Shown here: positions 1 to 64,000 of the stretch, in pieces
How the letters are laid out: each line of letters begins with the position of its first letter
How positions within the stretch are numbered: the first letter of the stretch is position 1
Source of the DNA: Bryobacterales bacterium
GTDB taxonomy: Bacteria > Acidobacteriota > Terriglobia > Bryobacterales > UBA6623
Assembly: GCA_965248365.1 (NCBI GenBank)
Contig: CBDFJA010000003.1
Coordinates: forward strand, 386,841 to 450,840
Direction: 5' to 3'
Length of the DNA stretch: 64,000 nucleotides
Program-made: the position numbers and the translations under genes
Notes under the pieces: model-generated
Told to the model about the DNA's origin: nothing
Seen by the model: only the letters and a program-made list of their open reading frames with translations
Database searches by the model: none

Positions 1-323
1 TGCCACATGGTCCCTGGGACAATACCCGCGGACACGCGATGGTCGGCCATCTGCCTGACTTCATCAGCTCCAACCCGGAGGGAGCCTGGGAATCTACCAG
101 GGCTACTCTGGAGGGTTTGTGCAAATTCCGCGCTCTACTGAACAAGAACGCATACGACCTGCCGCCCGTACAGACGAACGAACCGCAATTTTTGTGGCAA
201 CCGCCGGTGGGGCCCGGTCTCTGCGAATACCTAGAAGGTAAAGCAAGCGAGCGGACAGGCGAGGGCGGCGGTACAGATGGGTCCGCGCGCCTAGCCAACA
301 TCCGTAAAGCGCTGGAGAGACTA
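1..323 (+). pseudogene. 5' part of a hypothetical gene interrupted by an IS630-family element (ORF open to the window edge)
   Basis: The frame containing ORF 39..338 has no stop from nt 3. The native reading ends ...KALERL at 323, exactly where the IS inverted repeat begins, and it resumes in frame at 1421 when the IS plus one TA is removed. Confidence 0.6.
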
Positions 324-1418
324 TTGAATCTCGCATAATATCGAGTTAGTCAAGGCCAAGAGAAGACTGCTTCCAGAAGGCCGTAATCAAGCGCGGTTTG
401 CGGCGCATGCGACGCAGGGATTTGCGGGCACGCTCGTCCAGCTCCCAGTAGTCCTTCGGACAGACGTTCGGCAACTCGTGCTGCTTCCAGTAAGCCCAAA
501 TGTATTCCACCGGGTTCAGCTCCGGTGCATAGGGCGGCAAGCACTCCGTGGCGATGTGGCCTTCGGAGAGCTCGATGAACTCCCGCACCAGGCGGCTGCG
601 GTGCGCCGGCAGGCGGTCCCAGACGATCAGCAGCGGGCCGTCGATGTGGCGGACCAAAGCCTTCAGGAAGTCGATGACCTCCAGCTCGCCGATGGCGCCG
701 GGATAGAGCCGGAAGTAGAAGTTGCGCAAGGTCAGCCCGGCGGAAACGGAAGTTTCTGCCAGTTGAAGTTGAACTCCAGCACGGGTGTCTCGCCGCGGGG
801 CGCCCAGGTGCGGCAACGATGGGGCTTCTGACTCAGTCCGCTTTCGTCGATGAAGACGATCGTGCGGCCTTGTTTTTGGGCTTTTTTTAGTGGCCGGCCA
901 AGTCTTGCGCCGCCAGTTGCGGATGGCTTCTTCGTTGCGCTCGCGGGCCTTGCCGACAGGCCGTTGCGGGCTCCAGTGGAGCGCCCGCAGGATCTTCCAA
1001 ACATGACCTTCGTGATAGCGCACGCCGAACTCGTCGGCGATCAGACGAGCGACTCGCGGACAAGTCCACAGCGGCGTCGAGAAGCCCTGCGCTTCGGGGC
1101 CCCGCAGCAGCATTGCCTCCAGACGTTCCCGTTGCGTGGCGTCTAACAGCGGCTTGCGGCCGGCGCGCCCGGCCCGGCGGAGTCCGGCGGCACCGTACGC
1201 GCCATGCTCGCTAACCCAACGGCTCACGCTTTGCTGCGCCGCCTTCACGCGCCGTGCTGCCTCGGACTGACTCAAACCTTCGTCAACGACCAGCCGCACG
1301 GCCTCCAGCCGTCGCTTTTCCAGAGCATCAAAATCGCGCCTTACGCCTCTTGGGTTCCCCATGTCTATTAAGACGAGCAGAACCCCCAAAAGGTTACTCT
1401 ATATTATACGGGAGTCAA
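324..1418 (-). mobile_element. IS630-family insertion sequence, full length (1095 bp) with TA target-site duplication
   Basis: Imperfect terminal inverted repeats TTGAATCTCGCATAATAT (from 324) and TTGACTCCCGTATAATAT (reverse complement ending at 1418). TA is present at 322-323 and 1419-1420. The element encloses the transposase ORF. Confidence 0.85.
346..1389 (-). CDS. IS630-family (Tc1/mariner-like) DDE transposase; the central segment is out of frame with the conserved first-D motif
   Basis: 347-aa open ORF with an HTH-like N-terminus. LIVWDRLPAHRS and LPPYAPELNPVEYIW motifs are present. IVFIDESG lies in the alternative-frame ORF 732..1004. Confidence 0.8.
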   Translation of the reverse strand: MGVLLVLIDMGNPRGVRRDFDALEKRRLEAVRLVVDEGLSQSEAARRVKAAQQSVSRWVSEHGAYGAAGLRRAGRAGRKPLLDATQRERLEAMLLRGPEAQGFSTPLWTCPRVARLIADEFGVRYHEGHVWKILRALHWSPQRPVGKARERNEEAIRNWRRKTWPATKKSPKTRPHDRLHRRKRTESEAPSLPHLGAPRRDTRAGVQLQLAETSVSAGLTLRNFYFRLYPGAIGELEVIDFLKALVRHIDGPLLIVWDRLPAHRSRLVREFIELSEGHIATECLPPYAPELNPVEYIWAYWKQHELPNVCPKDYWELDERARKSLRRMRRKPRLITAFWKQSSLGLD

Positions 1419-1420
1419 TA

Positions 1421-2050
1421 GGTCAGGTGAACCCCCTTCCGGGAACCCGAGCGCTCGGCCCGTTCGCATTGAATAAACTCACGTTTCGTTTTTGGGAATC
1501 CAATGACCATTGGCTCGGACAGCCGAGCATCGCGGCGGCCCTGTACGCTGTAAACAAACAAATTGCCCAGGACCATAAACGGGGGCTTCTTCCAACGGAT
1601 AAGAATCTAAGCCTGAACACGACCTGGAAGACGAAAATCGAGTCGGATTCCATCACCGAATTCCAACAACAAAAGGCCTATACCCTGCCGAACGAACTCA
1701 TCGGATACGACTTCGACAACTGTGCGCGGGTCGTATCAGCCAGTGCATCACTGCCTTGTGACAGTAAAGGCCTTCAAAAACACCATTGGGCGTTGGACAA
1801 CGCGGACCAAGGGTACCCAGTCGAGACGATTACGGTCAGCATGAGTGCACCGGACGTCAGTGCGACCAAAGAATCGGGGCCCGCTGGCGGGGAACGGGTT
1901 CGTTTCGACATAAAGCTTTCCTATGAACTGTTCGGGCTGAAGGAATCTTCGCCAAGCCCGATGAGGTTCCTACCTACGGAACGGTGGAAACCCAATGGAC
2001 GTCGGTTTATCAGGACAGATTCCGCGATGAGACGCACCGACAATGGGTGA
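1421..2050 (+). pseudogene. 3' continuation of the IS630-interrupted hypothetical gene
   Basis: Codon GGT at 1421 is in frame with codon CTA at 321-323 after excision of the IS and one TA. The first 20 codons of track ORF 1361..2050 are IS sequence. Confidence 0.55.
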
Positions 2051-2664
2051 GAGCCGGGAGGTTCGGCGGGCGGTTGGAAGCGCAAAAGGCTCAGCGAAAG
2101 GCTCAGCTTGAACAAAAAGGTCTGCTCGATGAACGAGACCCTAAATTAAACAAAAGAACCTACTCCTACCTGCACGAGCAGCAGGGCTTTGAGTTCGGTC
2201 CGCCTTACCTGCCGGTGATGGAGGTATGCGATGTCATGCGCCTGCGGCGCGAGTCTCCATCGGGGAATGGCGACCCGCGAACCGCGAACGAAGAGGCGGT
2301 TCTCGGCCGTATGCTGTTAAAGGAGTTGGGCCGGACGGTCAGTGGCCGCTCGGACACCCGCGGTCCTCGCTACCCTGCGCGGACCCTCGTCGCCGACCAA
2401 CAAGATGGGGTTAATTTCTTTCGAATCCGGCCCGTGAGGGCTGACGGTAAGTACGCAACGACGATCTCGGTCTTTGTTGGCTGGGACTGGGCCACGGACG
2501 ATTCCGGGGGTGAAATCCTCGGCGCGTGCGCCGTGCATGTCCAAGGACTGGCGCCGCGCGTATTTAGTTTTCCCATGGCGGTGCCGGAAGAGGCGCCCGC
2601 GGAGAAAGACGTCCAAATCAGCGACTTTCAACCCGGCAAGAGGCCGGCGTCCCCTCGGCAATGA
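1984..2664 (+). CDS. Hypothetical protein; may be a frameshifted continuation of the upstream ORF
   Basis: 226-aa ORF. Its frame is already open and protein-like from 1927 (TVRAEGIFAKPDEVPTYG...), while the upstream frame turns Arg-rich before its stop. Its stop overlaps the next start as ATGA at 2661-2664. Confidence 0.4.
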   Translation: METQWTSVYQDRFRDETHRQWVRAGRFGGRLEAQKAQRKAQLEQKGLLDERDPKLNKRTYSYLHEQQGFEFGPPYLPVMEVCDVMRLRRESPSGNGDPRTANEEAVLGRMLLKELGRTVSGRSDTRGPRYPARTLVADQQDGVNFFRIRPVRADGKYATTISVFVGWDWATDDSGGEILGACAVHVQGLAPRVFSFPMAVPEEAPAEKDVQISDFQPGKRPASPRQ

Positions 2665-5588
2665 TTCTTACCGATGCCCAACGCGAAGCGGGTGACAACG
2701 CGATGAGTTCTCACGGTCGTCATAAACGGGGCGGCGCCCGGACGATCCTCATGCTGGGCAGCCTGCTGCTGGGAACAGGATTCCTCTGCGCCCAACAGGA
2801 GTACGCTGAAGACTCGCTTCTCGGCGGCTTCGGCAGCTACGAGCGTGAAGAGTCGCCGAGGAAGATTTACGGCGTCACCGAGCCGGGTTCGGTCGGCAAT
2901 TCGCTGTTGCTGACGATCTCCAATCGTGACGAACGGGTTTCCATCGCCAGTGCGCGGGCGGAGTTGGTGAGTGATCCTTCCTCCGTCGCTAATTTGCAGT
3001 TCGATCCTCCGACGGTTTCCGACATCGAGCCGGGCGAGTCGAAGCAAATTAGGGTTCGATTTGATGTCGATGAGGATGCGCCGCTGGGCGAAAGCGAAAT
3101 GCTGCGCTTTCGCGTCTTTGACGAGGAGGGCCGATCCTCTTCGTGGTTGGACACTTCCTTGTGGCTGACCTACGTATCGAACGCTCCCCTGGTTTTGCGG
3201 CTGGTCAAGATCGAAGCATACTCGCCGCGATCGTCGGACGGTTGCCAGCTGGACTACCGGGAGGGGCAGGCCGGCCTTGTCACGCTGTGCGAGAAGGAAG
3301 GATCCCGGGTGGCGGCAAGTGTGGCGCTCGGCCGGTTTCCGTATGAGATCGTCTTCGGCGAGCCCTTCGAGTTCGAGGCCGAGGTGAAATACCAGGTCCG
3401 CTACTCGCCCGGGCACCCCTGCCACGAGGCTTCCGGAGGGGCGGAGCAATTGGAAGACTGTCGAGAACTTTTCACACGCACCACTTGGAATTTCCACAGA
3501 CATTGGAATTTGGGCTATATCACAATGGACGGCAAGGGGCCGGAAACGGTTCGGACAACGCTGCGCTTCGTGCCGGAGCGATGCATGGTCCCTTCCAATT
3601 TAGGGGCCGTCGGTTGCGACGACTTCGGCGGCCGTTGGTCCCAAGACCCGGCCGGAGAGAAGCGGCGAAATGACGAGCAGTGGCGCTCAATCTCCTACAA
3701 GATCGAGACCGAGCCCGCGGGCATGGATTGGGCGTATCAGACGCCGGAGAAGCTCACCATATACTGGCCGTCCCAATATAAGGCTGACAACGGCGGTTTC
3801 GTCCGTTTGTTCTCCTCTCACAGGCACGCCGACGGCACGCCCATCGTAAGCTTCTCTTTGCTGAGAGGTCTCGAGGAGGTCCCTAGCGAACACTCCGTCG
3901 CTTTCGCGCTCGACGTCTCCGCGGGCGGTTCCCGAGCGGAGCTAAAGCTTCATTACCGGCCGGTGCGCCGCGGGGACTCTTCTCTCTCCTCGGTGCAGCC
4001 CTTCCGCCATCCTGATCTCGGCCCGGAGCTGAGCGGCGATGAGGCTGACAGCTTGTCCGACGCGGGCGAGGAGAGCGACGATCGAGCGGCCTCGGAATTG
4101 AGCGACGAGGGAAGGACCGCCGGGCAGGCGCCGCTCCGAAGACCGGTTCCCTCGGTGGAGGACACGGGTGTTACCGAGGCGGAAAGGACCCTTCGAGAGG
4201 AGGGTTTCGCTCCCCGGGCGCGGACCGCGTCCCCGGGGCCGACGCCTGATCGGACGGGCAAGGTGCAGTCACAGTCTCCTGGGGCCGTTGGGGAAAGGCC
4301 GGCCGGCACGGAAGTGGGGAAACAGGTATACGGTCCCGCCGAACCGGAATCGGCGCGCGCCAAAAGCCCGCCGAAGCCTTCCTCGGAGGAACTCTGCGAA
4401 ACCTACCGCGGCATGGCGCGGATGGCGACCAACGAGCAGGTGCGGGCTTCGGCCCTGCAACTACTCCGGGGGATGGGGTGTTCGGCGCCCCCCGCGTCGA
4501 TTTCCCCACCAGCGCAAGAAACCGGGGCTTTCCCTCCTCCCGACGATCCTCGCTTTGACCCGCCGGCCCGCAAGCAAGACCGGACGCCGGACCCCACCGC
4601 GAGGCAGCGGTCACGGACCGGGACGGTTCCCCGCGTCGTCGCCCTAGAGGCAAAGCAAGCCAAAGACGCAATCGAAGCGCAGGGATACACCATGGAGGTG
4701 GAGGTGGGGTCGCCGGCCAGGCGCGAGACAGACGCCTACCGGGTCTCTCGGCAGCAGCCCGCGGCGGGTTCTCTCCTGGCTAGAGGCGGAGCGGTCAAGA
4801 TAACGATCTGGGACCGCTGGAGCGCTCCTCAGAAGCGGGTCCCCGACGTCGTTGGGAGTCGCGCGGCCGACGCCAAGGCCACCCTCGAAAGACAAGGTTT
4901 CATCGCCTCGGTCGAAGTGGGAGCGCCCGCGGAAAGTGAGGGAGAAGCGTACACCGTTGCCCGGCAAACACCCGGGTCGGGCACGCCAGCCCCAGCAGGC
5001 GCCCAGGTGGCGTTGCGCGTTCACGGCCCTTACCAGCCGAAGCCCGAACCGGAGAGGTCCAAGTCCGATCCGACCCCAGCCCCGACGGCTGCGAGCAGCG
5101 ATGCGGACCAGCTACTGGTGCCGAGTACACTCCTTGGGCGGAAACTTTACGACGATCTGTGGGATGCCAAGCCCGGGCCTGCCGGGAAACTCATCCTCTC
5201 TCGGCCCGAGCCGGATTATTTATGGCGGGAACCAACTTCAACCTGTATAAGCTATAAGAAGGCTCTCGGTCTTGCCCCAGCCTGCGATTTCGTCCACGGG
5301 ATCGAGCTGAATTACCAGGAGAAGCCGGTTTTCTTCCTGGTTTGGATGGAGCCGGGAGACAAGGCTCGCGGCAAACGGGACGGTTACAACTGGAAGTCGT
5401 ACAACGCTGCGCATAACTGTGGCGGCGGCTTGCAAAAAGATCCAAAAATAGCCCTTTATGTGCTCCCCAGCAAAACCAAGAAGGCCGCTGTGCTGATGGA
5501 CATGAAGGGCCGGGATCCGAGTCCCGTGCTGCCAGCGGCGCGGGATCTCCTCGCGCAAGTCGAGCAGTTTTCGGTGCCTTGCCGCTAG
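2661..5588 (+). CDS. Large secreted protein of unknown function with two PASTA-like repeats and a Pro/Ser-rich disordered linker
   Basis: 975-aa ORF. Signal-like segment ARTILMLGSLLLGTGFLCAQQ (alternative start ATG 2703). Two ~65-aa repeats start VPRVVALEAKQAKDAIEAQGY... and VPDVVGSRAADAKATLERQGF..., resembling PASTA domains. Confidence 0.7.
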   Translation: MILTDAQREAGDNAMSSHGRHKRGGARTILMLGSLLLGTGFLCAQQEYAEDSLLGGFGSYEREESPRKIYGVTEPGSVGNSLLLTISNRDERVSIASARAELVSDPSSVANLQFDPPTVSDIEPGESKQIRVRFDVDEDAPLGESEMLRFRVFDEEGRSSSWLDTSLWLTYVSNAPLVLRLVKIEAYSPRSSDGCQLDYREGQAGLVTLCEKEGSRVAASVALGRFPYEIVFGEPFEFEAEVKYQVRYSPGHPCHEASGGAEQLEDCRELFTRTTWNFHRHWNLGYITMDGKGPETVRTTLRFVPERCMVPSNLGAVGCDDFGGRWSQDPAGEKRRNDEQWRSISYKIETEPAGMDWAYQTPEKLTIYWPSQYKADNGGFVRLFSSHRHADGTPIVSFSLLRGLEEVPSEHSVAFALDVSAGGSRAELKLHYRPVRRGDSSLSSVQPFRHPDLGPELSGDEADSLSDAGEESDDRAASELSDEGRTAGQAPLRRPVPSVEDTGVTEAERTLREEGFAPRARTASPGPTPDRTGKVQSQSPGAVGERPAGTEVGKQVYGPAEPESARAKSPPKPSSEELCETYRGMARMATNEQVRASALQLLRGMGCSAPPASISPPAQETGAFPPPDDPRFDPPARKQDRTPDPTARQRSRTGTVPRVVALEAKQAKDAIEAQGYTMEVEVGSPARRETDAYRVSRQQPAAGSLLARGGAVKITIWDRWSAPQKRVPDVVGSRAADAKATLERQGFIASVEVGAPAESEGEAYTVARQTPGSGTPAPAGAQVALRVHGPYQPKPEPERSKSDPTPAPTAASSDADQLLVPSTLLGRKLYDDLWDAKPGPAGKLILSRPEPDYLWREPTSTCISYKKALGLAPACDFVHGIELNYQEKPVFFLVWMEPGDKARGKRDGYNWKSYNAAHNCGGGLQKDPKIALYVLPSKTKKAAVLMDMKGRDPSPVLPAARDLLAQVEQFSVPCR

Positions 5589-5805
5589 GCCGCTTTTCTC
5601 ATCAGGTGGCGAGCCCGCTTTTCTCACCACGTAGCCGGCAGGAGCGGAAGCAAACGCCCGCCGTCAGGGATGTAGGGGTGCGATTTATCGCGCCCGCTTG
5701 CGGCATACTGTACGCTGGGCGACGTAGGGAAACTGTCGCCGCGAGCCGTGGCCACCGGGCCTTTCGCCGAATCCACTGCGGCCGCCGGCGAGAAATCCGG
5801 GCTAG
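5585..5805. repeat. MITE-like intergenic element, copy M1, with CTAG-tipped terminal inverted repeats
   Basis: Left ends are CTAGGCCGCTTTTCTCATCAGG and CGAGCCCGCTTTTCTCACCAC. The right end is GGCGAGAAATCCGGGCTAG. Internal hairpin GGGGTGCGATTTATCGCGCCC. Aligns over its length with the reverse complement of 8033..8238. Confidence 0.75.
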
Positions 5806-5809
5806 CGTT

Positions 5810-7433
5810 GTGTTGCGATTCACCGTTTCGGTTATAGCTATCGCCTCTTGCGTGTCCCTCCTGGCCGCGCGGGAACCCGTTGAGATACGAGGCCGGGTGG
5901 CCGGTGTTTCAGGTGGTGAAGTCTCCCTGCGGGTGGACGGCGATCTGTTGCCCCGGGCAGGAGATCAGGTCCGGATCCTGACCGAAGTTCCGGGTCTTGG
6001 CGAGACACCCCTCGCAGGCACCTGGAAAGTTTCCAGCGTGACGCAGACCGAGGTGCTTATCGAGCGTACCGAGGGCGAGGGCGTCCCGGAAACCGGCAAC
6101 GCAGTCCGGATCATCTCGCCGAACCCCCAGAGGAAGTCGGACGCCCCCCGAACGCTGAGCGCCGAAGATCGGGGAGGGGGGATCCTAGCCCGGGTCATCG
6201 AGGCTCGGAGGGGCCGAGCGGCTGGACTCCGTCGAAACTCTGCGTTGGGTGCAAACCGTCGACGAGCAGACCGAAAGCGGCGCCGAAAGCTACAAGAGAA
6301 CTTTCTTGGCCGCCTACCCGGATCAGTTCCGTCTCGACGCTCACCGGCCGTCGAAAGCGGAATCGACGGCGATTGGAAGGACCGCGGGATTCCATCAACG
6401 CAACACGGGAACGGTCCCCATTGAAGAGGAGCAGTTGCCCAGCGCCAGGCGTCCTTTTCAGCTCAGCGTCTTCACGCTGCTGCGTCTCCGGAGGGAACTT
6501 GGCGTCAGAGTCTCTTTCGCGGGGGAGAGAGACGATTCCGGGCGGAAGCAGCTCGACGTGACTGTCGGCCCGGATGAGCTGAAGCTGTTCGTCAACAGCG
6601 CCCATCGCGTCACCGGCCGCGAGCTAACGCTTAAACAGCCGGACGGGTCGACCAAGCGGCTGATGAGCCTTTTTCCCGATTTCCGGGAAGTCGACGGCTT
6701 GATCTTGCCGTTTCACGCGCGGTTTGAGGTGGATGGGGAATTGGCTGCCGAGGTTCGTACCGAGTCGGCCACCTTCAACCAGCCAATCGATCCGTCCGAG
6801 TTCGAGCCCACCCAGCAGCAGAAATCGCAGATCGCGTGGAGCATACTGACCGGGAAGGGCGTTCATCGAAACTTTGTCAAGGCAGGCAGGTTATTTGAAG
6901 AGCTTTGCCAGGAAGGGCATCAGCGCTCGTGCGAAAGAGCGGGATTCTACGAAGCCTTCCTTGATGCAGGTCGGCGCACAGCGCCGCGCGAAAGAGTCAA
7001 GGTTGGAGACTTCCAGGACTTCATCGGCCTCTCCCGTGGCCAGAAGAAGGGGCGCGTTCTCAAGCTGTTCGGTGAGCCAAGCGGGCGCAGGCCCCAGACT
7101 CGCGATGGCGAGATTTGGGCGTACAACCTTGGAGATGCGAGGTCGGACTGGCTTACGGTCTTTTTCGATGGTAAGAACCGAATCCGGATCATCATGTTGG
7201 ACAAGCAGCACTCCATCGGCCAGTTGGAGCGCAGGGGGATCACCGAACCCAAGCTAACGATCGGCTATTTGCAGACCGAGGTGAGGGGGATGATCGGTCC
7301 ACCTGAGCGTATTTTCGGGAAGCACGGCCCTTTCTACAAATGGCGGCACCCCCGCGTCAGTTTGACAATAAGCTTTCCCAACCGAACCTTCGGCCTTTGC
7401 AACGGGATGACAATTATGTGGTACTACAACTGA
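5810..7433 (+). CDS. Secreted protein with a LolA-like middle region; apparent frame break near 6200 (ORFs 5810-6424 and 6189-7433)
   Basis: GTG at 5810 gives the signal-like VLRFTVSVIAIASCVSLLAA. The first frame degenerates into an Arg-rich tail after ...ILARVIEA, while the next frame reads LGGAERLDSVETLRWV... through to 7433. The break lies at a G-run. Confidence 0.45.
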
Positions 7434-7588
7434 GCGCTCCGGCAAAGGTGCAGTCCTTCTTGCCGGGTGGCTGGGCCTACGGGTTGCTGTGCCACACAAC
7501 AAGCGACCACTCCACGGCTCTTAGCGGGACTTTTCCGGTCCTCGGTCTTGGCGTGTGGCGAGAAGGCGGGCGAAGGTCTTCAAAAAGC

Positions 7589-7665
7589 TGGTCGGGCCGC
7601 CGAGATTTGAACTCGGGACCTCTTCCACCCCAAGGAAGCGCGCTACCAGGCTGCGCCACGGCCCG
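7589..7665 (-). tRNA. tRNA-Pro (anticodon GGG), CCA encoded
   Basis: 77-nt cloverleaf read by hand. Acceptor CGGGCCG/CGGCCCG, D arm GCGC-AGCCTGGTA-GCGC, anticodon arm CTTCC-TTGGGGT-GGAAG with G37, T arm CCGAG-TTCAAAT-CTCGG, discriminator A plus CCA. Confidence 0.9.
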
Positions 7666-7787
7666 ACCCAACGACATTGTAGCTTACGCGACCAGGCGGG
7701 CGTAGCCGGGGTCGCGGTCCCGTTTTCACCGAATTTATGTGTCGGCAAAGGCTTGACTCCTGCGTGGAAGACCGTTTAAAACGCTCC

Positions 7788-8035
7788 GGTCGGCTCACGA
7801 CCACGTCGGTTCTTCCCTGATGAGACGCGCCCCGTCAAGCACGGTGTGAATTGTCCGTAGGGGCGAGACTCATCGCGCCGGTCGCGGGCGACTTGTCGTC
7901 CTGACGGCCTCCCAAGCCCTTCGCCTCGCCACGCATTGAGTTGCCCCGAACTTCCTACGCCCCGTAGCGTGAAAATACGGCCCGTAACATACACTTGGGT
8001 TGCAGACAGATCCCGTTTCCAAAGTAGAATCCGGG
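7788..8035. repeat. MITE-like element, copy M2a (diverged; left end uncertain)
   Basis: Contains the GTAGGGGCGAGACTCATCGCGCC hairpin. The right terminus GTAGAATCCGGGCTA resembles the M1 right end. Confidence 0.45.
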
Positions 8036-8238
8036 CTAACCCGCGTTTCTCACCACGGCCGCGGTGGATGAGGCGAAGGGCGCGGCGGTCATCGCTCGCG
8101 GCGACAGTTTGTGTGCCACTCCCTGCGTACAACCATGTCGGCAAGCGCGCGCGATGAATCGCGCCCCTACATCCCTGACGGCGGGCATTTGCTTGCACTT
8201 CTACCTGCAGCTGGCGAGAAAAGCGGGCTAAACGGGTT
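8033..8238. repeat. MITE-like element, copy M2b (opposite orientation to M1)
   Basis: Ends are CTAACCCGCGTTTCTCACCAC and GGCGAGAAAAGCGGGCTAA. Hairpin GCGCGCGATGAATCGCGCCCCTAC. Its reverse complement aligns with 5610..5805 along the whole length. Confidence 0.75.
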
Positions 8239-8256
8239 TGAGAGGAATCCTACTAA

Positions 8257-8688
8257 CTACAAGGAGCGCTGGGCGAGCTCGCCCAGCAACGGCAAGGTGT
8301 AGCGTTCGCCTTTGCTGGTCTTGAGCAGCATGAAGATCCAAACGACCAGCAGAGCCAACTCGAGGAGCTTATCAATGGGAATGTAGGGCCCCGGCATGAC
8401 GCGCAGCCATAGTCCGATCGTCCAGTGCACGAGCAGCCAAGCGACAAACAGGTAAAGACCCTGGTAGGCGTGGAAGCGAACGTCCTTAGCTTGTCGAAAT
8501 TTGTCGGCGGCGAGCACGTACAGGCTAGCGATCCAGCCGAGCCAGGGGATGTAGCAGAGAATCGACGCCGCGCGCGGACTGATGGCCGGCCCGCCGCGAG
8601 AGGCTGCCGTGGGTTGGGATCGGCCGCACTGGCGGCAGTATGCGTCCGTATCGAGGACTTGCCGGCCGCATGCTGTGCAGTAGGGCAC
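8257..8688 (-). CDS. Zinc-ribbon plus multi-pass membrane protein (DUF4870-like)
   Basis: 143 aa. N-terminal CTACGRQVLDTDAYCRQCG (two CxxC motifs), followed by about three hydrophobic helices. Confidence 0.65.
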   Translation of the reverse strand: MPYCTACGRQVLDTDAYCRQCGRSQPTAASRGGPAISPRAASILCYIPWLGWIASLYVLAADKFRQAKDVRFHAYQGLYLFVAWLLVHWTIGLWLRVMPGPYIPIDKLLELALLVVWIFMLLKTSKGERYTLPLLGELAQRSL

Positions 8689-8879
8689 GAGTCTGCTCTC
8701 CTAGTGGGGATACGAAGCCCCGCGGCCGCTTGTTCCAAGAGACGCTCCCATGGAATGAAAACCGCAAGGCGCAAACAAGACGAAAACTAGACCGCCGCTT
8801 CAATTGAGCTTGAAGCAAGCGGGCCATGAGGTCAAGGCGGCACCCTCCGGTTACCTCCGTCGGTTTCCGGGGAGTACGT

Positions 8880-9045
8880 GTCAACTCACAAGTAAACAGC
8901 CCACGCTGGGCACACAAGTGGGCGATTCATCGCGCCCGCTTGCCGGCGTACTCTACGCGGAACGATATGCACAGACTGTTGCCGCGAGCCTTGGCCGCCG
9001 GGCCTTCCGCCCCAATCGGTATGACAGCAGAGAAAGCCGGCGGTC
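8880..9045. repeat. Degenerate or partial copy of the MITE-like element (M3)
   Basis: Shares GTGGGCGATTCATCGCGCCCGCTTGCCGGC...ACTGTTGCCGCGAGCCTTGGCCGCCGGGCCTTCCGCC with M1. The termini are eroded. Confidence 0.5.
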
Positions 9046-9049
9046 CCGC

Positions 9050-10999
9050 TTACACGAGCGGCGCGAGGCTCAGAAAGCGGCGAAACTCCTCGACGTCGCG
9101 GGTGCGTCCGGGAAACTCGGCCGCGATGCTCTCGTCCGGGTGGACGATGGCGTAGTAGGGGATGGCGACCGTGCCGAAGCGGTCCAGTTGCAGCTTTTGA
9201 TTGGCCAAAGAAGCGTCGTCGACACCGTCAGTGTAGAGTTCAAGCAACACCAGACCGTCTAAGGCTCCGGCGATCTCTGGTCGGGTGAACATGTTGGCCT
9301 TCATCCAGTGGCAGTTCGTGCAGGCGTAGCCGGTGAAGCTTACCAGCACGGCCTTCCCTTGCTCCCGGGCGATCTGGAGTGCTGCTTGGTAGTCATTCTT
9401 GAGCCACGTGGTCTCGGAACCGCCGGACCCCAATCCCGCCAACGTCAGGCCCGAGTACTCCGCGGGCGGCACGTAGGCATCAATTTCGCCCAGTCGGGAT
9501 CCGAACATGCCCGGAATCAGGCTGACAGCCAAGACGAGAAACAGGCCGCCGATAGCCAAGCGCCCGATGCCGATCGACGAGTCATCGTCCGCGGCCAGCC
9601 GCACCAACCCCAGCAGATACATCCCGGCAAGCGCCAGCAGAACAATCCACAGAGCCAAAAAACGCTCACGGGTCAAGATGTGCCACTGATACATCTGGTC
9701 GACGTTGCTGAGGTACTTCACCGCCACCGCCAAAATGACGAACCCCATCGTCGCCTTGGTGCGGGCCAGCCAACCCCCGCTCTTAGGCAGCCGCGACAGG
9801 TAGGCGGGGAACAGGGCCAAGAAAAAGAACGGTAGCGCCAGCCCGGTTGAAAACATCAGCATCCCAAAGATCGGCCAACTCACATCTCCCTGAATCGACC
9901 CGGCCAGTAACGCACCAACGAAAGGTCCCGTACAGGCAAACGAGGCCAGTGCAAACACCAGTCCCATCACCAGCGTGCCCACAGTCCCGCCGCGGCCTGC
10001 CACGCGGTCGAGCTTGGTCAGCAGACCGCTTGGGACGCTGATCTCGAAAGCGCCCAACAGACTGGCCGCAAAGGCGACGAACACCAGCGCAATGAACAAG
10101 TTGATCCAGACATTCGAGCCCAGTCGGAGAAGCCCGAAAGGTCCCAGCGCCAGCGAAACAATCGTCCCCAAACCGGTGAAAAGCACAACCACGCCGACAC
10201 AGAATATCGTTGCCTGGACGAAGGAAGGTTTCTTCGAACCTGCTTGCGTGCTGACAAAGTACGACATGGTGATCGGAATCATCGGGAATACACAGGGCGT
10301 GAAGATCGCCAGCAGGCCGAACCCGAATGCAATCCCGGCGAACGGAATGATCCCCTCTGACTGTGGCGTGGGAAGCCGAGTCAGACGAGCCGCCGCGGCC
10401 GCGGTTTGCGCTGACGGGGTTAAAGCAGCCGCCGCGGTTGCTTCCACGTAGCCGTCGGCAATGGCAGGCGCCGCCGCCGTGGCCGCCGGATCTATTTTCA
10501 GTGCAGCCGTTGCCGTCTTCCTGACGGGCGGCAGACAGAGCCGGTCGTCGCAGACTTGATAGCGAACCCTTGCCTCGAGCTCCGGTGAGCCGAGCGAGGC
10601 ATCCTCCGCCAGCAGAATGTCGAATTGAAAGACGGCTTCGTCTTCGTAAGTCTCGGTCTCGAGTTGGAAGTTCTCGTCGATCCGGCGGTTGGGTGGGGGC
10701 TGAAACAGCTTCCAGCTCTCAACCGAGGGCGACTCGGCCATTTCGATCTTCGTTGGGATCGGTCCTCCCGCCGGCGTGGTCGGCGAGTAGAGGTGCCAGC
10801 CGGGTTCGATTTCCGCCTTTAGCAGACCGACAGCTCGCCGGCCGGGACGCGCCGATTGGGGATCAAACGCCAGCGACCACTGGACAGGGTCGTATTTAGG
10901 CTGGCGGGAAGCCAACTGGGCCTGCCCCGAAACATGAACTATGGCAAGCAGCAGGGAGAGCACTGCGAGTTTCCGGGAGATTGCCATTGGCGGCTTCAT
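9050..10999 (-). CDS. dsbD: Thiol:disulfide interchange protein DsbD-like (cytochrome c biogenesis transmembrane core plus C-terminal thioredoxin domain)
   Basis: 649 aa. Signal peptide, a multi-TM core with the CVFPMIPIT motif, and a C-terminal thioredoxin fold with GYACTNCHWM (CxxC). Confidence 0.85.
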   Translation of the reverse strand: MKPPMAISRKLAVLSLLLAIVHVSGQAQLASRQPKYDPVQWSLAFDPQSARPGRRAVGLLKAEIEPGWHLYSPTTPAGGPIPTKIEMAESPSVESWKLFQPPPNRRIDENFQLETETYEDEAVFQFDILLAEDASLGSPELEARVRYQVCDDRLCLPPVRKTATAALKIDPAATAAAPAIADGYVEATAAAALTPSAQTAAAAARLTRLPTPQSEGIIPFAGIAFGFGLLAIFTPCVFPMIPITMSYFVSTQAGSKKPSFVQATIFCVGVVVLFTGLGTIVSLALGPFGLLRLGSNVWINLFIALVFVAFAASLLGAFEISVPSGLLTKLDRVAGRGGTVGTLVMGLVFALASFACTGPFVGALLAGSIQGDVSWPIFGMLMFSTGLALPFFFLALFPAYLSRLPKSGGWLARTKATMGFVILAVAVKYLSNVDQMYQWHILTRERFLALWIVLLALAGMYLLGLVRLAADDDSSIGIGRLAIGGLFLVLAVSLIPGMFGSRLGEIDAYVPPAEYSGLTLAGLGSGGSETTWLKNDYQAALQIAREQGKAVLVSFTGYACTNCHWMKANMFTRPEIAGALDGLVLLELYTDGVDDASLANQKLQLDRFGTVAIPYYAIVHPDESIAAEFPGRTRDVEEFRRFLSLAPLV

Positions 11000-11125
11000 T
11001 TCGTTCGATGCCGGGGTTGAGCCAGGGGTTGCAAGCTCCGAATGCTTCCAGCGGGTCGAACCGGCCGAGTCGTGTTGCGGCCTATTTGAAGTTTCGGGGC
11101 CCGCGAAGGAAAAGTTATCTTTAAT

Positions 11126-12244
11126 TTACTCGCTGCCCTTCGTCCTCAACATCGCCAGGCCAATCCGACCGTTGAGATTCTCGTCCGGAGAGGGCCGGTT
11201 TCCGCCCCCGAACCAGACCAAAAGATCGCCGCCGCGTCTCCACACGCTTGGATCACAAACAACGTGCAAGTTCCACGCTTGCGAACCCTCAAGCAAGGGC
11301 AGGGTGGGCAACTTCTTCCAGTCTACACCGTTCACCGACTCGGCCCAGCCGATGCGCCGGTCTTCGTTTGCGTCCCGGCCGGTGTAGAGCATCAGATACC
11401 GATCCGCGGCGCAAAAGACCGCCGGTTCGCCGAGACCCCGCTCATCAAAGCTGCCGGGCGGGCCGGTGTCGAGGATCGGGTTGACGTGCGATTTCTGCCA
11501 GTGAACACCATCGGTCGAGCGCGCTACCCCGAGGCGCTGAATCCCGAACCGGTTCTGGCCTAAGTAGTACATGGTGTAGGTTCCCTGGCGGCGGACCACG
11601 TAGGGATCGCCGACAGCGGTTTCATCCCACGATCTTGAAGGGCCGGGCGCCAGGACCGCCCTACCGTGTTTCGACCAGCGTGTCGCATCGACGGAGTCCG
11701 CCAGTCCAATGCTGGTCCCGCCGCGCGGTCCCGCCTGATACCAATAGAGAAAGTGGCCGCCGTCATGACCGAGAGAACCGTTGGCCGCAATGTAGCCGCC
11801 CTCCCAGGTCGCCGGGTCGGGCGAAATTACGGGTCCCGTTCCCTGTTTGTCCCAACTTGCGCCCTCGGCCAATGTCGCCAGTCCGGTGTGCCAGGTCTTG
11901 CCGTCAAATCCCGAATAGAGATTGTAAAACGTTTTGCCCACCCTGACGACGCTGGGGTTGAGAACATCCACGGAATCCCAGGTTCCGCTTGGGCCGGGGC
12001 TCAGGACCGGCTCGGGTCGCACCTCCCATTGCGTTTCGGAACCGAGAGGGGCGCTGCTCTCCTCGCAGCCGGGCACCACGAACCGAGCCTGTTTGGGCCG
12101 AAACGCGGGGCCGCAGGCAATCGCGAGCAGCGTGCAGAGAACCGCGAGGAACTTAGATCCGCGGATGGAGTTCGGAGTCACTTGGTCCTCAGAGTGGTAA
12201 CACCGGCCGCCCTTATCGCCGCCTCCGGCTTTGGTAGGTGACAA
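11126..12244 (-). CDS. Secreted glycoside-hydrolase-like five-bladed beta-propeller protein (GH43/32/130-type)
   Basis: 372 aa. Lipobox-like LLAIAC. Recurrent blade motifs WDSVDVLNPSVV, WDETAVGDPYVV and FDERGLGEPAVF. Confidence 0.6.
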   Translation of the reverse strand: MSPTKAGGGDKGGRCYHSEDQVTPNSIRGSKFLAVLCTLLAIACGPAFRPKQARFVVPGCEESSAPLGSETQWEVRPEPVLSPGPSGTWDSVDVLNPSVVRVGKTFYNLYSGFDGKTWHTGLATLAEGASWDKQGTGPVISPDPATWEGGYIAANGSLGHDGGHFLYWYQAGPRGGTSIGLADSVDATRWSKHGRAVLAPGPSRSWDETAVGDPYVVRRQGTYTMYYLGQNRFGIQRLGVARSTDGVHWQKSHVNPILDTGPPGSFDERGLGEPAVFCAADRYLMLYTGRDANEDRRIGWAESVNGVDWKKLPTLPLLEGSQAWNLHVVCDPSVWRRGGDLLVWFGGGNRPSPDENLNGRIGLAMLRTKGSE

Positions 12245-12328
12245 CGCAGCCCTGTGCTACGCTGACGGCTTGCAGGGCGGCGAACCTCCGGTTTGCGCCT
12301 ACAGATTCTCGCAGAAAGTCGTCTCCCG

Positions 12329-13306
12329 ATGAAAGCCTGGCAAGTTACTGCGTTCGGCGAACCCGAGGAGATGACGCTGCGGGACGTGCCTCTGCCCGCG
12401 CCGGGCCCGGGGCAGGTTCTCATTCGCAACCGGGCCGCGGGGCTGAACTTCTTCGACATTCTGCAGATCCAAGGGAAATACCAGTCCAAGCCCTCGTTTC
12501 CGTTTACGGTGGGCCGGGAAGTCGCCGGCCAGGTCGAGGCGGTGGGCGAAGGCGCGGGGAAGTTTTCCGTCGGCGAAGCGGTGCTCGCCTTTCCCGACGG
12601 AGGCGGCTATGCGGAATACTCTCTCGCCGCGGCCGATCGTACGTTCCCCAAACCCGACGACATGGGCTTCCCGGCAGCGGCGGGGATGGCCATTACCTAT
12701 CAAACAAGCTACTTTGCCCTCACACATCGAGCCAGGTTGCAGGAAGCCGAGTGGCTGCTGGTGCACGCCGGGGCCAGTGGCGTAGGCGTGGCGGCGCTTC
12801 AGCTTGGCAAGGCTCTTGGCGCGCGAACTATCGCCACCGCGGGCAGCGATGAAAAACTAGCCTTTTGCCGCACCCAAGGGGCCGACCACGCGATCGGATA
12901 CACGCAGGCAAGCTGGGTCGATCAGGTGAAGGAAATCACCTCGGGCCGCGGCGCGGATGTGATCTACGATCCCGTCGGCGGCGACGTCTTCGATCTCTCC
13001 ACGAAATGCATCGCGCCCGAAGGACGCCTGCTCGTAGTCGGCTTCGCCGGGGGGCGCATCCCCTCGATCGCCGCCAATCGCGTTCTGCTCAAAAATATGT
13101 CCGTCGTGGGCGTGTTTTGGGGCCGCCATGTGGACGAACACCCGGGCTATCTGGCGGAAGCCCAGCAATCGCTGATGGATTTCCACCGGCAAGGCAAGAT
13201 CCGGCCTTCCGTGTCCGTCACCTATCCGCTGTCGCAAGCCCCGGCGGCGTTAGCCGACTTGGCTCGGCGCAAGATCGTCGGCAAAGCGGTGCTGGTGATC
13301 GGCTGA
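12329..13306 (+). CDS. NADPH:quinone oxidoreductase / zinc-type alcohol dehydrogenase family (MDR superfamily)
   Basis: MKAWQVTAFGEPEEMTL start. GASGVGVAALQLGKALGA nucleotide-binding motif. The ORF opens at 12293, but ATG 12329 fits the family N-terminus. Confidence 0.85.
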   Translation: MKAWQVTAFGEPEEMTLRDVPLPAPGPGQVLIRNRAAGLNFFDILQIQGKYQSKPSFPFTVGREVAGQVEAVGEGAGKFSVGEAVLAFPDGGGYAEYSLAAADRTFPKPDDMGFPAAAGMAITYQTSYFALTHRARLQEAEWLLVHAGASGVGVAALQLGKALGARTIATAGSDEKLAFCRTQGADHAIGYTQASWVDQVKEITSGRGADVIYDPVGGDVFDLSTKCIAPEGRLLVVGFAGGRIPSIAANRVLLKNMSVVGVFWGRHVDEHPGYLAEAQQSLMDFHRQGKIRPSVSVTYPLSQAPAALADLARRKIVGKAVLVIG

Positions 13307-13338
13307 GAGTATCCGTCCGGACTCCCGTGCATGAATTG

Positions 13339-13539
13339 TGAGCCGGCATTGCTCGCCGGCCGACGATCCAGGCGCGCAAGCGGTCCGCCGTTACCTCGTT
13401 GCGCCTGCTCGCCGTGCTCAACGTAGGGTTCAAGTACGCCCGCATGATTCAAGAAATGCGGCGCCGAGCGGCGCGCGCTTGGTACTGGCAGTCCTCTCAC
13501 GCACTTCGCCTCGCGACCTGGTGAGAAAAGCGGGCTAGG
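13339..13539. repeat. MITE-like element, copy M4 (right terminus hit by IS481)
   Basis: Right end GGTGAGAAAAGCGGGCTAG at 13520-13538. Left end-like TGAGCCGGCATTGCTCGCC. Confidence 0.55.
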
Positions 13540-14565
13540 TGTGATCTTTCAACAGGTTGTTCATTCGGTCCCGGACCAGGGAAGCTGGAGTTGTCGAATA
13601 ACCACGACCCTGGAGAGACCGCATGAACATCCATCAGAATGCCCGATTGACGCCCAAAGGCCGAGCCCTTTTGGTTCGATGCATCCTCGCTGGAGAGACG
13701 CCTCGGGCCGCCGCGGCGGCCCGAGACGTCTCAGAACGCACCGCCCGCCGTTGGCTGGCCCGCTACCGCGGCGAAGGCGAAGCCGGTCTCTACGATCGCT
13801 CTTCGCGCCCCCGGCATAGCCCGCGCCGCACCCCGCAAGCCGTCGTTGACCGCGTCCTCGCCCTGCGCCGACAACGTTGGACGGGCCGCCGCATCACCCA
13901 AACCCTGCGGCTATCCCCGGCCACCGTCAGCCGCCTCCTCGGTCGCGCCGGACTCAACCGTCTCCGCGATCTCGAACCCGCTCCCCCCGTTCGCCGCTAC
14001 GAACATCACCGTCCCGGCGATCTACTGCGTCTCGACATCAAAAAGCTCGGCCGCTTCCAGCACGCCGGTCACCGCGTTACCGGCGATAAGACCCGACGCT
14101 CCCGCGCCGCCGGCTGGGAGTTCGTCCACGTCGCCGTCGACGACCATTCCCGCATCGCCTTCTCCCAGATCCTGCCCGATGAGCGCAGCCTTTCCGCTGC
14201 CCAGTTCCTTCTCCTCGCCCACGCCTACTATGGCTCGCTTGGCATCCGCATCCGACGCCTGCTCACCGACAATGGCTCCTGGTACCGCTCCCGCCACTTC
14301 CGTCGTACTTGCCGCCGCCTCGGCATCCGCCACCGCTTCACCCGCCCCTACACCCCTCGCACCAACGGCAAGGCCGAGCGCTTCATCCAAACCGCCCTCC
14401 GCGAATGGGCCTATGCCCGCTCCTACTGCTCCTCCCTCCAACGCGCCAACCATCTGCTCCCCTGGCTCCACGACTACAATTGGCATCGCCCCCACGCCAG
14501 CCTCGGCTATCATCCCCCTATCAGCCGACTCCCTCCTCCCCGGAACAACCTGTTGAGGCTCCACA
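13540..14565 (+). mobile_element. IS481-family insertion sequence, copy 1 (1026 bp), 6-bp TSD GCTAGG
   Basis: Inverted repeats TGTGATCTTTCAACAGGTTGTTC and TGTGGAGCCTCAACAGGTTGTTC (reverse complement). GCTAGG occurs at 13534-13539 and 14566-14571. Confidence 0.92.
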
Positions 14566-14570
14566 GCTAG
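13623..14570 (+). CDS. IS481-family DDE transposase
   Basis: 315 aa. N-terminal HTH, then DDE motifs LDIKKLGRF, LLTDNGSWY and NGKAERFIQT. The last codon and the TAG stop lie in the duplicated target. Confidence 0.92.
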   Translation: MNIHQNARLTPKGRALLVRCILAGETPRAAAAARDVSERTARRWLARYRGEGEAGLYDRSSRPRHSPRRTPQAVVDRVLALRRQRWTGRRITQTLRLSPATVSRLLGRAGLNRLRDLEPAPPVRRYEHHRPGDLLRLDIKKLGRFQHAGHRVTGDKTRRSRAAGWEFVHVAVDDHSRIAFSQILPDERSLSAAQFLLLAHAYYGSLGIRIRRLLTDNGSWYRSRHFRRTCRRLGIRHRFTRPYTPRTNGKAERFIQTALREWAYARSYCSSLQRANHLLPWLHDYNWHRPHASLGYHPPISRLPPPRNNLLRLHS

Positions 14571-14972
14571 GCCAACGTCAGCGTGATATCGTCGAGGGAG
14601 TTGCGGAGCGCCGACCAGCCCATGCCTTGACTTGTGGTCTTCTTGGTCACCATGACCACGGCGGCGCTCTTCTCGCGGATGATCGTCATGAAGTGATAGA
14701 CCTTCGGCGAAGAGATGAACATTTCCTCGAAAGAATCCTTGAGGTCCACGTCCCGCTTGCTTGGAGAGCAACTCCTCAACGCGGCGGACGTTCTTGCCGC
14801 AAAACATTTCGACGGCCGCGGCAGCCACGGCGTCCAAGTAAGATTGCGTAAAGTGCGCGACCGTGTGGTGAACTCCGATTAACATCCCGGTGTTGAGGTC
14901 GACAACCCCGACGGCCAAGCAATCGTCGACTTTATCCACCAGTTCTCTGCATAGATCTGCGGTGTTTGCCAT
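14567..14972 (-). pseudogene. Small roadblock/LC7-like (MglB-like) protein, frame-broken near 14757
   Basis: The N-terminal 72 codons (MANTADLCRELVDKVDDCLAVGVVDLNTGMLIGVHH...ELLSKQ) continue sensibly only in ORF 14567..14779 (RDVDLKDSFEEMFISSPKVYHF...LTLA*). One nucleotide separates the two frames. Confidence 0.5.
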
Positions 14973-15379
14973 TTCAGCTCCTTAAGTTGCTTGCTCTTCT
15001 TTCTGTTAGTTTTGGCGCGCAATCCCTCTAGGGTCGCGTGGAGGGGACCGTCTCTCCCTTCAGCAATTCGGATTCCGTCCCGCACCCGTACAAAAAGAAG
15101 TGTTTTGATGACAGCAAGGCAATATCGTGGGTGAGGCGACCCCGTGAGTGGGGGTTTTGCCCCACCGATTGAAGGATTGAGGAGGGCGAGAGCGTCCCAA
15201 GGACTCGCAGCGCTACAAAATCGCGCCTTTGTCCCTCCGGACTCGGGGGCCGGATCGCGCCGAGACTCCCGGTCCACCGCTAGCGGGCCATAGTGTGCGA
15301 ACTATCTTCGGCGCCCTTGTCCGCTGGAGCTCGGCGGCGACTGCGCTAAAATAATGGTTCTAAGAGGATCGAGGTCTAT

Positions 15380-16660
15380 TTGCCGGCGACAGAGAGCTGT
15401 AAGCGCGAACTGGAGATCAGCGTACCTTGGGAGGAGGTCGAGCAGGAAACGGGCCGCATCGTCAAGGCCCTCCGAGGCGGCGCGAAGATTCCCGGGTTCC
15501 GGCCGGGCAAGGCGCCTGACAGCATTGTCCGCTCGCGCTATCAAAAGGAAATCCGGCAGGAGATCATCGACAAACTGGTCCCTAGCTTCTTTTGGAAGCA
15601 GGCGCAACAACAGAACCTGCGAGTCGTCGGCTCTCCCCAGGTGGGTGACCTTCACCTGGAGAACGGCGAGGCGATGCGGTTCCACGCTGAATTTGAAGTC
15701 TATCCCGACTTCGAGCTGGGCGACTACCGTCGTATCGAGGTCCCTTTTCGTGAACCGGAGGTGAGCGAGGAAGAGGTCGCCCAGGAGTTGGAACAGCTCC
15801 GCGAGCGGCACGCCGGCTTTCGCAATCTCGACCCTCGCCCGCTTGCTGACGGCGACATCGCCGTTTTGTCGCTGAAGGGAACTTCCGAAGACGACACGCC
15901 GCCTATCGAACAAGAGGAGACCACCGTCACGATCGGCAGTGAAGAGACCTTACCGGAGTTCAACGAGCGTTTGCGCGGGAAGAGTCCGGGCGACGAGGCG
16001 GATTTCGAAGTGCGCTATCCCGAGGATTTTTCCAACCGCTCGCTGGCCGGCAAGTCGGTCTCTTTCCATGTGGAGGTCAAGGGGGTAAGGGAAAAGGATT
16101 TGCCCGAGCTTAACGACGACTTTGCCGCCGATCTCGGCGACTTCCGCACGCTGGAGGAAGTCCGCCGTCACCTGCATGAGTTAATCGAAAACCAGCGCAG
16201 GCGTCAGGCTACCGAGGCCGCCCAAGAGGCGCTGATCAATGAATTGATCAAAAGGCACGATTTCCCGGTTCCCGAAGAGTTGGTTGATCGGCAGATCGCC
16301 AGCCGCCTCGAACGTCAACTGCGTTCCCTCAAGCAACAGGGCGTTGACGTGTCGAAGCTTGATTGGGATTGGGACAAGGTGCGCGACGAGGAGCGGGAAC
16401 GCGCTTCCCGCGATGTCAAGGCCAGCCTGCTGTTGGAGAGAATCGCAAAAGCGGAAAACATCAGCGCCGGTTCGGAGGAGATTGACGAGCAGGTCCAGCG
16501 CTATGCGGAACAGACGCGGCAATCCCCCGCGGCCGCCCGCAAGAAGCTGGCCGACGACGGCGCCTTGGACCGCATGCAAGTGCAAATGAGCAACAACAAG
16601 ACACTGAGCTTTCTCTTGGATGAAGCCGAGAAAGTCGATCATGAGGTTGAGGCCACATAA
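15380..16660 (+). CDS. tig: Trigger factor
   Basis: 426 aa with a TTG start. Has the ribosome-binding signature IPGFRPGKAP and the typical acidic C-terminal domain. It is followed by clpP. Confidence 0.92.
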   Translation: MPATESCKRELEISVPWEEVEQETGRIVKALRGGAKIPGFRPGKAPDSIVRSRYQKEIRQEIIDKLVPSFFWKQAQQQNLRVVGSPQVGDLHLENGEAMRFHAEFEVYPDFELGDYRRIEVPFREPEVSEEEVAQELEQLRERHAGFRNLDPRPLADGDIAVLSLKGTSEDDTPPIEQEETTVTIGSEETLPEFNERLRGKSPGDEADFEVRYPEDFSNRSLAGKSVSFHVEVKGVREKDLPELNDDFAADLGDFRTLEEVRRHLHELIENQRRRQATEAAQEALINELIKRHDFPVPEELVDRQIASRLERQLRSLKQQGVDVSKLDWDWDKVRDEERERASRDVKASLLLERIAKAENISAGSEEIDEQVQRYAEQTRQSPAAARKKLADDGALDRMQVQMSNNKTLSFLLDEAEKVDHEVEAT

Positions 16661-16735
16661 CGGTTGGGACTTTCCGTTATTGTCCGGGTTCGCGCACGCG
16701 CTCGCCGGCCAAGCTAGTCAGCACAAGGAACGCAT

Positions 16736-17353
16736 ATGTCCAGGATGATTGAACCAAACGCCGGTCTGGTTCCCATGGTCGTGGAGCAGACCAGTCGCGG
16801 AGAGCGCGCGTACGATATTTACTCCCGCTTGCTGCGGGACAACATTATTTTTGTCGGCTTCCCCATTGACGACAACGCCGCCAATCTGATCACCGCGCAG
16901 TTGCTGTTTCTTGAAGCCGAGAATCCGGAGCGCGATATTTGGCTTTACATCAACTCGCCCGGGGGATCGATCACCGCCGGGATGGCCATCTACGACACGA
17001 TGCAGTTCGTGCGCCCCGACATCACGACGGTTTGCGTCGGCCAGGCCGCGTCGATGGCCGCCGTGCTGATGGCGGCGGGCGCCAAGGACAAGCGATACGG
17101 ACTTCCCAATTCCCGTTTCCTGCTCCATCAGCCCTCGATCTCCGGGCTGGCCGGACAGGCGACCGACATCGACATCCAAGCGCGCGAAATCCTGCGCATG
17201 CGCGAAAAGATCAACCAGATTCTCGCCCAGCATAGCGGGCAAAAGCCCGAAACCATTAACAAAGACGTCGAGCGCGATTTCATTCTCGACGCCGAACAGG
17301 CCAAAGACTACGGCCTAATCGACGAGATTATTTTCAAGAAGGAACAGGAGTAG
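16736..17353 (+). CDS. clpP: ATP-dependent Clp protease proteolytic subunit
   Basis: 205 aa. Contains [19 protein letters not shown], the active-site context [10 protein letters not shown], and LLHQP. Confidence 0.95.
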
Positions 17354-17609
17354 CGCTCCGCGGGGCGCGCCGCTTGCTCGTCCCCTTTTGGCGTGCGTGT
17401 GCGCCGACTTCCCCTACGACTCGAGAACCCGTGCTGTGTTCGGCTCGCGGCGGGGCCCGCGCCCTGACGGGCACGGCTCTGTCCGGTTAACGCCGCGGGC
17501 CGTCGCCGCAAGAATGACGCCAGTAGGGACAAGCCCTCTTGCTTGTCCGGCCGTTTGTCGTTGCATGCAGCTCGGCGACCCGCGCTGTATCCGAGAAATG
17601 CGGGCTAGT
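17354..17609. repeat. Intergenic repeat M5 (variant family; right terminus CCGAGAAATGCGGGCTAG hit by IS481)
   Basis: Terminus at 17591-17608. Left end-like GCGCCGCTTGCTCGTCC. Contains the 35-nt core GGGCCCGCGCCCTGACGGGCACGGCTCTGTCCGGT, shared with 33904-33938 and 26928-26958. Confidence 0.6.
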
Positions 17610-18552
17610 TGTGGAGCCTCAACAGGTTGTTCCGGGGAGGAGGGAGTCGGCTGATAGGGGGATTATAGCCGAGGCTGGCGTGGGGGCGATGCCAATTGTA
17701 GTCGTGGAGCCAGGGGAGCAGATGGTTGGCGCGTTGGAGGGAGGAGCAGTAGGAGCGGGCATAGGCCCATTCGCGGAGGGCGGTTTGGATGAAGCGCTCG
17801 GCCTTGCCGTTGGTGCGAGGGGTGTAGGGGCGGGTGAAGCGGTGGCGGATGCCGAGGCGGCGGCAAGTACGACGGAAGTGGCGGGAGCGGTACCAGGAGC
17901 CATTGTCGGTGAGCAGGCGTCGGATGCGGATGCCAAGCGAGCCATAGTAGGCGTGGGCGAGGAGAAGGAACTGGGCAGCGGAAAGGCTGCGCTCATCGGG
18001 CAGGATCTGGGAGAAGGCGATGCGGGAATGGTCGTCGACGGCGACGTGGACGAACTCCCAGCCGGCGGCGCGGGAGCGTCGGGTCTTATCGCCGGTAACG
18101 CGGTGACCGGCGTGCTGGAAGCGGCCGAGCTTTTTGATGTCGAGATGCAGTAGATCGCCGGGACGGTGATGTTCGTAGCGGCGAACGGGGGGAGCGGGTT
18201 CGAGATCGCGGAGACGGTTGAGTCCGGCGCGACCGAGGAGGCGGCTGACGGTGGCCGGGGATAGCCGCAGGGTTTGGGCGATGCGGCGGCCCGTCCAACG
18301 TTGTCGGCGCAGGGCGAGGACGCGGTCAACGACGGCTTGCGGGGTGCGGCGCGGGCTATGCCGGGGACGCGAAGAGCGATCGTAGAGACCGGCTTCGCCT
18401 TCGCCGCGGTAGCGGGCCAGCCAACGGCGGGCGGTGCGTTCTGAGACGTCTCGGGCCGCCGCGGCGGCCCGAGGCGTCTCTCCAGCGAGGATGCATCGAA
18501 CCAAAAGGGCTCGGCCTTTGGGCGTCAATCGGGCATTCTGATGGATGTTCAT
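17605..18552 (-). CDS. IS481-family DDE transposase
   Basis: 315 aa, differing from copy 1 at a few residues (A/T, H/R, N/H). Ends ...LHN* because the flanking base differs. Confidence 0.92.
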   Translation of the reverse strand: MNIHQNARLTPKGRALLVRCILAGETPRAAAAARDVSERTARRWLARYRGEGEAGLYDRSSRPRHSPRRTPQAVVDRVLALRRQRWTGRRIAQTLRLSPATVSRLLGRAGLNRLRDLEPAPPVRRYEHHRPGDLLHLDIKKLGRFQHAGHRVTGDKTRRSRAAGWEFVHVAVDDHSRIAFSQILPDERSLSAAQFLLLAHAYYGSLGIRIRRLLTDNGSWYRSRHFRRTCRRLGIRHRFTRPYTPRTNGKAERFIQTALREWAYARSYCSSLQRANHLLPWLHDYNWHRPHASLGYNPPISRLPPPRNNLLRLHN

Positions 18553-18635
18553 GCGGTCTCTCCAGGGTCGTGGTTATTCGACAACTCCAGCTTCCCTGGT
18601 CCGGGACCGAATGAACAACCTGTTGAAAGATCACA
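17610..18635 (-). mobile_element. IS481-family insertion sequence, copy 2 (1026 bp), 6-bp TSD GCTAGT
   Basis: Same inverted repeats as copy 1. GCTAGT occurs at 17604-17609 and 18636-18641. Confidence 0.92.
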
Positions 18636-18636
18636 G

Positions 18637-19752
18637 CTAGTCCGACTTCGAATCGCGCTCTGCCTTGAAAGCCGCCAGCAGTCCTTCGAAGTCCGCCGTC
18701 GTCATCTTCACGGACGCGCGGATCAGCCTTTCTTCCGCCGCTACATCGATCGCGTCGAACAGCGTCATCGCCTGAGGATATTTTCCGCTCAGCGTCAGCC
18801 GGCCGAACGCCACCATCCCCCGGCTGGCATCGGCCAGCGTCTTGGCGTCCTCCGGGGTAGCGCAAACACCCTCGGTCTGAACATCGATTCCGTCCGTCAG
18901 ATCCGCCGCCAGACTCGATCTCTCCATGGAGCGGAAGATGCCGAAGGCGGGGATGTCGATCCCGCTCGGCAAGCTGCCGACCTGGCTCTCCCAAAGCTCT
19001 CCGGTGTTTAAGGAAACGGACCAGAGCTGGTTTGACGAGTTGAGCGTCTCCGCGCTTTCGAGCAACGGCTTGTTGTCGAGGAGACTCGGGCCGCCATCCA
19101 TTTTGCGGTCGATCGCGGCCATCACCGCGGATTTGTTTCCAGCGGCTGCTATCTGCTCATTAAAGAACACCAAGGAGAGGCCGTTCTCCAGTTGCCTAAA
19201 AAAATCTGATCCCGGAGCCTCGGGCGTTGAGCCGCTCGTTTCCGGCGTAGGCGGATGATACACGGTGACGCCACGGTACTCTTCGACGTCGCCGTGATCC
19301 TCGAACCACTTCCGAACGGTGTCTGTGAGGCTGAAGCGGCTTCTGGCAACGACAAGAGACTGTGCCCCGAGCGACTCACCCTCGTCATCGGGTCGATCGA
19401 TCCACCAGGCCGCCAGGACTTGATGGAGATCGCGCCGCGGGTCCAAGCCGATCTCGGCGGCCATGCGGTCGAAATCTTGATGAGCTTGCTCGTTCTCTCG
19501 ACTCTCTTCCCACAACCGGTAAACGGGCGTGGCTTTCAGCCGCTTCATGTCCAGGCCGCCCACGCCTGAATCCTCAGACGGCAGTAAGGCGGCGAGTTCG
19601 CGGTCCAGCCCCGAAGCCTGGGTCTCGTCCTCCGTCTGACAGGAGGAGAAAGCGAGAACCGCGGCAACGAGCACCGCCAGCAGACATGCCGCGGACCGAG
19701 TCGTGAGTTGTTTCTTGCCAAACCCCTTGCAGGGAAAAACATTTGTCAACAT
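18637..19752 (-). CDS. Hypothetical lipoprotein
   Basis: The ORF opens at 19911, but ATG 19752 gives MLTNVF...AVLAFSSCQ (lipobox-like) and lies 4 nt after the upstream gene's stop. Its TAG stop lies within the CTAG duplicated by IS481 copy 2. Confidence 0.6.
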   Translation of the reverse strand: MLTNVFPCKGFGKKQLTTRSAACLLAVLVAAVLAFSSCQTEDETQASGLDRELAALLPSEDSGVGGLDMKRLKATPVYRLWEESRENEQAHQDFDRMAAEIGLDPRRDLHQVLAAWWIDRPDDEGESLGAQSLVVARSRFSLTDTVRKWFEDHGDVEEYRGVTVYHPPTPETSGSTPEAPGSDFFRQLENGLSLVFFNEQIAAAGNKSAVMAAIDRKMDGGPSLLDNKPLLESAETLNSSNQLWSVSLNTGELWESQVGSLPSGIDIPAFGIFRSMERSSLAADLTDGIDVQTEGVCATPEDAKTLADASRGMVAFGRLTLSGKYPQAMTLFDAIDVAAEERLIRASVKMTTADFEGLLAAFKAERDSKSD

Positions 19753-19756
19753 GAGA

Positions 19757-20458
19757 TCAATAGTCCTTCCTTTGGAAAAACCAGACACCCGCCCCCAACA
19801 CCACCACGGCGAAGATCCCCGAGCTCCAAATCGGCATCCAAGACGCCAACTCCCGATCCATGAGCACCAGCCTCGCCGTGTTCCCGATCTCGTAGAGCTT
19901 GGGGAAAACATAGTAAAGCCCTTTTACCAAATCCCGCGGCCACTGGGAGTCAAAATAAGGAGCGATGCGCTCGTGTTGCGAGAAGATCAGGCTCATCAGC
20001 GCCACGAAATACGTCACCATCGTCGCCAGTACCGCGCTGTCTGAAACCACGGCCACGAAGACGATCACCGGCAGCAGGACAGCAAAGGCGAACATCGCCA
20101 GCGCCGCCGCGAGCAGAAAGTCGACTTTCCAAATCTCGGTTTTGAAACCGGGAATGACCCAGACCCCAAGAACGAGGTAGAAGAGGTTCACCCCAATCAC
20201 CGCCAGCGTTCCCAGGAACTTGCCCAGCAGCAGCGTCGGACGAGAGACCGGCTTCGACAGCAGCAGTTCAATCCGCCCCGGCTCAAAGACCGTCGGAATC
20301 AGCCCGGCGGCCGCGAAGATGGCCAGAAACAGCCCGGCTGTGAACAAGAACACCGCCACGGCCCCGAGGACGACCCCAACCAGCTTTTCTACCGGGACCG
20401 TCCGACCCTGATTGACCTCCATGCCGAACAATTCGACGGCCGCCAGCAGCCAAAACAT
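19757..20458 (-). CDS. ABC-2-type transporter permease-like membrane protein, probably N-terminally truncated
   Basis: 233 aa with multiple TM helices. The LLSKPVSRPTLLLGKFLG motif sits unusually close to the N-terminus. No partner ATPase gene lies upstream. Confidence 0.6.
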   Translation of the reverse strand: MFWLLAAVELFGMEVNQGRTVPVEKLVGVVLGAVAVFLFTAGLFLAIFAAAGLIPTVFEPGRIELLLSKPVSRPTLLLGKFLGTLAVIGVNLFYLVLGVWVIPGFKTEIWKVDFLLAAALAMFAFAVLLPVIVFVAVVSDSAVLATMVTYFVALMSLIFSQHERIAPYFDSQWPRDLVKGLYYVFPKLYEIGNTARLVLMDRELASWMPIWSSGIFAVVVLGAGVWFFQRKDY

Positions 20459-21080
20459 CCAGGTTTTGGGAAATACACACCTCCAGGGCAGTGGCCGCTA
20501 GAGCGAGAGCTGGCCCAACTTCGGGAAGTATCAGGTCCGCATCAAGAAGCAGCATAACCCAAGGAGGCGGCTGATAATCCGACGGCAACTTGTGAAGGTT
20601 CTCCCATACTTCCTTGTTCACAACACCCCACGAAAACTTAAGGTGACGCGCCCCGCGACCCCGTACGAGACCCTCCTGTTCTTCCAACTCCGACTCATCA
20701 TCATTCAGGTATTGGAGGTACCAGGAGACGTGTGGGAAGTCGAGTGGTTTGATCTTACTCACGCGTGTCACGAATCGGAGCCGCAGCATGAAGGATTTCA
20801 AGGCTCGACCAATGAGCTCGAGAGAAGGATCGCAATGCAGGCCGGATCTGCGATCAAACTGGGCTTTATGAAAATCGATGCGGAAAACATTGGCTTGAAA
20901 GGCAGGGGTGTCATTGACAGATAGCTGCTCAATCTCGTCGTCTGTAGCGGCACCATCACTCTTGAACGGAGGATACGCGCGTATCGCGTAGCCCTCGAGC
21001 GTCGTCTCGTAAATCGGGAACTGCTCACCCTCGGGCACCACGAGAGAAAAGGGCAACAGCGTGTGAAGTCTTGCTAGCAT
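20283..21080 (-). CDS. Orphan hypothetical protein; the C-terminal ~58 codons are probably read-through across a junction near 20460
   Basis: 265-aa ORF with no motif I recognise. It looks AT-richer by eye than its surroundings. The last part overlaps the permease gene in another frame. Confidence 0.4.
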   Translation of the reverse strand: MLARLHTLLPFSLVVPEGEQFPIYETTLEGYAIRAYPPFKSDGAATDDEIEQLSVNDTPAFQANVFRIDFHKAQFDRRSGLHCDPSLELIGRALKSFMLRLRFVTRVSKIKPLDFPHVSWYLQYLNDDESELEEQEGLVRGRGARHLKFSWGVVNKEVWENLHKLPSDYQPPPWVMLLLDADLILPEVGPALALAATALEVCISQNLDVLAAGGRRIVRHGGQSGSDGPGRKAGWGRPRGRGGVLVHSRAVSGHLRGRRADSDGL

Positions 21081-21102
21081 TCCTAGGCTGTCCTCCCAGC
21101 TT

Positions 21103-22432
21103 CAGTGCTGTCCGGGGAAAGTCGCGCCATCGGACGGTAAGTCTCGACCGCTCAATGTCTTATGGCCTGTTTTGCCCGGGAACGATTTGAAATCCCGAGG
21201 CCGCAAATGGTCGCCTGAACGGAGCATCCGGACGCGGCACAATGAGGGATGAACCTTGGCCGTACGGTTTTCTCCCAACTGATCGAGCACCTACCGAGCA
21301 AAGAGTTTCAGAAATGTGTATCGCGCTACCGCGGCGATTCCTATCTGAAAAGTTTCTCCTGCTGGGATCAGTTTCTTGCGATGGCATTCGCCCAGCTGAC
21401 CTATCGGGCAAGCCTCCGCGACATCGAGACGTGCCTGCGTTCGATGCACGGCAAACTCTACCACATGGGATTCCGCGGCAGGGTAGCGCGCTCGACACTG
21501 GCCGATGCGAACGAGTCGCGCGACTGGCGGATCTACGCGGACTTCGCGCAGGTCTTGATTGGCATGGCACGGCCGTTATATGCCCACGACCCGATCGGTG
21601 TGGACTTGGACCAGACTCTGTACGCTCTCGACTCGACAACAATCGACCTCTGCCTGTCGCTGTTTCCGTGGGCGAGATTCCGCAAGCAAAAGGCCGCCGT
21701 GAAGATGCACACGCTGCTGGATCTGCACGGCAATATTCCCACGTTCATCCGCATTACTGGAGGCAAAGTGCACGACATCAACATCCTCGACGAGATCGGC
21801 CCGGAGGCCGGCGCGTTCTACGTCATGGATCGGGCCTACGTCGATTTCGAACGCCTCTTCGTGTTCACTCTCTGCTCGTCGTTCTTCGTCGTGCGAACCA
21901 AGAAGAACATCTTGCTCCAACGGCGCTACTCGCATCCCGTCGACAAATCCACGGGCTTGCGCTCGGATCAGACCGTCATACTGGCTGCCATCGAATCGGC
22001 CCAAGCCTATCCCGACCCGTTGCGGAGGGTCAGTTACTTCGACGCCCGGACGAACAAGCGGCTGAAGTTTCTGACCAACAACTTCGCGCTCCCGGCGCTG
22101 ACCATCGCCCACATCTACAAGTCGCGTTGGCAGATTGAGTTGTTCTTCAAGTGGATCAAGCAACATCTGCGAATCAACTCGTTTTACGGCACCAGCGAGA
22201 ACGCCGTCAAGACGCAGATCTGGATCGCTGTCTCGATTTACGTGCTCATCGCCATCGTCCGGAAACGGCTCGGGCTGGAAGCGAGTCTTTACCAGATTCT
22301 ACAGATTCTCAGCGTTACGCAATTCGAAAAAATGCCCCTTTTACAGGCACTCCAGCCATCCGACTCCCCAAACGAATCCCCCTATGACCCCAACCAATTG
22401 ATTCTATTCGACTTTTAACCGGACAGCAGTGG
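21103..22432 (+). mobile_element. IS4-like insertion sequence (1330 bp)
   Basis: Terminal inverted repeats CAGTGCTGTCCGG (21103->) and CCGGACAGCAGTG (->22431). Flanking direct repeat CCCAGCTT at 21095-21102 and 22433-22440, with a 1-nt offset ambiguity at the right end. Confidence 0.8.
21249..22418 (+). CDS. IS4-family DDE transposase (DUF4372-type N-terminus)
   Basis: 389 aa. N-terminus MNLGRTVFSQLIEHLP. DDE context YALDSTTIDL, YVMDRAYVDF and RWQIELFFKWIKQHL. Confidence 0.88.
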   Translation: MNLGRTVFSQLIEHLPSKEFQKCVSRYRGDSYLKSFSCWDQFLAMAFAQLTYRASLRDIETCLRSMHGKLYHMGFRGRVARSTLADANESRDWRIYADFAQVLIGMARPLYAHDPIGVDLDQTLYALDSTTIDLCLSLFPWARFRKQKAAVKMHTLLDLHGNIPTFIRITGGKVHDINILDEIGPEAGAFYVMDRAYVDFERLFVFTLCSSFFVVRTKKNILLQRRYSHPVDKSTGLRSDQTVILAAIESAQAYPDPLRRVSYFDARTNKRLKFLTNNFALPALTIAHIYKSRWQIELFFKWIKQHLRINSFYGTSENAVKTQIWIAVSIYVLIAIVRKRLGLEASLYQILQILSVTQFEKMPLLQALQPSDSPNESPYDPNQLILFDF

Positions 22433-23069
22433 CCCAGCTTATGCCCTCACCTAACGCAATCGTGATGAGCCGCGGTGCGTCAGCTCCTGCACCCTCGCTT
22501 CAGCGCGGGTTAGCCGGGACCGCTCCGCGTCAACGGCAGCGGGCACCCTACAAGTCTAGCTGACTGCACCGAGCGTCCCCTACGCGGCGAGCTCTTGGTC
22601 CTGCTCAAGCCGCGGCTATATCCGGACGTTATTTTTCGCCGTCAACGGACCGCCGGCATCACTGGTGTTGACCGTCCCTGCCGCTTCGACAAGCATCATC
22701 TTGCATTTTTTTTCGGCGAATGGATTTTGCTCCACTCCCGTGACCTTGCCCCCTAAAACGAGTCCAAGTTGAATGTTAGGATTTTCGGTTTTAGGAAGGA
22801 GGTGGGGTGGACCCCTGTAGTGAAACAACCTGCTAAGCAGGGTTTCCCCATTCGCTGAAAAAGGCTTGGCTGGGGAGCGGCCTTCATTGTAAACTTCTGC
22901 TCGGCCGGTGAAGCGGAGGCGGGCTCTGGTGGAGACCAACCCGCCGAGGAATAGCCGGGCGGGAACTCATCGAGACGATGGGTCGGGGCGTGGAGCCTCT
23001 CGCTTCGCGCCCCACTCCGGCACGAACCCCGCCCATCGGATCGAAAGATTCCCTCATGCCTCGGAAAAC

Positions 23070-23948
23070 TCATCCCACGACTCCCGCGAGACTGGCCTGT
23101 TCGAGCACGCTTTGCTCGTACTCGACCGGCGGCAGATACCCCAGCGCCGAGTGCAAACGTTTCTCGTTGTAGACGCGATCGAGAAACTGCCCGACGCGCC
23201 GTTTCGCCTCGGCGAAATCTTCATACTCGAACAAATAGACCTCTTCATATTTCAAGGTTTTCATGAACGATTCCGCCATGGCGTTGTCGTAGGGATTGGC
23301 CTTGCGGCTCATGCTGATGCTAATGCCGTGCTGTTGGAGCAGCTTCGTGTAGTCGCCCGAGGCGTACTGCACGCCGCGGTCGGAGTGATGCACCAAGCCC
23401 GGCCCGATCTCGCGTGTCCGCAAGGCCGTCCGTAAGGCGGCCAACGCCAACTCCGCCTCCAAAGTGCGACCCAGCGACCAGCCGATCACCCGCCGCGAGA
23501 AGGCGTCCAACACCACCGCCAGATACACGAACTCCCGCAACAGCCGAATGTAGGTGATGTCGGCCACCCAGAGTTGGTTCACAGCGCTGATATCGAGCGT
23601 CGGCACGAGATTCGGGTAAACCGCCATGCCGTGTTCGGAATCGGTCGTGCGGATGAATTTCTTGCGGCGCAGACACAGCAGGTTGTCCTGGCGCATGATG
23701 CGCTGCACGCGCTTGCGGTTGATCACCCAACCTTGGCGCCGCAGCTCGGCGGTGATGCGCCGCGAGCCGTAGGCGGGCATCTCCACGGCGATGCGCTGGA
23801 TCACGTCCCGCAACGCCGTCTCGTTGTCGCCCGCGGGCGGTTGACGAGCCCGGTAGTAGGCCGCGCGGGAGACCTCCAGCACACGACACATCGCGGCCAA
23901 CGACAAGCCCGCTCCCGTTTCCCGTTGTTGCTCGATCAAGGGGATCAT
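23070..23948 (-). CDS. IS3-family transposase OrfB (element A)
   Basis: 292 aa. DDE context WVADITYIRL, VHHSDRGVQYAS and NAMAESFMKTLKYE. Overlaps orfA by 4 nt. Confidence 0.9.
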   Translation of the reverse strand: MIPLIEQQRETGAGLSLAAMCRVLEVSRAAYYRARQPPAGDNETALRDVIQRIAVEMPAYGSRRITAELRRQGWVINRKRVQRIMRQDNLLCLRRKKFIRTTDSEHGMAVYPNLVPTLDISAVNQLWVADITYIRLLREFVYLAVVLDAFSRRVIGWSLGRTLEAELALAALRTALRTREIGPGLVHHSDRGVQYASGDYTKLLQQHGISISMSRKANPYDNAMAESFMKTLKYEEVYLFEYEDFAEAKRRVGQFLDRVYNEKRLHSALGYLPPVEYEQSVLEQASLAGVVG

Positions 23949-24280
23949 CTTGTCTTTGAAGACGCGGCGCTCGGAAGCTGTTGTTCCTCGAGCCGCGCCA
24001 AGGCCTTTTTTAACAGGGCGTTCTCCATCGTGAGCCGGCCCACCATCTGCTCCAGCTCGCTCACCTGGATCTGCTCGTCATTGGGCTCGCGGTCGCGCTG
24101 AAAGGCTCGTTCGGGATCGCGGCGCAGCTGTTGCCGCCACTTGCTCAAAAGCGTCGGATGGATCTCATGTCGCCGCGCCACGGCGGCGACCGAGGCTCCC
24201 GCCTCGACCTGCCTCACCGCCCGTAACTTGAACTCGGCGGAAAACTTTCTCCTGGACAACGTCATGGCACCTCTCTCCAT
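23945..24280 (-). CDS. IS3-family transposase OrfA (element A)
   Basis: 111 aa with HTH plus leucine-zipper-like region (RRKFSAEFKLRAVRQVEAG...LEQMVGRLTMENALLKKAL). Confidence 0.88.
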   Translation of the reverse strand: MERGAMTLSRRKFSAEFKLRAVRQVEAGASVAAVARRHEIHPTLLSKWRQQLRRDPERAFQRDREPNDEQIQVSELEQMVGRLTMENALLKKALARLEEQQLPSAASSKTR

Positions 24281-24340
24281 TCACTGTAAAAAGATGCTTA
24301 ACGAGTTGTCTCATTTTCGGGGTCCACTCCAAGGCAAGAG

Positions 24341-24408
24341 ATGGCAGGGAAGCGATTTAGTGCAGAACAGATCATCATCAAGTTGCGTGAGGCAGAGGTG
24401 GGTCTAGC
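24341..24408 (+). pseudogene. IS3 element B orfA, 5' fragment (interrupted by IS481 copy 3)
   Basis: MAGKRFSAEQIIIKLREAEVGL. A Shine-Dalgarno-like AAGGAGG is restored upstream once element A is removed. Confidence 0.8.
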
Positions 24409-25351
24409 TGTGGAGCCTCAACAGGTTGTTCCGGGGAGGAGGGAGTCGGCTGATAGGGGGATGATAGCCGAGGCTGGCGTGGGGGCGATGCCAATTGTAG
24501 TCGTGGAGCCAGGGGAGCAGATGGTTGGCGCGTTGGAGGGAGGAGCAGTAGGAGCGGGCATAGGCCCATTCGCGGAGGGCGGTTTGGATGAAGCGCTCGG
24601 CCTTGCCGTTGGTGCGAGGGGTGTAGGGGCGGGTGAAGCGGTGGCGGATGCCGAGGCGGCGGCAAGTACGACGGAAGTGGCGGGAGCGGTACCAGGAGCC
24701 ATTGTCGGTGAGCAGGCGTCGGATGCGGATGCCAAGCGAGCCATAGTAGGCGTGGGCGAGGAGAAGGAACTGGGCAGCGGAAAGGCTGCGCTCATCGGGC
24801 AGGATCTGGGAGAAGGCGATGCGGGAATGGTCGTCGACGGCGACGTGGACGAACTCCCAGCCGGCGGCGCGGGAGCGTCGGGTCTTATCGCCGGTAACGC
24901 GGTGACCGGCGTGCTGGAAGCGGCCGAGCTTTTTGATGTCGAGATGCAGTAGATCGCCGGGACGGTGATGTTCGTAGCGGCGAACGGGGGGAGCGGGTTC
25001 GAGATCGCGGAGACGGTTGAGTCCGGCGCGACCGAGGAGGCGGCTGACGGTGGCCGGGGATAGCCGCAGGGTTTGGGCGATGCGGCGGCCCGTCCAACGT
25101 TGTCGGCGCAGGGCGAGGACGCGGTCAACGACGGCTTGCGGGGTGCGGCGCGGGCTATGCCGGGGGCGCGAAGAGCGATCGTAGAGACCGGCTTCGCCTT
25201 CGCCGCGGTAGCGGGCCAGCCAACGGCGGGCGGTGCGTTCTGAGACGTCTCGGGCCGCCGCGGCGGCCCGAGGCGTCTCTCCAGCGAGGATGCATCGAAC
25301 CAAAAGGGCTCGGCCTTTGGGCGTCAATCGGGCATTCTGATGGATGTTCAT
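24404..25351 (-). CDS. IS481-family DDE transposase
   Basis: 315 aa, near-identical to the other two copies. Confidence 0.92.
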   Translation of the reverse strand: MNIHQNARLTPKGRALLVRCILAGETPRAAAAARDVSERTARRWLARYRGEGEAGLYDRSSRPRHSPRRTPQAVVDRVLALRRQRWTGRRIAQTLRLSPATVSRLLGRAGLNRLRDLEPAPPVRRYEHHRPGDLLHLDIKKLGRFQHAGHRVTGDKTRRSRAAGWEFVHVAVDDHSRIAFSQILPDERSLSAAQFLLLAHAYYGSLGIRIRRLLTDNGSWYRSRHFRRTCRRLGIRHRFTRPYTPRTNGKAERFIQTALREWAYARSYCSSLQRANHLLPWLHDYNWHRPHASLGYHPPISRLPPPRNNLLRLHS

Positions 25352-25434
25352 GCGGTCTCTCCAGGGTCGTGGTTATTAGACAACTCCAGCTTCCCTGGTC
25401 CGGGACCGAATGAACAACCTGTTGAAAGATCACA
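24409..25434 (-). mobile_element. IS481-family insertion sequence, copy 3 (1026 bp), 6-bp TSD TCTAGC, nested in IS3 element B orfA
   Basis: Same inverted repeats as copies 1 and 2. TCTAGC occurs at 24403-24408 and 25435-25440. Confidence 0.92.
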
Positions 25435-25440
25435 TCTAGC

Positions 25441-25651
25441 TCAAGGACAGACGGTGGGCCAGGTGTGCAAACAGATTGGGGTGACCGAGCAGACCTACTA
25501 CCGGTGGCGCAAGGAGTACGGAGGGCTTCGACTGAATCAGGCCAAGCGGTTGAAGGTGTTGGAGAAGGAGAATGCCCGGTTGAAGAAGCTAGTGGCAGAT
25601 CTGTCTTTGGACAAGCAGATCCTAAAGGAAGTTTCCTCGGGAAACTTCTAG
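25441..25651 (+). pseudogene. IS3 element B orfA, 3' fragment
   Basis: In frame with 24341-24408 after excision. The restored protein reads ...[33 protein letters not shown]...LKEVSSGNF* (92 aa). Confidence 0.8.
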
Positions 25652-26544
25652 GCCCGACGAAGAGGAGACGCGCAGTGGTGTGGGTGAGGGAGAGATTGGG
25701 AGCAGAGCGCGTCTCCGAACGTCGGGCCTGCCAAGTGCTGGGACAGGCTCGATCGACCCAGCGAAGGGAAAGGCATATCCCCGATGAGGAGGCTCGATTG
25801 GTGGCTGAGATGGTGGAGTTGGCCACGCACTACGGGCGATACGGCTACCGACGGATCACGGCCATGCTTCGTTGGGAAGGGTGGAAAGTGAATCACAAGC
25901 GGGTGGAGAGGTTGTGGAGACAGGAGGGGCTGAAAGTCCCGTCCAGACAGCCGAAACGAAGGAGACTGTGGCTTCATGATGGATCCTGCGTTCGGTTACG
26001 AGCGGCTCACAAGGATCACGTCTGGAGCTATGACTTCGTGCATGAGCGAACCCATGACGGAAGGGCCTTTCGATTATTAACCCTACTGGATGAATACACC
26101 CGGGAGTGTCTGGCCATTGAGGTCCAACGACAGATGAATCACCAGGACGTGTTGGATCGATTGGCGGAGTTGTTCGTGGATCGGGGAGTGCCTGAATACA
26201 TTCGGTCCGATAACGGGTCAGAGTTTACGGCTCAGGCGGTTCGGGACTGGCTGAAGGCTGTTGGGGTGAGGACCTTATACATCGAGCCCGGCAGCCCCTG
26301 GGAGAATGGATATGTGGAGAGTTTCAACGGAAAACTGCGGGATGAACTGCTGAACGTAGAAGTCTTCGACACGTTGTGGGAGGCGAAGGTGTTGGCCGAG
26401 AGATGGCGCAGGGAGTACAACCAGCGACGGCCTCACAGCGCCTTGGCCTATCGGCCGCCGGCGCCGGAGGCCAGATTACCCAGGTCCCAGGACCAGAGTT
26501 CTATACCATGGAGTGGACTTCAAATGGTCCCAGGTCTAACTTAG
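25465..26544 (+). CDS. IS3-family transposase OrfB frame (element B); expected to be expressed as an OrfAB fusion from about 25645
   Basis: DDE context [22 protein letters not shown] and [14 protein letters not shown]. The part upstream of 25640 overlaps orfA. Confidence 0.85.
25639..25645 (+). promoter_or_regulatory. Candidate -1 programmed ribosomal frameshift heptamer G_GGA_AAC (IS3 element B orfA/orfB)
   Basis: The heptamer is in the correct phase in orfA (tcG GGA AAC ttc tag). A -1 slip reads [16 protein letters not shown]..., which is the orfB frame. Confidence 0.6.
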
Positions 26545-26584
26545 AGAGTGGACTCGTTCCTGGGGGCAGGTCACTACCACATCC

Positions 26585-26950
26585 CTAAACCACCAGCACC
26601 TGATTGTCGTGACAATCGGGACTGATCGCCGCGTGCAGCCGTTCGATAAAATCAGGCCCGTGGCGGGCAAGGAAAGCAAGGACCAAATAGACTCGCTCCT
26701 GCTGAGTTTTGTTGGATAGAGCAGATTCGACAAGGCCTCGATCTGGGGCTGGACTTCGGCGTTGCGGCGGAGGCTTTCACGGACCGCCTTGCCGCGAATC
26801 TTCCCCAACTGGTAGAGCATTCTGCTCCGCGCCGTGGCAAGGGCCGAGCTAAGGGTGGAATCGAACTCCGCGAGGCTTTTGTCGATGGTCTGAATAGAGT
26901 TTTCAATCCCGGCCGCGCCCTGCTGGAAACAGAGCCGTGCCCGTAAGGGC
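26585..26950 (-). pseudogene. bshC: C-terminal remnant of a BshC-like (bacillithiol cysteine-adding enzyme) gene; no start codon, 1-nt frame break
   Basis: Reads ...IENSIQTIDKSLAEFDSTLSSALATARSRMLYQLGKIRGKAVRESLRRNAEVQPQIEALSNLLYPTK, then after a 1-nt shift at an A-run QQERVYLVLAFLARHGPDFIERLHAAI...*. This resembles the BshC C-terminal coiled-coil and LQER...YGP region, assigned from memory only. Confidence 0.45.
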
Positions 26951-26964
26951 GCGGGCCCGCCGGC

Positions 26965-27798
26965 TCACGCCCGCGGCCTCTCGAAAACCAACAGCCGGTG
27001 ATCGGCTAACCCTCGCAACCCCGCCCAAGAGCCGACGTAGCGATCAAGGCCGGCCAGAGCCTTCCCGACCCGCGGGAAATTCCCGACAAGACCCTCCGCG
27101 TACGACGGCGGTACACAGACGCCGATGCCCCAAACCGCCTTCAAGCGAAATCGGGGATCGAACGCCTTGCGAATCTCTCGAACGCTGGGATAATACACCG
27201 GAAAGCTCGATCCGGAACCCAACCTCGCCCTGCCCCCGCCACGCCACCGCCGGAACGCCCTGTCGAAGTCGGCCCCCGCCAGATACCAAAGCGTCTCCCA
27301 GAGGCAGAATCGCCCCAGCACGCAAAGCGCTACGCTTCCGCCAGGGCGAACCAACCTCGCCAGGTTCCCGGCCGCCGCCGTCAAATCCGCGACACAGTTC
27401 ATGGCCCCAAAGTTCGACAAAACGCCGTCGAATGGATCGTTCCCCGACAGCTGATCCAACTCCTCGATGGCAAGAACCTGTGTTGTCGCTCGCCGCCCCA
27501 ACCCCGCACTTTCCACGCGCTTTTTCGTCCAAGAGACCATGGCCCCGGAAGCATCCGTCGCGTGAACGGCAATACCTCTGCCAGCCAGTCGAATCGCATC
27601 CGCTCCGGTTCCGCAGCCGAGATCCAACACCCGGTCGCCGGCTCGAAAGAGGGGATCGATATAGCGCCACACCTGCTCGCGCTGGAGAGTGCCCGCCACC
27701 GCATCCGTCCATTGGCGGTCATAGCGTGGAGCTACTTGATCGAAGGCCGCGGCCGCGCCGACCTTGCCGGCCGGGTCAAGAGTCTCAGCCGCTTTCAC
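26965..27798 (-). CDS. Class I SAM-dependent methyltransferase
   Basis: 277 aa. Motif I VLDLGCGTGADAIRLAGRG. A 4-nt overlap with the upstream radical-SAM gene. Confidence 0.85.
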   Translation of the reverse strand: MKAAETLDPAGKVGAAAAFDQVAPRYDRQWTDAVAGTLQREQVWRYIDPLFRAGDRVLDLGCGTGADAIRLAGRGIAVHATDASGAMVSWTKKRVESAGLGRRATTQVLAIEELDQLSGNDPFDGVLSNFGAMNCVADLTAAAGNLARLVRPGGSVALCVLGRFCLWETLWYLAGADFDRAFRRWRGGGRARLGSGSSFPVYYPSVREIRKAFDPRFRLKAVWGIGVCVPPSYAEGLVGNFPRVGKALAGLDRYVGSWAGLRGLADHRLLVFERPRA

Positions 27799-29195
27799 GC
27801 TTCCACCTCGTGAGCGGTTTCCTGAAGCCCTCGGCGAGCGGCGGCAATTTGAATCTTGATCTCCCTGACGTCCGGGGACTCCGCGCCCCCGCTGGCTTCT
27901 TCTCGAAGCTGCTGCAACCTGACCTCGCTTCTGAGCAGTTCGTCCGCGAATCCATAATAACCGCGCGAGCGCCGCCCCTGGATCTTCAACTCGCGATCAC
28001 TCGTCTCTCCCCAACCGCTCAGGCTCACCAGCCGATCCGACACCTCGTCATGGTAAGGCGTCCCCTTGATGGGGTAGGAAACTGTCGTCAGGAACACATC
28101 AGGACGGCAGGCCTTCACATGTTCGACCGTCGCCTCGATGTCGGAAAGCTCCTCGCCGCTGTAACCCCACATCAAAAACATTCCGGTTTCAATGGCCCGC
28201 TGCCTCGCCAGTTCCACCGCCTGTTGACCCTGCTCCACCGTCACGCCCCGTTCCATGGCATCCAAAACACGCTGCGAGCCGCTTTCCGACCCGATCCAAA
28301 CCCGAAAGCAGCCCATGCGGGCCAGTGCATCCGCGATCTGGGGGTTCACGCGGTCGGCGCGCGTGATGCACTCAAAGGGTATGCGAATTCCCCGACGCTC
28401 CAGCTCCTCCGCGTACTGAAGCGTCCATCCGGTGTGAATCGTGAATACGTCGTCGGCCATCCATAACATGTCGGGATCGTAGCGATCGAGAATCCATTCG
28501 ACCTCGTCCGCCACATTCTCAACCGACCGGCGGCGGTGCGTTTTCCCGAACGTCGAATGGCTGCACCAGCGGCAATGGTAAGGGCATCCGCGGGAAGTAA
28601 TGAGCGACACCGAGCCTTTGCCGTGGTGCTTGCGCCACACCCGGACGTATTGTTCCATGTCGATCCGCTCTCGATCCGGTAGGGGCTGGGCATCGAGGTC
28701 GGGCATCAACTCGCGGGCGCCCGTGTAGGCTAGCGACCCATCGTCCCGCTGGAAGTAGATCCCCGCAACTCGTTCCAGACTTTTACGATCGCCGGTCCTC
28801 CAAGCCGACAGCAAATCCTCCAGCGTCCGCTCGCCCTCGCCTTCGACCACCACGTCGGCCCCTGCTTGCAGGTACTCGCGCGCGTAGCTAGGGGGCTCCG
28901 CCCCCCCAAGAACCACCCTCCAACCGCGCTCCCCGGCAGCCGCGGCGATCCGCAGAACGCTCTGCCGGGTCATCAGCGTGCCGTAGATCCCGATGACCGA
29001 CGGTGGTCCCTCATCAAGGATTCGCAGCAGCTCCACCCGCGAGCCGAACGTCGAATCGTACACTTCGACATCGAACCCCGCCCGCCGCAAGTGGGAAGAA
29101 AGGTAAAGAATCCCCAGCGGAGCATAAGGCTTCATGATCTGAAGCTCTTTGGGGTCTTCGTGGAGGAAGTAGCCGTGCGTCAGCAGGAGGTCCAT
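27795..29195 (-). CDS. B12-binding-domain radical SAM protein (paralog 2)
   Basis: N-terminal cobalamin-binding-like Rossmann segment. CPYHCRWCSH (CxxxCxxC). Preferred start is MDLLLTHGYFL at 29195; the ORF opens at 29252. Confidence 0.85.
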   Translation of the reverse strand: MDLLLTHGYFLHEDPKELQIMKPYAPLGILYLSSHLRRAGFDVEVYDSTFGSRVELLRILDEGPPSVIGIYGTLMTRQSVLRIAAAAGERGWRVVLGGAEPPSYAREYLQAGADVVVEGEGERTLEDLLSAWRTGDRKSLERVAGIYFQRDDGSLAYTGARELMPDLDAQPLPDRERIDMEQYVRVWRKHHGKGSVSLITSRGCPYHCRWCSHSTFGKTHRRRSVENVADEVEWILDRYDPDMLWMADDVFTIHTGWTLQYAEELERRGIRIPFECITRADRVNPQIADALARMGCFRVWIGSESGSQRVLDAMERGVTVEQGQQAVELARQRAIETGMFLMWGYSGEELSDIEATVEHVKACRPDVFLTTVSYPIKGTPYHDEVSDRLVSLSGWGETSDRELKIQGRRSRGYYGFADELLRSEVRLQQLREEASGGAESPDVREIKIQIAAARRGLQETAHEVEA

Positions 29196-30622
29196 AGCAC
29201 TGTGGGTAGGGGGTTGGTGCAGGTTCTTTCCAGATCCTCCACCTTCCGCCACAGCTCGGCGAGCCTCTGGCCGCTGTCCCCATTGGCCGCCTTGCCGTTA
29301 ATCGCATCGACCTCGAAGTGCAAAGCATCCCGCAGCGCCTTGTAGAATTCCGTCTTGTACGTTCCCTGAAACATCATGGCCAGGTCGTCGCTGTCGCTCC
29401 AGTTCGTTTTGCCGTCCAGTTGCGCCGCCACCGCTTCACGAAATTTCGTCCCCGGCAGAGGATACGACACGGATACGCCGATCTCGTCCGGCTCGGTGTC
29501 GCGAACCACCTTAATCGTCTCTTGAATATCTCGCCGGCTTTCACCGCCATAGCCGAACTGCAAGAAGAAGCACGCCCGGATGCCGTGCCGCCGCAGGTTC
29601 TCGCGCGCCTCGTAAACCTGCTCCACGCGGATGCCCTTCTCCATCGCGTCGAGCACTCTTTGTGAACCCGACTCCACCCCCATCCAGGCCTCCGCACAGC
29701 CGGCGCTTTTCAACGCTGCGACCGTCTCCCGCGTCATCAGATCACAGCGCGACTGGATCTTGAACGGTATTTGCGCCCGCCGGACCTCTACTTCCCGAGC
29801 GAAGGTTTCCGTCCACCGTCCCGATAGAGCGAAAATGTCGTCGGCAAACCAGATTCGGTCAGGGCGATAAGCTGCTTTGACATAAGCCATCTCTTCGGCT
29901 ACCGCCCGCGGCGAGCGAAAGTGGTAGGCGTCGCCGTAGATCGGCTTCGCGCACCAGTTGCACTGGTAGGGACAACCGCGGCTCGAAACCAGGTTCATCG
30001 AGAAATAGCCGTGCGCCCGGCGCCAAGCGTCTCGATAGGACTCTATGTCGGCCAAGCCCCACTCGGGTGCCGGCAACCAATCGAGGTCTTCCATCGGCCG
30101 GCGTTGAGCCGTCTTACGAAAAGACCCGCTCCCAGGGTCGAGATAAGCAAGACCGGGCACGTCTTCCGAACCGGTGCGTTGCCCGCCGGCCAGGCGGTGC
30201 GTGACATCGAGCAAGGTCAGCTCCAACTCGCCCAGAATCACAGCGTCCGCGCCGGCCTCAAGATAAGGCCCGGCGTTATCGGCCGCGTCCGAACCGTTGA
30301 CCAAAACCGGAATGCCCGCTTCCCTGGCTCTTCCGATCATCCGGAAAGCCGTTCGGCGGTTGTTGCCGAGGCACATTTTCGTGAGGAAATTAAAGTTGTC
30401 CTCGCAAATCGCAACCACGCGAGGGCGGTGGCGATCCAGAGCTTCCCCGAACGCCTCCTCCGGCGAGGTGAAGGTGGTGTCAAGAAGGGCCACCTCGAAA
30501 CCGTCCCGCCGAAGACAGGCCGCGGCCAACAGCGTCTGCAGCGGGGGGTACGGCTCCATCTTCCGCACCTGTTTGGGGTCGGAATAAAGATGATTGGAGT
30601 GCGTAAGAAGGACGTCCGCCAT
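29180..30622 (-). CDS. B12-binding-domain radical SAM protein (paralog 1)
   Basis: 480 aa. MADVLLTHSNHLY start and CPYQCNWCAK (CxxxCxxC). Same architecture as the downstream paralog. Confidence 0.85.
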   Translation of the reverse strand: MADVLLTHSNHLYSDPKQVRKMEPYPPLQTLLAAACLRRDGFEVALLDTTFTSPEEAFGEALDRHRPRVVAICEDNFNFLTKMCLGNNRRTAFRMIGRAREAGIPVLVNGSDAADNAGPYLEAGADAVILGELELTLLDVTHRLAGGQRTGSEDVPGLAYLDPGSGSFRKTAQRRPMEDLDWLPAPEWGLADIESYRDAWRRAHGYFSMNLVSSRGCPYQCNWCAKPIYGDAYHFRSPRAVAEEMAYVKAAYRPDRIWFADDIFALSGRWTETFAREVEVRRAQIPFKIQSRCDLMTRETVAALKSAGCAEAWMGVESGSQRVLDAMEKGIRVEQVYEARENLRRHGIRACFFLQFGYGGESRRDIQETIKVVRDTEPDEIGVSVSYPLPGTKFREAVAAQLDGKTNWSDSDDLAMMFQGTYKTEFYKALRDALHFEVDAINGKAANGDSGQRLAELWRKVEDLERTCTNPLPTVLWTSC

Positions 30623-30726
30623 CCCTCAAGTCTCCTTCACGGAACGCGCGCACCCGCTGAAACCATCAAACTATGGGACACGCGAACCGCCCGCTTGCCA
30701 ACACCGCAAGAAGAACGCGGCTCTCT

Positions 30727-30919
30727 CTAGCCCGCTTGCTCACGAAGGGTTCGGATGGTTGGCGTTGAACGAGCATTATTTGTACAGGCCGACCAGGTGT
30801 CGGCCCGCTACCGGTCAGCACATATTGTCCGGTGCGAATTTGTGCCAAAAATCGGCCATTGACCCTACTGGGCCGGCACGGAGGCCCGCCCTACGCACTC
30901 TTCGTGAGAAATGCGGGCA
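30727..30919. repeat. MITE-like element, copy M7
   Basis: Ends CTAGCCCGCTTGCTCACGAAG and CTTCGTGAGAAATGCGGGCA. Central hairpin GTACAGGCCGACCAGGTGTCGGCCCGCTAC. Confidence 0.7.
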
Positions 30920-31111
30920 AAAAACGCAACGGCCAAACCCCGAAAAGCATACGATCCACAACAGGATCTTGGCGTAATTGTAGCCGAATCACAAGGCACC
31001 CGACAACGGAGCAGATCAAAGTTTTTGCTTGGGCTTCAGGCCGTTGCGCGGTCTGCCGCCAACCGATGCACGCGTTTGCGGGCTTTCGAGCGCTACGATA
31101 GAGTGAACATC

Positions 31112-32056
31112 ATGTCGCAGACATTCGACGTAGTGGGAGTCGGCCTCAACGCAACCGATACCGTGTTGCTCGTACCGCACCTACCGGGCTACGGAGGCAA
31201 GGCCGCCTTTCAAAAAGAGATATTCAGTCCGGGAGGGCAGGTAGCCACCGCCATGGTTACTTGCCAAAAGCTCGGGTTGCGGGCCAAGTATATCGGCTCG
31301 GTCGGAGACGACCGGAGAGGCGAGATTCAGCTCGAGAGCCTCCAGGAGAGCGGCGTGGATATCGAGGATGTGCAGAGGCGGGAGAATTGCCCCAACCAAT
31401 CAGCGTATATCCTTGTGGACCAGAGCACCGGCGAGCGAACCATCTTCTGGTACCGCGACGATTGCTTGCGTATTGATCCGGAGTACATTACGCCGGAGAA
31501 AATTTCCTGCGCCCGGCTGCTGCATATCGACGGCCACGACACGGCTGCCGTCGAGCGGGCAGCCCAAGTCGCGCACGAAGCGGAAATCCCGGTGACCGTA
31601 GATGTGGACACGATCTACCACGGCTTTGACCGCGTGCTGCCTTACGTCGACTATTTGATCGCCAGCACGGAGTTCCCCGGACGATGGACGAACGAGAGAG
31701 ATCCTTTCCGCGCGCTAGAGATGATCCGCGAGGAATTCGGCATTCGAGTCACCGCCATGACGCTGGGGGCCCACGGCGCATTGGCGCTGGCGGAAGGCAA
31801 GTTCCACTACTCGCCCGCCTTTGTCGTCAATTGCGTCGATACGACGGGCGCCGGCGACGTTTTTCATGGGGCGTTTTGCTATGCCGTTCTCGAGGGCTAT
31901 CCGCTGGAGCGGGCGCTGGATTTTTCCAACGCCATGGCCGCCCTCAGTTGCAAGTGGCTGGGAGCAAGAGGTGGAATTCGCGCTCTCGATGAGGCGCAAG
32001 AATTGGTCCTCTCCGGCGAGAGGCGGGTGAGCGAAGAGTATCAAAGTTCCGGCTAG
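31112..32056 (+). CDS. PfkB-family carbohydrate kinase (ribokinase-like)
   Basis: MSQTFDVVGVGLNATD start and the DTTGAGDVFHGAF signature. The ORF opens at 30911, but that extension covers the repeat. Confidence 0.85.
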   Translation: MSQTFDVVGVGLNATDTVLLVPHLPGYGGKAAFQKEIFSPGGQVATAMVTCQKLGLRAKYIGSVGDDRRGEIQLESLQESGVDIEDVQRRENCPNQSAYILVDQSTGERTIFWYRDDCLRIDPEYITPEKISCARLLHIDGHDTAAVERAAQVAHEAEIPVTVDVDTIYHGFDRVLPYVDYLIASTEFPGRWTNERDPFRALEMIREEFGIRVTAMTLGAHGALALAEGKFHYSPAFVVNCVDTTGAGDVFHGAFCYAVLEGYPLERALDFSNAMAALSCKWLGARGGIRALDEAQELVLSGERRVSEEYQSSG

Positions 32057-32071
32057 AAGGGTTGAGGCTCG

Positions 32072-32773
32072 ATGATCCCGATCCGCGACGATGCTCCCTG
32101 CTGGAGCTTCCCTTACGTCACTGTCGTTTTGATCGTTTTCAACGTCGCTGTCTTTCTCTATCAGTGGTCGCTTAATATCGCATCTGCGGACGCCGGTCAA
32201 GCTTTTGTCGAGACGTTTGGCGCGATTCCCCTCCGCGTGCTGGCGGCGGCGACCGGCCGTTATCCCCTGGTCGAGGGGATGGCGCCGTTGTTCACGTCGA
32301 TCTTCCTACACGGAGGGTGGTTGCACCTGATCGGAAACATGTGGTTTCTGTGGATCTTCGGCGACAACATCGAGGACGAATTGGGGCACTTCTCCTACCT
32401 GGCCTTTTATCTAGGATGCGGCCTGTTAGCGTCGGCGGCACACTTTTTCTCCGATCCGCACTCGACGATTCCGACCGTGGGCGCCAGCGGAGCGATCGCG
32501 GGCGTCATGGGCGCCTACATGATCCGCTTTCCGTGGTCACGAATCGTAACCTTGATACCGCTGTTTTTCTTCCTCACGACAATCGAGGTGCCGGCCATTC
32601 TGATGCTGTTTTACTGGTTCGCGATCCAATTTTTCAGCGGCGCGATGTCATTCGGGCAAGCCTCGATGGGCGGGGTGGCCTGGTGGGCCCACGTAGGCGG
32701 GTTCGTCGCGGGCACCATACTCATCTGGTCCCGTCCACGGCGCCGACGGCTGCGGCAAGCCTACTACCGATGA
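32072..32773 (+). CDS. Rhomboid-family intramembrane serine protease
   Basis: 233 aa with about six TM helices. Contains GASGAIAGVMGAY (catalytic Ser) and HVGGFVAG (catalytic His). Confidence 0.88.
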   Translation: MIPIRDDAPCWSFPYVTVVLIVFNVAVFLYQWSLNIASADAGQAFVETFGAIPLRVLAAATGRYPLVEGMAPLFTSIFLHGGWLHLIGNMWFLWIFGDNIEDELGHFSYLAFYLGCGLLASAAHFFSDPHSTIPTVGASGAIAGVMGAYMIRFPWSRIVTLIPLFFFLTTIEVPAILMLFYWFAIQFFSGAMSFGQASMGGVAWWAHVGGFVAGTILIWSRPRRRRLRQAYYR

Positions 32774-33045
32774 TCGATTCCTCCAGCCCGCCTGCCGACG
32801 ACAGGCCGCAGGTAACCCTTTATACGCGAGACCGTTGTCATCTCTGTAATGAAATAAAACATCGGCTTGCTTTACTACGCCGGGAGGCTGATTTTGAAAT
32901 CCGGGAAGTAAACATCGACGAATCAGAGAAGTTGCGAAAACGCTACGGCGAACGAGTGCCGGTGGTGGCCATTAACGGGCGCGAGGCATTCGACTACCGC
33001 ATCGATGCGGGACGGTTTCTGAAGCTGCTGAAGGCCAAGGCATGA
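32770..33045 (+). CDS. Glutaredoxin-like small thiol-disulfide protein (DUF836-like)
   Basis: 91 aa. ATGA start/stop overlap with the rhomboid gene. Contains LYTRDRCHLC (CxxC) and VPVVAINGRE. Confidence 0.7.
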   Translation: MIDSSSPPADDRPQVTLYTRDRCHLCNEIKHRLALLRREADFEIREVNIDESEKLRKRYGERVPVVAINGREAFDYRIDAGRFLKLLKAKA

Positions 33046-33055
33046 AAGGTCAACG

Positions 33056-33772
33056 ATGAGCTCGACGGTCGACGTTCTCGCCATCGCCGCTCATCCGGAC
33101 GATGTTGAACAGACCTGCGCCGGCACCTTGATTGGGATGGCGGAGCAAGGTTACCGCACTGGGGTGCTCGATTTGACCGCCGGCGAGATGGGCACCCGCG
33201 GCAGCGCGGACGAGCGCGCGGCGGAGGCCGCTGCCGCCGCCAGGGAGATGCTGCTGGCGGAACGCCACAACCTCCACCTGCCCGACGCGAAGCTGGAAAA
33301 CACGCTCGAAGCGCGGCTGGCGATCGCCCGGAAGATCCGGGAACTCGGGCCGCGCGTGGTGATCCTTCCCTACTGGCAGGCCCGTCATCCCGATCACTAT
33401 CGGTGCTCGCAGTTAGGATACGAGGCGTGTTTCCTGGCGGGTCTGAGGAAAGCGGACCTCGAAGGCGAACCGCACCGGCCGGCGAAAATCGTCTACGCTT
33501 CCCTCTACGCCGACGTCAGGCCGAGCTTCGTGGTGGACATCAGCGCACAGTTTGAACGCCGGCTGAAGGCCCTGCTGTGTTACCGCTCGCAATATGAGAC
33601 CCAGGCCAAGGGGTCGGACATATTTCCCGAGCAGGCGCAGATCACCCAGCGCGTGCGTGCGGCGGCCCGCTACTACGGCATGCTGGTCGACGTGGAGTAC
33701 GGCGAACCCTACGTGGTGAAAGAGATGCTGCGCGTCGCCGACATCGCCCGGATGGGCGTCCGAAGCATGTAA
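33056..33772 (+). CDS. bshB1: PIG-L/LmbE-family deacetylase, BshB1-like (bacillithiol biosynthesis)
   Basis: 238 aa. Contains VLAIAAHPDDVEQTCAGTL and the HPDH motif. The overall layout resembles B. subtilis BshB1. Confidence 0.75.
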   Translation: MSSTVDVLAIAAHPDDVEQTCAGTLIGMAEQGYRTGVLDLTAGEMGTRGSADERAAEAAAAAREMLLAERHNLHLPDAKLENTLEARLAIARKIRELGPRVVILPYWQARHPDHYRCSQLGYEACFLAGLRKADLEGEPHRPAKIVYASLYADVRPSFVVDISAQFERRLKALLCYRSQYETQAKGSDIFPEQAQITQRVRAAARYYGMLVDVEYGEPYVVKEMLRVADIARMGVRSM

Positions 33773-33789
33773 ACCGCGCTCTCCGGGGA

Positions 33790-34063
33790 GTGCCCATGGG
33801 CCTGCGGCGCACCCATAGGGATGAACAAACTGGCGGGTTTCGACGGAGCGGTCATCTGTGGGCAACGATGGGCGTTTTCCCATCGACACGGGCCTCGGCT
33901 TTCACCGGACAGAGCCGTGCCCGTCAGGGCGCGGGCCCGTCGCGGCGCCGGACACACGGCCTGTCACTAGCGTTCCAGGCTCAGCTTCTTGCTCACGCAC
34001 ACCCTTGCCATGCCCGATTCGGAGCCGTGAGCGCAAGCGAGCGGCCATGGTCCTCACTAGCCC
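33790..34063. repeat. Intergenic repeat M6 (same variant family as M5, opposite orientation)
   Basis: Carries the reverse complement of the 35-nt core (ACCGGACAGAGCCGTGCCCGTCAGGGCGCGGGCCC, 33904-33938). A CTAGCCCGCC terminus lies at 34054-34063. Confidence 0.6.
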
Positions 34064-34112
34064 GCCCAAAGCAATGAACGCGGCTGGGTTTTCGACGGAG
34101 ACAACCCGGGAC

Positions 34113-36044
34113 TCAGCGTGTTCGACCGATTGCTTCCAGGTAAGCATCGATCCGCTCCGTGTAGGTGCGGATTTTGCCCTCTTGCTCGTAGCGTTTTCGT
34201 GCAGCCGCTTTGTAGATCTCGAACGCTTCGGTCCGCTTGGCCTTGAGCTGGTTGGCCAGTAGCTGTTCCCGTGCGTTCTCAAAACCACTCATGTCGGCCT
34301 CGCGGCGCGCCTGCACTCGGTAGACAACAAAGTCCGCGCCGGATCGGACGGGACCTTCGACGGTTCCCGGTTGCGCTCGAAACGCCTCACGACCGAGAAT
34401 CTCGGTGCTGCCAAGATCAGGGATGGACTCACGGCCGGTCACAAAGTCGCTTCTTCGCGTGCGCAGCCGGTGACGCGCAGCGACCCGGCGGAGATTGCCG
34501 TTCGCCTCCCGAGCTTGGGTGGCAACGGCTTCAGCCCGCTCCTCGGCCAAGCGGCGGGATTCGCTGATGATGAAACTGCCGGCCACCTCTTCTTTAGCCT
34601 CGTCGAATGCAAGGTCGCGCGGCGGCAGCACTTCGGTCACCACGACGATCGTCGTCCCATCCGCATCGTCAGTCGAGGAAAACACTTCTCCATCAACCGC
34701 TTGGAAGATCGCGCTCAGTAAATTTTGAGAGCCGGAAAGCTCGGACGGGGGCTGCGCCCGGCTGAACTTCTCAAAAATGGTTACCGGGATGTTCAACTCG
34801 CGGCCGGCGGCTTCCATGTCCTTGCCGTGTCTCTTGGCGACAGCGAGGGCCTCGTCGGTGAACTTCGCGCGGTTCAAGTAGTTCTGTTCCTGGAGCAGTT
34901 CGGCGCGGATCTCTTCCTTGACGTCTTCAAAGCCCTGGATTTGCGCGTTTTGCCGCTCGTGAACCTTGATGATATGGAATCCGTATTCGGTCTTGATCAC
35001 GTCGCTGATCTGACCCGGCTCAAGCAAGAAGGCCTGCTTCTCGAAGTCGGGCACCATCTGGCCACGAGTCACCCAGCCCAACTCACCGCCTTTGTCGGCC
35101 GTGCCGGGGTCTTCGGAGTACCTGCGCGCACGGGCCGCGAAATCCGCTCCGCCCCGAATCTCCTCCAGCACCTTGGCCGCCTCGGCCTCCGATTCGGCCG
35201 ACTCCTCCGCGGTCTCGCCTTCGGTCATGAACAAAATGTGGCTGGCGCGGATGCGGTCCGGGACCTCAAACCGGGCTCGATTCTGCGCATAGTAGCCGCG
35301 GAGCGCGCGTTCATCGAATGCAGCGCCCGGCATCTGACTGTCGTCGATTTTCATCAGTTTGGCCGAGCGCATGGGCTGCGTCCGGTAGCGCGCTTTGTTG
35401 GCCTCGAAATGCTCCCGCAGTTGCTCTTCCGTGGGCTTGACTTGGGACTCAAATTCGCTGCTCGATACTTTGACGAACTCGAACTGAGCTTTCTCGTTGG
35501 CTCTCTTGTAGGCGTCGCGCAGTTCGTCGTCGTCGACGCTGACATTGTCCGTCAGCATCCTCTTCAGACGAACGCCGATGATCAGACTGCGCCGAAGCTG
35601 CTGCTCGTATAAGGGAATCGACAACTGATAGCGTTGCCGTACAAACGCTTCGTATTGTTGTCGGCCGATGAACACGCCGCCCGGGGAAAACTGGCGCCGG
35701 ATCCAGGCCGCGAGCTCTTCGTCGTCAGGGGTCAGCCCCAAGGCGTCGGCTTCTTCGAGCAGCACCATGTCGCTGATCAGAGTCCTGACCACGCCTTGAG
35801 CAACGTACCTCCGCGACGTGACGTCCAGCCGGTCGTTGCGCAGATAGTCCCGCATGCGGTAGTACACATCCGCGGAGGTTACCGAGTGGCCCCCGACTTC
35901 GGCGAAAACTCCCTGCTCGACGGCCGCCGGATTGCTCATCAGTCCGGGGATCAACGTGATCACCAACGAGGCCGCGACGACAAGCAAAATGGCGCCCAGA
36001 AAGATGCGCACGGCCTGCTTTTGGCTTCGAAAAAGGTTGAACAT
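34113..36044 (-). CDS. Periplasmic chaperone / parvulin-type peptidyl-prolyl isomerase (PpiD/SurA-like)
   Basis: 643 aa. N-terminal TM anchor. PpiC-type domain ASHILF...GGELGWVTRGQMVPDFEKQAF...YGFHIIKV. Confidence 0.85.
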   Translation of the reverse strand: MFNLFRSQKQAVRIFLGAILLVVAASLVITLIPGLMSNPAAVEQGVFAEVGGHSVTSADVYYRMRDYLRNDRLDVTSRRYVAQGVVRTLISDMVLLEEADALGLTPDDEELAAWIRRQFSPGGVFIGRQQYEAFVRQRYQLSIPLYEQQLRRSLIIGVRLKRMLTDNVSVDDDELRDAYKRANEKAQFEFVKVSSSEFESQVKPTEEQLREHFEANKARYRTQPMRSAKLMKIDDSQMPGAAFDERALRGYYAQNRARFEVPDRIRASHILFMTEGETAEESAESEAEAAKVLEEIRGGADFAARARRYSEDPGTADKGGELGWVTRGQMVPDFEKQAFLLEPGQISDVIKTEYGFHIIKVHERQNAQIQGFEDVKEEIRAELLQEQNYLNRAKFTDEALAVAKRHGKDMEAAGRELNIPVTIFEKFSRAQPPSELSGSQNLLSAIFQAVDGEVFSSTDDADGTTIVVVTEVLPPRDLAFDEAKEEVAGSFIISESRRLAEERAEAVATQAREANGNLRRVAARHRLRTRRSDFVTGRESIPDLGSTEILGREAFRAQPGTVEGPVRSGADFVVYRVQARREADMSGFENAREQLLANQLKAKRTEAFEIYKAAARKRYEQEGKIRTYTERIDAYLEAIGRTR

Positions 36045-36139
36045 GTCAGAATCATTATACTATTGGGGCCGGAACGCTCTGGCCCCGCTCGCTGTCGGTT
36101 CCGAGTCGCGGGCAAGGACCAACCGGCCACCCGAGTGGC

Positions 36140-36859
36140 ATGCCCTGGCAAGACAATCTCCGCTTTGTCCTTGTCCGCTCCCGCAACTCATTGAACATGG
36201 GGGCCGCGGCTCGCGCCATGTTCAACTTTGGGTTCTCCAAGCTGTGGCTGGTTGATCCCTATGATCTGGCCTTCCGGAAGGCGCGCTCCGCCACCGGAGC
36301 GGCTGAGGTGCTGGAGTCGGCCCAAGTGGCATCGGACCTGGGAGAAGCGCTGGGGGAGGCGTCTCTGATCGTCGGAGTTTCCGGCACGGCGGGGCGCACC
36401 CAGCGGCACGTCCGCAGACGGTTGCCCGAGGGCGCTCTGGCCATCCGGACTCACCTCGCCAAGCGGCCCGCGGCGTTGGTGTTCGGTTCCGAGAAATTCG
36501 GCCTGGGAAACGAAGACCTCAGCTACTGCGACTGGGTTTTGACGATTCCCACCGACGAGCAGTGCCCCTCCATGAACCTAGGGCAGGCCGTCGCCGTCTG
36601 CGGCTACGAGATCACTCGGCGCGCCAAGTCTGTTCCTTCCCTGAAGACGCCGGCGACGGTGAGCGCCGAACAGAGGGACCGCATCAGCAAGGGGCTGACG
36701 GCGGTTCTCGATGAGAGCGGGTTTATTTTCTCCACCAGCCGCCGGTCGCAACAAATGAAGATCCGCCGTTTCGTCAACAGGCTGAGGCTGGCTCCCGAGG
36801 ACGGACGGATGCTGCAGGGCATGCTGCGCCAAATCCAATGGAAGCTGGACCGGGGTTGA
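36140..36859 (+). CDS. SpoU/TrmH-family RNA 2'-O-methyltransferase (TrmJ-like)
   Basis: 239 aa. Contains VLVRSRNSLNMGAAARAMFNFG, LVFGSEKFGL and IPTDEQCPSMNLGQAVAV. Confidence 0.8.
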   Translation: MPWQDNLRFVLVRSRNSLNMGAAARAMFNFGFSKLWLVDPYDLAFRKARSATGAAEVLESAQVASDLGEALGEASLIVGVSGTAGRTQRHVRRRLPEGALAIRTHLAKRPAALVFGSEKFGLGNEDLSYCDWVLTIPTDEQCPSMNLGQAVAVCGYEITRRAKSVPSLKTPATVSAEQRDRISKGLTAVLDESGFIFSTSRRSQQMKIRRFVNRLRLAPEDGRMLQGMLRQIQWKLDRG

Positions 36860-37262
36860 CAGCAGGCAAGCCGCCCCCGGGGCGTTGAACAAGACGTTCC
36901 TTTTTTGTAGGGCCGGACCACCGTGTCGGCCCATCGCAAACCTCGCAAAAACCAATCCGCGGATGCGCAGCCCGTGTAGCGCGGACCTGGCGCTTTTCCA
37001 GTGTCCGCGTGTCACTTCTGAGTAATCAGCAGGGCACCCGGCGGCAAGGCTGTGCTCCGGCAGCCTACTGCACTTCTCCCCGCTACAAAATATCGAGGTT
37101 CGTATTCACCGGCGTAGCCGCGCTGATATCCTAATACTTGTCTGCCCCGTTTGTTAAGGCTCGCGAGCATCCGGGGCGATCCCAACGTCGAGCTTTTTAG
37201 AGATCCCCCTTTACTGTTGCATTCAATTGGTGGTGCAAGAGTTGGATTAGGCGTTTTCCCGA

Positions 37263-38417
37263 ATGATCATCGGCGTTCCCAAAGAGAACTATCGCGGCGA
37301 AAGGCGCGTCTCACTGATTCCAAGGCACGTCTCGGCTTTGGTCCAGGCGGGGGCCGACGTTGTTGTGGAGAGCGGCGCCGGCAGTGAGGCTCTCCACGAA
37401 GACGAAGAATTCGTGTCGCGGGGGGGGCGCATCGAAAGCGATCGGCAGCGCCTTCTCTCGGAAGCCGACGTGCTGCTCGTCGTGCGAGGTCCCGGGTCGG
37501 ATCCTGACTTCCCAGCGGCTGACCTGGATCTGCTGCGAGCCGGCGCGGCGCTCGTCGGATTCTTGGAGCCGCTGGCCGCTCCCGAAATCATGCAGTCGCT
37601 GGCCGAGCGCCGTTTAGCGGTCTTCTCGATGGAATTGATGCCCCGAATCACGCGAGCGCAGAGCATGGATGCGCTGAGCTCGATGGCGACGATCGCGGGC
37701 TACAAGGCGGTCCTACTGGCGGCCCAACACTCGCCGCGGATGTTTCCCCTGATGATGACGGCGGCGGGGACGCTGACGCCGGCCCGCGTGTTGGTGCTGG
37801 GAGCCGGTGTTGCCGGATTGCAGGCCATCGCGACGGCCCGCAGGCTGGGCGCGGTCGTCGAGGCGTACGACGTTCGCCCCGCCGTGAAGGAGCAGGTGGA
37901 AAGTTTGGGCGCCCGATTCGTCGAATTGAAGCTGGACACAGACGACGCCGAGACCAGCGGGGGGTACGCCGCCGCGCAGTCGGAGGAGTTTTACCGGCGC
38001 CAACGCGAGCTCCTCGGCGAACACCTCAGCCAGTCCGACGTGGTCATCACGACCGCCGCGGTGCCCGGCAAACAAGCGCCGATCCTGATATCCGAGGAAA
38101 TGTTCACTTCTCTGCGGCCGGGTTCGGTGATCGTCGACTTGGCGGCTGAAAAGGGCGGCAACTGCACCCTGACCGAAGCCGGGAAGCGGGTCGTTCGAAA
38201 CGGCGTAACCGTCCTCGGGCCGGCCAATCTGCCGTCGGAGGTCCCTGTTCACGCGAGCCAGATGTTTTCGAAGAACGTGTCCGCGTTTCTTGGCGAAATA
38301 CTCAAGGACGGCAGCCTGCACCTCGATCTCGAGGACGAAATCGTACGGGGGACTTTAGTCGCGCATGAAGGCCGCCTCGTGCACCCCGCGGTGATCGAGG
38401 CTTTGAAGGGAGATTAG
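37263..38417 (+). CDS. pntAA: NAD(P) transhydrogenase subunit alpha, part 1
   Basis: 384 aa. MIIGVPKENYRGERRVSLIP start and VLVLGAGVAGLQAIATARRLGA. Confidence 0.92.
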   Translation: MIIGVPKENYRGERRVSLIPRHVSALVQAGADVVVESGAGSEALHEDEEFVSRGGRIESDRQRLLSEADVLLVVRGPGSDPDFPAADLDLLRAGAALVGFLEPLAAPEIMQSLAERRLAVFSMELMPRITRAQSMDALSSMATIAGYKAVLLAAQHSPRMFPLMMTAAGTLTPARVLVLGAGVAGLQAIATARRLGAVVEAYDVRPAVKEQVESLGARFVELKLDTDDAETSGGYAAAQSEEFYRRQRELLGEHLSQSDVVITTAAVPGKQAPILISEEMFTSLRPGSVIVDLAAEKGGNCTLTEAGKRVVRNGVTVLGPANLPSEVPVHASQMFSKNVSAFLGEILKDGSLHLDLEDEIVRGTLVAHEGRLVHPAVIEALKGD

Positions 38418-38422
38418 CTAAA

Positions 38423-38707
38423 GTGGAAGCGTTTCTTGTTTCGGTGACAATTCTTGTACTGGCCGTGTTTGTCGGCTTCGAAGTCATCACGAAGGTCCCT
38501 CCGACGCTGCACACCCCGTTGATGTCGGGCGCGAACGCCATCTCGGGAATCACGCTGGTGGGCGCCGTGATCTCGGTCGGGGCCGACCAGGCCATTTTGG
38601 CTACGATCCTCGGCGTGGGGGCCGTGGTATTGGCCACCGTCAACGTCGTGGGCGGATTTCTGGTCACCCATCGCATGCTCTCCATGTTTAAGCGTAAAGA
38701 GCGATAG
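38423..38707 (+). CDS. pntAB: NAD(P) transhydrogenase subunit alpha, part 2 (membrane)
   Basis: 94 aa with three TM helices. HTPLMSGANAISGI motif. Sits between pntAA and pntB. Confidence 0.9.
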   Translation: MEAFLVSVTILVLAVFVGFEVITKVPPTLHTPLMSGANAISGITLVGAVISVGADQAILATILGVGAVVLATVNVVGGFLVTHRMLSMFKRKER

Positions 38708-38710
38708 CAG

Positions 38711-40090
38711 GTGCAATCGAATCTGATCAATCTCGCTTACCTTCTGGCGTCGGTGCTTTTCATCGTCGGCCTGAAGGGCCTGAGCTCGCCCCGTACCGCG
38801 CGACGGGGAAACCTAACGGGCTCGTGCGGCATGCTGATCGCCGTACTGGCGACCCTCGTCGACCGGCACATCGTGACCTTCGAGTGGATCGTGGCCGGGG
38901 TCGTGGCGGGATCCCTGATTGGCGTGGTTTCAGCCCTGAAGGTGCCGATCACCGCCATGCCTCAGCTTGTCGCGCTGTTCAACGGCTTCGGTGGCGCGGC
39001 CTCGGCGTTGGTCGCCGCCACGGCCGTGGTGAATCCCGACACATTGACGGCGGTGCCTCCGGTTCAACTTTACGGGGCCGGTTTGACCAGCCTGCTCATC
39101 GGCATGGCGACGTTTACGGGTAGCATCATCGCCTGGGCCAAGCTGCACGAGGTTTACGGCGGGCAACCTCGAGGGGCCGCTGTCAGGGTCGGCAATAAAC
39201 TGTCGCTCGCGGCGTCGGTGCTGTTGGCCGGCTACTTCCTCTACGACCCCACCCGGATGTGGGCTTTCTGGGCGCTGGCGGCGACCGCCTCGCTCTATGG
39301 TCTGCTGCTGACGGTTCCGATCGGCGGCGCCGACATGCCGGTCGTCATCGCCTTACTGAACTCTTGGTCGGGCCTGGCGGCGGCGGCCACCGGATTCGCC
39401 TTGAGCAATAACGTTCTGATCATTAGCGGATCTCTGGTCGGCGCTTCCGGTTTGTTCTTGACTCGCGTGATGTGCGAAGCCATGAACCGCTCGCTCGCCG
39501 ACGTGCTGTCGGGAGATCTCGGTGCGACGGCCGCAACCCCGAGCGATGAAATCTATCAAGGCCGGGTAAAGCGAACATCGCCGGAAGAAGTAGCGCTGAT
39601 TTTGGAGAGCGCCCGGGCGGTGGCTATCGTACCCGGCTACGGCATGGCCGTCGCGCAAGCGCAGCACGCGGTGCGGGACTTCGCCAACGTGCTCCAAAGT
39701 CGTGGAGTCGAGGTGCGCTATGGGGTCCACCCGGTGGCCGGCCGCATGCCCGGCCACATGAACGTGCTGCTGGCCGAAGCCGACGTGCCCTACGACGAAC
39801 TCCGCGACATGGATCAGATCAACCCCACTTTTAGTGAGACGGATGTGGTCCTCGTCATCGGTGCCAACGACGTCGTCAACCCAGCCGCCCGCGACGATCC
39901 CTCAAGCCCCATTGCCGGCATGCCGATCCTCGACGTCGACAAAGCGCGAACGGTGATCGTAATCAAACGCAGCCTGAGTCCGGGCTTCGCCGGTATCCCG
40001 AATAAGCTATTCATCGCTCCCAACACGCTGATGCTCTTCGGCGACGGGAAAGAAGCGGTCCGGGAGCTGGTGGCGGCGATGAAGGCGTGA
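38711..40090 (+). CDS. pntB: NAD(P) transhydrogenase subunit beta
   Basis: 459 aa. Membrane N-terminal half, then PGYGMAVAQAQH and HPVAGRMPGHMNVLLAEA. Confidence 0.93.
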   Translation: MQSNLINLAYLLASVLFIVGLKGLSSPRTARRGNLTGSCGMLIAVLATLVDRHIVTFEWIVAGVVAGSLIGVVSALKVPITAMPQLVALFNGFGGAASALVAATAVVNPDTLTAVPPVQLYGAGLTSLLIGMATFTGSIIAWAKLHEVYGGQPRGAAVRVGNKLSLAASVLLAGYFLYDPTRMWAFWALAATASLYGLLLTVPIGGADMPVVIALLNSWSGLAAAATGFALSNNVLIISGSLVGASGLFLTRVMCEAMNRSLADVLSGDLGATAATPSDEIYQGRVKRTSPEEVALILESARAVAIVPGYGMAVAQAQHAVRDFANVLQSRGVEVRYGVHPVAGRMPGHMNVLLAEADVPYDELRDMDQINPTFSETDVVLVIGANDVVNPAARDDPSSPIAGMPILDVDKARTVIVIKRSLSPGFAGIPNKLFIAPNTLMLFGDGKEAVRELVAAMKA

Positions 40091-40547
40091 GCGAGCGGCC
40101 TCCGCCGCACCTCCGCGATCCAGGCGCCGAGCCCCGGCAATCCGAGCATTCGAAATGAGGCTGCTCGGTGGTTGGCATTGAAACTGGCCAACAGCATGCC
40201 TGGACGAAAATGGGTGCCGGCCGTATGCACTCCCCCTGCATGTTCATCATCGTGGCCGACGGGCTGGACGCCGAAGCCTCTACGAGGCTATAGTACTGTG
40301 GATGCTGGGGGCGGGACGAGGTCCTCCCAACCACGGGCCTCTGGAACCGCTGGTTGTGAGAGGGCCGAGAATCCGTGCACGGGAGGGAAGCGAACCGCAT
40401 CCGAGCGGTCTCTTGCGCGCCACTCGTCATTCTATGGCACCCGATCCTGCCCACCCGGGGCTGACAGACCCCAAGTAATTGGGGTTGCCTGAGTGAAGCC
40501 ATGCCCTTCTCGCCGGGAAAGGTCCCCGAGGCTGGCCAAGGGAGAAT

Positions 40548-41328
40548 TTGATGACTGGCTCTGTTGATCCCGCCATACCTACTTATCGGAGTCCCTTCGG
40601 TGGTCTCTGGCCCGATCTGAACCATGCGCCGTTTCTCATTCGAGGGAAATTTGAGCTAGGCCTAATCACCGAGGAACAGGTCAAGCAATTGGAGCACTGG
40701 GTCGAGCACGGCTATCTCATAATCCCCAATGCGGTACCAGGCGAAGTGGTTGACCTGGTTAACTCCGACGTGGAACGAGCCTGGCGGGGCGAGTTGCCTT
40801 CGCTTCGGATAGAGCATTGGGAGAACAACGCCAGACACGTAGTGCCGATCAAGCCCGAAATCAGGGATAAGCCGCATAAGCTCCTCGATATCTATAGTGC
40901 GTCCGAGGCAGCGCGCCGTGCGATCTTCTCGCAGCCCATTTTCGACTTTCTGGCCCTAGTCTTCGAGCGTCCGCCGATGGCATTCCAGAGTCTTTCTTTC
41001 ATGCGAGGTATGCGAGGTATTGGCCAACCAATCCACAAAGACACTGCCTACGTCGTGGTTCGCTCACCGATGGAGTGCGCCGCCTCATGGATCGCACTAG
41101 AAGACATTCAACCCAATTCCGGGGCCTTGGAATACTACGAGGGGAGTCACCGAGGGGAAGAGTATCTCTTCAATGGGAAGCACAAGAGCATGCCCGAAGG
41201 CTACGCGGAAGAAGAGCGATATCTCAGTTCCTTGCACGAGCAGGCCCGAGAAATGGGACTTCCTAGAAAGCAGTTCTTCCCGCGCAAGGGGGACGCCTTG
41301 ATCTGGTCAGCGGACCTGGCTCACGGCG
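40548..41328 (+). pseudogene. Phytanoyl-CoA dioxygenase (PhyH)-family Fe(II)/2-oxoglutarate oxygenase, 3'-truncated at an IS630 fragment
   Basis: HKD (HxD) and GSHRG motifs. The reading ...ALIWSADLAHGE runs directly into IS630 internal sequence in a non-transposase frame. Confidence 0.7.
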
Positions 41329-41602
41329 AGCCGCCTGGTGCGGGAGTTCATCGAGCTCTCCGAAGGCCACATCGCCACGGAGTGCTTGCCGCCCTATGCA
41401 CCGGAGCTGAACCCGGTGGAATACATTTGGGCTTACTGGAAGCAGCACGAGTTGCCGAACGTCTGTCCGAAGGACTACTGGGAGCTGGACGAGCGTGCCC
41501 GCAAATCCCTGCGTCGCATGCGCCGCAAACCGCGCTTGATTACGGCCTTCTGGAAGCAGTCTTCTCTTGGCCTTGACTAACTCGATATTATGCGAGATTC
41601 AA
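41329..41602 (+). mobile_element. IS630-family 3' fragment A (274 bp, intact terminal inverted repeat, 5' part missing)
   Basis: Looks the same by eye as the corresponding part of 324..~600 (reverse complement). Ends ...GCGAGATTCAA followed by TA at 41603-41604. Encodes the transposase C-terminus REFIELSEGHIATECLPPYAPELNPVEYIW... Confidence 0.85.
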
Positions 41603-42120
41603 TAAACGCGTTGCCGAAAAGGATCGAGGGAGTTGCGGTAATTGAGGTGCTGCTGATCAACGACGGTAGTACAGATGGCACGGTAGAGATAGCGCGACAG
41701 CTGAACGTCGATCATATTTTGGATTTCAGGACCCATCGAGGTCTAGCCAAAGTCTTCCTCGCCGGACTCCGAGAATCAGCCCGGCTGGGAGCGTCCTTCG
41801 TAGTTAACTTGGATGCTGACAACCAATACAACGCTGACGATATTCCTAAGCTGCTGGGGCCGCTTTTGGAAGGCAGGGCCGACATCGTGGTCGGGGAGCG
41901 ACCGATCGGCGAGATCAAGCACTTCTCCGCAGCCAAGAAGGTGTTCCAGCACTTCGGTTCATGGGTGGTGAAGGGTCTGTCGAAAACTGATGTCCGCGAC
42001 AGCCCCAGCGGATTTCGAGCGTTCAATCGGACGGCGATGCAAAGGCTATTCATCTTTGGTGACTATACCTATACACACGAGTCACTAATCGCGGCCCACG
42101 AGTCCGACTTAAGAGTCCTA
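41603..42120 (+). pseudogene. Internal fragment of a family-2 glycosyltransferase gene (DPM1-like), bracketed by IS630 ends
   Basis: Contains LLINDGSTDGT and NLDADNQY (DxD). It lacks the N-terminal ~25 aa and the C-terminal domain. Track ORF 41590..42135 starts and stops inside the IS inverted repeats. Confidence 0.75.
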
Positions 42121-42419
42121 TTGAATCTCGCATAATATAGAGTTAGTCAGGGCCAAGAGGAGACTGCTTCCAGAAGGCCGTGATCAAGCGCGGTTTGCGG
42201 CGCATGCGACGCAGGGATTTGCGGGCACGCTCGTCCAGCTCCCAGTAGTCCTTCGGACAGACGTTCGGCAACTCGTGCTGCTTCCAGTAAGCCCAAATGT
42301 ATTCCACCGGGTTCAGCTCCGGTGCATAGGGCGGCAAGCACTCCGTGGCGATGTGGCCTTCGGAGAGCTCGATGAACTCCCGCACCAGGCGGCTGCGGTG
42401 CGCCGGCAGGCGGTCCCAG
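42121..42419 (-). mobile_element. IS630-family 3' fragment B (299 bp, intact terminal inverted repeat, 5' part missing, slightly diverged)
   Basis: Starts TTGAATCTCGCATAATATAG, preceded by TA at 42119-42120. Homology to the full copy ends after ...GGCGGTCCCAG. There are 3 substitutions in the first ~50 nt relative to copy 324.. Confidence 0.85.
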
Positions 42420-43267
42420 TCGTGGCTCACCCTGAACTCAGTGACAGGGACCGACTTCGCTTTGACCGTACCAGCTCCGACGTATCCGGTTCCGGGGATG
42501 TTGACGAAGACCCTCGCCCCGGGGAACAGGAGGTCCAGGGTCTGGCTGTACCACTTGCCGCCGCCTCCGGAAATGAACCCATACTTCTCGCAGTCTTCCC
42601 AGGTCCGGTGCCGGCCATCGCCCAGCGACACGTAGAAGTCTCGACCGTTCCAGGGCTCACGGCCTTTCTGCTTCCTCGTTCCGCTGGCTTTAGCTTCTGC
42701 CTCTCGGGGATCAACAAGCCAAGTTCGGGTCAGATACTCCCTCTCACCATCCTTGAAGTAGCGGAAGAAAACCGCGTTTAGGGGCACCCCGTAGTTGTCG
42801 CTGAGATAGCCGATGATCCGTTCCGTGCTGGGATCCAGGTCCGAAGCAACGATGATCAGTTCGTGATTCTGGTTAAGCTTTTCGGGCGTGTTCTCATCAA
42901 AGGCTTCCGCAAGGCCCTTTTCGAGTTCTCGACCACCGTTTTTCTCGGCGTAGATTTCAGCAATATCGTCGTAGGAGAGGTTCTCCACCCAAGAAGCATA
43001 GTCAAGGACCTGAGCGACGACCTCCCGAGCCGTCTGGTCTCTCTTGAGTTCGATGACGCTCAGATTCCCTTCGACATCGATCGCCAGCATGTCGATAAAC
43101 TTTCCGTAAGCCGTCGGAATCTGACGGCCGATCAGCATCAGTTTGGGCGAGAGGATAGAGATCTCTTTAGCGAGCGTCTCTTCGAGCTTGGCTTCACTGT
43201 CGATCGATCCGAAGGTGACTTCCTGAAGATCGTCCCCCAAACGCCAAATTCCGACTTCGATTGGCAT
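42420..43267 (-). pseudogene. PD-(D/E)xK nuclease-like (NucS/DUF91-like N-terminal domain) protein, 3'-truncated and fused in frame to the IS630 transposase C-terminus
   Basis: Motif IDMLAIDVEGNLSVIELK (D...E.K). The second domain reads WNGRDFYVSLGDGRHRTWEDCEKYGFISGGGG. Track ORF 42143..43267 continues as ...SHDW|DRLPAHRSRLV... Confidence 0.6.
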
Positions 43268-43449
43268 GCCCTAAATACCCCCCAAGATTCTATCCCACCG
43301 CCGACTCGAATCGGGTGCCTCTAGGGCTACAGACTAACCGTTTGACTTGAGGCTGCCAGGAAAGGGCAGCGCTGACCCCTACAGTTTGAACACGGGCCAC
43401 GTCACCATAATTTGCGAGACTCACTAAGTAACCACCCTCGGGAACTTTG

Positions 43450-44853
43450 CTAGACGAACAGCTCGCTTACTTCGTCGAAGCGCATCGGACCGAGTGGAGA
43501 GAGGTCTTCGATGTAGTAGAAGGGGCGGCCCGACGGGGTTTCGGTGACCTTCTTTGCCGAGTCGATACCCAGGGCCGAGTAGATCGTACAGATAACATCC
43601 TCGGGATAAATGGACCGCTTGCGGCGCCAATCGTAGCGGGTGACCTTGCCTCCGATCTCGTCGGTGGCGCCGAGGATTTTGCCGCCGACAGCGCCGGCCC
43701 CGGCAAACAGAGAGACGGCCGCGTAGCGGTGGTGATCGCGCCCCTTGTTGATGGTCAACCCTCCGGGCGTACGGCCGAATTCACCCATGGCGACGATCAG
43801 AGTCTTATCCAGCAACGATCGGCCGTTCTCATCCTTTTGGGACTCTAGATCGGTGATGAGATTGGGGAGCGCCGCGTCAAGGTCCCAGCACAGTGTGTAC
43901 TGGTTGGTTTTGGCTGTCTTGTCGTAAGCTTTGCCGTGCAGATCCCAGCCGTTGTGCGAAATCGCGACGAAGCGCGTTCCCGCGTCGGCGGCGATCAAAT
44001 TTCGCGCGATGACACAGGCGTCGCCGGTCTGGGAACTGCCGTAGCGCTCGTGATCTTGCTCGCCGACTTTGAAGATGGAAGCGGCTTGGGGCGCATCAAG
44101 AATGCTATAGGAAGCTTTGTAGAAGTCACGGTAATCGACCATCATGCGGCCGCGGGACGCTTCGCCGCTAGCGACGACGGCGTTCAGTCGCTCGAGAAAC
44201 TCCTTGCGATGGTTGAAGCGGTTTCTGTCTTTCTCGGGTAGGACGAAAGGCAAGTCCCCCTTGGTGTAGAGGGCCATGGGAGCGTGGGTCGCCGGCAGCA
44301 TGCCGCTACCGATCAAGCCGGCGTTCCCATTGCCGTAGTTCATGGCCACGAAGGGCGGAAGGAAGTCGGAGTCCCTGCGCCGCGATTCGAACTCGCTCGC
44401 CACGATCGATCCCACCGAGGGCATCTCCTTCAGCCGCGCCGGACTGAACACGTGGCCGACTTGAATGTAGTACTGCCCTCTGGCGTGAGCGCTCTCCCAG
44501 GCCTCGTTGCCGCGCACGATGGCGTATTTGTCGGTCATGCCCGCGAGGTTCGGCAAAAGGCCGCAGGGCATCTTCAGCCCGGGGCCGACGGTTCGGACGT
44601 CGAAATCAGGAGGCGTCCATTCCCCTTCCTTGAAGTCGAAAGTGTCGAGCTGGCTGGGGCCGCCTTCGAGGAACAGGAAAATAACGTGTTCCGCCGAGCC
44701 GCGAGGCGTAGCTCTTGTCGACGACGACGCTGCCACGTTGAGCGGCTTGAGCATGGGCAGCAGAACATAGCCCCCGACCGTAACTCCGCCCACTCGGAAG
44801 AAGTCGCGTCGTGAGAGTCTCGGAAACCGAGTTCGTTTCAGGTCCGCGGTCAT
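43450..44853 (-). CDS. DUF1501-family protein (sulfatase-like fold, Tat-type signal)
   Basis: 467 aa. Contains SRRDFFRVGGVTVGG and AMGEFGRTPG. Confidence 0.85.
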   Translation of the reverse strand: MTADLKRTRFPRLSRRDFFRVGGVTVGGYVLLPMLKPLNVAASSSTRATPRGSAEHVIFLFLEGGPSQLDTFDFKEGEWTPPDFDVRTVGPGLKMPCGLLPNLAGMTDKYAIVRGNEAWESAHARGQYYIQVGHVFSPARLKEMPSVGSIVASEFESRRRDSDFLPPFVAMNYGNGNAGLIGSGMLPATHAPMALYTKGDLPFVLPEKDRNRFNHRKEFLERLNAVVASGEASRGRMMVDYRDFYKASYSILDAPQAASIFKVGEQDHERYGSSQTGDACVIARNLIAADAGTRFVAISHNGWDLHGKAYDKTAKTNQYTLCWDLDAALPNLITDLESQKDENGRSLLDKTLIVAMGEFGRTPGGLTINKGRDHHRYAAVSLFAGAGAVGGKILGATDEIGGKVTRYDWRRKRSIYPEDVICTIYSALGIDSAKKVTETPSGRPFYYIEDLSPLGPMRFDEVSELFV

Positions 44854-44872
44854 GGTGTAGCTCCCGCTACGG

Positions 44873-46867
44873 CTAGTAGTTGAATATGAAATCCCGTTTG
44901 TTCAAAAGCGCCCACTGCAAATCCTCGACGCCGTCCTCTACGTTTTCCCGCAACATCTGTTCGGCAACCGCAAGCTCCCCCTCCGTCGGGAACCGCGAAA
45001 GTGTCGCCAGAAACAGTTCCTCGACGAGTTGGGCGGTGCTCAGAGGCGATTCCGCGCAGAGCAGCTCAGCCACGCGGCTCCCCTCGGTTGCGCGCAAGAC
45101 CTTGTTGCGAATCAGGTCGCTGTTGAGCAGCAGCGTGGCCTGCACGATCGATCCCGCCAGGTCTCGCTCTTGCTTGTCGCGATTGCTCTGCCCAAAGAAG
45201 CTGAGAAACCGCTTCATCTCGGTGTCCGTAATATCCTCGCTCGAGTAAGTATCTCGGACGTAGCTGACCTTCTTGTCCGTACCACTGATCGCCAGCTCCG
45301 GAAACACCTGGGTGGCCTCGGAGACGGCGTCAAAAAGCTCTTCGGCCGAGAGCCGGCGCACGAACCTGCGAGCGTAATACTCAGCGTATTCCGGCTTCCA
45401 TTCGCCGTCGAAGCGCGAGGAGAGCTGGTAGGCGCTCGACTTTGTGATCAAACTCATCAAGTAGCGCAGGTCGAAGTTGTGTTTGCGAAAATCTTCAGCC
45501 AGAGCGTTGAGCAATTCGGGATGCGTCGGCTGAATCGTCCACGGCTCGGGTGGAGGATTCGCCGGGTCCTGCCGCAAAAGATCGAAATCGTGAGGCGGGT
45601 CCACGATGCCCACCACCATCAGCTCGGACCAGATCCAGTTCACCGTGGCGCGCGCGAACTGCGGCTGGTCGATCAGCATGCGGGCGAACTCCTCGCGCGG
45701 GTTTCTACCGGGCGTGGGTTTCTCGCCGGTTACATAAAAGGCCGGCTCGACATCGGCTCTGTACCGAGGGATGCGGACAATGCTGGGAGCCTTGGTGTCG
45801 TAGCCGTGGCCACCCATATGCCAATGCTCCTCGGGCCGCATCGCCGGGCCTTCCAGCAAGGTGAACTCCTGGTTCGCCATGGCTGGCCGGGAGACGCGAA
45901 TGTTGCCGAAGAACGCCGCCTGGTTCCACAAATCGACCCGCTTCTTCCGGGTGAGATAAAGATTGATGTCGTCGAGATGGCCCGCCCCGTCGTGGCAGCT
46001 TACACATCCGAGATTGAGTCCCAGAAAGTACTTCGCCGTGCTGATCGCGATCTCATCCAGCGTATCCTCGTGATTGATATAGATGTCCATCGCATCATCT
46101 ACGTGATCGCGGAGCAGCAAGTTCGCCGGGCCCGAGGTCGCCCCGGTCAGCGACGTAGCCGTCAGCATCCGACGGACGAATTCGCTGTAGGGAATGTTGA
46201 GCTTGAGCGAGAGATAAATATAGTCGTGGAAGGAGTTACGGCCGTCCCCAAGCTGTGCCCGGCTGTTCTGGAAGAGGTCACCGAACCAGTAAGTCCATTT
46301 GTGAAGGAAGGCTGCGTCGACGAGCCAGGGCCCATGCGCCTTGCCCTGGTAGGGATCGTTGGGATCGATTTCGTAGCGCAAACCCATCATCTCTTCGATG
46401 AGTTTGTCCCGCTTGTCGGTGGTTTCGTCTTTGACGAACTCGCGAATCTTATCGGGCGGCGGGATTTTCCCCCACAAGTCGATGTAGATGCGGCGCAGGA
46501 ACTCTTCATCGCTCGAGAGGCCGGCATGGGGAATGTTGTCCCGCTCCATCTTGCCGAAGATATGTTCGTCGATGAGGTTTTTTCGCTCGACCTTGCCCTG
46601 TGGGCCCAAGGCAAGTTCGCGGCTAACGCTCTCGGTAAGAGCGCTTGCCTCGTCCCGGACAGTCTGGGCCGCTTCGTCATGGGATCGATCGAGTGGGGCG
46701 CCCGAGCCCGTCGATTTCTCCGTCTTCTGATCGCCCGCGACTGTCCAACCGGCCGTTAACAGCAGCACTCCAACCAGTAGTGAAAATGTTCCTCCAGACC
46801 TAGTGCTCATGATCTTCATTCCGATAACCCGCGACGCAGCATCTATCTTCCATCTTCCCGGCGCCAA
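44873..46867 (-). CDS. DUF1549/DUF1553-family protein
   Basis: 664 aa. Signal/TM segment, GCVSCHDGAGHLD, and a C-terminal DUF1553-like region (LQWALLNKRDFIFNY). Confidence 0.8.
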   Translation of the reverse strand: MAPGRWKIDAASRVIGMKIMSTRSGGTFSLLVGVLLLTAGWTVAGDQKTEKSTGSGAPLDRSHDEAAQTVRDEASALTESVSRELALGPQGKVERKNLIDEHIFGKMERDNIPHAGLSSDEEFLRRIYIDLWGKIPPPDKIREFVKDETTDKRDKLIEEMMGLRYEIDPNDPYQGKAHGPWLVDAAFLHKWTYWFGDLFQNSRAQLGDGRNSFHDYIYLSLKLNIPYSEFVRRMLTATSLTGATSGPANLLLRDHVDDAMDIYINHEDTLDEIAISTAKYFLGLNLGCVSCHDGAGHLDDINLYLTRKKRVDLWNQAAFFGNIRVSRPAMANQEFTLLEGPAMRPEEHWHMGGHGYDTKAPSIVRIPRYRADVEPAFYVTGEKPTPGRNPREEFARMLIDQPQFARATVNWIWSELMVVGIVDPPHDFDLLRQDPANPPPEPWTIQPTHPELLNALAEDFRKHNFDLRYLMSLITKSSAYQLSSRFDGEWKPEYAEYYARRFVRRLSAEELFDAVSEATQVFPELAISGTDKKVSYVRDTYSSEDITDTEMKRFLSFFGQSNRDKQERDLAGSIVQATLLLNSDLIRNKVLRATEGSRVAELLCAESPLSTAQLVEELFLATLSRFPTEGELAVAEQMLRENVEDGVEDLQWALLNKRDFIFNY

Positions 46868-46870
46868 CTT

Positions 46871-48241
46871 CTAGACCAATCCTTCGATCGGCACGCCCGT
46901 CTTGTCGTTGATCGAATTGGCGATCTTGACCGGCCGGCCGATGGGCGTCATGTATGTTTTCGTCCAGTCGATCCCAAAGGCCTTGTAGACGCTTGCGTAA
47001 AGGTCGCCGATGGTGATCATTCTCTCGGCTACTTGAGCCCCTCGTTCGTCGCTGGCGCCGATCACTTGACCGCCTCGGATGCCGCCTCCGCCCAGCACCA
47101 TCGACCAACAGTGCGGCCAGTGGTCGCGGCCGTTGGCGGGGTTAATGTGCGGGGTGCGCCCGAACTCCCCCATGGCGATGACCACGGTGGATTCCAACAG
47201 GCCTCTTTGATCCAGGTCTTCAAGAAGCGCCGAGAGCGCTTGATCCAACTTGGGAACCAGCTCTTCACGATGTTTCTTGTCATTATCGTTATGGGCGTCC
47301 CACTGGCTGTACTTATACCCCGAAGCCGTCACGAAGCGGCATCCCGACTCGACCAGGCGGCGGGCCAGCAAGACACTGAGGCCGAACCCGTGTCTGCCGT
47401 AGCGGTCCTTCACTTTGTCGGGCTCCTTCGACAGGTCGAAGGCTTCTTTCACGTTGGGGGAGAGAATCATCTTCAGCGCCTGCTCGGTAAAGGAGTCCAT
47501 GTTGGCGTATTCGGCCAACTCCTCTTTTTGGCGGAACCGGCGCTCCACAACGTCGAGCAGGCCGCGGCGGTTTTCGATCCGCTCGAGGGGAACGGATTTC
47601 GGCAGCGTCAAGTCGGGAACTTCAAACTCGCCCTTGCTGGGATCGGGCACGAACATGGGATCGTATTGAGGACCGATGAACGCAGCCTTGAAATAATCCT
47701 CGTACTCGCGATGGATGGGCCACTGCGGGCAAACGACGTAGGGCGGAAGACCCTTGCGCGGCCCGGTTTCTCTAGCGATGATCGACCCGATGCTCGGAAA
47801 CTGCATCGCCGGATTCGGGCGGTGTCCCGTCAAGGCGTAGTGGTGGCCTTCCGGGTGGTCGATTTCTTCGGTGTGCATCGAGCGGATGATCGACAGCTTG
47901 TCCATGTTCTCGGCAATGCGCGGCAACAGCTCGGAGATTTGAATTCCGTCCACGTTCGTCGAGATCGGCTTGAAGTTGCTGTTAGGTTTGGGATCCCACG
48001 TGTCGACATGGCTCGGCCCGCCTTCGAGCCAAAGCAAGATACAGGCCTGCGCCTGGGCGTCCGGGTTGGTTCTCTGACCCGTTGCCGCCAACGCGCTCCG
48101 CATCCCGAGATACTGACTCAGGTGCATGCCCAGGAGGCTCAGAGAGCCGACTCGCAGAAAGTCTCGGCGCAGCGGCTTGTGTGGCCTGAAGTTGATCTCG
48201 TTCGGTATGTCCATGGTCTTCCTCGTTACGGTTTCGGCCAC
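46871..48241 (-). CDS. DUF1501-family protein
   Basis: 456 aa with a GTG start sharing one base with the upstream stop (TAGTG). Contains LRRDFLRVGSLS and AMGEFGRTPH. Confidence 0.85.
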   Translation of the reverse strand: MAETVTRKTMDIPNEINFRPHKPLRRDFLRVGSLSLLGMHLSQYLGMRSALAATGQRTNPDAQAQACILLWLEGGPSHVDTWDPKPNSNFKPISTNVDGIQISELLPRIAENMDKLSIIRSMHTEEIDHPEGHHYALTGHRPNPAMQFPSIGSIIARETGPRKGLPPYVVCPQWPIHREYEDYFKAAFIGPQYDPMFVPDPSKGEFEVPDLTLPKSVPLERIENRRGLLDVVERRFRQKEELAEYANMDSFTEQALKMILSPNVKEAFDLSKEPDKVKDRYGRHGFGLSVLLARRLVESGCRFVTASGYKYSQWDAHNDNDKKHREELVPKLDQALSALLEDLDQRGLLESTVVIAMGEFGRTPHINPANGRDHWPHCWSMVLGGGGIRGGQVIGASDERGAQVAERMITIGDLYASVYKAFGIDWTKTYMTPIGRPVKIANSINDKTGVPIEGLV

Positions 48242-50817
48242 TAATGGTTGAAGGCGAACTCCCTAGTGGCAATTAAAGCCCAAGCGAGATCTTGAAGAGC
48301 TTCTCGGCGGTCGCCGAATGCGGCTATGGCCTCTTCGAGTGCGGCGCGCTCCTCCGCGGTCGGAAGGCGAACCAGCGCGGCCAGGTAAAACTCGTCGATG
48401 ATCTCGCCGTTCGAAGCTCCACGGTTGACTAAGCGATCAATGCGGCTGCCCGCGGCCGCGAGTTTGCTGGTATAGGTCGGACCCGCCAGAAGATGCAACG
48501 CCTGACCCAGATTGGCCTTCACGCTGCGCTCGGGAACCATCAGCCGGTTCGGGCGCCCGTAGACATCCATGAACTGAGAAGGCACGGCATCGGGCCAGGG
48601 CAGGTTGATGGCACGCGTGCCGGGCGGCTCTTTGCTGTACATCCAGTTATCAAAGTCTTCGTACACTCCCGTCACTTGGGAAACCGCGTCTAGAAGGACC
48701 TCGGGGTCAAGCGGCCGCGCCATGGAGTGCGAGTAGTTGATCTTGTCGTTCTTGTTCGTTCGGTTGGGAGTGCTTGAAAGCTGATAGGTCCGCGACTGGG
48801 TAATCAAGCGGATCAAATACTTCAGATCATGTCCGTTTTCGCGAAAGTCCCCGGCCAATGTATCGAGCAACTCCGGGTGCGTCGGAGGATTCGTCAATCG
48901 GAAATCGTCGACCGGATCGACGATCCCGCGGGAGAAAAACAGCCCCCACATGCGGTTCACGATGGCCTCGTCGAAGTAGGCCTGGGCAGTGACCCATTGG
49001 GCTAGCCCCATGCGCAGGTCGGTCCGTTGATCCTCCGCCAGAACCCGGCCGTCGAGAAACGTCGGTTCCATTTCTTGTTTGGTTCGTGGATGAATGACCT
49101 TGGCACCCTGCCCGAACTCGCCGTGTCCGGCCGGATCATCGATGATGAGCATGTCCTGACCGAGCTGCCCGATCCGGCTGAGGCGACCGAAGAACGCCGC
49201 CAACCCCCAGTATTGGTCCTGACTCCACTTCTCGTAGGGGTGGTTGTGGCACTGGGCGCAGTCGAGCCGGCGGCCCAGAAATACCCGCAACTCCTCGGAC
49301 ATCATGTTGCCTGGCGCGGGCAACTCGCCGCCGATGTGGTAGTAGTGGCGCGAGGGCCCGTCGTAACCTTGCGCGGCAATGCGCTGGCGGGCGATTTCGT
49401 CGTAGGGGACGTTCCGCGCGATCATGTCGCGGACCCATTCCCAATACATCTTCGTGTACTTCAGGTCGCCCTGCGGACCCATGGCCACGCGGTAGAGGTC
49501 GGCGAAGCGGAAGGTCCAATAATCGATGTATTCGGGCGAGGCGAGCAGAATGTCGATCAGCTTGTCTCGCTTGTCGGGGTTGGGATCGTCGAGAAACTCC
49601 AGGACACGCTCGGGCGGCGGCAGAGTACCGGTCACGTCCAGGCACACTCGGCGCAGGAACTCTTGGTCGCTCGCGGTTTCCGACGGGATGATGTTGAACT
49701 TCTTCAGCTTGGCGAACACATAGTCATCGATGTAATTTCTTCGCGGTATCTCGGGATAGTCCGCTATGGGTTCCGAGATCACCCCAAACCCGGCGCTGAC
49801 GGCGTGGCCCGCCGCGCGGATCATGACCGCGGTTTCGCCCGTCTGGACGGCCCTCACGAGTCCGCTTTCTGAAACCTCGACGACCTCGGGGTTGTTCGAC
49901 ACGTAGAGCACTTGCCCGCTGACGTCTTCCTGCTGTCCGTTTGAAAGATAGGCCGTAACCAACAGCTGCTGCTTCCCGTTTCCGTCGAGCACGACCGATT
50001 TCGGCAAGACCTCGATCCCCTCAACCCGCACGGCTCCCGAAGCGTCGTCCTCGCCGTAGGGCGCGCCCTGCCGGATCCAGTCTAGAATCGTCTCGTAGTC
50101 CGCTGAACCGACGGCGATGAGAGGGCCGCCGCCGTGTGCGACCTGCATGGTCGGCTTGGCCAGCAAGAGGCTTTTCTCCGCAGCTTCCAAGTTGATTCGA
50201 GACACCCGGGCGCCCTCGGACCCGGCGGCAAGAACTTGGTAGGTTCCCCCTTTGACGATCCACTCGTAGTCCTCTTTGGGGTACAGGGCATTGGCCGAAA
50301 GCTTGAATCCTCCCTTGCCTTTCACGCTGCCATGGCAGTCGTTCGAGTTGCAGCCTCTCTTGGTGAAAATGCCGCCGACGTCGCGGGAAAAACTAAATGG
50401 GCGGGTCTGTTCGGAGCCGGCCACCCGGACGTTGGCCCGCGCCTTCGCCCCCTCGACTTCGGCCGTCAGAGTGGCTTGCCCATCGGCCACGGCCACGACT
50501 TGTCCCGGCTCCTTTAACTTGGCTCGCGCGGGGTCTGAAATGGAAAACTTGCTCTGCTCCGTTACATCCCGCTCTAGACCGTCGGCAAATCGGCCCAGCA
50601 CGAGAACGCGTTGCGCGGCGCCCGCTCCCCAGAGTTTGACTTCCTGGGGGACCAGCCTCACCGACAACACTTCGCCGGTTGATCCCGAGGCAGCCGGAAT
50701 GGCCAGGCTGAGAATCATGGCCGGCAAAACCCACCGGCTTCTTAGGTCTCGCCGGAAGTCTCTTGCCTGGTGAGCGAGCTTGGCAACGTTATTCATTTCG
50801 GTTTTCTTCCCCATCAA
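48241..50817 (-). CDS. DUF1549/DUF1553-family protein with N-terminal Ig-like (Big_2-type) domains
   Basis: 858 aa. Contains CAQCHNHPYEKW. Ig-like segments such as VEVSESGLVRAVQTGETAVMIRAAG. C-terminus LAWALIATREFAFNH. Confidence 0.8.
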   Translation of the reverse strand: MMGKKTEMNNVAKLAHQARDFRRDLRSRWVLPAMILSLAIPAASGSTGEVLSVRLVPQEVKLWGAGAAQRVLVLGRFADGLERDVTEQSKFSISDPARAKLKEPGQVVAVADGQATLTAEVEGAKARANVRVAGSEQTRPFSFSRDVGGIFTKRGCNSNDCHGSVKGKGGFKLSANALYPKEDYEWIVKGGTYQVLAAGSEGARVSRINLEAAEKSLLLAKPTMQVAHGGGPLIAVGSADYETILDWIRQGAPYGEDDASGAVRVEGIEVLPKSVVLDGNGKQQLLVTAYLSNGQQEDVSGQVLYVSNNPEVVEVSESGLVRAVQTGETAVMIRAAGHAVSAGFGVISEPIADYPEIPRRNYIDDYVFAKLKKFNIIPSETASDQEFLRRVCLDVTGTLPPPERVLEFLDDPNPDKRDKLIDILLASPEYIDYWTFRFADLYRVAMGPQGDLKYTKMYWEWVRDMIARNVPYDEIARQRIAAQGYDGPSRHYYHIGGELPAPGNMMSEELRVFLGRRLDCAQCHNHPYEKWSQDQYWGLAAFFGRLSRIGQLGQDMLIIDDPAGHGEFGQGAKVIHPRTKQEMEPTFLDGRVLAEDQRTDLRMGLAQWVTAQAYFDEAIVNRMWGLFFSRGIVDPVDDFRLTNPPTHPELLDTLAGDFRENGHDLKYLIRLITQSRTYQLSSTPNRTNKNDKINYSHSMARPLDPEVLLDAVSQVTGVYEDFDNWMYSKEPPGTRAINLPWPDAVPSQFMDVYGRPNRLMVPERSVKANLGQALHLLAGPTYTSKLAAAGSRIDRLVNRGASNGEIIDEFYLAALVRLPTAEERAALEEAIAAFGDRREALQDLAWALIATREFAFNH

Positions 50818-50820
50818 CGC

Positions 50821-52749
50821 CTAGTCGCCAGAAGATGTCTGCCCCGACTCGACGACCATCAACGGAATCTCTTTCAGCGGCAGGGGCGGGCCGATCTTGC
50901 CGTCGACGACCGGCCGCGCTACAACGCGAATAAACTTCGGCCATCGGGTGAGCGGGGCGTCCTCGCCGGCCACCAGCATGATGACCGCTGTCTGCGACTT
51001 GGGCACGAATCGTTTCTTGTGGCCCTCGTCCAACGGGGGGCCGCGGTCGGGATCGACCTCCGTACCCGTGACCGCGTCAACACCCGGCGGCAGTCCTTCC
51101 ACTTTCAGTGCGATCTCCCCGCCGAAGCCTTCTTCCTGGTCCGTGGTAACGGTCAGCTTCTTGGCGCCGCCCCGCGCCAAGTTGATCTGCTCCTGCTCGA
51201 CGACAACATCCCCCACGTGCGACGCCTGCGGGCGAATCAGCACGCGATAGCGGAAGCTCGGGTCGCCGTAGCGAGACGTGACGTCGCGAACCTGCAAGTA
51301 GTACTCGCCGCCGAGCTCGAACGTGTAGATGGTCTTCGGCTCGACGGTCTTCAAATAGAAGGTGAAGTTCCGCGAGATCCGCTTGTAAATGTTGGTCAAG
51401 AATTCGTTGTCGGCGTCGAAAACTCCGAGTCGCGGATTGAAGGCGGGTAAGCTCGTATCGGGAGTTTCGATCTCGAAAGCGAGGCCCTGCCCGGGATCCA
51501 CCTTGAACTTGAAGATATCCACGTCGCCGGGGCGCTCGATTGCTCCTTCGAGGATCGTCGGCAACTTCACCGCCAACGCTTGGGAGAAGCTGTCGTTCGG
51601 CTCTTCCGCGATCACTATCGCAGGAACGGTTGAATCGATCGACAGATTATCTCGTTCCGCTGGGACGCCGCTGCTCGCCTCTCCCGCAGCCGATCCGCCC
51701 GCTGTCGCGGCCGGCTCGGTTGCCCTCCCGGGAACGGTCCGCGACCATAGTTGCTCGAGCCGGTCCAGCTCGAGGATTCTCTCAAACGCACGCTCCCGCC
51801 ATCTCGACGCGGCAGGAGACGAATCGCCGCCTTCCCCCGACAACTCATCCGCCGCCGGAGTTTCCGAAGGCGTGATGCGAAGCTGGTAGGAATAATCCGG
51901 CGACCCCTTCCACATGAAGGAAGAGACCCGCACTAGGTAGCGGCCTGCCTTGCTGAACCGGTAAGTCAACCTCGGAGCGTTAGAGACAAACGGTGATCGA
52001 GGCTCGTCGTTGAACGCGAGGCGCGTAGCTTTCTGAGGATCGAACCAACTTCCCCTGGGTTCATAGAGAGTCAACTCGGGGTCAAACTGCCCAGGCGGGC
52101 CCATAAATGATCCGGGGGGAGCATTCGAGAAAACCTCGAACGCGAGGTCTTCGCCCCGGGACGCTTCAAACGCGTAGAAATCAACTTCGCCCGCTTGGCT
52201 GATCTTCCCCTCGATCGTCGTGGGGATGCGAACCGACTGCGCCGTGCCGGCTGAGTCGTGCGGTGTTTCAGCCTCTCCTACGCTGGAGAGGGAGGTGACG
52301 GCGAATTCGAGCGAGTTCGAGATCCCTTGCGGCGTGAGAACGCGAAGCTGGTGAACCCCGAGAGGCGTGTCCGGATCGACTTCGACTTTCAGCGAGACGC
52401 GGTGGCCCTGGCGATTCTTGATCGCCTTCAGGTCGTAATCTTTCGCCGCCTCGAACTCGATTTCGCCGATGCCCTCGACCTCGGCGCGCAAACTTTCGCT
52501 GTCGAACCAGACTCCATAGGCGCCTTGTAGCGCCCTCCCTCGAACCTCGGCTCGTATGGTTGCCCCCTGCCGGGCGCCAACCGGGAAAACGGAAACAAGT
52601 TGCGGCTCCCCGGGCGGGTTGTCGGTGGCGTCCTCAGCCGTCAACCGGGGCGCATTGACGCACAGCAGAGTCGCAACAAGGGCGCACGAAACTAGCCCGG
52701 GGACCATCCTAGTTGACCCTTTCGCGAAAACACTCGACAGCACGGCCAT
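50821..52749 (-). CDS. Secreted protein with repeated pre-peptidase C-terminal (PPC)-like domains
   Basis: 642 aa with a signal peptide. Recurring G(E/D)VD(F/I)(Y/F)(A/K)F motifs (GEVDFYAFEASRGEDLAFEV, GDVDIFKFKVDPGQGLAFEIE). Confidence 0.65.
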   Translation of the reverse strand: MAVLSSVFAKGSTRMVPGLVSCALVATLLCVNAPRLTAEDATDNPPGEPQLVSVFPVGARQGATIRAEVRGRALQGAYGVWFDSESLRAEVEGIGEIEFEAAKDYDLKAIKNRQGHRVSLKVEVDPDTPLGVHQLRVLTPQGISNSLEFAVTSLSSVGEAETPHDSAGTAQSVRIPTTIEGKISQAGEVDFYAFEASRGEDLAFEVFSNAPPGSFMGPPGQFDPELTLYEPRGSWFDPQKATRLAFNDEPRSPFVSNAPRLTYRFSKAGRYLVRVSSFMWKGSPDYSYQLRITPSETPAADELSGEGGDSSPAASRWRERAFERILELDRLEQLWSRTVPGRATEPAATAGGSAAGEASSGVPAERDNLSIDSTVPAIVIAEEPNDSFSQALAVKLPTILEGAIERPGDVDIFKFKVDPGQGLAFEIETPDTSLPAFNPRLGVFDADNEFLTNIYKRISRNFTFYLKTVEPKTIYTFELGGEYYLQVRDVTSRYGDPSFRYRVLIRPQASHVGDVVVEQEQINLARGGAKKLTVTTDQEEGFGGEIALKVEGLPPGVDAVTGTEVDPDRGPPLDEGHKKRFVPKSQTAVIMLVAGEDAPLTRWPKFIRVVARPVVDGKIGPPLPLKEIPLMVVESGQTSSGD

Positions 52750-53632
52750 GAGTGCCGAAACCCCCTACCTGAGCAGGCTATGAGCCGGCAGCAGCAAACG
52801 GCCTTCCGAGACGCTCCCCCCATCCTCCGCTGCAAGCAGCGGCGGCCCGCCTGATGCACACCTAGCTATCACAGATTCTAACACTTTGGGCCCTGTTTGA
52901 AGGGTAGTGTTCAAACTGAGACCCTACCAGAAAGCCGCTGGGGGTTGCCGTCGATTCTTGCGTTCCTTGGCAGAGCGAGAAGTCCCCGTAGCGCGGGCCT
53001 GGGCCGCCGTTTGGCCCAGACCCGCGGCCTTTTCTGATCCCTCGCGGGGAAACACTTGACACGCTCGCTATTCTGAAGGGGGGAAGCGCACAGGCTGGGG
53101 TAACGCTCGACGAGCGAAGAAAAAATACCAAACAAAGTCAATTTCCAGCAACTCATTTGCAATCAATTGGTTACGACGGTTTCGGGCGGCCTCTCCGGGC
53201 ATCCCCGACCGCCGAGATCCGAGGCCTTCGTTTCGTGGCGCACGCCGTGGCGCCATTCCGGGCGACATCGAACTCCGTCGTGGTGCAAGCTCTCCGCTTG
53301 CCGCCTCGAGACTCATCTCGACCCCTGGGGCGGTTCCGCCATGCGGGGATTTGCCCGGTCACGGGCCACAACATCTTTTTTGTCAGTCCGCGCCTGTCGC
53401 TCAGCCCGGCGGAAAGACAGGTTTCCTGCATAATGAAAAACACGCCCTGGCTGGCCTCCCGGGCGAAACGAACCATCGATGGCGGATCCGCGGGGGCGCC
53501 ACTCGACGACCGGAGCAGGTGGGTATAAAGTTGAGAGCTGCCTTCCACACAGAAGCCCCCCGGGCCTCCGTAGATCGGCCGGGAGGCGCACGGAACCGAA
53601 CGTTCTGCCGTGGCGCGCCACGCCGGGCCCGG

Positions 53633-55312
53633 ATGGCCGCCGTCTCGCTGACCTTTCTCATTGCCGGGCGCGGTCCGCTGCCGGCCGGCGACTGGATTTC
53701 GTTTGTCGATGTCGCGGCGCAGGCAGGCGTCGAGCCGGAAATCGTCTATGGCGGCGTCGAGAGGAAAAAATACATCCTCGAAAGCTCCGGCACGGGCGTT
53801 GCCATCTTCGACTATGACGGCGACGGACGCCCAGATATCTTCTTCGTCAACGGCGCCCGACTCGACCTTCCCCCGGAAAAAGCCCCAAGCAACCTTTTAT
53901 ATCGCAACCTTGGGGACTGGAAATTCGAGGACGTCACCGCGAAAGCAGGTCTCCGCCAAACCGGCTGGGGCCAAGCCGCTTGCGTCGGGGACTTCGACAA
54001 CGACGGATGGACCGACTTGAACGTGACCTACTACGGCGGCAACCGCCTCTATCGCAACCGGGGAGACGGAAGTTTCGAGGAGGTTGCAAAAACGGCCGGG
54101 GTCGAAACCGCCGAGCGCTGGAATGCCGGGTGCACCTTCCTCGATTACGACAAAGACGGGAATCTCGACCTGTTCGTTGCCAACTACGTTCACTACGAAG
54201 ATGCCGCCAAGTACGAACCGGGGTCGGGCCCCAACTGCAAATGGGAGGGCATGGACGTTCTGTGTGGTCCGACGAGCCTGCGAGGGTCAACGAACGTCCT
54301 CTACCGCGGTAACGGGGAGGGCGCTTTTACGGACGTTGCCGCCCCGAGCGGCATAGCGCGCGCGGACGGCTACTACTGCTTCATGCCCGTGACGCTCGAT
54401 ATTGACGGGGACGGATGGAGCGACATCTACGTAGCTTGCGACGCGACTCCGAACATCCTTTACCACAACCAGGGGGACGGCACGTTTGCCGACATCGGCA
54501 TGGAGTCGGGCACGGCTCTGAGCGAAGACGGGCAAGAGCAAGCCGGTATGGGCGTGGCGGTGGGAGACTACAACCTCGATGGCCGCCCGGACCTGCTGGT
54601 CACGAACTTTGCCGGCGAAACGACGACACTCTACCGCAACAGCGGCGGTCGAAGCTTCCTCGATGCGACCCTTGAGGCCAAGCTTGGCGCCGCTACGCGA
54701 TATCTGAGCTGGGGCGTAGGACTGGTGGATTTGAACAACGACGGCTGGAAGGATATCTTCGTCGCCAGCGGGCACGTCTATCCGGAGGTCGATCAGCATC
54801 CTTCGAGGATCACTTACCGCCAGCCCATGCAGGTCTTCCGCAATCTCGGTGACGCTACTTTCGAAGACATGTCGTCTCGGTCCGGCCAGGCAGTCCAATT
54901 GAAGAAAGCAAGCCGGGGCGCCGCTTTCAACGACCTTGACGGCGACGGCGACCTGGATGTCGCTGTTGTGAACATCAACGACCGCCCTATGCTGCTGCGA
55001 AACGACGGTGGTCATGAGCAGAACTGGCTGAGGATTCGGCTGGAGGGCGAGAAATCCAACCGCGGCGGGATCGGCGCGCGGATCGAGGTCACAAGTGGAG
55101 ACCAAACCCAGGTCGAGGAAGTACGCAGCGCGTCCAGCTATTATTCGACGAGCGGCTTGACCGCGCACTTCGGTCTTGGGGTTGCCCAGCAAGCCGATTA
55201 CGTCGAAGTGCATTGGCCGAGCGGAACACGTCAAACATTTAAGAAGGTCGCGGGCAATCAAACCGTCTCGATTCATGAGAGGGAGGGTATCGAGAACGAA
55301 CCGGCTCGCTGA
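53633..55312 (+). CDS. CRTAC1-family protein (FG-GAP/VCBS repeats plus ASPIC/UnbV C-terminal domain)
   Basis: Repeats FDYDGDGRPDIFFVNG, GDFDNDGWTDLNV and LDYDKDGNLDLFVAN. C-terminus GIGARIEVTSGDQTQVEEVRSASSYYST. ATG 53633 is preferred over the ORF opening at 53351. Confidence 0.85.
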   Translation: MAAVSLTFLIAGRGPLPAGDWISFVDVAAQAGVEPEIVYGGVERKKYILESSGTGVAIFDYDGDGRPDIFFVNGARLDLPPEKAPSNLLYRNLGDWKFEDVTAKAGLRQTGWGQAACVGDFDNDGWTDLNVTYYGGNRLYRNRGDGSFEEVAKTAGVETAERWNAGCTFLDYDKDGNLDLFVANYVHYEDAAKYEPGSGPNCKWEGMDVLCGPTSLRGSTNVLYRGNGEGAFTDVAAPSGIARADGYYCFMPVTLDIDGDGWSDIYVACDATPNILYHNQGDGTFADIGMESGTALSEDGQEQAGMGVAVGDYNLDGRPDLLVTNFAGETTTLYRNSGGRSFLDATLEAKLGAATRYLSWGVGLVDLNNDGWKDIFVASGHVYPEVDQHPSRITYRQPMQVFRNLGDATFEDMSSRSGQAVQLKKASRGAAFNDLDGDGDLDVAVVNINDRPMLLRNDGGHEQNWLRIRLEGEKSNRGGIGARIEVTSGDQTQVEEVRSASSYYSTSGLTAHFGLGVAQQADYVEVHWPSGTRQTFKKVAGNQTVSIHEREGIENEPAR

Positions 55313-55392
55313 TCTCGATCCTGCGGTGGGACGCCGCTCGGCGGAGACCCGTTCATAAGCACAAAATCTCCGGTGATATAGTTAAGGCGGAA

Positions 55393-57648
<2,256 letters not shown>

Positions 57649-57725
57649 TCGATCTTCCCGCCAGGGGTCGAGATTAAGAAACCCCACCCAAAGCTCGCCC
57701 CGGTCTTTGGGATAATGACGGGCAC

Positions 57726-59123
<1,398 letters not shown>

Positions 59124-59250
59124 GACGGGGGACTGGGAAGGTTGGCAAGAGTGGTTGTTCCGCTGACAAGCAAGAGTGCTTATCCTACCGTCAAGCGCGA
59201 GTGACAGTCGTACGCCGCAGGGCGGTCCACTTCGATGACTCTAGCTATAG

Positions 59251-60747
59251 CTAGACCAAGATTTCCTTGACCACTCTCGCTGGTTCCTGACCCGTGGGTT
59301 TTTCGTCCAGGCCGTTGTGGTTGTAGATGAGTTTCTTGAAGTCGAGCCCTAGGGAATGGAGAATCGTGGCGTGGAAATCGTGAACGCTGACGCGGTTTTC
59401 GACGGCCTTGTAACCTGTGTCGTCGGTGTTCCCGTAGGCCGTGCCGCCTTTGATTCCCCCGCCGGCCATCCAGGTGGTGAAGCCGGCCGGGCCGTGGTCG
59501 CGTCCGTCGCCGCCTTGCGAGAGCGGTAAGCGGCCGAACTCGCCTCCCCAGACGAGCAACGTGCTGTCAAGCAGGCCACGCTGCTTGAGGTCTCTGATCA
59601 ACCCTCCAATTGGTTGGTCGGTCTTGTTGCAGCAGTAGCGGAGGTTCTTCTCGAGGCCGGAGTGGTTGTCCCAAATCTGCTGCTCGATGTAAATCTGGAC
59701 GTAACGAACGCCGCGCTCGACCAATCGGCGCGCCATCAGGCAGCGGCGCCCGTAGGAGGAGGAGACTTTCCTGTTGATGCCGTACATCTCTCGGGTAGCC
59801 TCCGATTCCTGAGAGACGTCGAGGGCGTCGGTGGCCGAGAGCTGCAGCCGCGCGGCCAACTCGTAGCTGGCGATGCGGGCATCGAGATCGGGCTGGAAGG
59901 GCCGTTGGTCGCGGTGCTTGGCCGACAGCCGGCTCAGCAGATCCCTCGCAAGGTCTCTGACCGGCGTGGGGAACTCATCCTTGGCTTCCAGATTCAATAT
60001 CGGGGAACCTTCCGAGCGCAGCCGGGTTCCTTGAAAGATCGGGGGCAACCACCCCGACTGCCAGTTCTTGATTCCCTGGGTGGGGAGCCCGATGGGATCG
60101 TCCAGCACGACGTAGGCGGGCAAGTCCTGATTCTCACTGCCCAGCCCGTACACCGACCAGGCTCCGATCGTCGGACGCCCCGGAAACACGCTGCCCGATT
60201 GCATCAGAAAGATGCCCGGGCCGTGCGTGAAGTTGGTGGTAAACGTTGAGCGGATCAGGGCCAGATCGTCGGCGTGCTCGCCCAAATAGGGCAAGACGTC
60301 GGCCATCTCGAGGCCCGACTTGCCGTAGGGCACGAACTTGAACGGCGAGGGCATGAAGCCCCCGGCTTCGTCGGCGAACAGTACGTCGTTCGCCAAGTCA
60401 CGTCCGGGAGGCTGGCCGGCGTATTTCGTCAGCAGGGGCTTGTGATCGAACAGATCAACCTGGCTCGGCCCGCCGTGCATGAAAAGCTGAATGACGGATT
60501 TCGCGCCAGGCTCGAAATGCGGCTTCCTCGGCCTTACATCAGAGGGCGTTTCGTGCCCGATGGCGGCCAGGGCCGGGTTCGAGGAAAACAGATCGGCGCC
60601 CAAAAGCGACGCCAGGGCGGCCCCGTAGAGCCCGTCCGACACCTTAGAGAAGAAGTCGCGCCGCGAAGGGGCTGCCATCCGATGGGAAATAGAGTTGAGG
60701 TTGTTATCGTGCATCGAACGCATTCCCTCCTCAGTCGATGTAGACAA
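59251..60747 (-). CDS. DUF1501-family protein
   Basis: 498 aa. Contains SRRDFFSKVSDG and WGGEFGRLPL. A 17-nt overlap with the upstream PSCyt/DUF1553 gene. Confidence 0.85.
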   Translation of the reverse strand: MSTSTEEGMRSMHDNNLNSISHRMAAPSRRDFFSKVSDGLYGAALASLLGADLFSSNPALAAIGHETPSDVRPRKPHFEPGAKSVIQLFMHGGPSQVDLFDHKPLLTKYAGQPPGRDLANDVLFADEAGGFMPSPFKFVPYGKSGLEMADVLPYLGEHADDLALIRSTFTTNFTHGPGIFLMQSGSVFPGRPTIGAWSVYGLGSENQDLPAYVVLDDPIGLPTQGIKNWQSGWLPPIFQGTRLRSEGSPILNLEAKDEFPTPVRDLARDLLSRLSAKHRDQRPFQPDLDARIASYELAARLQLSATDALDVSQESEATREMYGINRKVSSSYGRRCLMARRLVERGVRYVQIYIEQQIWDNHSGLEKNLRYCCNKTDQPIGGLIRDLKQRGLLDSTLLVWGGEFGRLPLSQGGDGRDHGPAGFTTWMAGGGIKGGTAYGNTDDTGYKAVENRVSVHDFHATILHSLGLDFKKLIYNHNGLDEKPTGQEPARVVKEILV

Positions 60748-63700
60748 AATCCGGCGAGTTCAAAATCGTGTGGCAATAGGCTCCGAGCGCCAGCCAGCGC
60801 GCTTTCGCTTCTTTAGGTTCCGCCGGAGTTTCCTGATCCAGGTGTTCCCGCCAGTGACGCGTCAAATCCCCCAGCGCCCGGACGCCCATCACCTTCTCTT
60901 CGGCCGACGGTGGGCGTGACAGCGCAGCGAGGTACACACGGTCCACTTGACGCGCGACATCGTCCCCGGCGGCGTCCATAACGCGGCCCGCGAAGTAGCG
61001 GGCGCTCTCGCGGAGCAAGTCGCTGTTGAGCAACTGCAAGGCTTGGGTCGAAACCGTCGAGTACTCGCGCCGCAGGCAATTGGGGCTGCCGTCATCGAGT
61101 CGCGGCGCGTCGAAGTTCGTAAGCAGGGTTGACGGCGTCTCTCGTTTCTGCAACATGTAGATGCTGCGGCGAAATCCCTTCTCCGTGGGTTTCGCGACGA
61201 CCTCGCCTTCCTCGGTCTGCTCGATCTCGTCGGGAGGCCCGAACGGCGTCGCGTCGAGCCGTTGGGCCACCTTGAGAACGGAGTCGCGCAGGGCCTCGGC
61301 GTCCATGCGCTTGAAGGGGAACCTCGACAGCAGCGAGTTGCCGGGGTCCGCCTCTCGGGCGGCCGGATCAACCTTCGATCGCTGCCGGTAGGCGGCCGAG
61401 GTCATGATCAGGCGGTGCATCGCCTTCATGCTCCACTTTTGGCGGACGAACTCGGTAGCCAGCCAATCGAGCAGCTCGGGATGCGACGGCGGCACGCCCA
61501 ACTTGCCGAAATTGCCCGGCGTGCCGACCAGCCCGGTTCCGAAATGATACTGCCAAATGCGGTTGACCATCACCCTGGCCGTCAAGGGGTGGTTGGGCTG
61601 GGTGAGCCAGCGCGCGAAGGCTAGGCGCTGACCACTCGTGTCGGTCGTCCAAGGCGGCTTGACGACCTTGTACGGCTCGATGCCATCCCGCAAAACCGAC
61701 GGTACCCCGGGGAACACCCTGGGGCCGGGATTCAACGAGTCACCTCGCCGAAGGATGTAGGCGGGCGTCGGCTCGCCACCCATGTCGTAAAGCGCCCGCA
61801 CCATGGGATCGGGTTTGATCTCGTCTTCGGCCTTGAGAATGGCGATTCGAATATCCCTGGCCTCATCCTTGAACTTGAGAAATCTTTCCTCCAACGCCTT
61901 CTCTAGTATTTCGAGAGAAAGTTTTTTCACCAAGTATTTCTGAAGGCTGCTCCGTTCTTCCTCAGGGGTTTGAACGGCTTTCAACGCGTCCTCGCGAACG
62001 TCCTCGGGCAGTTGGGCCAATTTTTCGCCAAGCAGTTCCTCCCGTAGCGGGGCTGCTTTCTCTTCCAAGGTCTGCTTGAGCCTTTCGATTTCCTTCTTGA
62101 TCGGAGCGTTGTGGGCTTCCCGCTCCTCGCGCCCCTCGTCGGAAGGTATGAGCAGCAGACGCTTGGGCGCGTAGGGTTCTCGTTCGAAGCTCGCTCCCGT
62201 CAACTTGTTGGGCATCAGCCAGTCATAGGGATCGTAGGCGGTACGCAGTATAGCCCCCAGACTGTAGTAGTCGCGGTGGGGAATGGGATCGAACTTGTGG
62301 CTGTGGCATCGCGCGCAGCCCGTAGTGAGGCCCATCACCGTCGAACCCAGCATCTGCACTTGCGCCGCGATGGTGTCGAACCGAAACGGAACGAAGTTCA
62401 CGTCATGCGAATTCGTCGGGTCGGGCGTCATACGCAGGAAGCCCGTCGCCACCAAGTAATCGAGCTGCTGGGGAGTAAATTTCTTGACCGCCTTGTAGTC
62501 GAACAATTCATCGCCGGCGATCTGTTCGGTCAAGAACTGATCGTAGGGCTTGTCGGCATTCAACGAGCGGATGACGTAATCCCGATAGCGGTAGGAATGA
62601 GGACGGACGCGGTCATCCGCCGCTCCGCCTTCCGAGTCGGAGTATCCTGCCGCGTCGAGCCAATATTTTCCCCAGCGCTCGCCGTAATGGGAGGATTCGA
62701 GCAGGCGATCGATCAGGCGTTCGTAGGCGTCCGGCCTAGAATCGTTCTGATAGGCTACGACTTCCTCCGGGTCGGGGGGGAGACCGGTCAGATCGAGATA
62801 GGCGCGGCGCATCAGCGTCAGGTCGTCGGCCCGCAGCGAGAAACTCAGCTCCTTCTGCTGCAATTTCCGCAACAGGAATGCGTCAATCGGAGTCCGAACT
62901 GAGTCTTGATCCTCGACGCTGGGCGCTGCCGGGCGACTGGGCGCCACAAACGACCAAAACTTGCGCTCTTCATCGCTGATAAGAGGGTCGGGGCCGTCAC
63001 CGACTTGGGCGACTTCCCCGCTGTCCGGCGGCGCGCCGGCGGCGATCCACTGGCGTAGCTTTTCGAGTTCCCCGGAGCTGATATCCCGCGTGAAATAGGA
63101 GAACTGCCACTCGGGAGGCGGCATTTCCCGCGCCGTGATGCGCTTGATAAGGAGACTTTCGTCGGGTTTTCCGGGAACAATCGCCGGTCCCGACTTGCCC
63201 CCTTTGAGCAACCCGGCGCGCGTCCGAAGGTCGAGCCCCGCTCGCTGGATTCGCTTGCCGTGGCAAACGATACATTTGACGTGCAGGATGGTTACTAGAG
63301 CTTCGCGCTCGGTGACTTGTTGGGCGGCCAGTTGCGACTTGGCGGCTTCGAGGTCTTCCCCCTGCTTGAGCGCTCCGGCCTCGATCCACTTTCGAATCAG
63401 CTCGATCTCGTCGGCGCCGAGCTTGCCGGGTCCCATGGGCATTGCGCCCGAGGAGACTTTTTGAAACAGCAAGCTCTCGTCCGGCCGGCCCGGCGCAATG
63501 CCGGCTCCTGTTTCGCCTCCCTTGAGCGTGGCGTCGCGGGTGCGCAAGTCCAGCCCGTTCTGCCGCAGGTTTTCGCCGTGGCAGACCAGGCAATTAGCTT
63601 CAAAAACAGGAAGGATGTCGGACTCGAAGCGCGGCGCCTGGTTTTGCTCTCCGCCCCGGGCGGAGGAAGGCGAGAAAAACAGCCCGACCGTGAGCAGGAG

Positions 63701-63754
63701 AGCGGCAGAGAGTCCCGCCGGCGACGAGCGGCAAAAGCCCCTCAAGACAGACAT
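60731..63754 (-). CDS. Planctomycete-type cytochrome c (two CxxCH) plus DUF1549 plus DUF1553 protein
   Basis: 1007 aa with a signal peptide. Contains CLVCHGENLRQNGLDLRT, CIVCHGKRIQRAGLDLRT and CARCHSHKFDPIPHRDYY. Confidence 0.88.
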   Translation of the reverse strand: MSVLRGFCRSSPAGLSAALLLTVGLFFSPSSARGGEQNQAPRFESDILPVFEANCLVCHGENLRQNGLDLRTRDATLKGGETGAGIAPGRPDESLLFQKVSSGAMPMGPGKLGADEIELIRKWIEAGALKQGEDLEAAKSQLAAQQVTEREALVTILHVKCIVCHGKRIQRAGLDLRTRAGLLKGGKSGPAIVPGKPDESLLIKRITAREMPPPEWQFSYFTRDISSGELEKLRQWIAAGAPPDSGEVAQVGDGPDPLISDEERKFWSFVAPSRPAAPSVEDQDSVRTPIDAFLLRKLQQKELSFSLRADDLTLMRRAYLDLTGLPPDPEEVVAYQNDSRPDAYERLIDRLLESSHYGERWGKYWLDAAGYSDSEGGAADDRVRPHSYRYRDYVIRSLNADKPYDQFLTEQIAGDELFDYKAVKKFTPQQLDYLVATGFLRMTPDPTNSHDVNFVPFRFDTIAAQVQMLGSTVMGLTTGCARCHSHKFDPIPHRDYYSLGAILRTAYDPYDWLMPNKLTGASFEREPYAPKRLLLIPSDEGREEREAHNAPIKKEIERLKQTLEEKAAPLREELLGEKLAQLPEDVREDALKAVQTPEEERSSLQKYLVKKLSLEILEKALEERFLKFKDEARDIRIAILKAEDEIKPDPMVRALYDMGGEPTPAYILRRGDSLNPGPRVFPGVPSVLRDGIEPYKVVKPPWTTDTSGQRLAFARWLTQPNHPLTARVMVNRIWQYHFGTGLVGTPGNFGKLGVPPSHPELLDWLATEFVRQKWSMKAMHRLIMTSAAYRQRSKVDPAAREADPGNSLLSRFPFKRMDAEALRDSVLKVAQRLDATPFGPPDEIEQTEEGEVVAKPTEKGFRRSIYMLQKRETPSTLLTNFDAPRLDDGSPNCLRREYSTVSTQALQLLNSDLLRESARYFAGRVMDAAGDDVARQVDRVYLAALSRPPSAEEKVMGVRALGDLTRHWREHLDQETPAEPKEAKARWLALGAYCHTILNSPDFVYID

Positions 63755-63828
63755 ATCAACTTCCCCCTGAGCGAGATCCGAAAACCAGCAACCGGGACCA
63801 CCGTCCGTCTAGTCTCGGTACAGCTTCT

Positions 63829-64000
63829 CTACCACTTTATCACCGCCGGGGTGGCGAAGCGAGTCACTTTCTTCACCGGCGCTTTGGCTTGCAGATAGTG
63901 GCCGCGCTGGTAGAGCGGCGATCCGGGAACCAGCGGCGGCGAGATCTCGACCAGCGTGTTCCCCTTGAATTTACAGGTGTGGACCTGCTCGTCCGGCGCT
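63829..64000 (-). CDS. 3' end of an unidentified gene (partial, runs off the window)
   Basis: Reverse-strand frame is open from the window edge: ...FKGNTLVEISPPLVPGSPLYQRGHYLQAKAPVKKVTRFATPAVIKW*, with the stop at 63829-63831. Confidence 0.4.
   Translation of the reverse strand, partial: APDEQVHTCKFKGNTLVEISPPLVPGSPLYQRGHYLQAKAPVKKVTRFATPAVIKW

Follow-up and report, generated by a model that had tools for sequence, protein, structure and literature searches.

The window analysed here, a 64-kb stretch of Bryobacterales DNA, carries short intergenic repeats tipped by CTAG, which raises the question of what kind of element they are, which transposase moved them and whether they serve the host. 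A sequence-only reading had described them as a dispersed, MITE-like repeat inserting at (C)TAG. The terminus CTAGCCCGCTTTTCTCAC gave eight matches at three or fewer mismatches in the 64-kb window against 0.03 expected, and none of 100 shuffles reached eight, confirming a dispersed repeat with conserved termini. The terminal inverted repeat (TIR) proper reads CCCGC(A/T)TTTCTCAC(C), 14-15 bp long and of IS1380 type, and it pairs in inverted orientation at 5589/5614-5801, 8040-8227, 13343-13534 and 30731-30917. The elements measure 187-235 bp, within the short length of MITEs (below about 500 bp), and lack a transposase gene; they are non-coding, as had been stated, and the ORFs drawn across them found no support. 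These intergenic repeats (~190-230 bp) are very probably non-autonomous MITEs of the IS1380 insertion-sequence family. This agrees with the proposed insertion at (C)TAG and identifies the ends as the TIRs of IS1380-family insertion sequences.

The inventory of the window comprises six TIR-bearing MITEs, one relic without TIRs and one extra end copy (Table 1). The boundaries listed earlier were off by a few bases from the TIR-to-TIR limits. End-to-end alignment of 5610-5805 with an inverted second copy was reproduced over 196 nt at 79% identity, the partner being the reverse complement of 8036-8231. Homology over the full length is limited to 5614-5801, 8040-8227 and 8890-9039; because the remaining copies share mainly their ends, we recognise several subfamilies in the window. 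The abutting pair does share a tip, although the shared letters are CTAA at 8036-8039 and not CTA at 8033-8037. The decayed sequence at 7785-8035 retains an internal GTAGGGG-hairpin similar to that of subfamily 1, and an internal hairpin module occupies 17435-17503 within MITE 17370-17604. The termini were seen at 13339-13538, 17591-17608 and 30727-30921. In contrast, 33790-34063, formerly taken for a variant copy, is without these termini and belongs to another repeat family, sharing only an internal module of ~70 nt with 17435-17503 and 26929-26962.

Table 1. Elements and adjoining features in the window (TSD, target-site duplication)
Feature	Coordinates	Strand	Remarks
Left TSD, CTAG	5585-5588		Includes the stop codon (TAG, 5586-5588) of the 975-aa PASTA-domain gene
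Subfamily-1 MITE	5589-5801	+	Outer boundaries flanked by perfect CTAG/CTAG
Extra 25-bp left-end copy	5589-5613		Precedes the 5614-5801 core; GCCGCTTTTCTCAT...
188-bp core of subfamily-1 MITE	5614-5801		TIRs CCCGCTTTTCTCAC / rc CCCGGATTTCTCGC
Right TSD, CTAG	5802-5805
Badly decayed element(s)	7785-8035		Sole recognisable end a weak right end GTAGAATCCGGG, then CTAA
CTAA common to two abutting elements	8036-8039		Left duplication copy of 8040-8227
Subfamily-1 MITE, 188 bp	8040-8227	-	Opposite orientation to 5614-5801, at 79% identity; CTAA duplicated without mismatch (8036-8039, 8228-8231)
Eroded subfamily-1 copy	8890-9039	+	No recognisable TIRs; between dsbD stop and zinc-ribbon gene start
192-bp MITE, cross-phylum ~177-bp group	13343-13534	+	Left TIR decayed CCGGCATTGCTCGC, right TIR perfect; flanks TGAG left, CTAG right (13535-13538)
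IS481-family IS, 1026 bp, 315-aa transposase	13540-14565	+	In CTAG beside MITE 13343-13534; duplication GCTAGG (13534-13539, 14566-14571)
235-bp MITE	17370-17604	+	Left TIR decayed CCGCTTGCTCGTC; right TIR GAGAAATGCGGG, then CTAG 17605-17608
Second IS481-family copy	17610-18635	-	In CTAG beside MITE 17370-17604; duplication GCTAGT (17604-17609, 18636-18641)
Third IS481-family copy	24409-25434	-	Duplication TCTAGC; no adjoining MITE
187-bp MITE	30731-30917	+	Left flank CTAG 30727-30730, right flank CAAA; between a radical-SAM gene and a PfkB kinase gene that start divergently

The CTAG tips had been counted as part of the terminal inverted repeat, but they lie outside it. The flanking CTAG, CTAA or TTAG is a 4-bp target-site duplication, and the tips therefore belong to the host target and not to the element. 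Insertion into the tetranucleotide YTAR, usually CTAG, would duplicate those 4 bp. Perfect duplications in the window flank 5589-5801 and 8040-8227, and those of the other window copies are imperfect. In a set of 114 loci covering many phyla, 36 of 62 elements had the same 4 bp on both sides, the flanks being mostly CTAG, TTAG or CTAA, and locus L024 contains tandem arrays with shared CTAG.

Full-length elements of 1.7 kb with identical ends and CTAG or TTAG duplications occur at L075, L054, L001, L036, L064 and L087 and on the P. putida plasmid pKF715A, each with one transposase gene that passes IS1380 models; the same ends and CTAG flanks bound a full-length 1.7-kb IS1380 element at L116. 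Against the model NF033539, 'IS1380 family transposase', whose cut-off is 180, the transposase of L075 scores 389 bits and that of L054 414 bits; PF13701 matches them at E values of 1e-151 to 1e-162. The TIR CCCGC(A/T)TTTCTCAC is that of the IS1380 family (IS1380A, IS1247, ISPme1, ISEcp1; NF033539, PF13701): the ends at L075, L054 and pKF715A, which are unnamed members of the family, are identical, and those of the type element IS1380A are a close variant, CGCGGATTTCTCAC, with a TCGA duplication. Unlike these insertion sequences, the window elements are short, carry no transposase and have unrelated interiors, and they duplicate 4 bp with a preference for YTAR, whereas 5 bp are reported for IS1247 (1672 bp, IR 16/13, DR 5; PMC3281130).

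We found no IS1380 transposase in the 64-kb window by tblastn with IS1380 transposases, which bears out the earlier observation that no parent element is present there. The window's own transposases were rejected as parents, as the 1026-bp IS belongs to the IS481 family and has unrelated ends (TGTGATC.../TGTGGAG...) and the other belongs to the IS630 family. The one IS1380-family gene seen near the orthologous region lies in relative L118 (1-1183), apparently with a different terminus, ...GACCGGG followed by CTAG. A metagenome scan for a subfamily-1 parent using an internal motif returned one short contig, which holds another MITE copy. An IS1380-family DDE transposase encoded elsewhere would bind the MITE ends and mobilise the elements in trans.

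BLAST of the MITE interiors against six full-length IS1380 elements detected no shared interior, and the central-hairpin motif is absent from the full-length elements examined. Since their interiors have no similarity to those of the sampled full-length insertion sequences, the MITEs are not simple deletion derivatives of them. Transposases of the IS1380 family are known to work on surrogate ends and to move neighbouring DNA in the form of 'transposable modules' (PMC9330008, PMC3281130), and MITEs whose interiors are unrelated could plausibly have arisen in this way. The ends that match full-length IS1380 elements and the degeneracy of most copies would also be expected if every copy had arisen in place from its own full-length insertion by loss of the interior, without ever moving as a short element. 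However, the same short interior, of constant 188-bp or ~177-bp length, recurs at several window loci and at non-corresponding places in relatives (L025; L118, 16171-16358; L119, 12031-12374 and 17183-17374), and it does not resemble IS interiors. Short elements also far outnumber full-length ones: the 114 loci yielded 53 TIR-bounded elements of 71-405 bp against six full-length insertion sequences. We regard separate decay in place as extremely improbable.

A GTAGGG followed by a GC hairpin had been described as common to all copies. GTAGGG is indeed enriched in the elements (9 of its 40 occurrences in the window, against 1.1 expected) and a GC-rich hairpin often follows, but the motif is not common to every copy. 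In REPs, a GTAG head adjoins the hairpin. The enrichment would suit REP/REPIN-like palindromes spread by a RAYT (Y1) transposase, with GTAG(GG) and the GC hairpin as the functional unit. REP/REPIN units are palindromes of 20-40 nt, or pairs of them, without IS TIRs or target duplication, whereas the units found here are 187-235 bp long with 14-bp TIRs and 4-bp duplications identical to those of IS1380 elements, and the hairpin motif is missing from some subfamilies. In full-length IS1380 elements, GTAGG also occurs immediately within the transposase-proximal end and may therefore belong to the insertion sequence. Taken together, a REP/REPIN origin is highly unlikely, and we retain the assignment to IS1380-type MITEs.

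With regard to genomic position, five of the six loci immediately follow the 3' end of a gene, as the sequence-only reading had proposed for all copies, while 30731-30917 lies between divergent gene starts. Overlap of an element tip with a stop codon holds for the 975-aa PASTA-domain gene but not for the other two genes so described. The 'roadblock' ORF (7340-7705) has no Pfam match, overlaps a tRNA gene and stops 80 bp short of any element, and the 'lipoprotein' ORF (29921-30730), likewise without a Pfam match, overlaps a radical-SAM/B12 gene in antisense. The location of most copies at gene ends, their folding into long hairpins (z-scores of -2.0 and -3.7), their persistence at orthologous sites and compensatory changes in the predicted stems of the cross-phylum group (20 of 38 pairs, central hairpin included) could instead mean that selection maintains the copies at the 3' ends of genes as terminators, sRNA genes or hairpins that stabilise mRNA, with the resemblance of their ends to those of transposons being incidental. 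Terminator-like sites were, however, not enriched in a consensus scan of 5000-18000 (11 versus 13.7 expected), where sites with a GC hairpin plus T-run on the strand of the preceding gene did not consistently mark the elements, and the terminator and promoter consensus scan gave no enrichment. Rfam returned no family within the elements at the gathering threshold or at E values up to 5, the only hit at the gathering threshold being a tRNA. Moreover, copies are found in either orientation with respect to adjoining genes, and the ends and interiors of the window copies are decaying. Stem covariation is also expected in inverted-repeat transposons, whose arms must stay alike, and the sequences compared are phylogenetically related. 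The suggested terminator-like role is thus unsupported by site counts and orientation, selection as host regulatory RNA or DNA is very improbable, and no host function is indicated for these MITEs.

The window copies are old: a 98%-identical relative carries them at corresponding positions, and in most of them the ends have decayed, with mismatches in the ends or flanks. They are probably no longer mobile. Relatives L119 and L120 both carry MITE 8040-8227 at the orthologous site, and these two and L118 likewise carry MITE 13343-13534. Joining the flanks for BLAST in the window and five related loci revealed filled sites only and no empty MITE site, the frdD-mutY and adh-tig intergenic regions of relatives were too rearranged or diverged for a clean filled/empty pair, and the 24 nt up to and including the PASTA-gene stop had no match in a metagenome scan; the window, the five related loci and the metagenome scan together provided no clean filled-versus-empty pair for any MITE. 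A tRNA-adjacent copy in L025, possibly orthologous, has only the tRNA and the MITE in common with the window.

These decayed MITEs are an ordinary kind of element, and the group to which they belong appears to be new to the literature and occurs in many bacterial phyla; our literature search found no description of IS1380-derived MITEs or of these end sequences. Classical bacterial MITEs (Correia, RUP, ERIC, Nezha, Chunjie, MITEPye1) are also short and non-coding with TIRs and flanking duplications and, as here, are mostly intergenic, fold into long hairpins and include size variants and truncated copies (PMC10969869, PMC3184786, PMC11578231). They differ in their partner IS family, MITEPye1 being attributed to IS1182 (PMC11578231), and identity of the window MITEs with Chunjie is ruled out by its 9-bp duplications (PMC3184786). 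In contrast to classical MITEs, the group with IS1380 ends is spread over several phyla, and its ends hardly vary. Within the window, copy 13343-13534 represents a ~177-bp group with covarying stems that is found in Acidobacteriota, Proteobacteria and Planctomycetota. It is tempting to speculate that the window copies are part of a pan-bacterial MITE superfamily driven by one IS1380 (piggyBac-related) clade, with selection on the folded structure and repeated horizontal spread, although we consider so broad a scheme rather unlikely. The architecture kept by its ~177-bp members across the three phyla would consist of a 14-bp end that does not vary, an extension of the terminal stem that differs between lineages but is always complementary, and a covarying central hairpin. 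The structure might be selected for a hairpin or single-strand transposition intermediate, possibly with piggyBac-like scar-free excision at CTAG, or else for a role at the RNA level. Scar-free excision through a hairpin intermediate is piggyBac chemistry, and for the bacterial IS1380 clade it is a candidate trait only.

IS1380 transposases serve as a prokaryotic outgroup for piggyBac, which duplicates the 4-bp palindromic target TTAA (PMC10813416). The window MITEs likewise duplicate a 4-bp palindromic target, CTAG, although eukaryotic piggyBac and IS1380 differ in hosts and in transposase length. The ends of piggyBac begin with CCC, as do those of the window MITEs. Should the cross-phylum ~177-bp group be confirmed, IS1380 would join the IS families known to spawn MITEs, and a piggyBac-related transposase whose 4-bp target is palindromic could be studied in a simple bacterial system. 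For annotation, a repeat class that had gone unannotated can now be assigned to a parent IS family with a YTAR target duplicated over 4 bp. Masking the elements on this basis keeps spurious ORFs, the 'lipoprotein' ORF among them, out of the annotation, and Bryobacterales-like genomes can be dated with the copies as markers.

In the window, CTAG occurs 71 times where base composition predicts 226, a three-fold deficit, and TAG stop codons and existing MITE flanks supply a noticeable share of these rare sites. Such scarcity would explain the head-to-tail pairs with one common tetranucleotide, the stop codon preserved within a duplication and the fact that IS481 elements, which target NCTAGN, later inserted into MITE flanks. 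Local insertion hot spots are thereby explained as rare CTAG sites reused by IS1380-type MITEs and then by IS481. The window contains three 1026-bp IS481-family elements with 6-bp duplications of NCTAGN, the classical IS481 target, and the transposase of the 1026-bp IS matches the IS481-family model NF033577. They share this transposase type and the NCTAGN duplications with IS481 of Bordetella, but are unrelated to the MITE ends and merely use CTAG sites beside MITEs. Exact-protein look-ups of the window ClpP and IS481 transposase returned no record. In L119, the site of the first IS481 copy is empty and that of the second reads uninterrupted, ...GCGGGCTAGTCCGAC.

The repeats in the window are MITEs whose partner family is IS1380 and whose target is YTAR, i.e., a CTAG-, CTAA- or TTAG-type tetranucleotide that is duplicated on insertion. 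We scanned one genome per species (596 Gb, in which roughly 2,000 single chance matches are expected) with the pattern TAGCCCGCWTTTCTC and obtained at least 114 loci. Most of the matches listed have an inverted partner end 70-430 bp away, and a relaxed partner search delimited at least 62 elements bounded by terminal inverted repeats among them. MITE-sized elements make up 53 of these 62 (71-405 bp, with a mode of about 177 bp), and six measure 1698-1766 bp. The flanks are in great majority CTAG, TTAG or CTAA, identical on both sides in 36/62; the search pattern biased one side, and the other, unbiased side likewise prefers YTAR. The 1.7-kb elements each carry a single gene for a 455-475-aa protein matching Pfam PF13701 (E 1e-151 to 1e-162) and reaching 389-414 bits against the NCBIfam model NF033539 'IS1380 family transposase' (cut-off 180). 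The full-length element at L075, a locus from another genome, reads GGCTAG, CCCGCATTTCTCACC...GGTGAGAAATGCGGG, CTAGAC, and that at L054 is alike; the annotated P. putida plasmid pKF715A shows the identical structure, with CCCGCATTTCTCAC directly inside the first of two CTAG flanks. The duplication is TTAG in a copy on an annotated Rhizobium plasmid, and IS1380A, the type element of the family, has the related end CGCGGATTTCTCAC and TCGA flanks. From these full-length structures, the inverted repeat begins at CCCGC, and the 4 bp of the 'CTAG tip' are duplicated target site. The MITE-like nature proposed by the sequence-only reading was thus correct and can now be assigned to a family.

The window elements have the structure of classical bacterial MITEs and work like them. 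IS1380 is a prokaryotic relative of piggyBac (PMC10813416), and piggyBac, like the elements here, has a 4-bp palindromic target. The Chunjie MITE makes 9-bp duplications (PMC3184786) and MITEPye1 has been attributed to IS1182 (PMC11578231); in the papers and reviews searched, MITEs are tied to other families, none was assigned to IS1380, and the end sequences did not appear in any pertinent context. Provisionally, the type is undescribed in the literature.

In the window, the terminus CTAGCCCGCTTTTCTCAC is matched eight times at up to three mismatches, compared with 0.03 expected from shuffles, which bears out the terminus claimed earlier; all eight matches fall within 5.5-31 kb. The dispersed repeat is equally genuine, as 5610-5805 and 8036-8231, the latter read as its reverse complement, are homologous throughout (196 nt, 79% identity; BLAST, nhmmer), with 8890-9039 as their kin. 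The remaining copies have mainly their termini in common, with weak or no interior likeness, so what was taken for one family consists of several subfamilies with common ends. The coordinates reported before were off by a few bases; likewise, the pair said to share CTA at 8033-8037 does abut, but the shared tetranucleotide is CTAA at 8036-8039.

IS1380-type MITEs, relics and IS481 insertions in the window
Feature	Position (strand)	Ends, flanks and size
Subfamily-1 MITE	5589-5801	188-bp core 5614-5801 plus additional 25-bp left-end copy; outer flanks perfect CTAG/CTAG
Decayed element	7785-8035	right end only, weak
Subfamily-1 MITE	8040-8227	perfect CTAA/CTAA; CTAA common to preceding element 7785-8035
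Relic	8890-9039	ends lost
MITE	13343-13534	flanks TGAG/CTAG
MITE	17370-17604	CTAG as right flank
MITE	30731-30917	flanks CTAG/CAAA
IS481-family IS	13540-14565 (+)	1026 bp, 315-aa transposase; 99%-identical copies
IS481-family IS	17610-18635 (-)	as above
IS481-family IS	24409-25434 (-)	as above

The enrichment of GTAGGG inside the window elements would also suit REP/RAYT elements, but the units bear IS ends and flanking duplications, and full-length IS1380 elements, too, have GTAGG close within their transposase-proximal end. There, GTAGG(G/A), the hexamer likewise enriched in the window MITEs, sits 2-9 nt inward of the inverted repeat (loci L001, L054, L064 and L087) and might serve as a subterminal binding site or as a promoter element. 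The parent was said to be missing from the window, and tblastn with two IS1380 transposases as queries indeed found none there. That the MITEs are in-situ remnants of full-length IS is contradicted by interiors that recur at the same length and are unrelated to IS interiors (no similarity to those of six full-length IS). IS1380-family transposases accept surrogate ends and mobilise 'transposable modules' of neighbouring DNA (PMC9330008, PMC3281130), and MITEs with unrelated interiors may plausibly arise through such use of surrogate ends.

In an all-against-all BLAST, 13343-13534 fell into a cluster of ~177-bp elements, 20 members in all, whose sources are Bryobacterales, Vicinamibacterales and Thermoanaerobaculia, together with two gammaproteobacterial MAGs, one deltaproteobacterial MAG and one Planctomycetaceae MAG. 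The fold predicted from 12 members (RNAalifold) comprises a long terminal stem and a central hairpin with the consensus CGTACTG..CAAGTACG; the outermost 14 bp hardly vary, and the next ~16 bp are lineage-variable yet complementary. Compensatory changes occur in 20/38 pairs of the 12-member consensus, a count inflated by sequence relatedness. As such changes are also typical of MITEs, we keep selection on the folded structure as a possibility.

Five of six loci lie directly 3' of a gene; the sixth has a gene start on either side, the two genes diverging. Among three proposed overlaps of a tip with a stop codon, only that of the PASTA-domain gene stands: its TAG (5586-5588) falls inside the left CTAG of 5589-5801 and was kept intact by the duplication. 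Two ORFs were rejected as genes ending in a tip: 29921-30730 is antisense over a radical-SAM/B12-binding gene, and 7340-7705, which lacks Pfam support and overlaps a tRNA gene (7592-7665, minus strand), stops well short of any element. The terminator-like role suggested earlier, or a role as RNA element, is not supported: terminator-like sites are not enriched, an Rfam search of the elements gave no match, copies lie in both orientations, and fold z-scores are only -2.0 and -3.7.

The host is most probably a member of the Acidobacteriota, in or close to the Bryobacterales. MITE subfamilies and the tRNA region match loci in Bryobacterales MAGs; for the trigger factor of the window, the matches that carry a name are all Bryobacterales, at 53-55% identity, and the closest matches reach 85-94%. 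Syntenic loci were obtained via the tig-clpP neighbourhood of relatives. Two of them, L119 and L120, match window 7589-13539 at 98% identity and have 7785-8035, 8040-8227, 8890-9039 and 13343-13534 in the same places, and the copy downstream of adh is also present in the more distant L118. The shared insertions thus predate the split, consistent with their decayed ends. Copies at non-corresponding places (L118 16171-16358 and about 18100-18282; L119 12031-12374 and 17183-17374) indicate that the families have moved within the lineage. No clean empty site for any MITE was recovered in the window, related loci or metagenome scan; duplications, copy distribution and CTAG-sharing tandem arrays argue for movement. 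Such an array, L024 3060-3859 (Hyphomicrobiaceae MAG), holds three head-to-tail IS1380-type MITEs of 262-265 bp each, with a single shared CTAG at every junction.

The tRNA gene adjoins the MITE pair in the window. In an otherwise non-syntenic Bryobacterales MAG (L025 6244-6644), the same tRNA (97% over 122 nt including the upstream region) is followed after about 90 bp by a subfamily-1 MITE oriented as in the window, either an ancient linked pair or independent reuse of the site. On the other side of the tRNA, L119 (2046-3188) and L120 (2218-2718) carry phage-type integrase and DUF3987/DUF5906 genes, probably an integrative element, where the window holds different genes. The spacer downstream of clpP differs in every genome examined, which marks it as a hot spot; L118 has three tandem ~195-bp repeats there (12130-12690), each with a TIR-like CCCGCATTCTCGCC and a GTAGCGTAGGGC-hairpin. 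L118 also carries an IS1380-family transposase gene (1-1193), <10 kb from the orthologous dsbD-tig region, with an apparently different terminus (...GTTGACCGGG, then CTAG), so that a second IS1380 subgroup with the same target may coexist in this lineage.

The window has three copies of a 1026-bp repeat whose gene product is an IS481-family transposase (NF033577, 316 bits). The 6-bp duplications around the copies (GCTAGG, GCTAGT, TCTAGC) fit NCTAGN, and two copies sit exactly in a CTAG adjoining a MITE end (13534-13539, 17604-17609). Both sites are uninterrupted in the 98%-identical L119, which identifies these two insertions as recent, and MITE flanks helped to supply their sites. The scarcity of CTAG in the window (71 versus 226 expected from composition) helps to explain why sites are reused and why a TAG stop codon occasionally serves as one.

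The supposed copy at 33790-34063 lacks the IS1380 ends and belongs to a second, unrelated short-repeat family (33790-34105, 17435-17503, 26929-26962; L119 12160-12243, 20212-20341) with modules such as GTGCCCATGG...TTTCGACGGAGCGG and hairpin core ACAGAGCCGTGCCCGTCAGGGCGCGGGCCC, embedded in MITE 17370-17604 and in the 344-bp MITE of L119. An IS630-family transposase gene and two 276-300-bp fragments of its 3' part (99-100% identical) occupy 321-620, 41329-41604 and 42118-42417 (ORFs 346-1389 (-) and 42143-43267 (-)); the two fragments, mutually inverted, lie on either side of 514 bp of a glycosyltransferase gene, and one has become fused to a NucS_C-like N-terminus in a single ORF. Two large genes at 53351-57648 contain internal periodic repeats of ~150-375 bp (direct-repeat families D3-D5) that look like FG-GAP/VCBS-type units.

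Follow-up and report, generated by a model that had tools for sequence, protein, structure and literature searches.

Two copies of an IS481-family insertion sequence in Bryobacterales DNA lie at the ends of a MITE-like repeat, very probably because the MITE end, a duplicated CTAG and the end of the neighboring gene together spell the 10-bp palindrome GGNCTAGNCC. The stretch analyzed, called the window below, is 64 kb (64,000 nucleotides) long. The explanation that we hold as a whole, with good though not complete confidence, is that a stop codon came first, then a MITE, and then an IS481-family element choosing GGNCTAGNCC junctions. The anatomy of the elements, the order of events and the site preference with its statistics are established by the evidence set out here. 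The first-pass annotation had instead pictured the repeat as a landing pad that directs IS481 to gene ends.

The IS481-family element

The window contains three near-identical copies of the element, each 1026 bp long, with a pairwise difference of 3-4 nt per 1026 (99.6% identity). Copy 1 is at 13540-14565 on the plus strand, and copies 2 (17610-18635) and 3 (24409-25434) are on the minus strand. The third copy, absent from the first-pass annotation, sits away from any repeat inside an IS3-family orfA, which it disrupts; when re-joined across the insertion, the orfA product matches Pfam HTH_Tnp_1. The terminal inverted repeats (13540-13562 and 14543-14565 in copy 1), TGTGATCTTTCAACAGGTTGTTC and TGTGGAGCCTCAACAGGTTGTTC, match at 18 of 23 positions. 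The transposase matches PF13011 LZ_Tnp_IS481 (5e-17), PF00665 rve (1e-14) and PF13683 rve_3 (2e-18), and copy 1 also has HTH_32. A DDE transposase with a leucine-zipper/HTH region and an rve core, a length near 1 kb, terminal inverted repeats and a 6-bp NCTAGN target-site duplication (TSD) place the element in the IS481 family. IS481 of Bordetella pertussis, ISLxc2 of Leifsonia and ISRe46/TnRErm46 of Rhodococcus equi are built alike, with about 1 kb and a single DDE transposase carrying the IS481 leucine zipper and rve, and the window element also shares with the family inverted repeats that begin TGTG.

The NCTAGN duplication expected of IS481 was found at all three copies. Copy 1 is flanked by GCTAGG (13534-13539 and 14566-14571), copy 2 by GCTAGT (17604-17609 and 18636-18641) and copy 3 by TCTAGC (24403-24408 and 25435-25440). 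The CTAG in the left TSD of copy 1 (13535-13538) doubles as the tetranucleotide next to the MITE. Perfect 6-bp TSDs are present at 31 of 47 sites (3 in the window and 28 at related loci), and most of the others share the CTAG core. The insertions at loci L006 and L043 may be one insertion followed by recombination; common descent is suspected because their TSDs mismatch in complementary fashion. A scan of metagenomes with a 22-mer of the right-hand repeat yielded no copy of this lineage, only distant IS481 relatives of 71-77% nucleotide identity. Distant relatives in soil metagenomes differ in their outer preference, CTAG followed by A/C-G-C.

The 315-aa transposase reading frame of copy 1 (13623-14570, plus strand) has no stop of its own. 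It reads through the right inverted repeat and ends at TAG 14568-14570 of the right TSD, and all related loci, including those from other phyla, have the same TSD-borne stop. In copy 2 the transposase stop is held by the left TSD (CTA 17605-17607, read on the minus strand). It is known that the IS481-family transposase takes its stop from the TAG of the right-hand TSD (PMC6794481, PMC2516522), and a host gene, parB, has been reported to get its stop from an IS481-family TSD (PMC6794481). The sharing of a stop codon by transposase and host genes is thus already published for the family.

At both flagged sites the neighboring minus-strand gene does have its TAG stop within the CTAG, as the first-pass annotation had stated. 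The palindromic CTAG at 14567-14570 reads TAG for the transposase on the plus strand and TAG for the host gene on the minus strand. This gene (14567-14972, minus strand; 134-aa equivalent) has its stop at CTA 14567-14569. Alignment with the intact orthologue at L201 showed it to be frameshifted (+1), with one extra A near 14757. The host gene beside copy 2 (18637-19752, minus strand) has its stop, CTA 18637-18639, in the right TSD, and its orthologues are called at 336-371 aa. Third-position GC contents (GC3) of 0.78 and 0.80, respectively, are coding-like. No Pfam domain matched either host gene or the orthologues of the second, so the names "roadblock-like" and "lipoprotein" given to them earlier find no Pfam support.

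A MITE-like repeat with a probable 4-bp target duplication

Copies 1 and 2 lie at the identical position of a repeat end, as first described. The sequence GAGAAA[A/T]GCGGG stands immediately 5' of CTAG at both sites, where the repeat terminus GAGAAAWGCGGG abuts CTAG. Matches to GAGAAANNCGGGCTAG with at most two mismatches number 10 in the window against 0.66 expected, a count reached in none of 100 shuffles. The repeat ending at copy 1 (13343-13534, plus strand; subfamily A) has an intact right terminus, GGTGAGAAAAGCGGG, and a degenerate left one, CCGGCATTGCTCGCC, preceded by TGAG. Copies at the related MAG loci L043, L005, L031, L003 and L017 share 72-84% identity with it over about 198 bp. 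The repeat at copy 2 (17373-17604, plus strand) is rearranged: its right terminus, CCGAGAAATGCGGG, is as in subfamily A, the left one, GCCGCTTGCTCGTCC, is degenerate, and the core differs. Three further copies were found in the window. An unoccupied subfamily B copy (5589-5801) has CTAG on both flanks and an extra internal left-terminus copy at 5614; a second subfamily B copy (8040-8227) lies in the opposite orientation between direct CTAA repeats; and an unoccupied copy of a third core type (30731-30917) has CTAG as its left flank and a right flank decayed to CAAA.

In all, the window contains at least five copies and related loci at least 10. They are non-coding, 176-213 bp long (one decayed copy has 140 bp), and share inverted termini, CCCGCWTTTCTCACC and GGTGAGAAAWGCGGG, that are common to at least three core types. 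Eleven complete pairs of flanks could be compared. Four are CTAG/CTAG, two are perfect, non-palindromic direct repeats (CTAA/CTAA at 8040 in the window and TTAG/TTAG at L003), and in three others a direct repeat fits better than an inverted one. The CTAG taken at first for the repeat's own terminus thus behaves as a 4-bp YTAR target duplication of the repeat, a reading that accounts for these flanks better. Duplications of 2 bp (TA) or 6 bp fit the flanks less well, and the 2-bp TA model is disfavored.

A short, non-coding, multi-copy sequence with conserved terminal inverted repeats and a flanking TSD has the makeup of a MITE. With its variable cores and direct CTAG, CTAA or TTAG flanks it is also like IS5-type elements and their MITEs. 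We infer from the TSD that an IS5-like enzyme mobilized it, though the CCCGCWTTTCTCACC termini are presumably unlike the ends of IS5 itself. The target duplication of IS5 is 4-bp YTAR (PMC5009759).

Other origins of the repeat were considered. Derivation from the IS481-family element or from an IS630-like element was rejected, the termini being unrelated. The IS630-like element (322-1420) has ends TTGAATCTCGCATAATAT and the 2-bp TSD of its family; it lies in a CTAG of which TA is duplicated, and CTAG is therefore a common target of three types of mobile element in this genome. REP and REPIN sequences are imperfect palindromes, about 20-40 bp in length, that carry a conserved tetranucleotide of the GTAG type at the 5' end and are linked to a RAYT transposase. 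The repeat was not assigned to them: its GAGAAAWGCGGG terminus is not itself palindromic, and its units are 180-230 bp long with inverted termini and a TSD. Rfam and tRNA scans of the repeats matched no known RNA family, and neither the window nor about 300 kb of related loci showed a candidate autonomous partner with MITE termini over 300 bp apart.

Target-site preference

Judged by the sequences at its insertions, the Bryobacterales IS481 lineage prefers the 10-bp palindrome GGNCTAGNCC. At 43 sites, G occurs at -4 in 34 and at -3 in 29, and C occurs at +4 in 30 and at +5 in 35. GG half-sites make up 42 of 74 at occupied sites (57%) versus 57 of 656 at background CTAGs (9%; Fisher p = 2e-21), and the full GGNCTAGNCC is found at 9 of 37 occupied sites versus 1 of 328 unoccupied ones. 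The sample of unoccupied CTAGs came from the window itself and from the 3-kb flanks around IS copies. Longer palindromic targets are not a general rule and were seen in isolated cases, L164 and L168. We infer that it is the transposase itself that imposes this preference. It is a wider palindromic preference than that of other IS481-family elements, and no description of this type was found in the IS481-family literature searched.

A different account would be coincidence and selection: CTAGs are hit at random, harmless insertions alone survive, and the shared flank shows merely where neutral CTAGs lie. CTAG is indeed scarce, as had been noted, being moderately depleted in the window (71 observed versus 111 expected); about 10 of the 68 window CTAGs overlap probable stop codons; and 29 of 40 related IS copies lie between genes or at stop codons. 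By CTAG count alone, at least two of three insertions at repeat ends has a p of about 0.015. Against this, the bias in the flanks forms a symmetric palindrome and is seen at intragenic-looking insertions as well, GG half-sites are enriched as given above, and repeat ends that look neutral stay empty where their outer flank is poor. We consider this account quite unlikely, and selection against harmful insertions could still contribute to the flank bias. Sparing of coding sequence, which the first-pass annotation had proposed, stands for the two flagged sites, where the neighboring stops are preserved; it fails as a rule, since copy 3 interrupts orfA and about a quarter of the related copies look intragenic.

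Does the repeat itself attract the element? If it did, acting as a true landing pad, its terminus would be recognized beyond the 10-bp palindrome by the transposase or by a host factor, for example through the GAGAAA box or a DNA structure. The association is there. In the close IS lineage, a small sample of 11 sites, 5 of 11 insertions adjoin a repeat end, compared with 9 of 125 unoccupied CTAGs (7%; Fisher p = 0.0018), which is above the expectation from CTAG alone. In addition, of the 7 full palindromic sites in the sample, 5 are repeat ends, and the two window sites are identical at 15 of 16 bases. When only CTAGs with at least one half-site are compared, however, significance is lost (p = 0.26). 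The more GG half-sites a CTAG has, the more often it is occupied: 0 of 88 CTAGs with none, 5 of 41 with one and 6 of 7 with two. The MITE ends behave likewise, being occupied in 0 of 9 cases with one half-site and 5 of 5 with two.

A target matrix was trained on 33 sites from other genomes only, with repeat-end sites left out. It nevertheless ranked the CTAG at 17605 first and that at 13535 second among the 68 in the window, both occupied; the third occupied site ranked 11th. The unoccupied MITE ends ranked 9th and 17th (the 5589-5801 copy) and 10th (the 30731-30917 copy). The two CTAGs of the 5589-5801 copy rank where they do because just one half-site is good. The MITE occurs in both orientations relative to the IS: it lies next to the left-hand repeat of the IS at copy 1 and L006, and the right-hand inverted repeat faces it at copy 2, L031 and L043. 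In a lineage of 77% identity, 37 of 37 copies lie away from repeats and the GG/CC preference is the same. Recognition of the repeat is therefore unlikely: the association claimed earlier is real, and the repeat is neither sufficient nor specifically recognized. The MITE end may still contribute something beyond the 10-bp motif.

Empty sites and the order of events

The comparison with relatives lacking the insertions, proposed with the first description, was carried out by locating empty sites through orthologues of the neighboring gene. L200, 99.8-99.9% identical to the window, has both sites empty, with a single GCTAGG and a single GCTAGT. L201, about 95% identical, has both MITE-gene junctions without the IS. 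The subfamily A MITE of 13343-13534 is present at the orthologous position in L201 and L200. The L201 spacer orthologous to 17373-17604 contains other MITE cores with the terminal junction unchanged. In L202 and L203 the orthologues of the 18637-19752 gene end in TCG GAC TAG, within a CTAG that no MITE adjoins. A degenerate 29-mer scan of JGI metagenomes gave no match to an empty site. Since L200 is free of the IS insertions and the more distant relatives have the CTAG stop and no MITE, the order is stop codon, MITE, IS. The divergence of the MITE copies (72-85% identity to each other) versus that of the IS copies (99.6%) supports this order. Recent movement of the IS has indirect support: the high mutual identity of the copies and the lack of both flagged insertions in a 99.9%-identical strain suggest it.

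The same comparisons bear on a composite element, in which the repeat terminus would belong to a longer form of the IS or be co-mobile with it, the two adjoining because they travel as one unit. IS and repeat end do adjoin at five loci from three genomes. Yet the 6-bp TSD brackets the 1026-bp IS alone and leaves the repeat outside, the repeat is found on either side of the IS, the empty sites of L200 and L201 retain the repeat, and the repeats are far more divergent than the IS copies. This possibility is hardly credible.

In the favored stepwise reading, two minus-strand genes would first have ended in C TAG, which puts their stop codons within the palindrome CTAG. A non-autonomous MITE-like transposon with CCCGCWTTTCTCACC and GGTGAGAAAWGCGGG ends would then have entered those CTAGs and duplicated them (4-bp YTAR, of the IS5 kind), leaving each MITE end as GCGGG-CTAG. 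Much later, the 1026-bp IS481-family element would have inserted and duplicated NCTAGN. The GG(G) half of its palindrome would come from the last bases of the MITE, and the (N)CC half from the gene's final sense codon (GCC, or GAC with G before it). The GGG of a MITE end with CTAG makes one half of the palindrome only; the gene end supplies the other. Together the two halves form GGNCTAGNCC, which would thus make these two junctions the region's best sites. The host stop is restored on one side by the 6-bp duplication, which gives the transposase its stop on the other. The repeat had been credited with steering the IS to gene ends; because the MITE duplicated a pre-existing stop-codon CTAG, that link is the MITE's doing and not that of the IS.

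Relation to other systems and significance

IS1397 and ISKpn1 target the palindromic units of enterobacterial REP/BIME sequences. The case in the window is similar in that an IS recurs at one particular point of an intergenic repeat that is dispersed, with insertions kept out of genes. It differs in that the repeat is not the recognized unit; its share in the 10-bp motif, which is found elsewhere too, is three bases and a TSD, and repeat ends without a good outer flank go unused.

A wider idea, to which we give a slim but real chance, is that IS481 lineages evolve extended palindromic preferences that match MITE junctions (GGG-CTAG against GGNCTAGNCC), so that MITEs manufacture safe, high-affinity docking sites at gene ends. 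If true, two unrelated transposon families would be commensal with CTAG as their common hub, and the IS630-like element would be a third user of it.

The case is one of ordinary target choice by an IS481-family element, neat but largely already understood, and it reveals no new mechanism. It does document a stepwise history at two loci, from stop codon to MITE to IS. Plain sequence preference can account for what looks like a "landing pad", the TSD and last three bases of a MITE rebuilding half of another element's target. The target of this IS481 lineage is sharpened to 10 bp from the usual 4-6 bp, which aids the prediction of insertion hot spots and the annotation of Acidobacteriota genomes.

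The IS481-family element and its insertion sites

The window has three copies of an IS481-family element. Copy 1 (13540-14565, plus strand, 1026 bp) has GCTAGG on both sides, copy 2 (17610-18635, minus strand) has GCTAGT, and copy 3 (24409-25434, minus strand), absent from the first-pass annotation, has TCTAGC. Duplication of NCTAGN is the hallmark of IS481 and, as that annotation had it, holds here. The copies differ from each other at only 3-4 positions (99.6% identity), and copy 1 is bounded by imperfect 23-bp inverted repeats, TGTGATCTTTCAACAGGTTGTTC and TGTGGAGCCTCAACAGGTTGTTC.

The transposase (315 amino acids) contains the IS481 leucine-zipper, HTH and rve domains. The element itself encodes no stop codon for this ORF, which passes through the right inverted repeat and terminates at the TAG within the duplicated CTAG, as it does in all related elements examined, other phyla included. 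In all IS copies the last sense codon consists of A plus the first two duplication bases (window 14566-14570), so that the first base of the target determines the C-terminal residue, which is Ser, Asn, Thr or Ile. Across 43 sites the TAG is invariant and the C of CTAG varies in three, a difference that is not significant and fits a requirement for a stop codon. The transposase stop is also reported to lie in the duplication in ISRe46/TnRErm46, where the right duplication is said to provide it and the left the parB stop (PMC6794481), and within the insertion site in ISLxc2 and ISLxx4 (PMC2516522).

Copies 1 and 2 were reported to lie at the same position of a repeat terminus, and both indeed have GAGAAA[A/T]GCGGG immediately 5' of CTAG. 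The flank 16-mer family is strongly over-represented in the window (10 matches with ≤2 mismatches against 0.66 expected). After conceptual excision, CTA at 14567-14569 and at 18637-18639 is in each case the stop codon of a minus-strand ORF whose GC at third positions is coding-like, so each CTAG does hold the adjoining gene's stop. The scarcity of CTAG amounts to a moderate depletion, with 71 sites present where 111 are expected. The observation is sound and not random, and no artefact was found. The names "roadblock-like" and "lipoprotein" given to the two genes find no support in Pfam. The gene beside copy 1 (14567-14972, minus strand) has a one-base frameshift relative to its intact orthologue, an extra A near 14757 (AAGCAAGCGGG against AAGC-AGCG in the intact 134-residue orthologue on contig L201). 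Strain L200 has the same frameshift, which would therefore predate the IS insertion, unless both share a long-read sequencing error.

Copy 3 lies away from any repeat, nested in an IS3-family orfA (HTH_Tnp_1; window 24300-25650). This insertion of one IS into another breaks up coding sequence, contrary to the proposal that the element inserts at gene ends without doing so.

Related copies and target preference

With the transposase, 79 loci were fetched from species-representative genomes. The source is related to Bryobacterales (Acidobacteriota). Seven copies are at 85-91% protein identity in one MAG, one at 92% in a second and about 40 at 76-83% in a third. A logo of 43 sites, 40 from related MAGs and three in the window, is wider than NCTAGN: G at -4 in 34, G at -3 in 29, C at +4 in 30 and C at +5 in 35. 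These counts give GGNCTAGNCC as the preferred site. Of the occupied half-sites 57% have GG, compared with 9% in the background formed by all other CTAGs of the same sequences (Fisher p = 2e-21), and the full palindrome is found at 9/37 occupied against 1/328 unoccupied sites.

A position matrix trained only on 33 MAG sites away from repeat ends was used to score the 68 CTAGs left in the window after excision of the IS. It ranked the occupied sites 17605 first, 13535 second and the third 11th. The ranks of the three MITE-end CTAGs without an IS were 9th, 10th and 17th, because only their MITE-side half is good. The preference appears to be intrinsic to the transposase, judging from its symmetry and from the fact that sites away from repeats and within genes show it too. 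In soil metagenomes, distant IS481 relatives have another outer preference, CTAG then A/C-G-C, so that the outer positions appear lineage-specific. The literature searched, which was limited in coverage, yielded no account of the extended preference or of IS481 sites that arise from MITE duplications.

The adjoining repeat

The repeat is MITE-like; most copies measure 176-213 bp, and its inverted termini are CCCGCWTTTCTCACC and GGTGAGAAAWGCGGG. The pair is a typical IS481-family member adjoining a typical MITE. Complete copies lie at 5589-5801, 8040-8227 and 30731-30917, and two further copies adjoin IS copies 1 and 2. In alignment the same termini enclose at least three unrelated cores, as would be expected for non-autonomous elements mobilized by one transposase. 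The core beside copy 2 includes a 69-bp segment (17435-17503) with 84% identity to 33888-33956 and shares a 30-bp segment with 26929-26958; these segments form another short dispersed repeat.

The CTAG had been taken as the repeat's terminus. The tetranucleotide outside the termini behaves instead as a target duplication: the 8040 copy is flanked by CTAA...CTAA and a copy at locus L003 by TTAG...TTAG, direct repeats rather than inverted termini, whose ends would be reverse complements. Four other flank pairs are CTAG/CTAG, and three are imperfect and match better as direct repeats. CTAG, CTAA and TTAG together correspond to the YTAR duplication described for IS5 (PMC5009759). Since no autonomous MITE partner was found, we only infer the family of the mobilizing transposase.

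Is the repeat a landing pad?

In the close lineage (the window and two MAGs), 5/11 insertions are at MITE ends, against 9/125 unoccupied CTAGs sampled from the window and the 3-kb flanks of IS copies only (p = 0.0018; insertion numbers are small). The association proposed for a repeat that directs IS481 thus exceeds the expectation from CTAG alone. It is removed by stratifying for the motif. CTAGs with no GG half-site are occupied in 0/88 cases, those with one in 5/41 and those with two in 6/7; MITE ends with one half-site, their own, are occupied in 0/9 and those with two in 5/5. Among sites with at least one half-site, MITE-end enrichment is not significant (p = 0.26). In the more distant 77% lineage the MITE is rare and 0/37 copies are at a MITE end, with the same GG/CC preference.

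The MITE contributes GGG and its duplicated CTAG, which form one half-site, and the other comes from the gene's last sense codon. MITE ends make up 5/22 good half-sites in the window and 5/7 full sites sampled. The MITE is found on either side of the IS, as expected of a palindromic target. In MAG CAXWPI01, loci L006 and L043 have complementary mismatched 6-bp duplications (GCTAGG/GCTAGC and CCTAGC/GCTAGG). If their flanks were swapped, a single IS with a perfect GCTAGG duplication would lie between two MITE ends; the mismatch may have arisen from one insertion and later recombination between IS copies.

Other mobile elements

An IS630-family element of about 1.1 kb with DDE_3 and HTH genes and ends TTGAATCTCGCATAATAT occupies window 322-1420, in CTAG with TA duplicated; partial copies lie at 41318-41605 and 42119-42419. 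Near-identical L200 has an extra copy (4874-5973) in a TTAA that corresponds to window 14983/14984 and lies just upstream of the frameshifted gene, so the element is active and polymorphic in this population.

Tandem arrays of the 7-mer GCTAGAA border IS481-like elements in an Acidobacteriaceae MAG (L054, about 2836-2916, ~11 units; L046, about 2900-2916 and the flank on the right); the arrays repeat the sequence that the element itself duplicates at its target. Flanks of the distant soil relatives (L164, L093, L139, L081, L141; L111, L121, L166, L174, L177, L193, L087) often start with CTAGAGC and form part of other short repeats, which in one group read ..GATCATGCTCTAG / AGCATGATCCCGAAAAGTGG.. 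and in another ..AATCCG.TCAGATTGAATCGCG...; in L164 a perfect palindrome of 44 bp has the IS exactly at its midpoint. Insertion into the middle of repeats or palindromes may be recurrent in other lineages.

Order of events

Four informative contigs were found via orthologues of the gene beside copy 2. L200, 99.8-99.9% identical to the window, carries neither IS copy, and exactly at its MITE-gene junctions GCTAGT and GCTAGG are each present once. L201 (~95% identical) has both junctions with MITEs and no IS. The orthologues in L202 (81% protein identity) and L203 (69%) end ...TCG GAC TAG within CTAG, with no MITE alongside. At this gene end L202 (5110-5125), from a species lacking the MITE, has two CTAGs one base apart, GGCTAGACTAGTCC, which could have been left by an insertion that later excised, or could be chance. 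Among themselves the MITE copies show 72-85% identity, against 99.6% for the IS copies.

The stop-codon CTAG came first, the MITE next and the IS last. The link to gene ends was thus made by the MITE, through its choice of a CTAG with a stop codon inside and the tolerance of insertions there, and the IS inherited it. The three-layer overlap follows from CTAG being a target of both elements, from a 10-bp palindromic preference specific to the lineage and from target duplications by which stop codons are regenerated.
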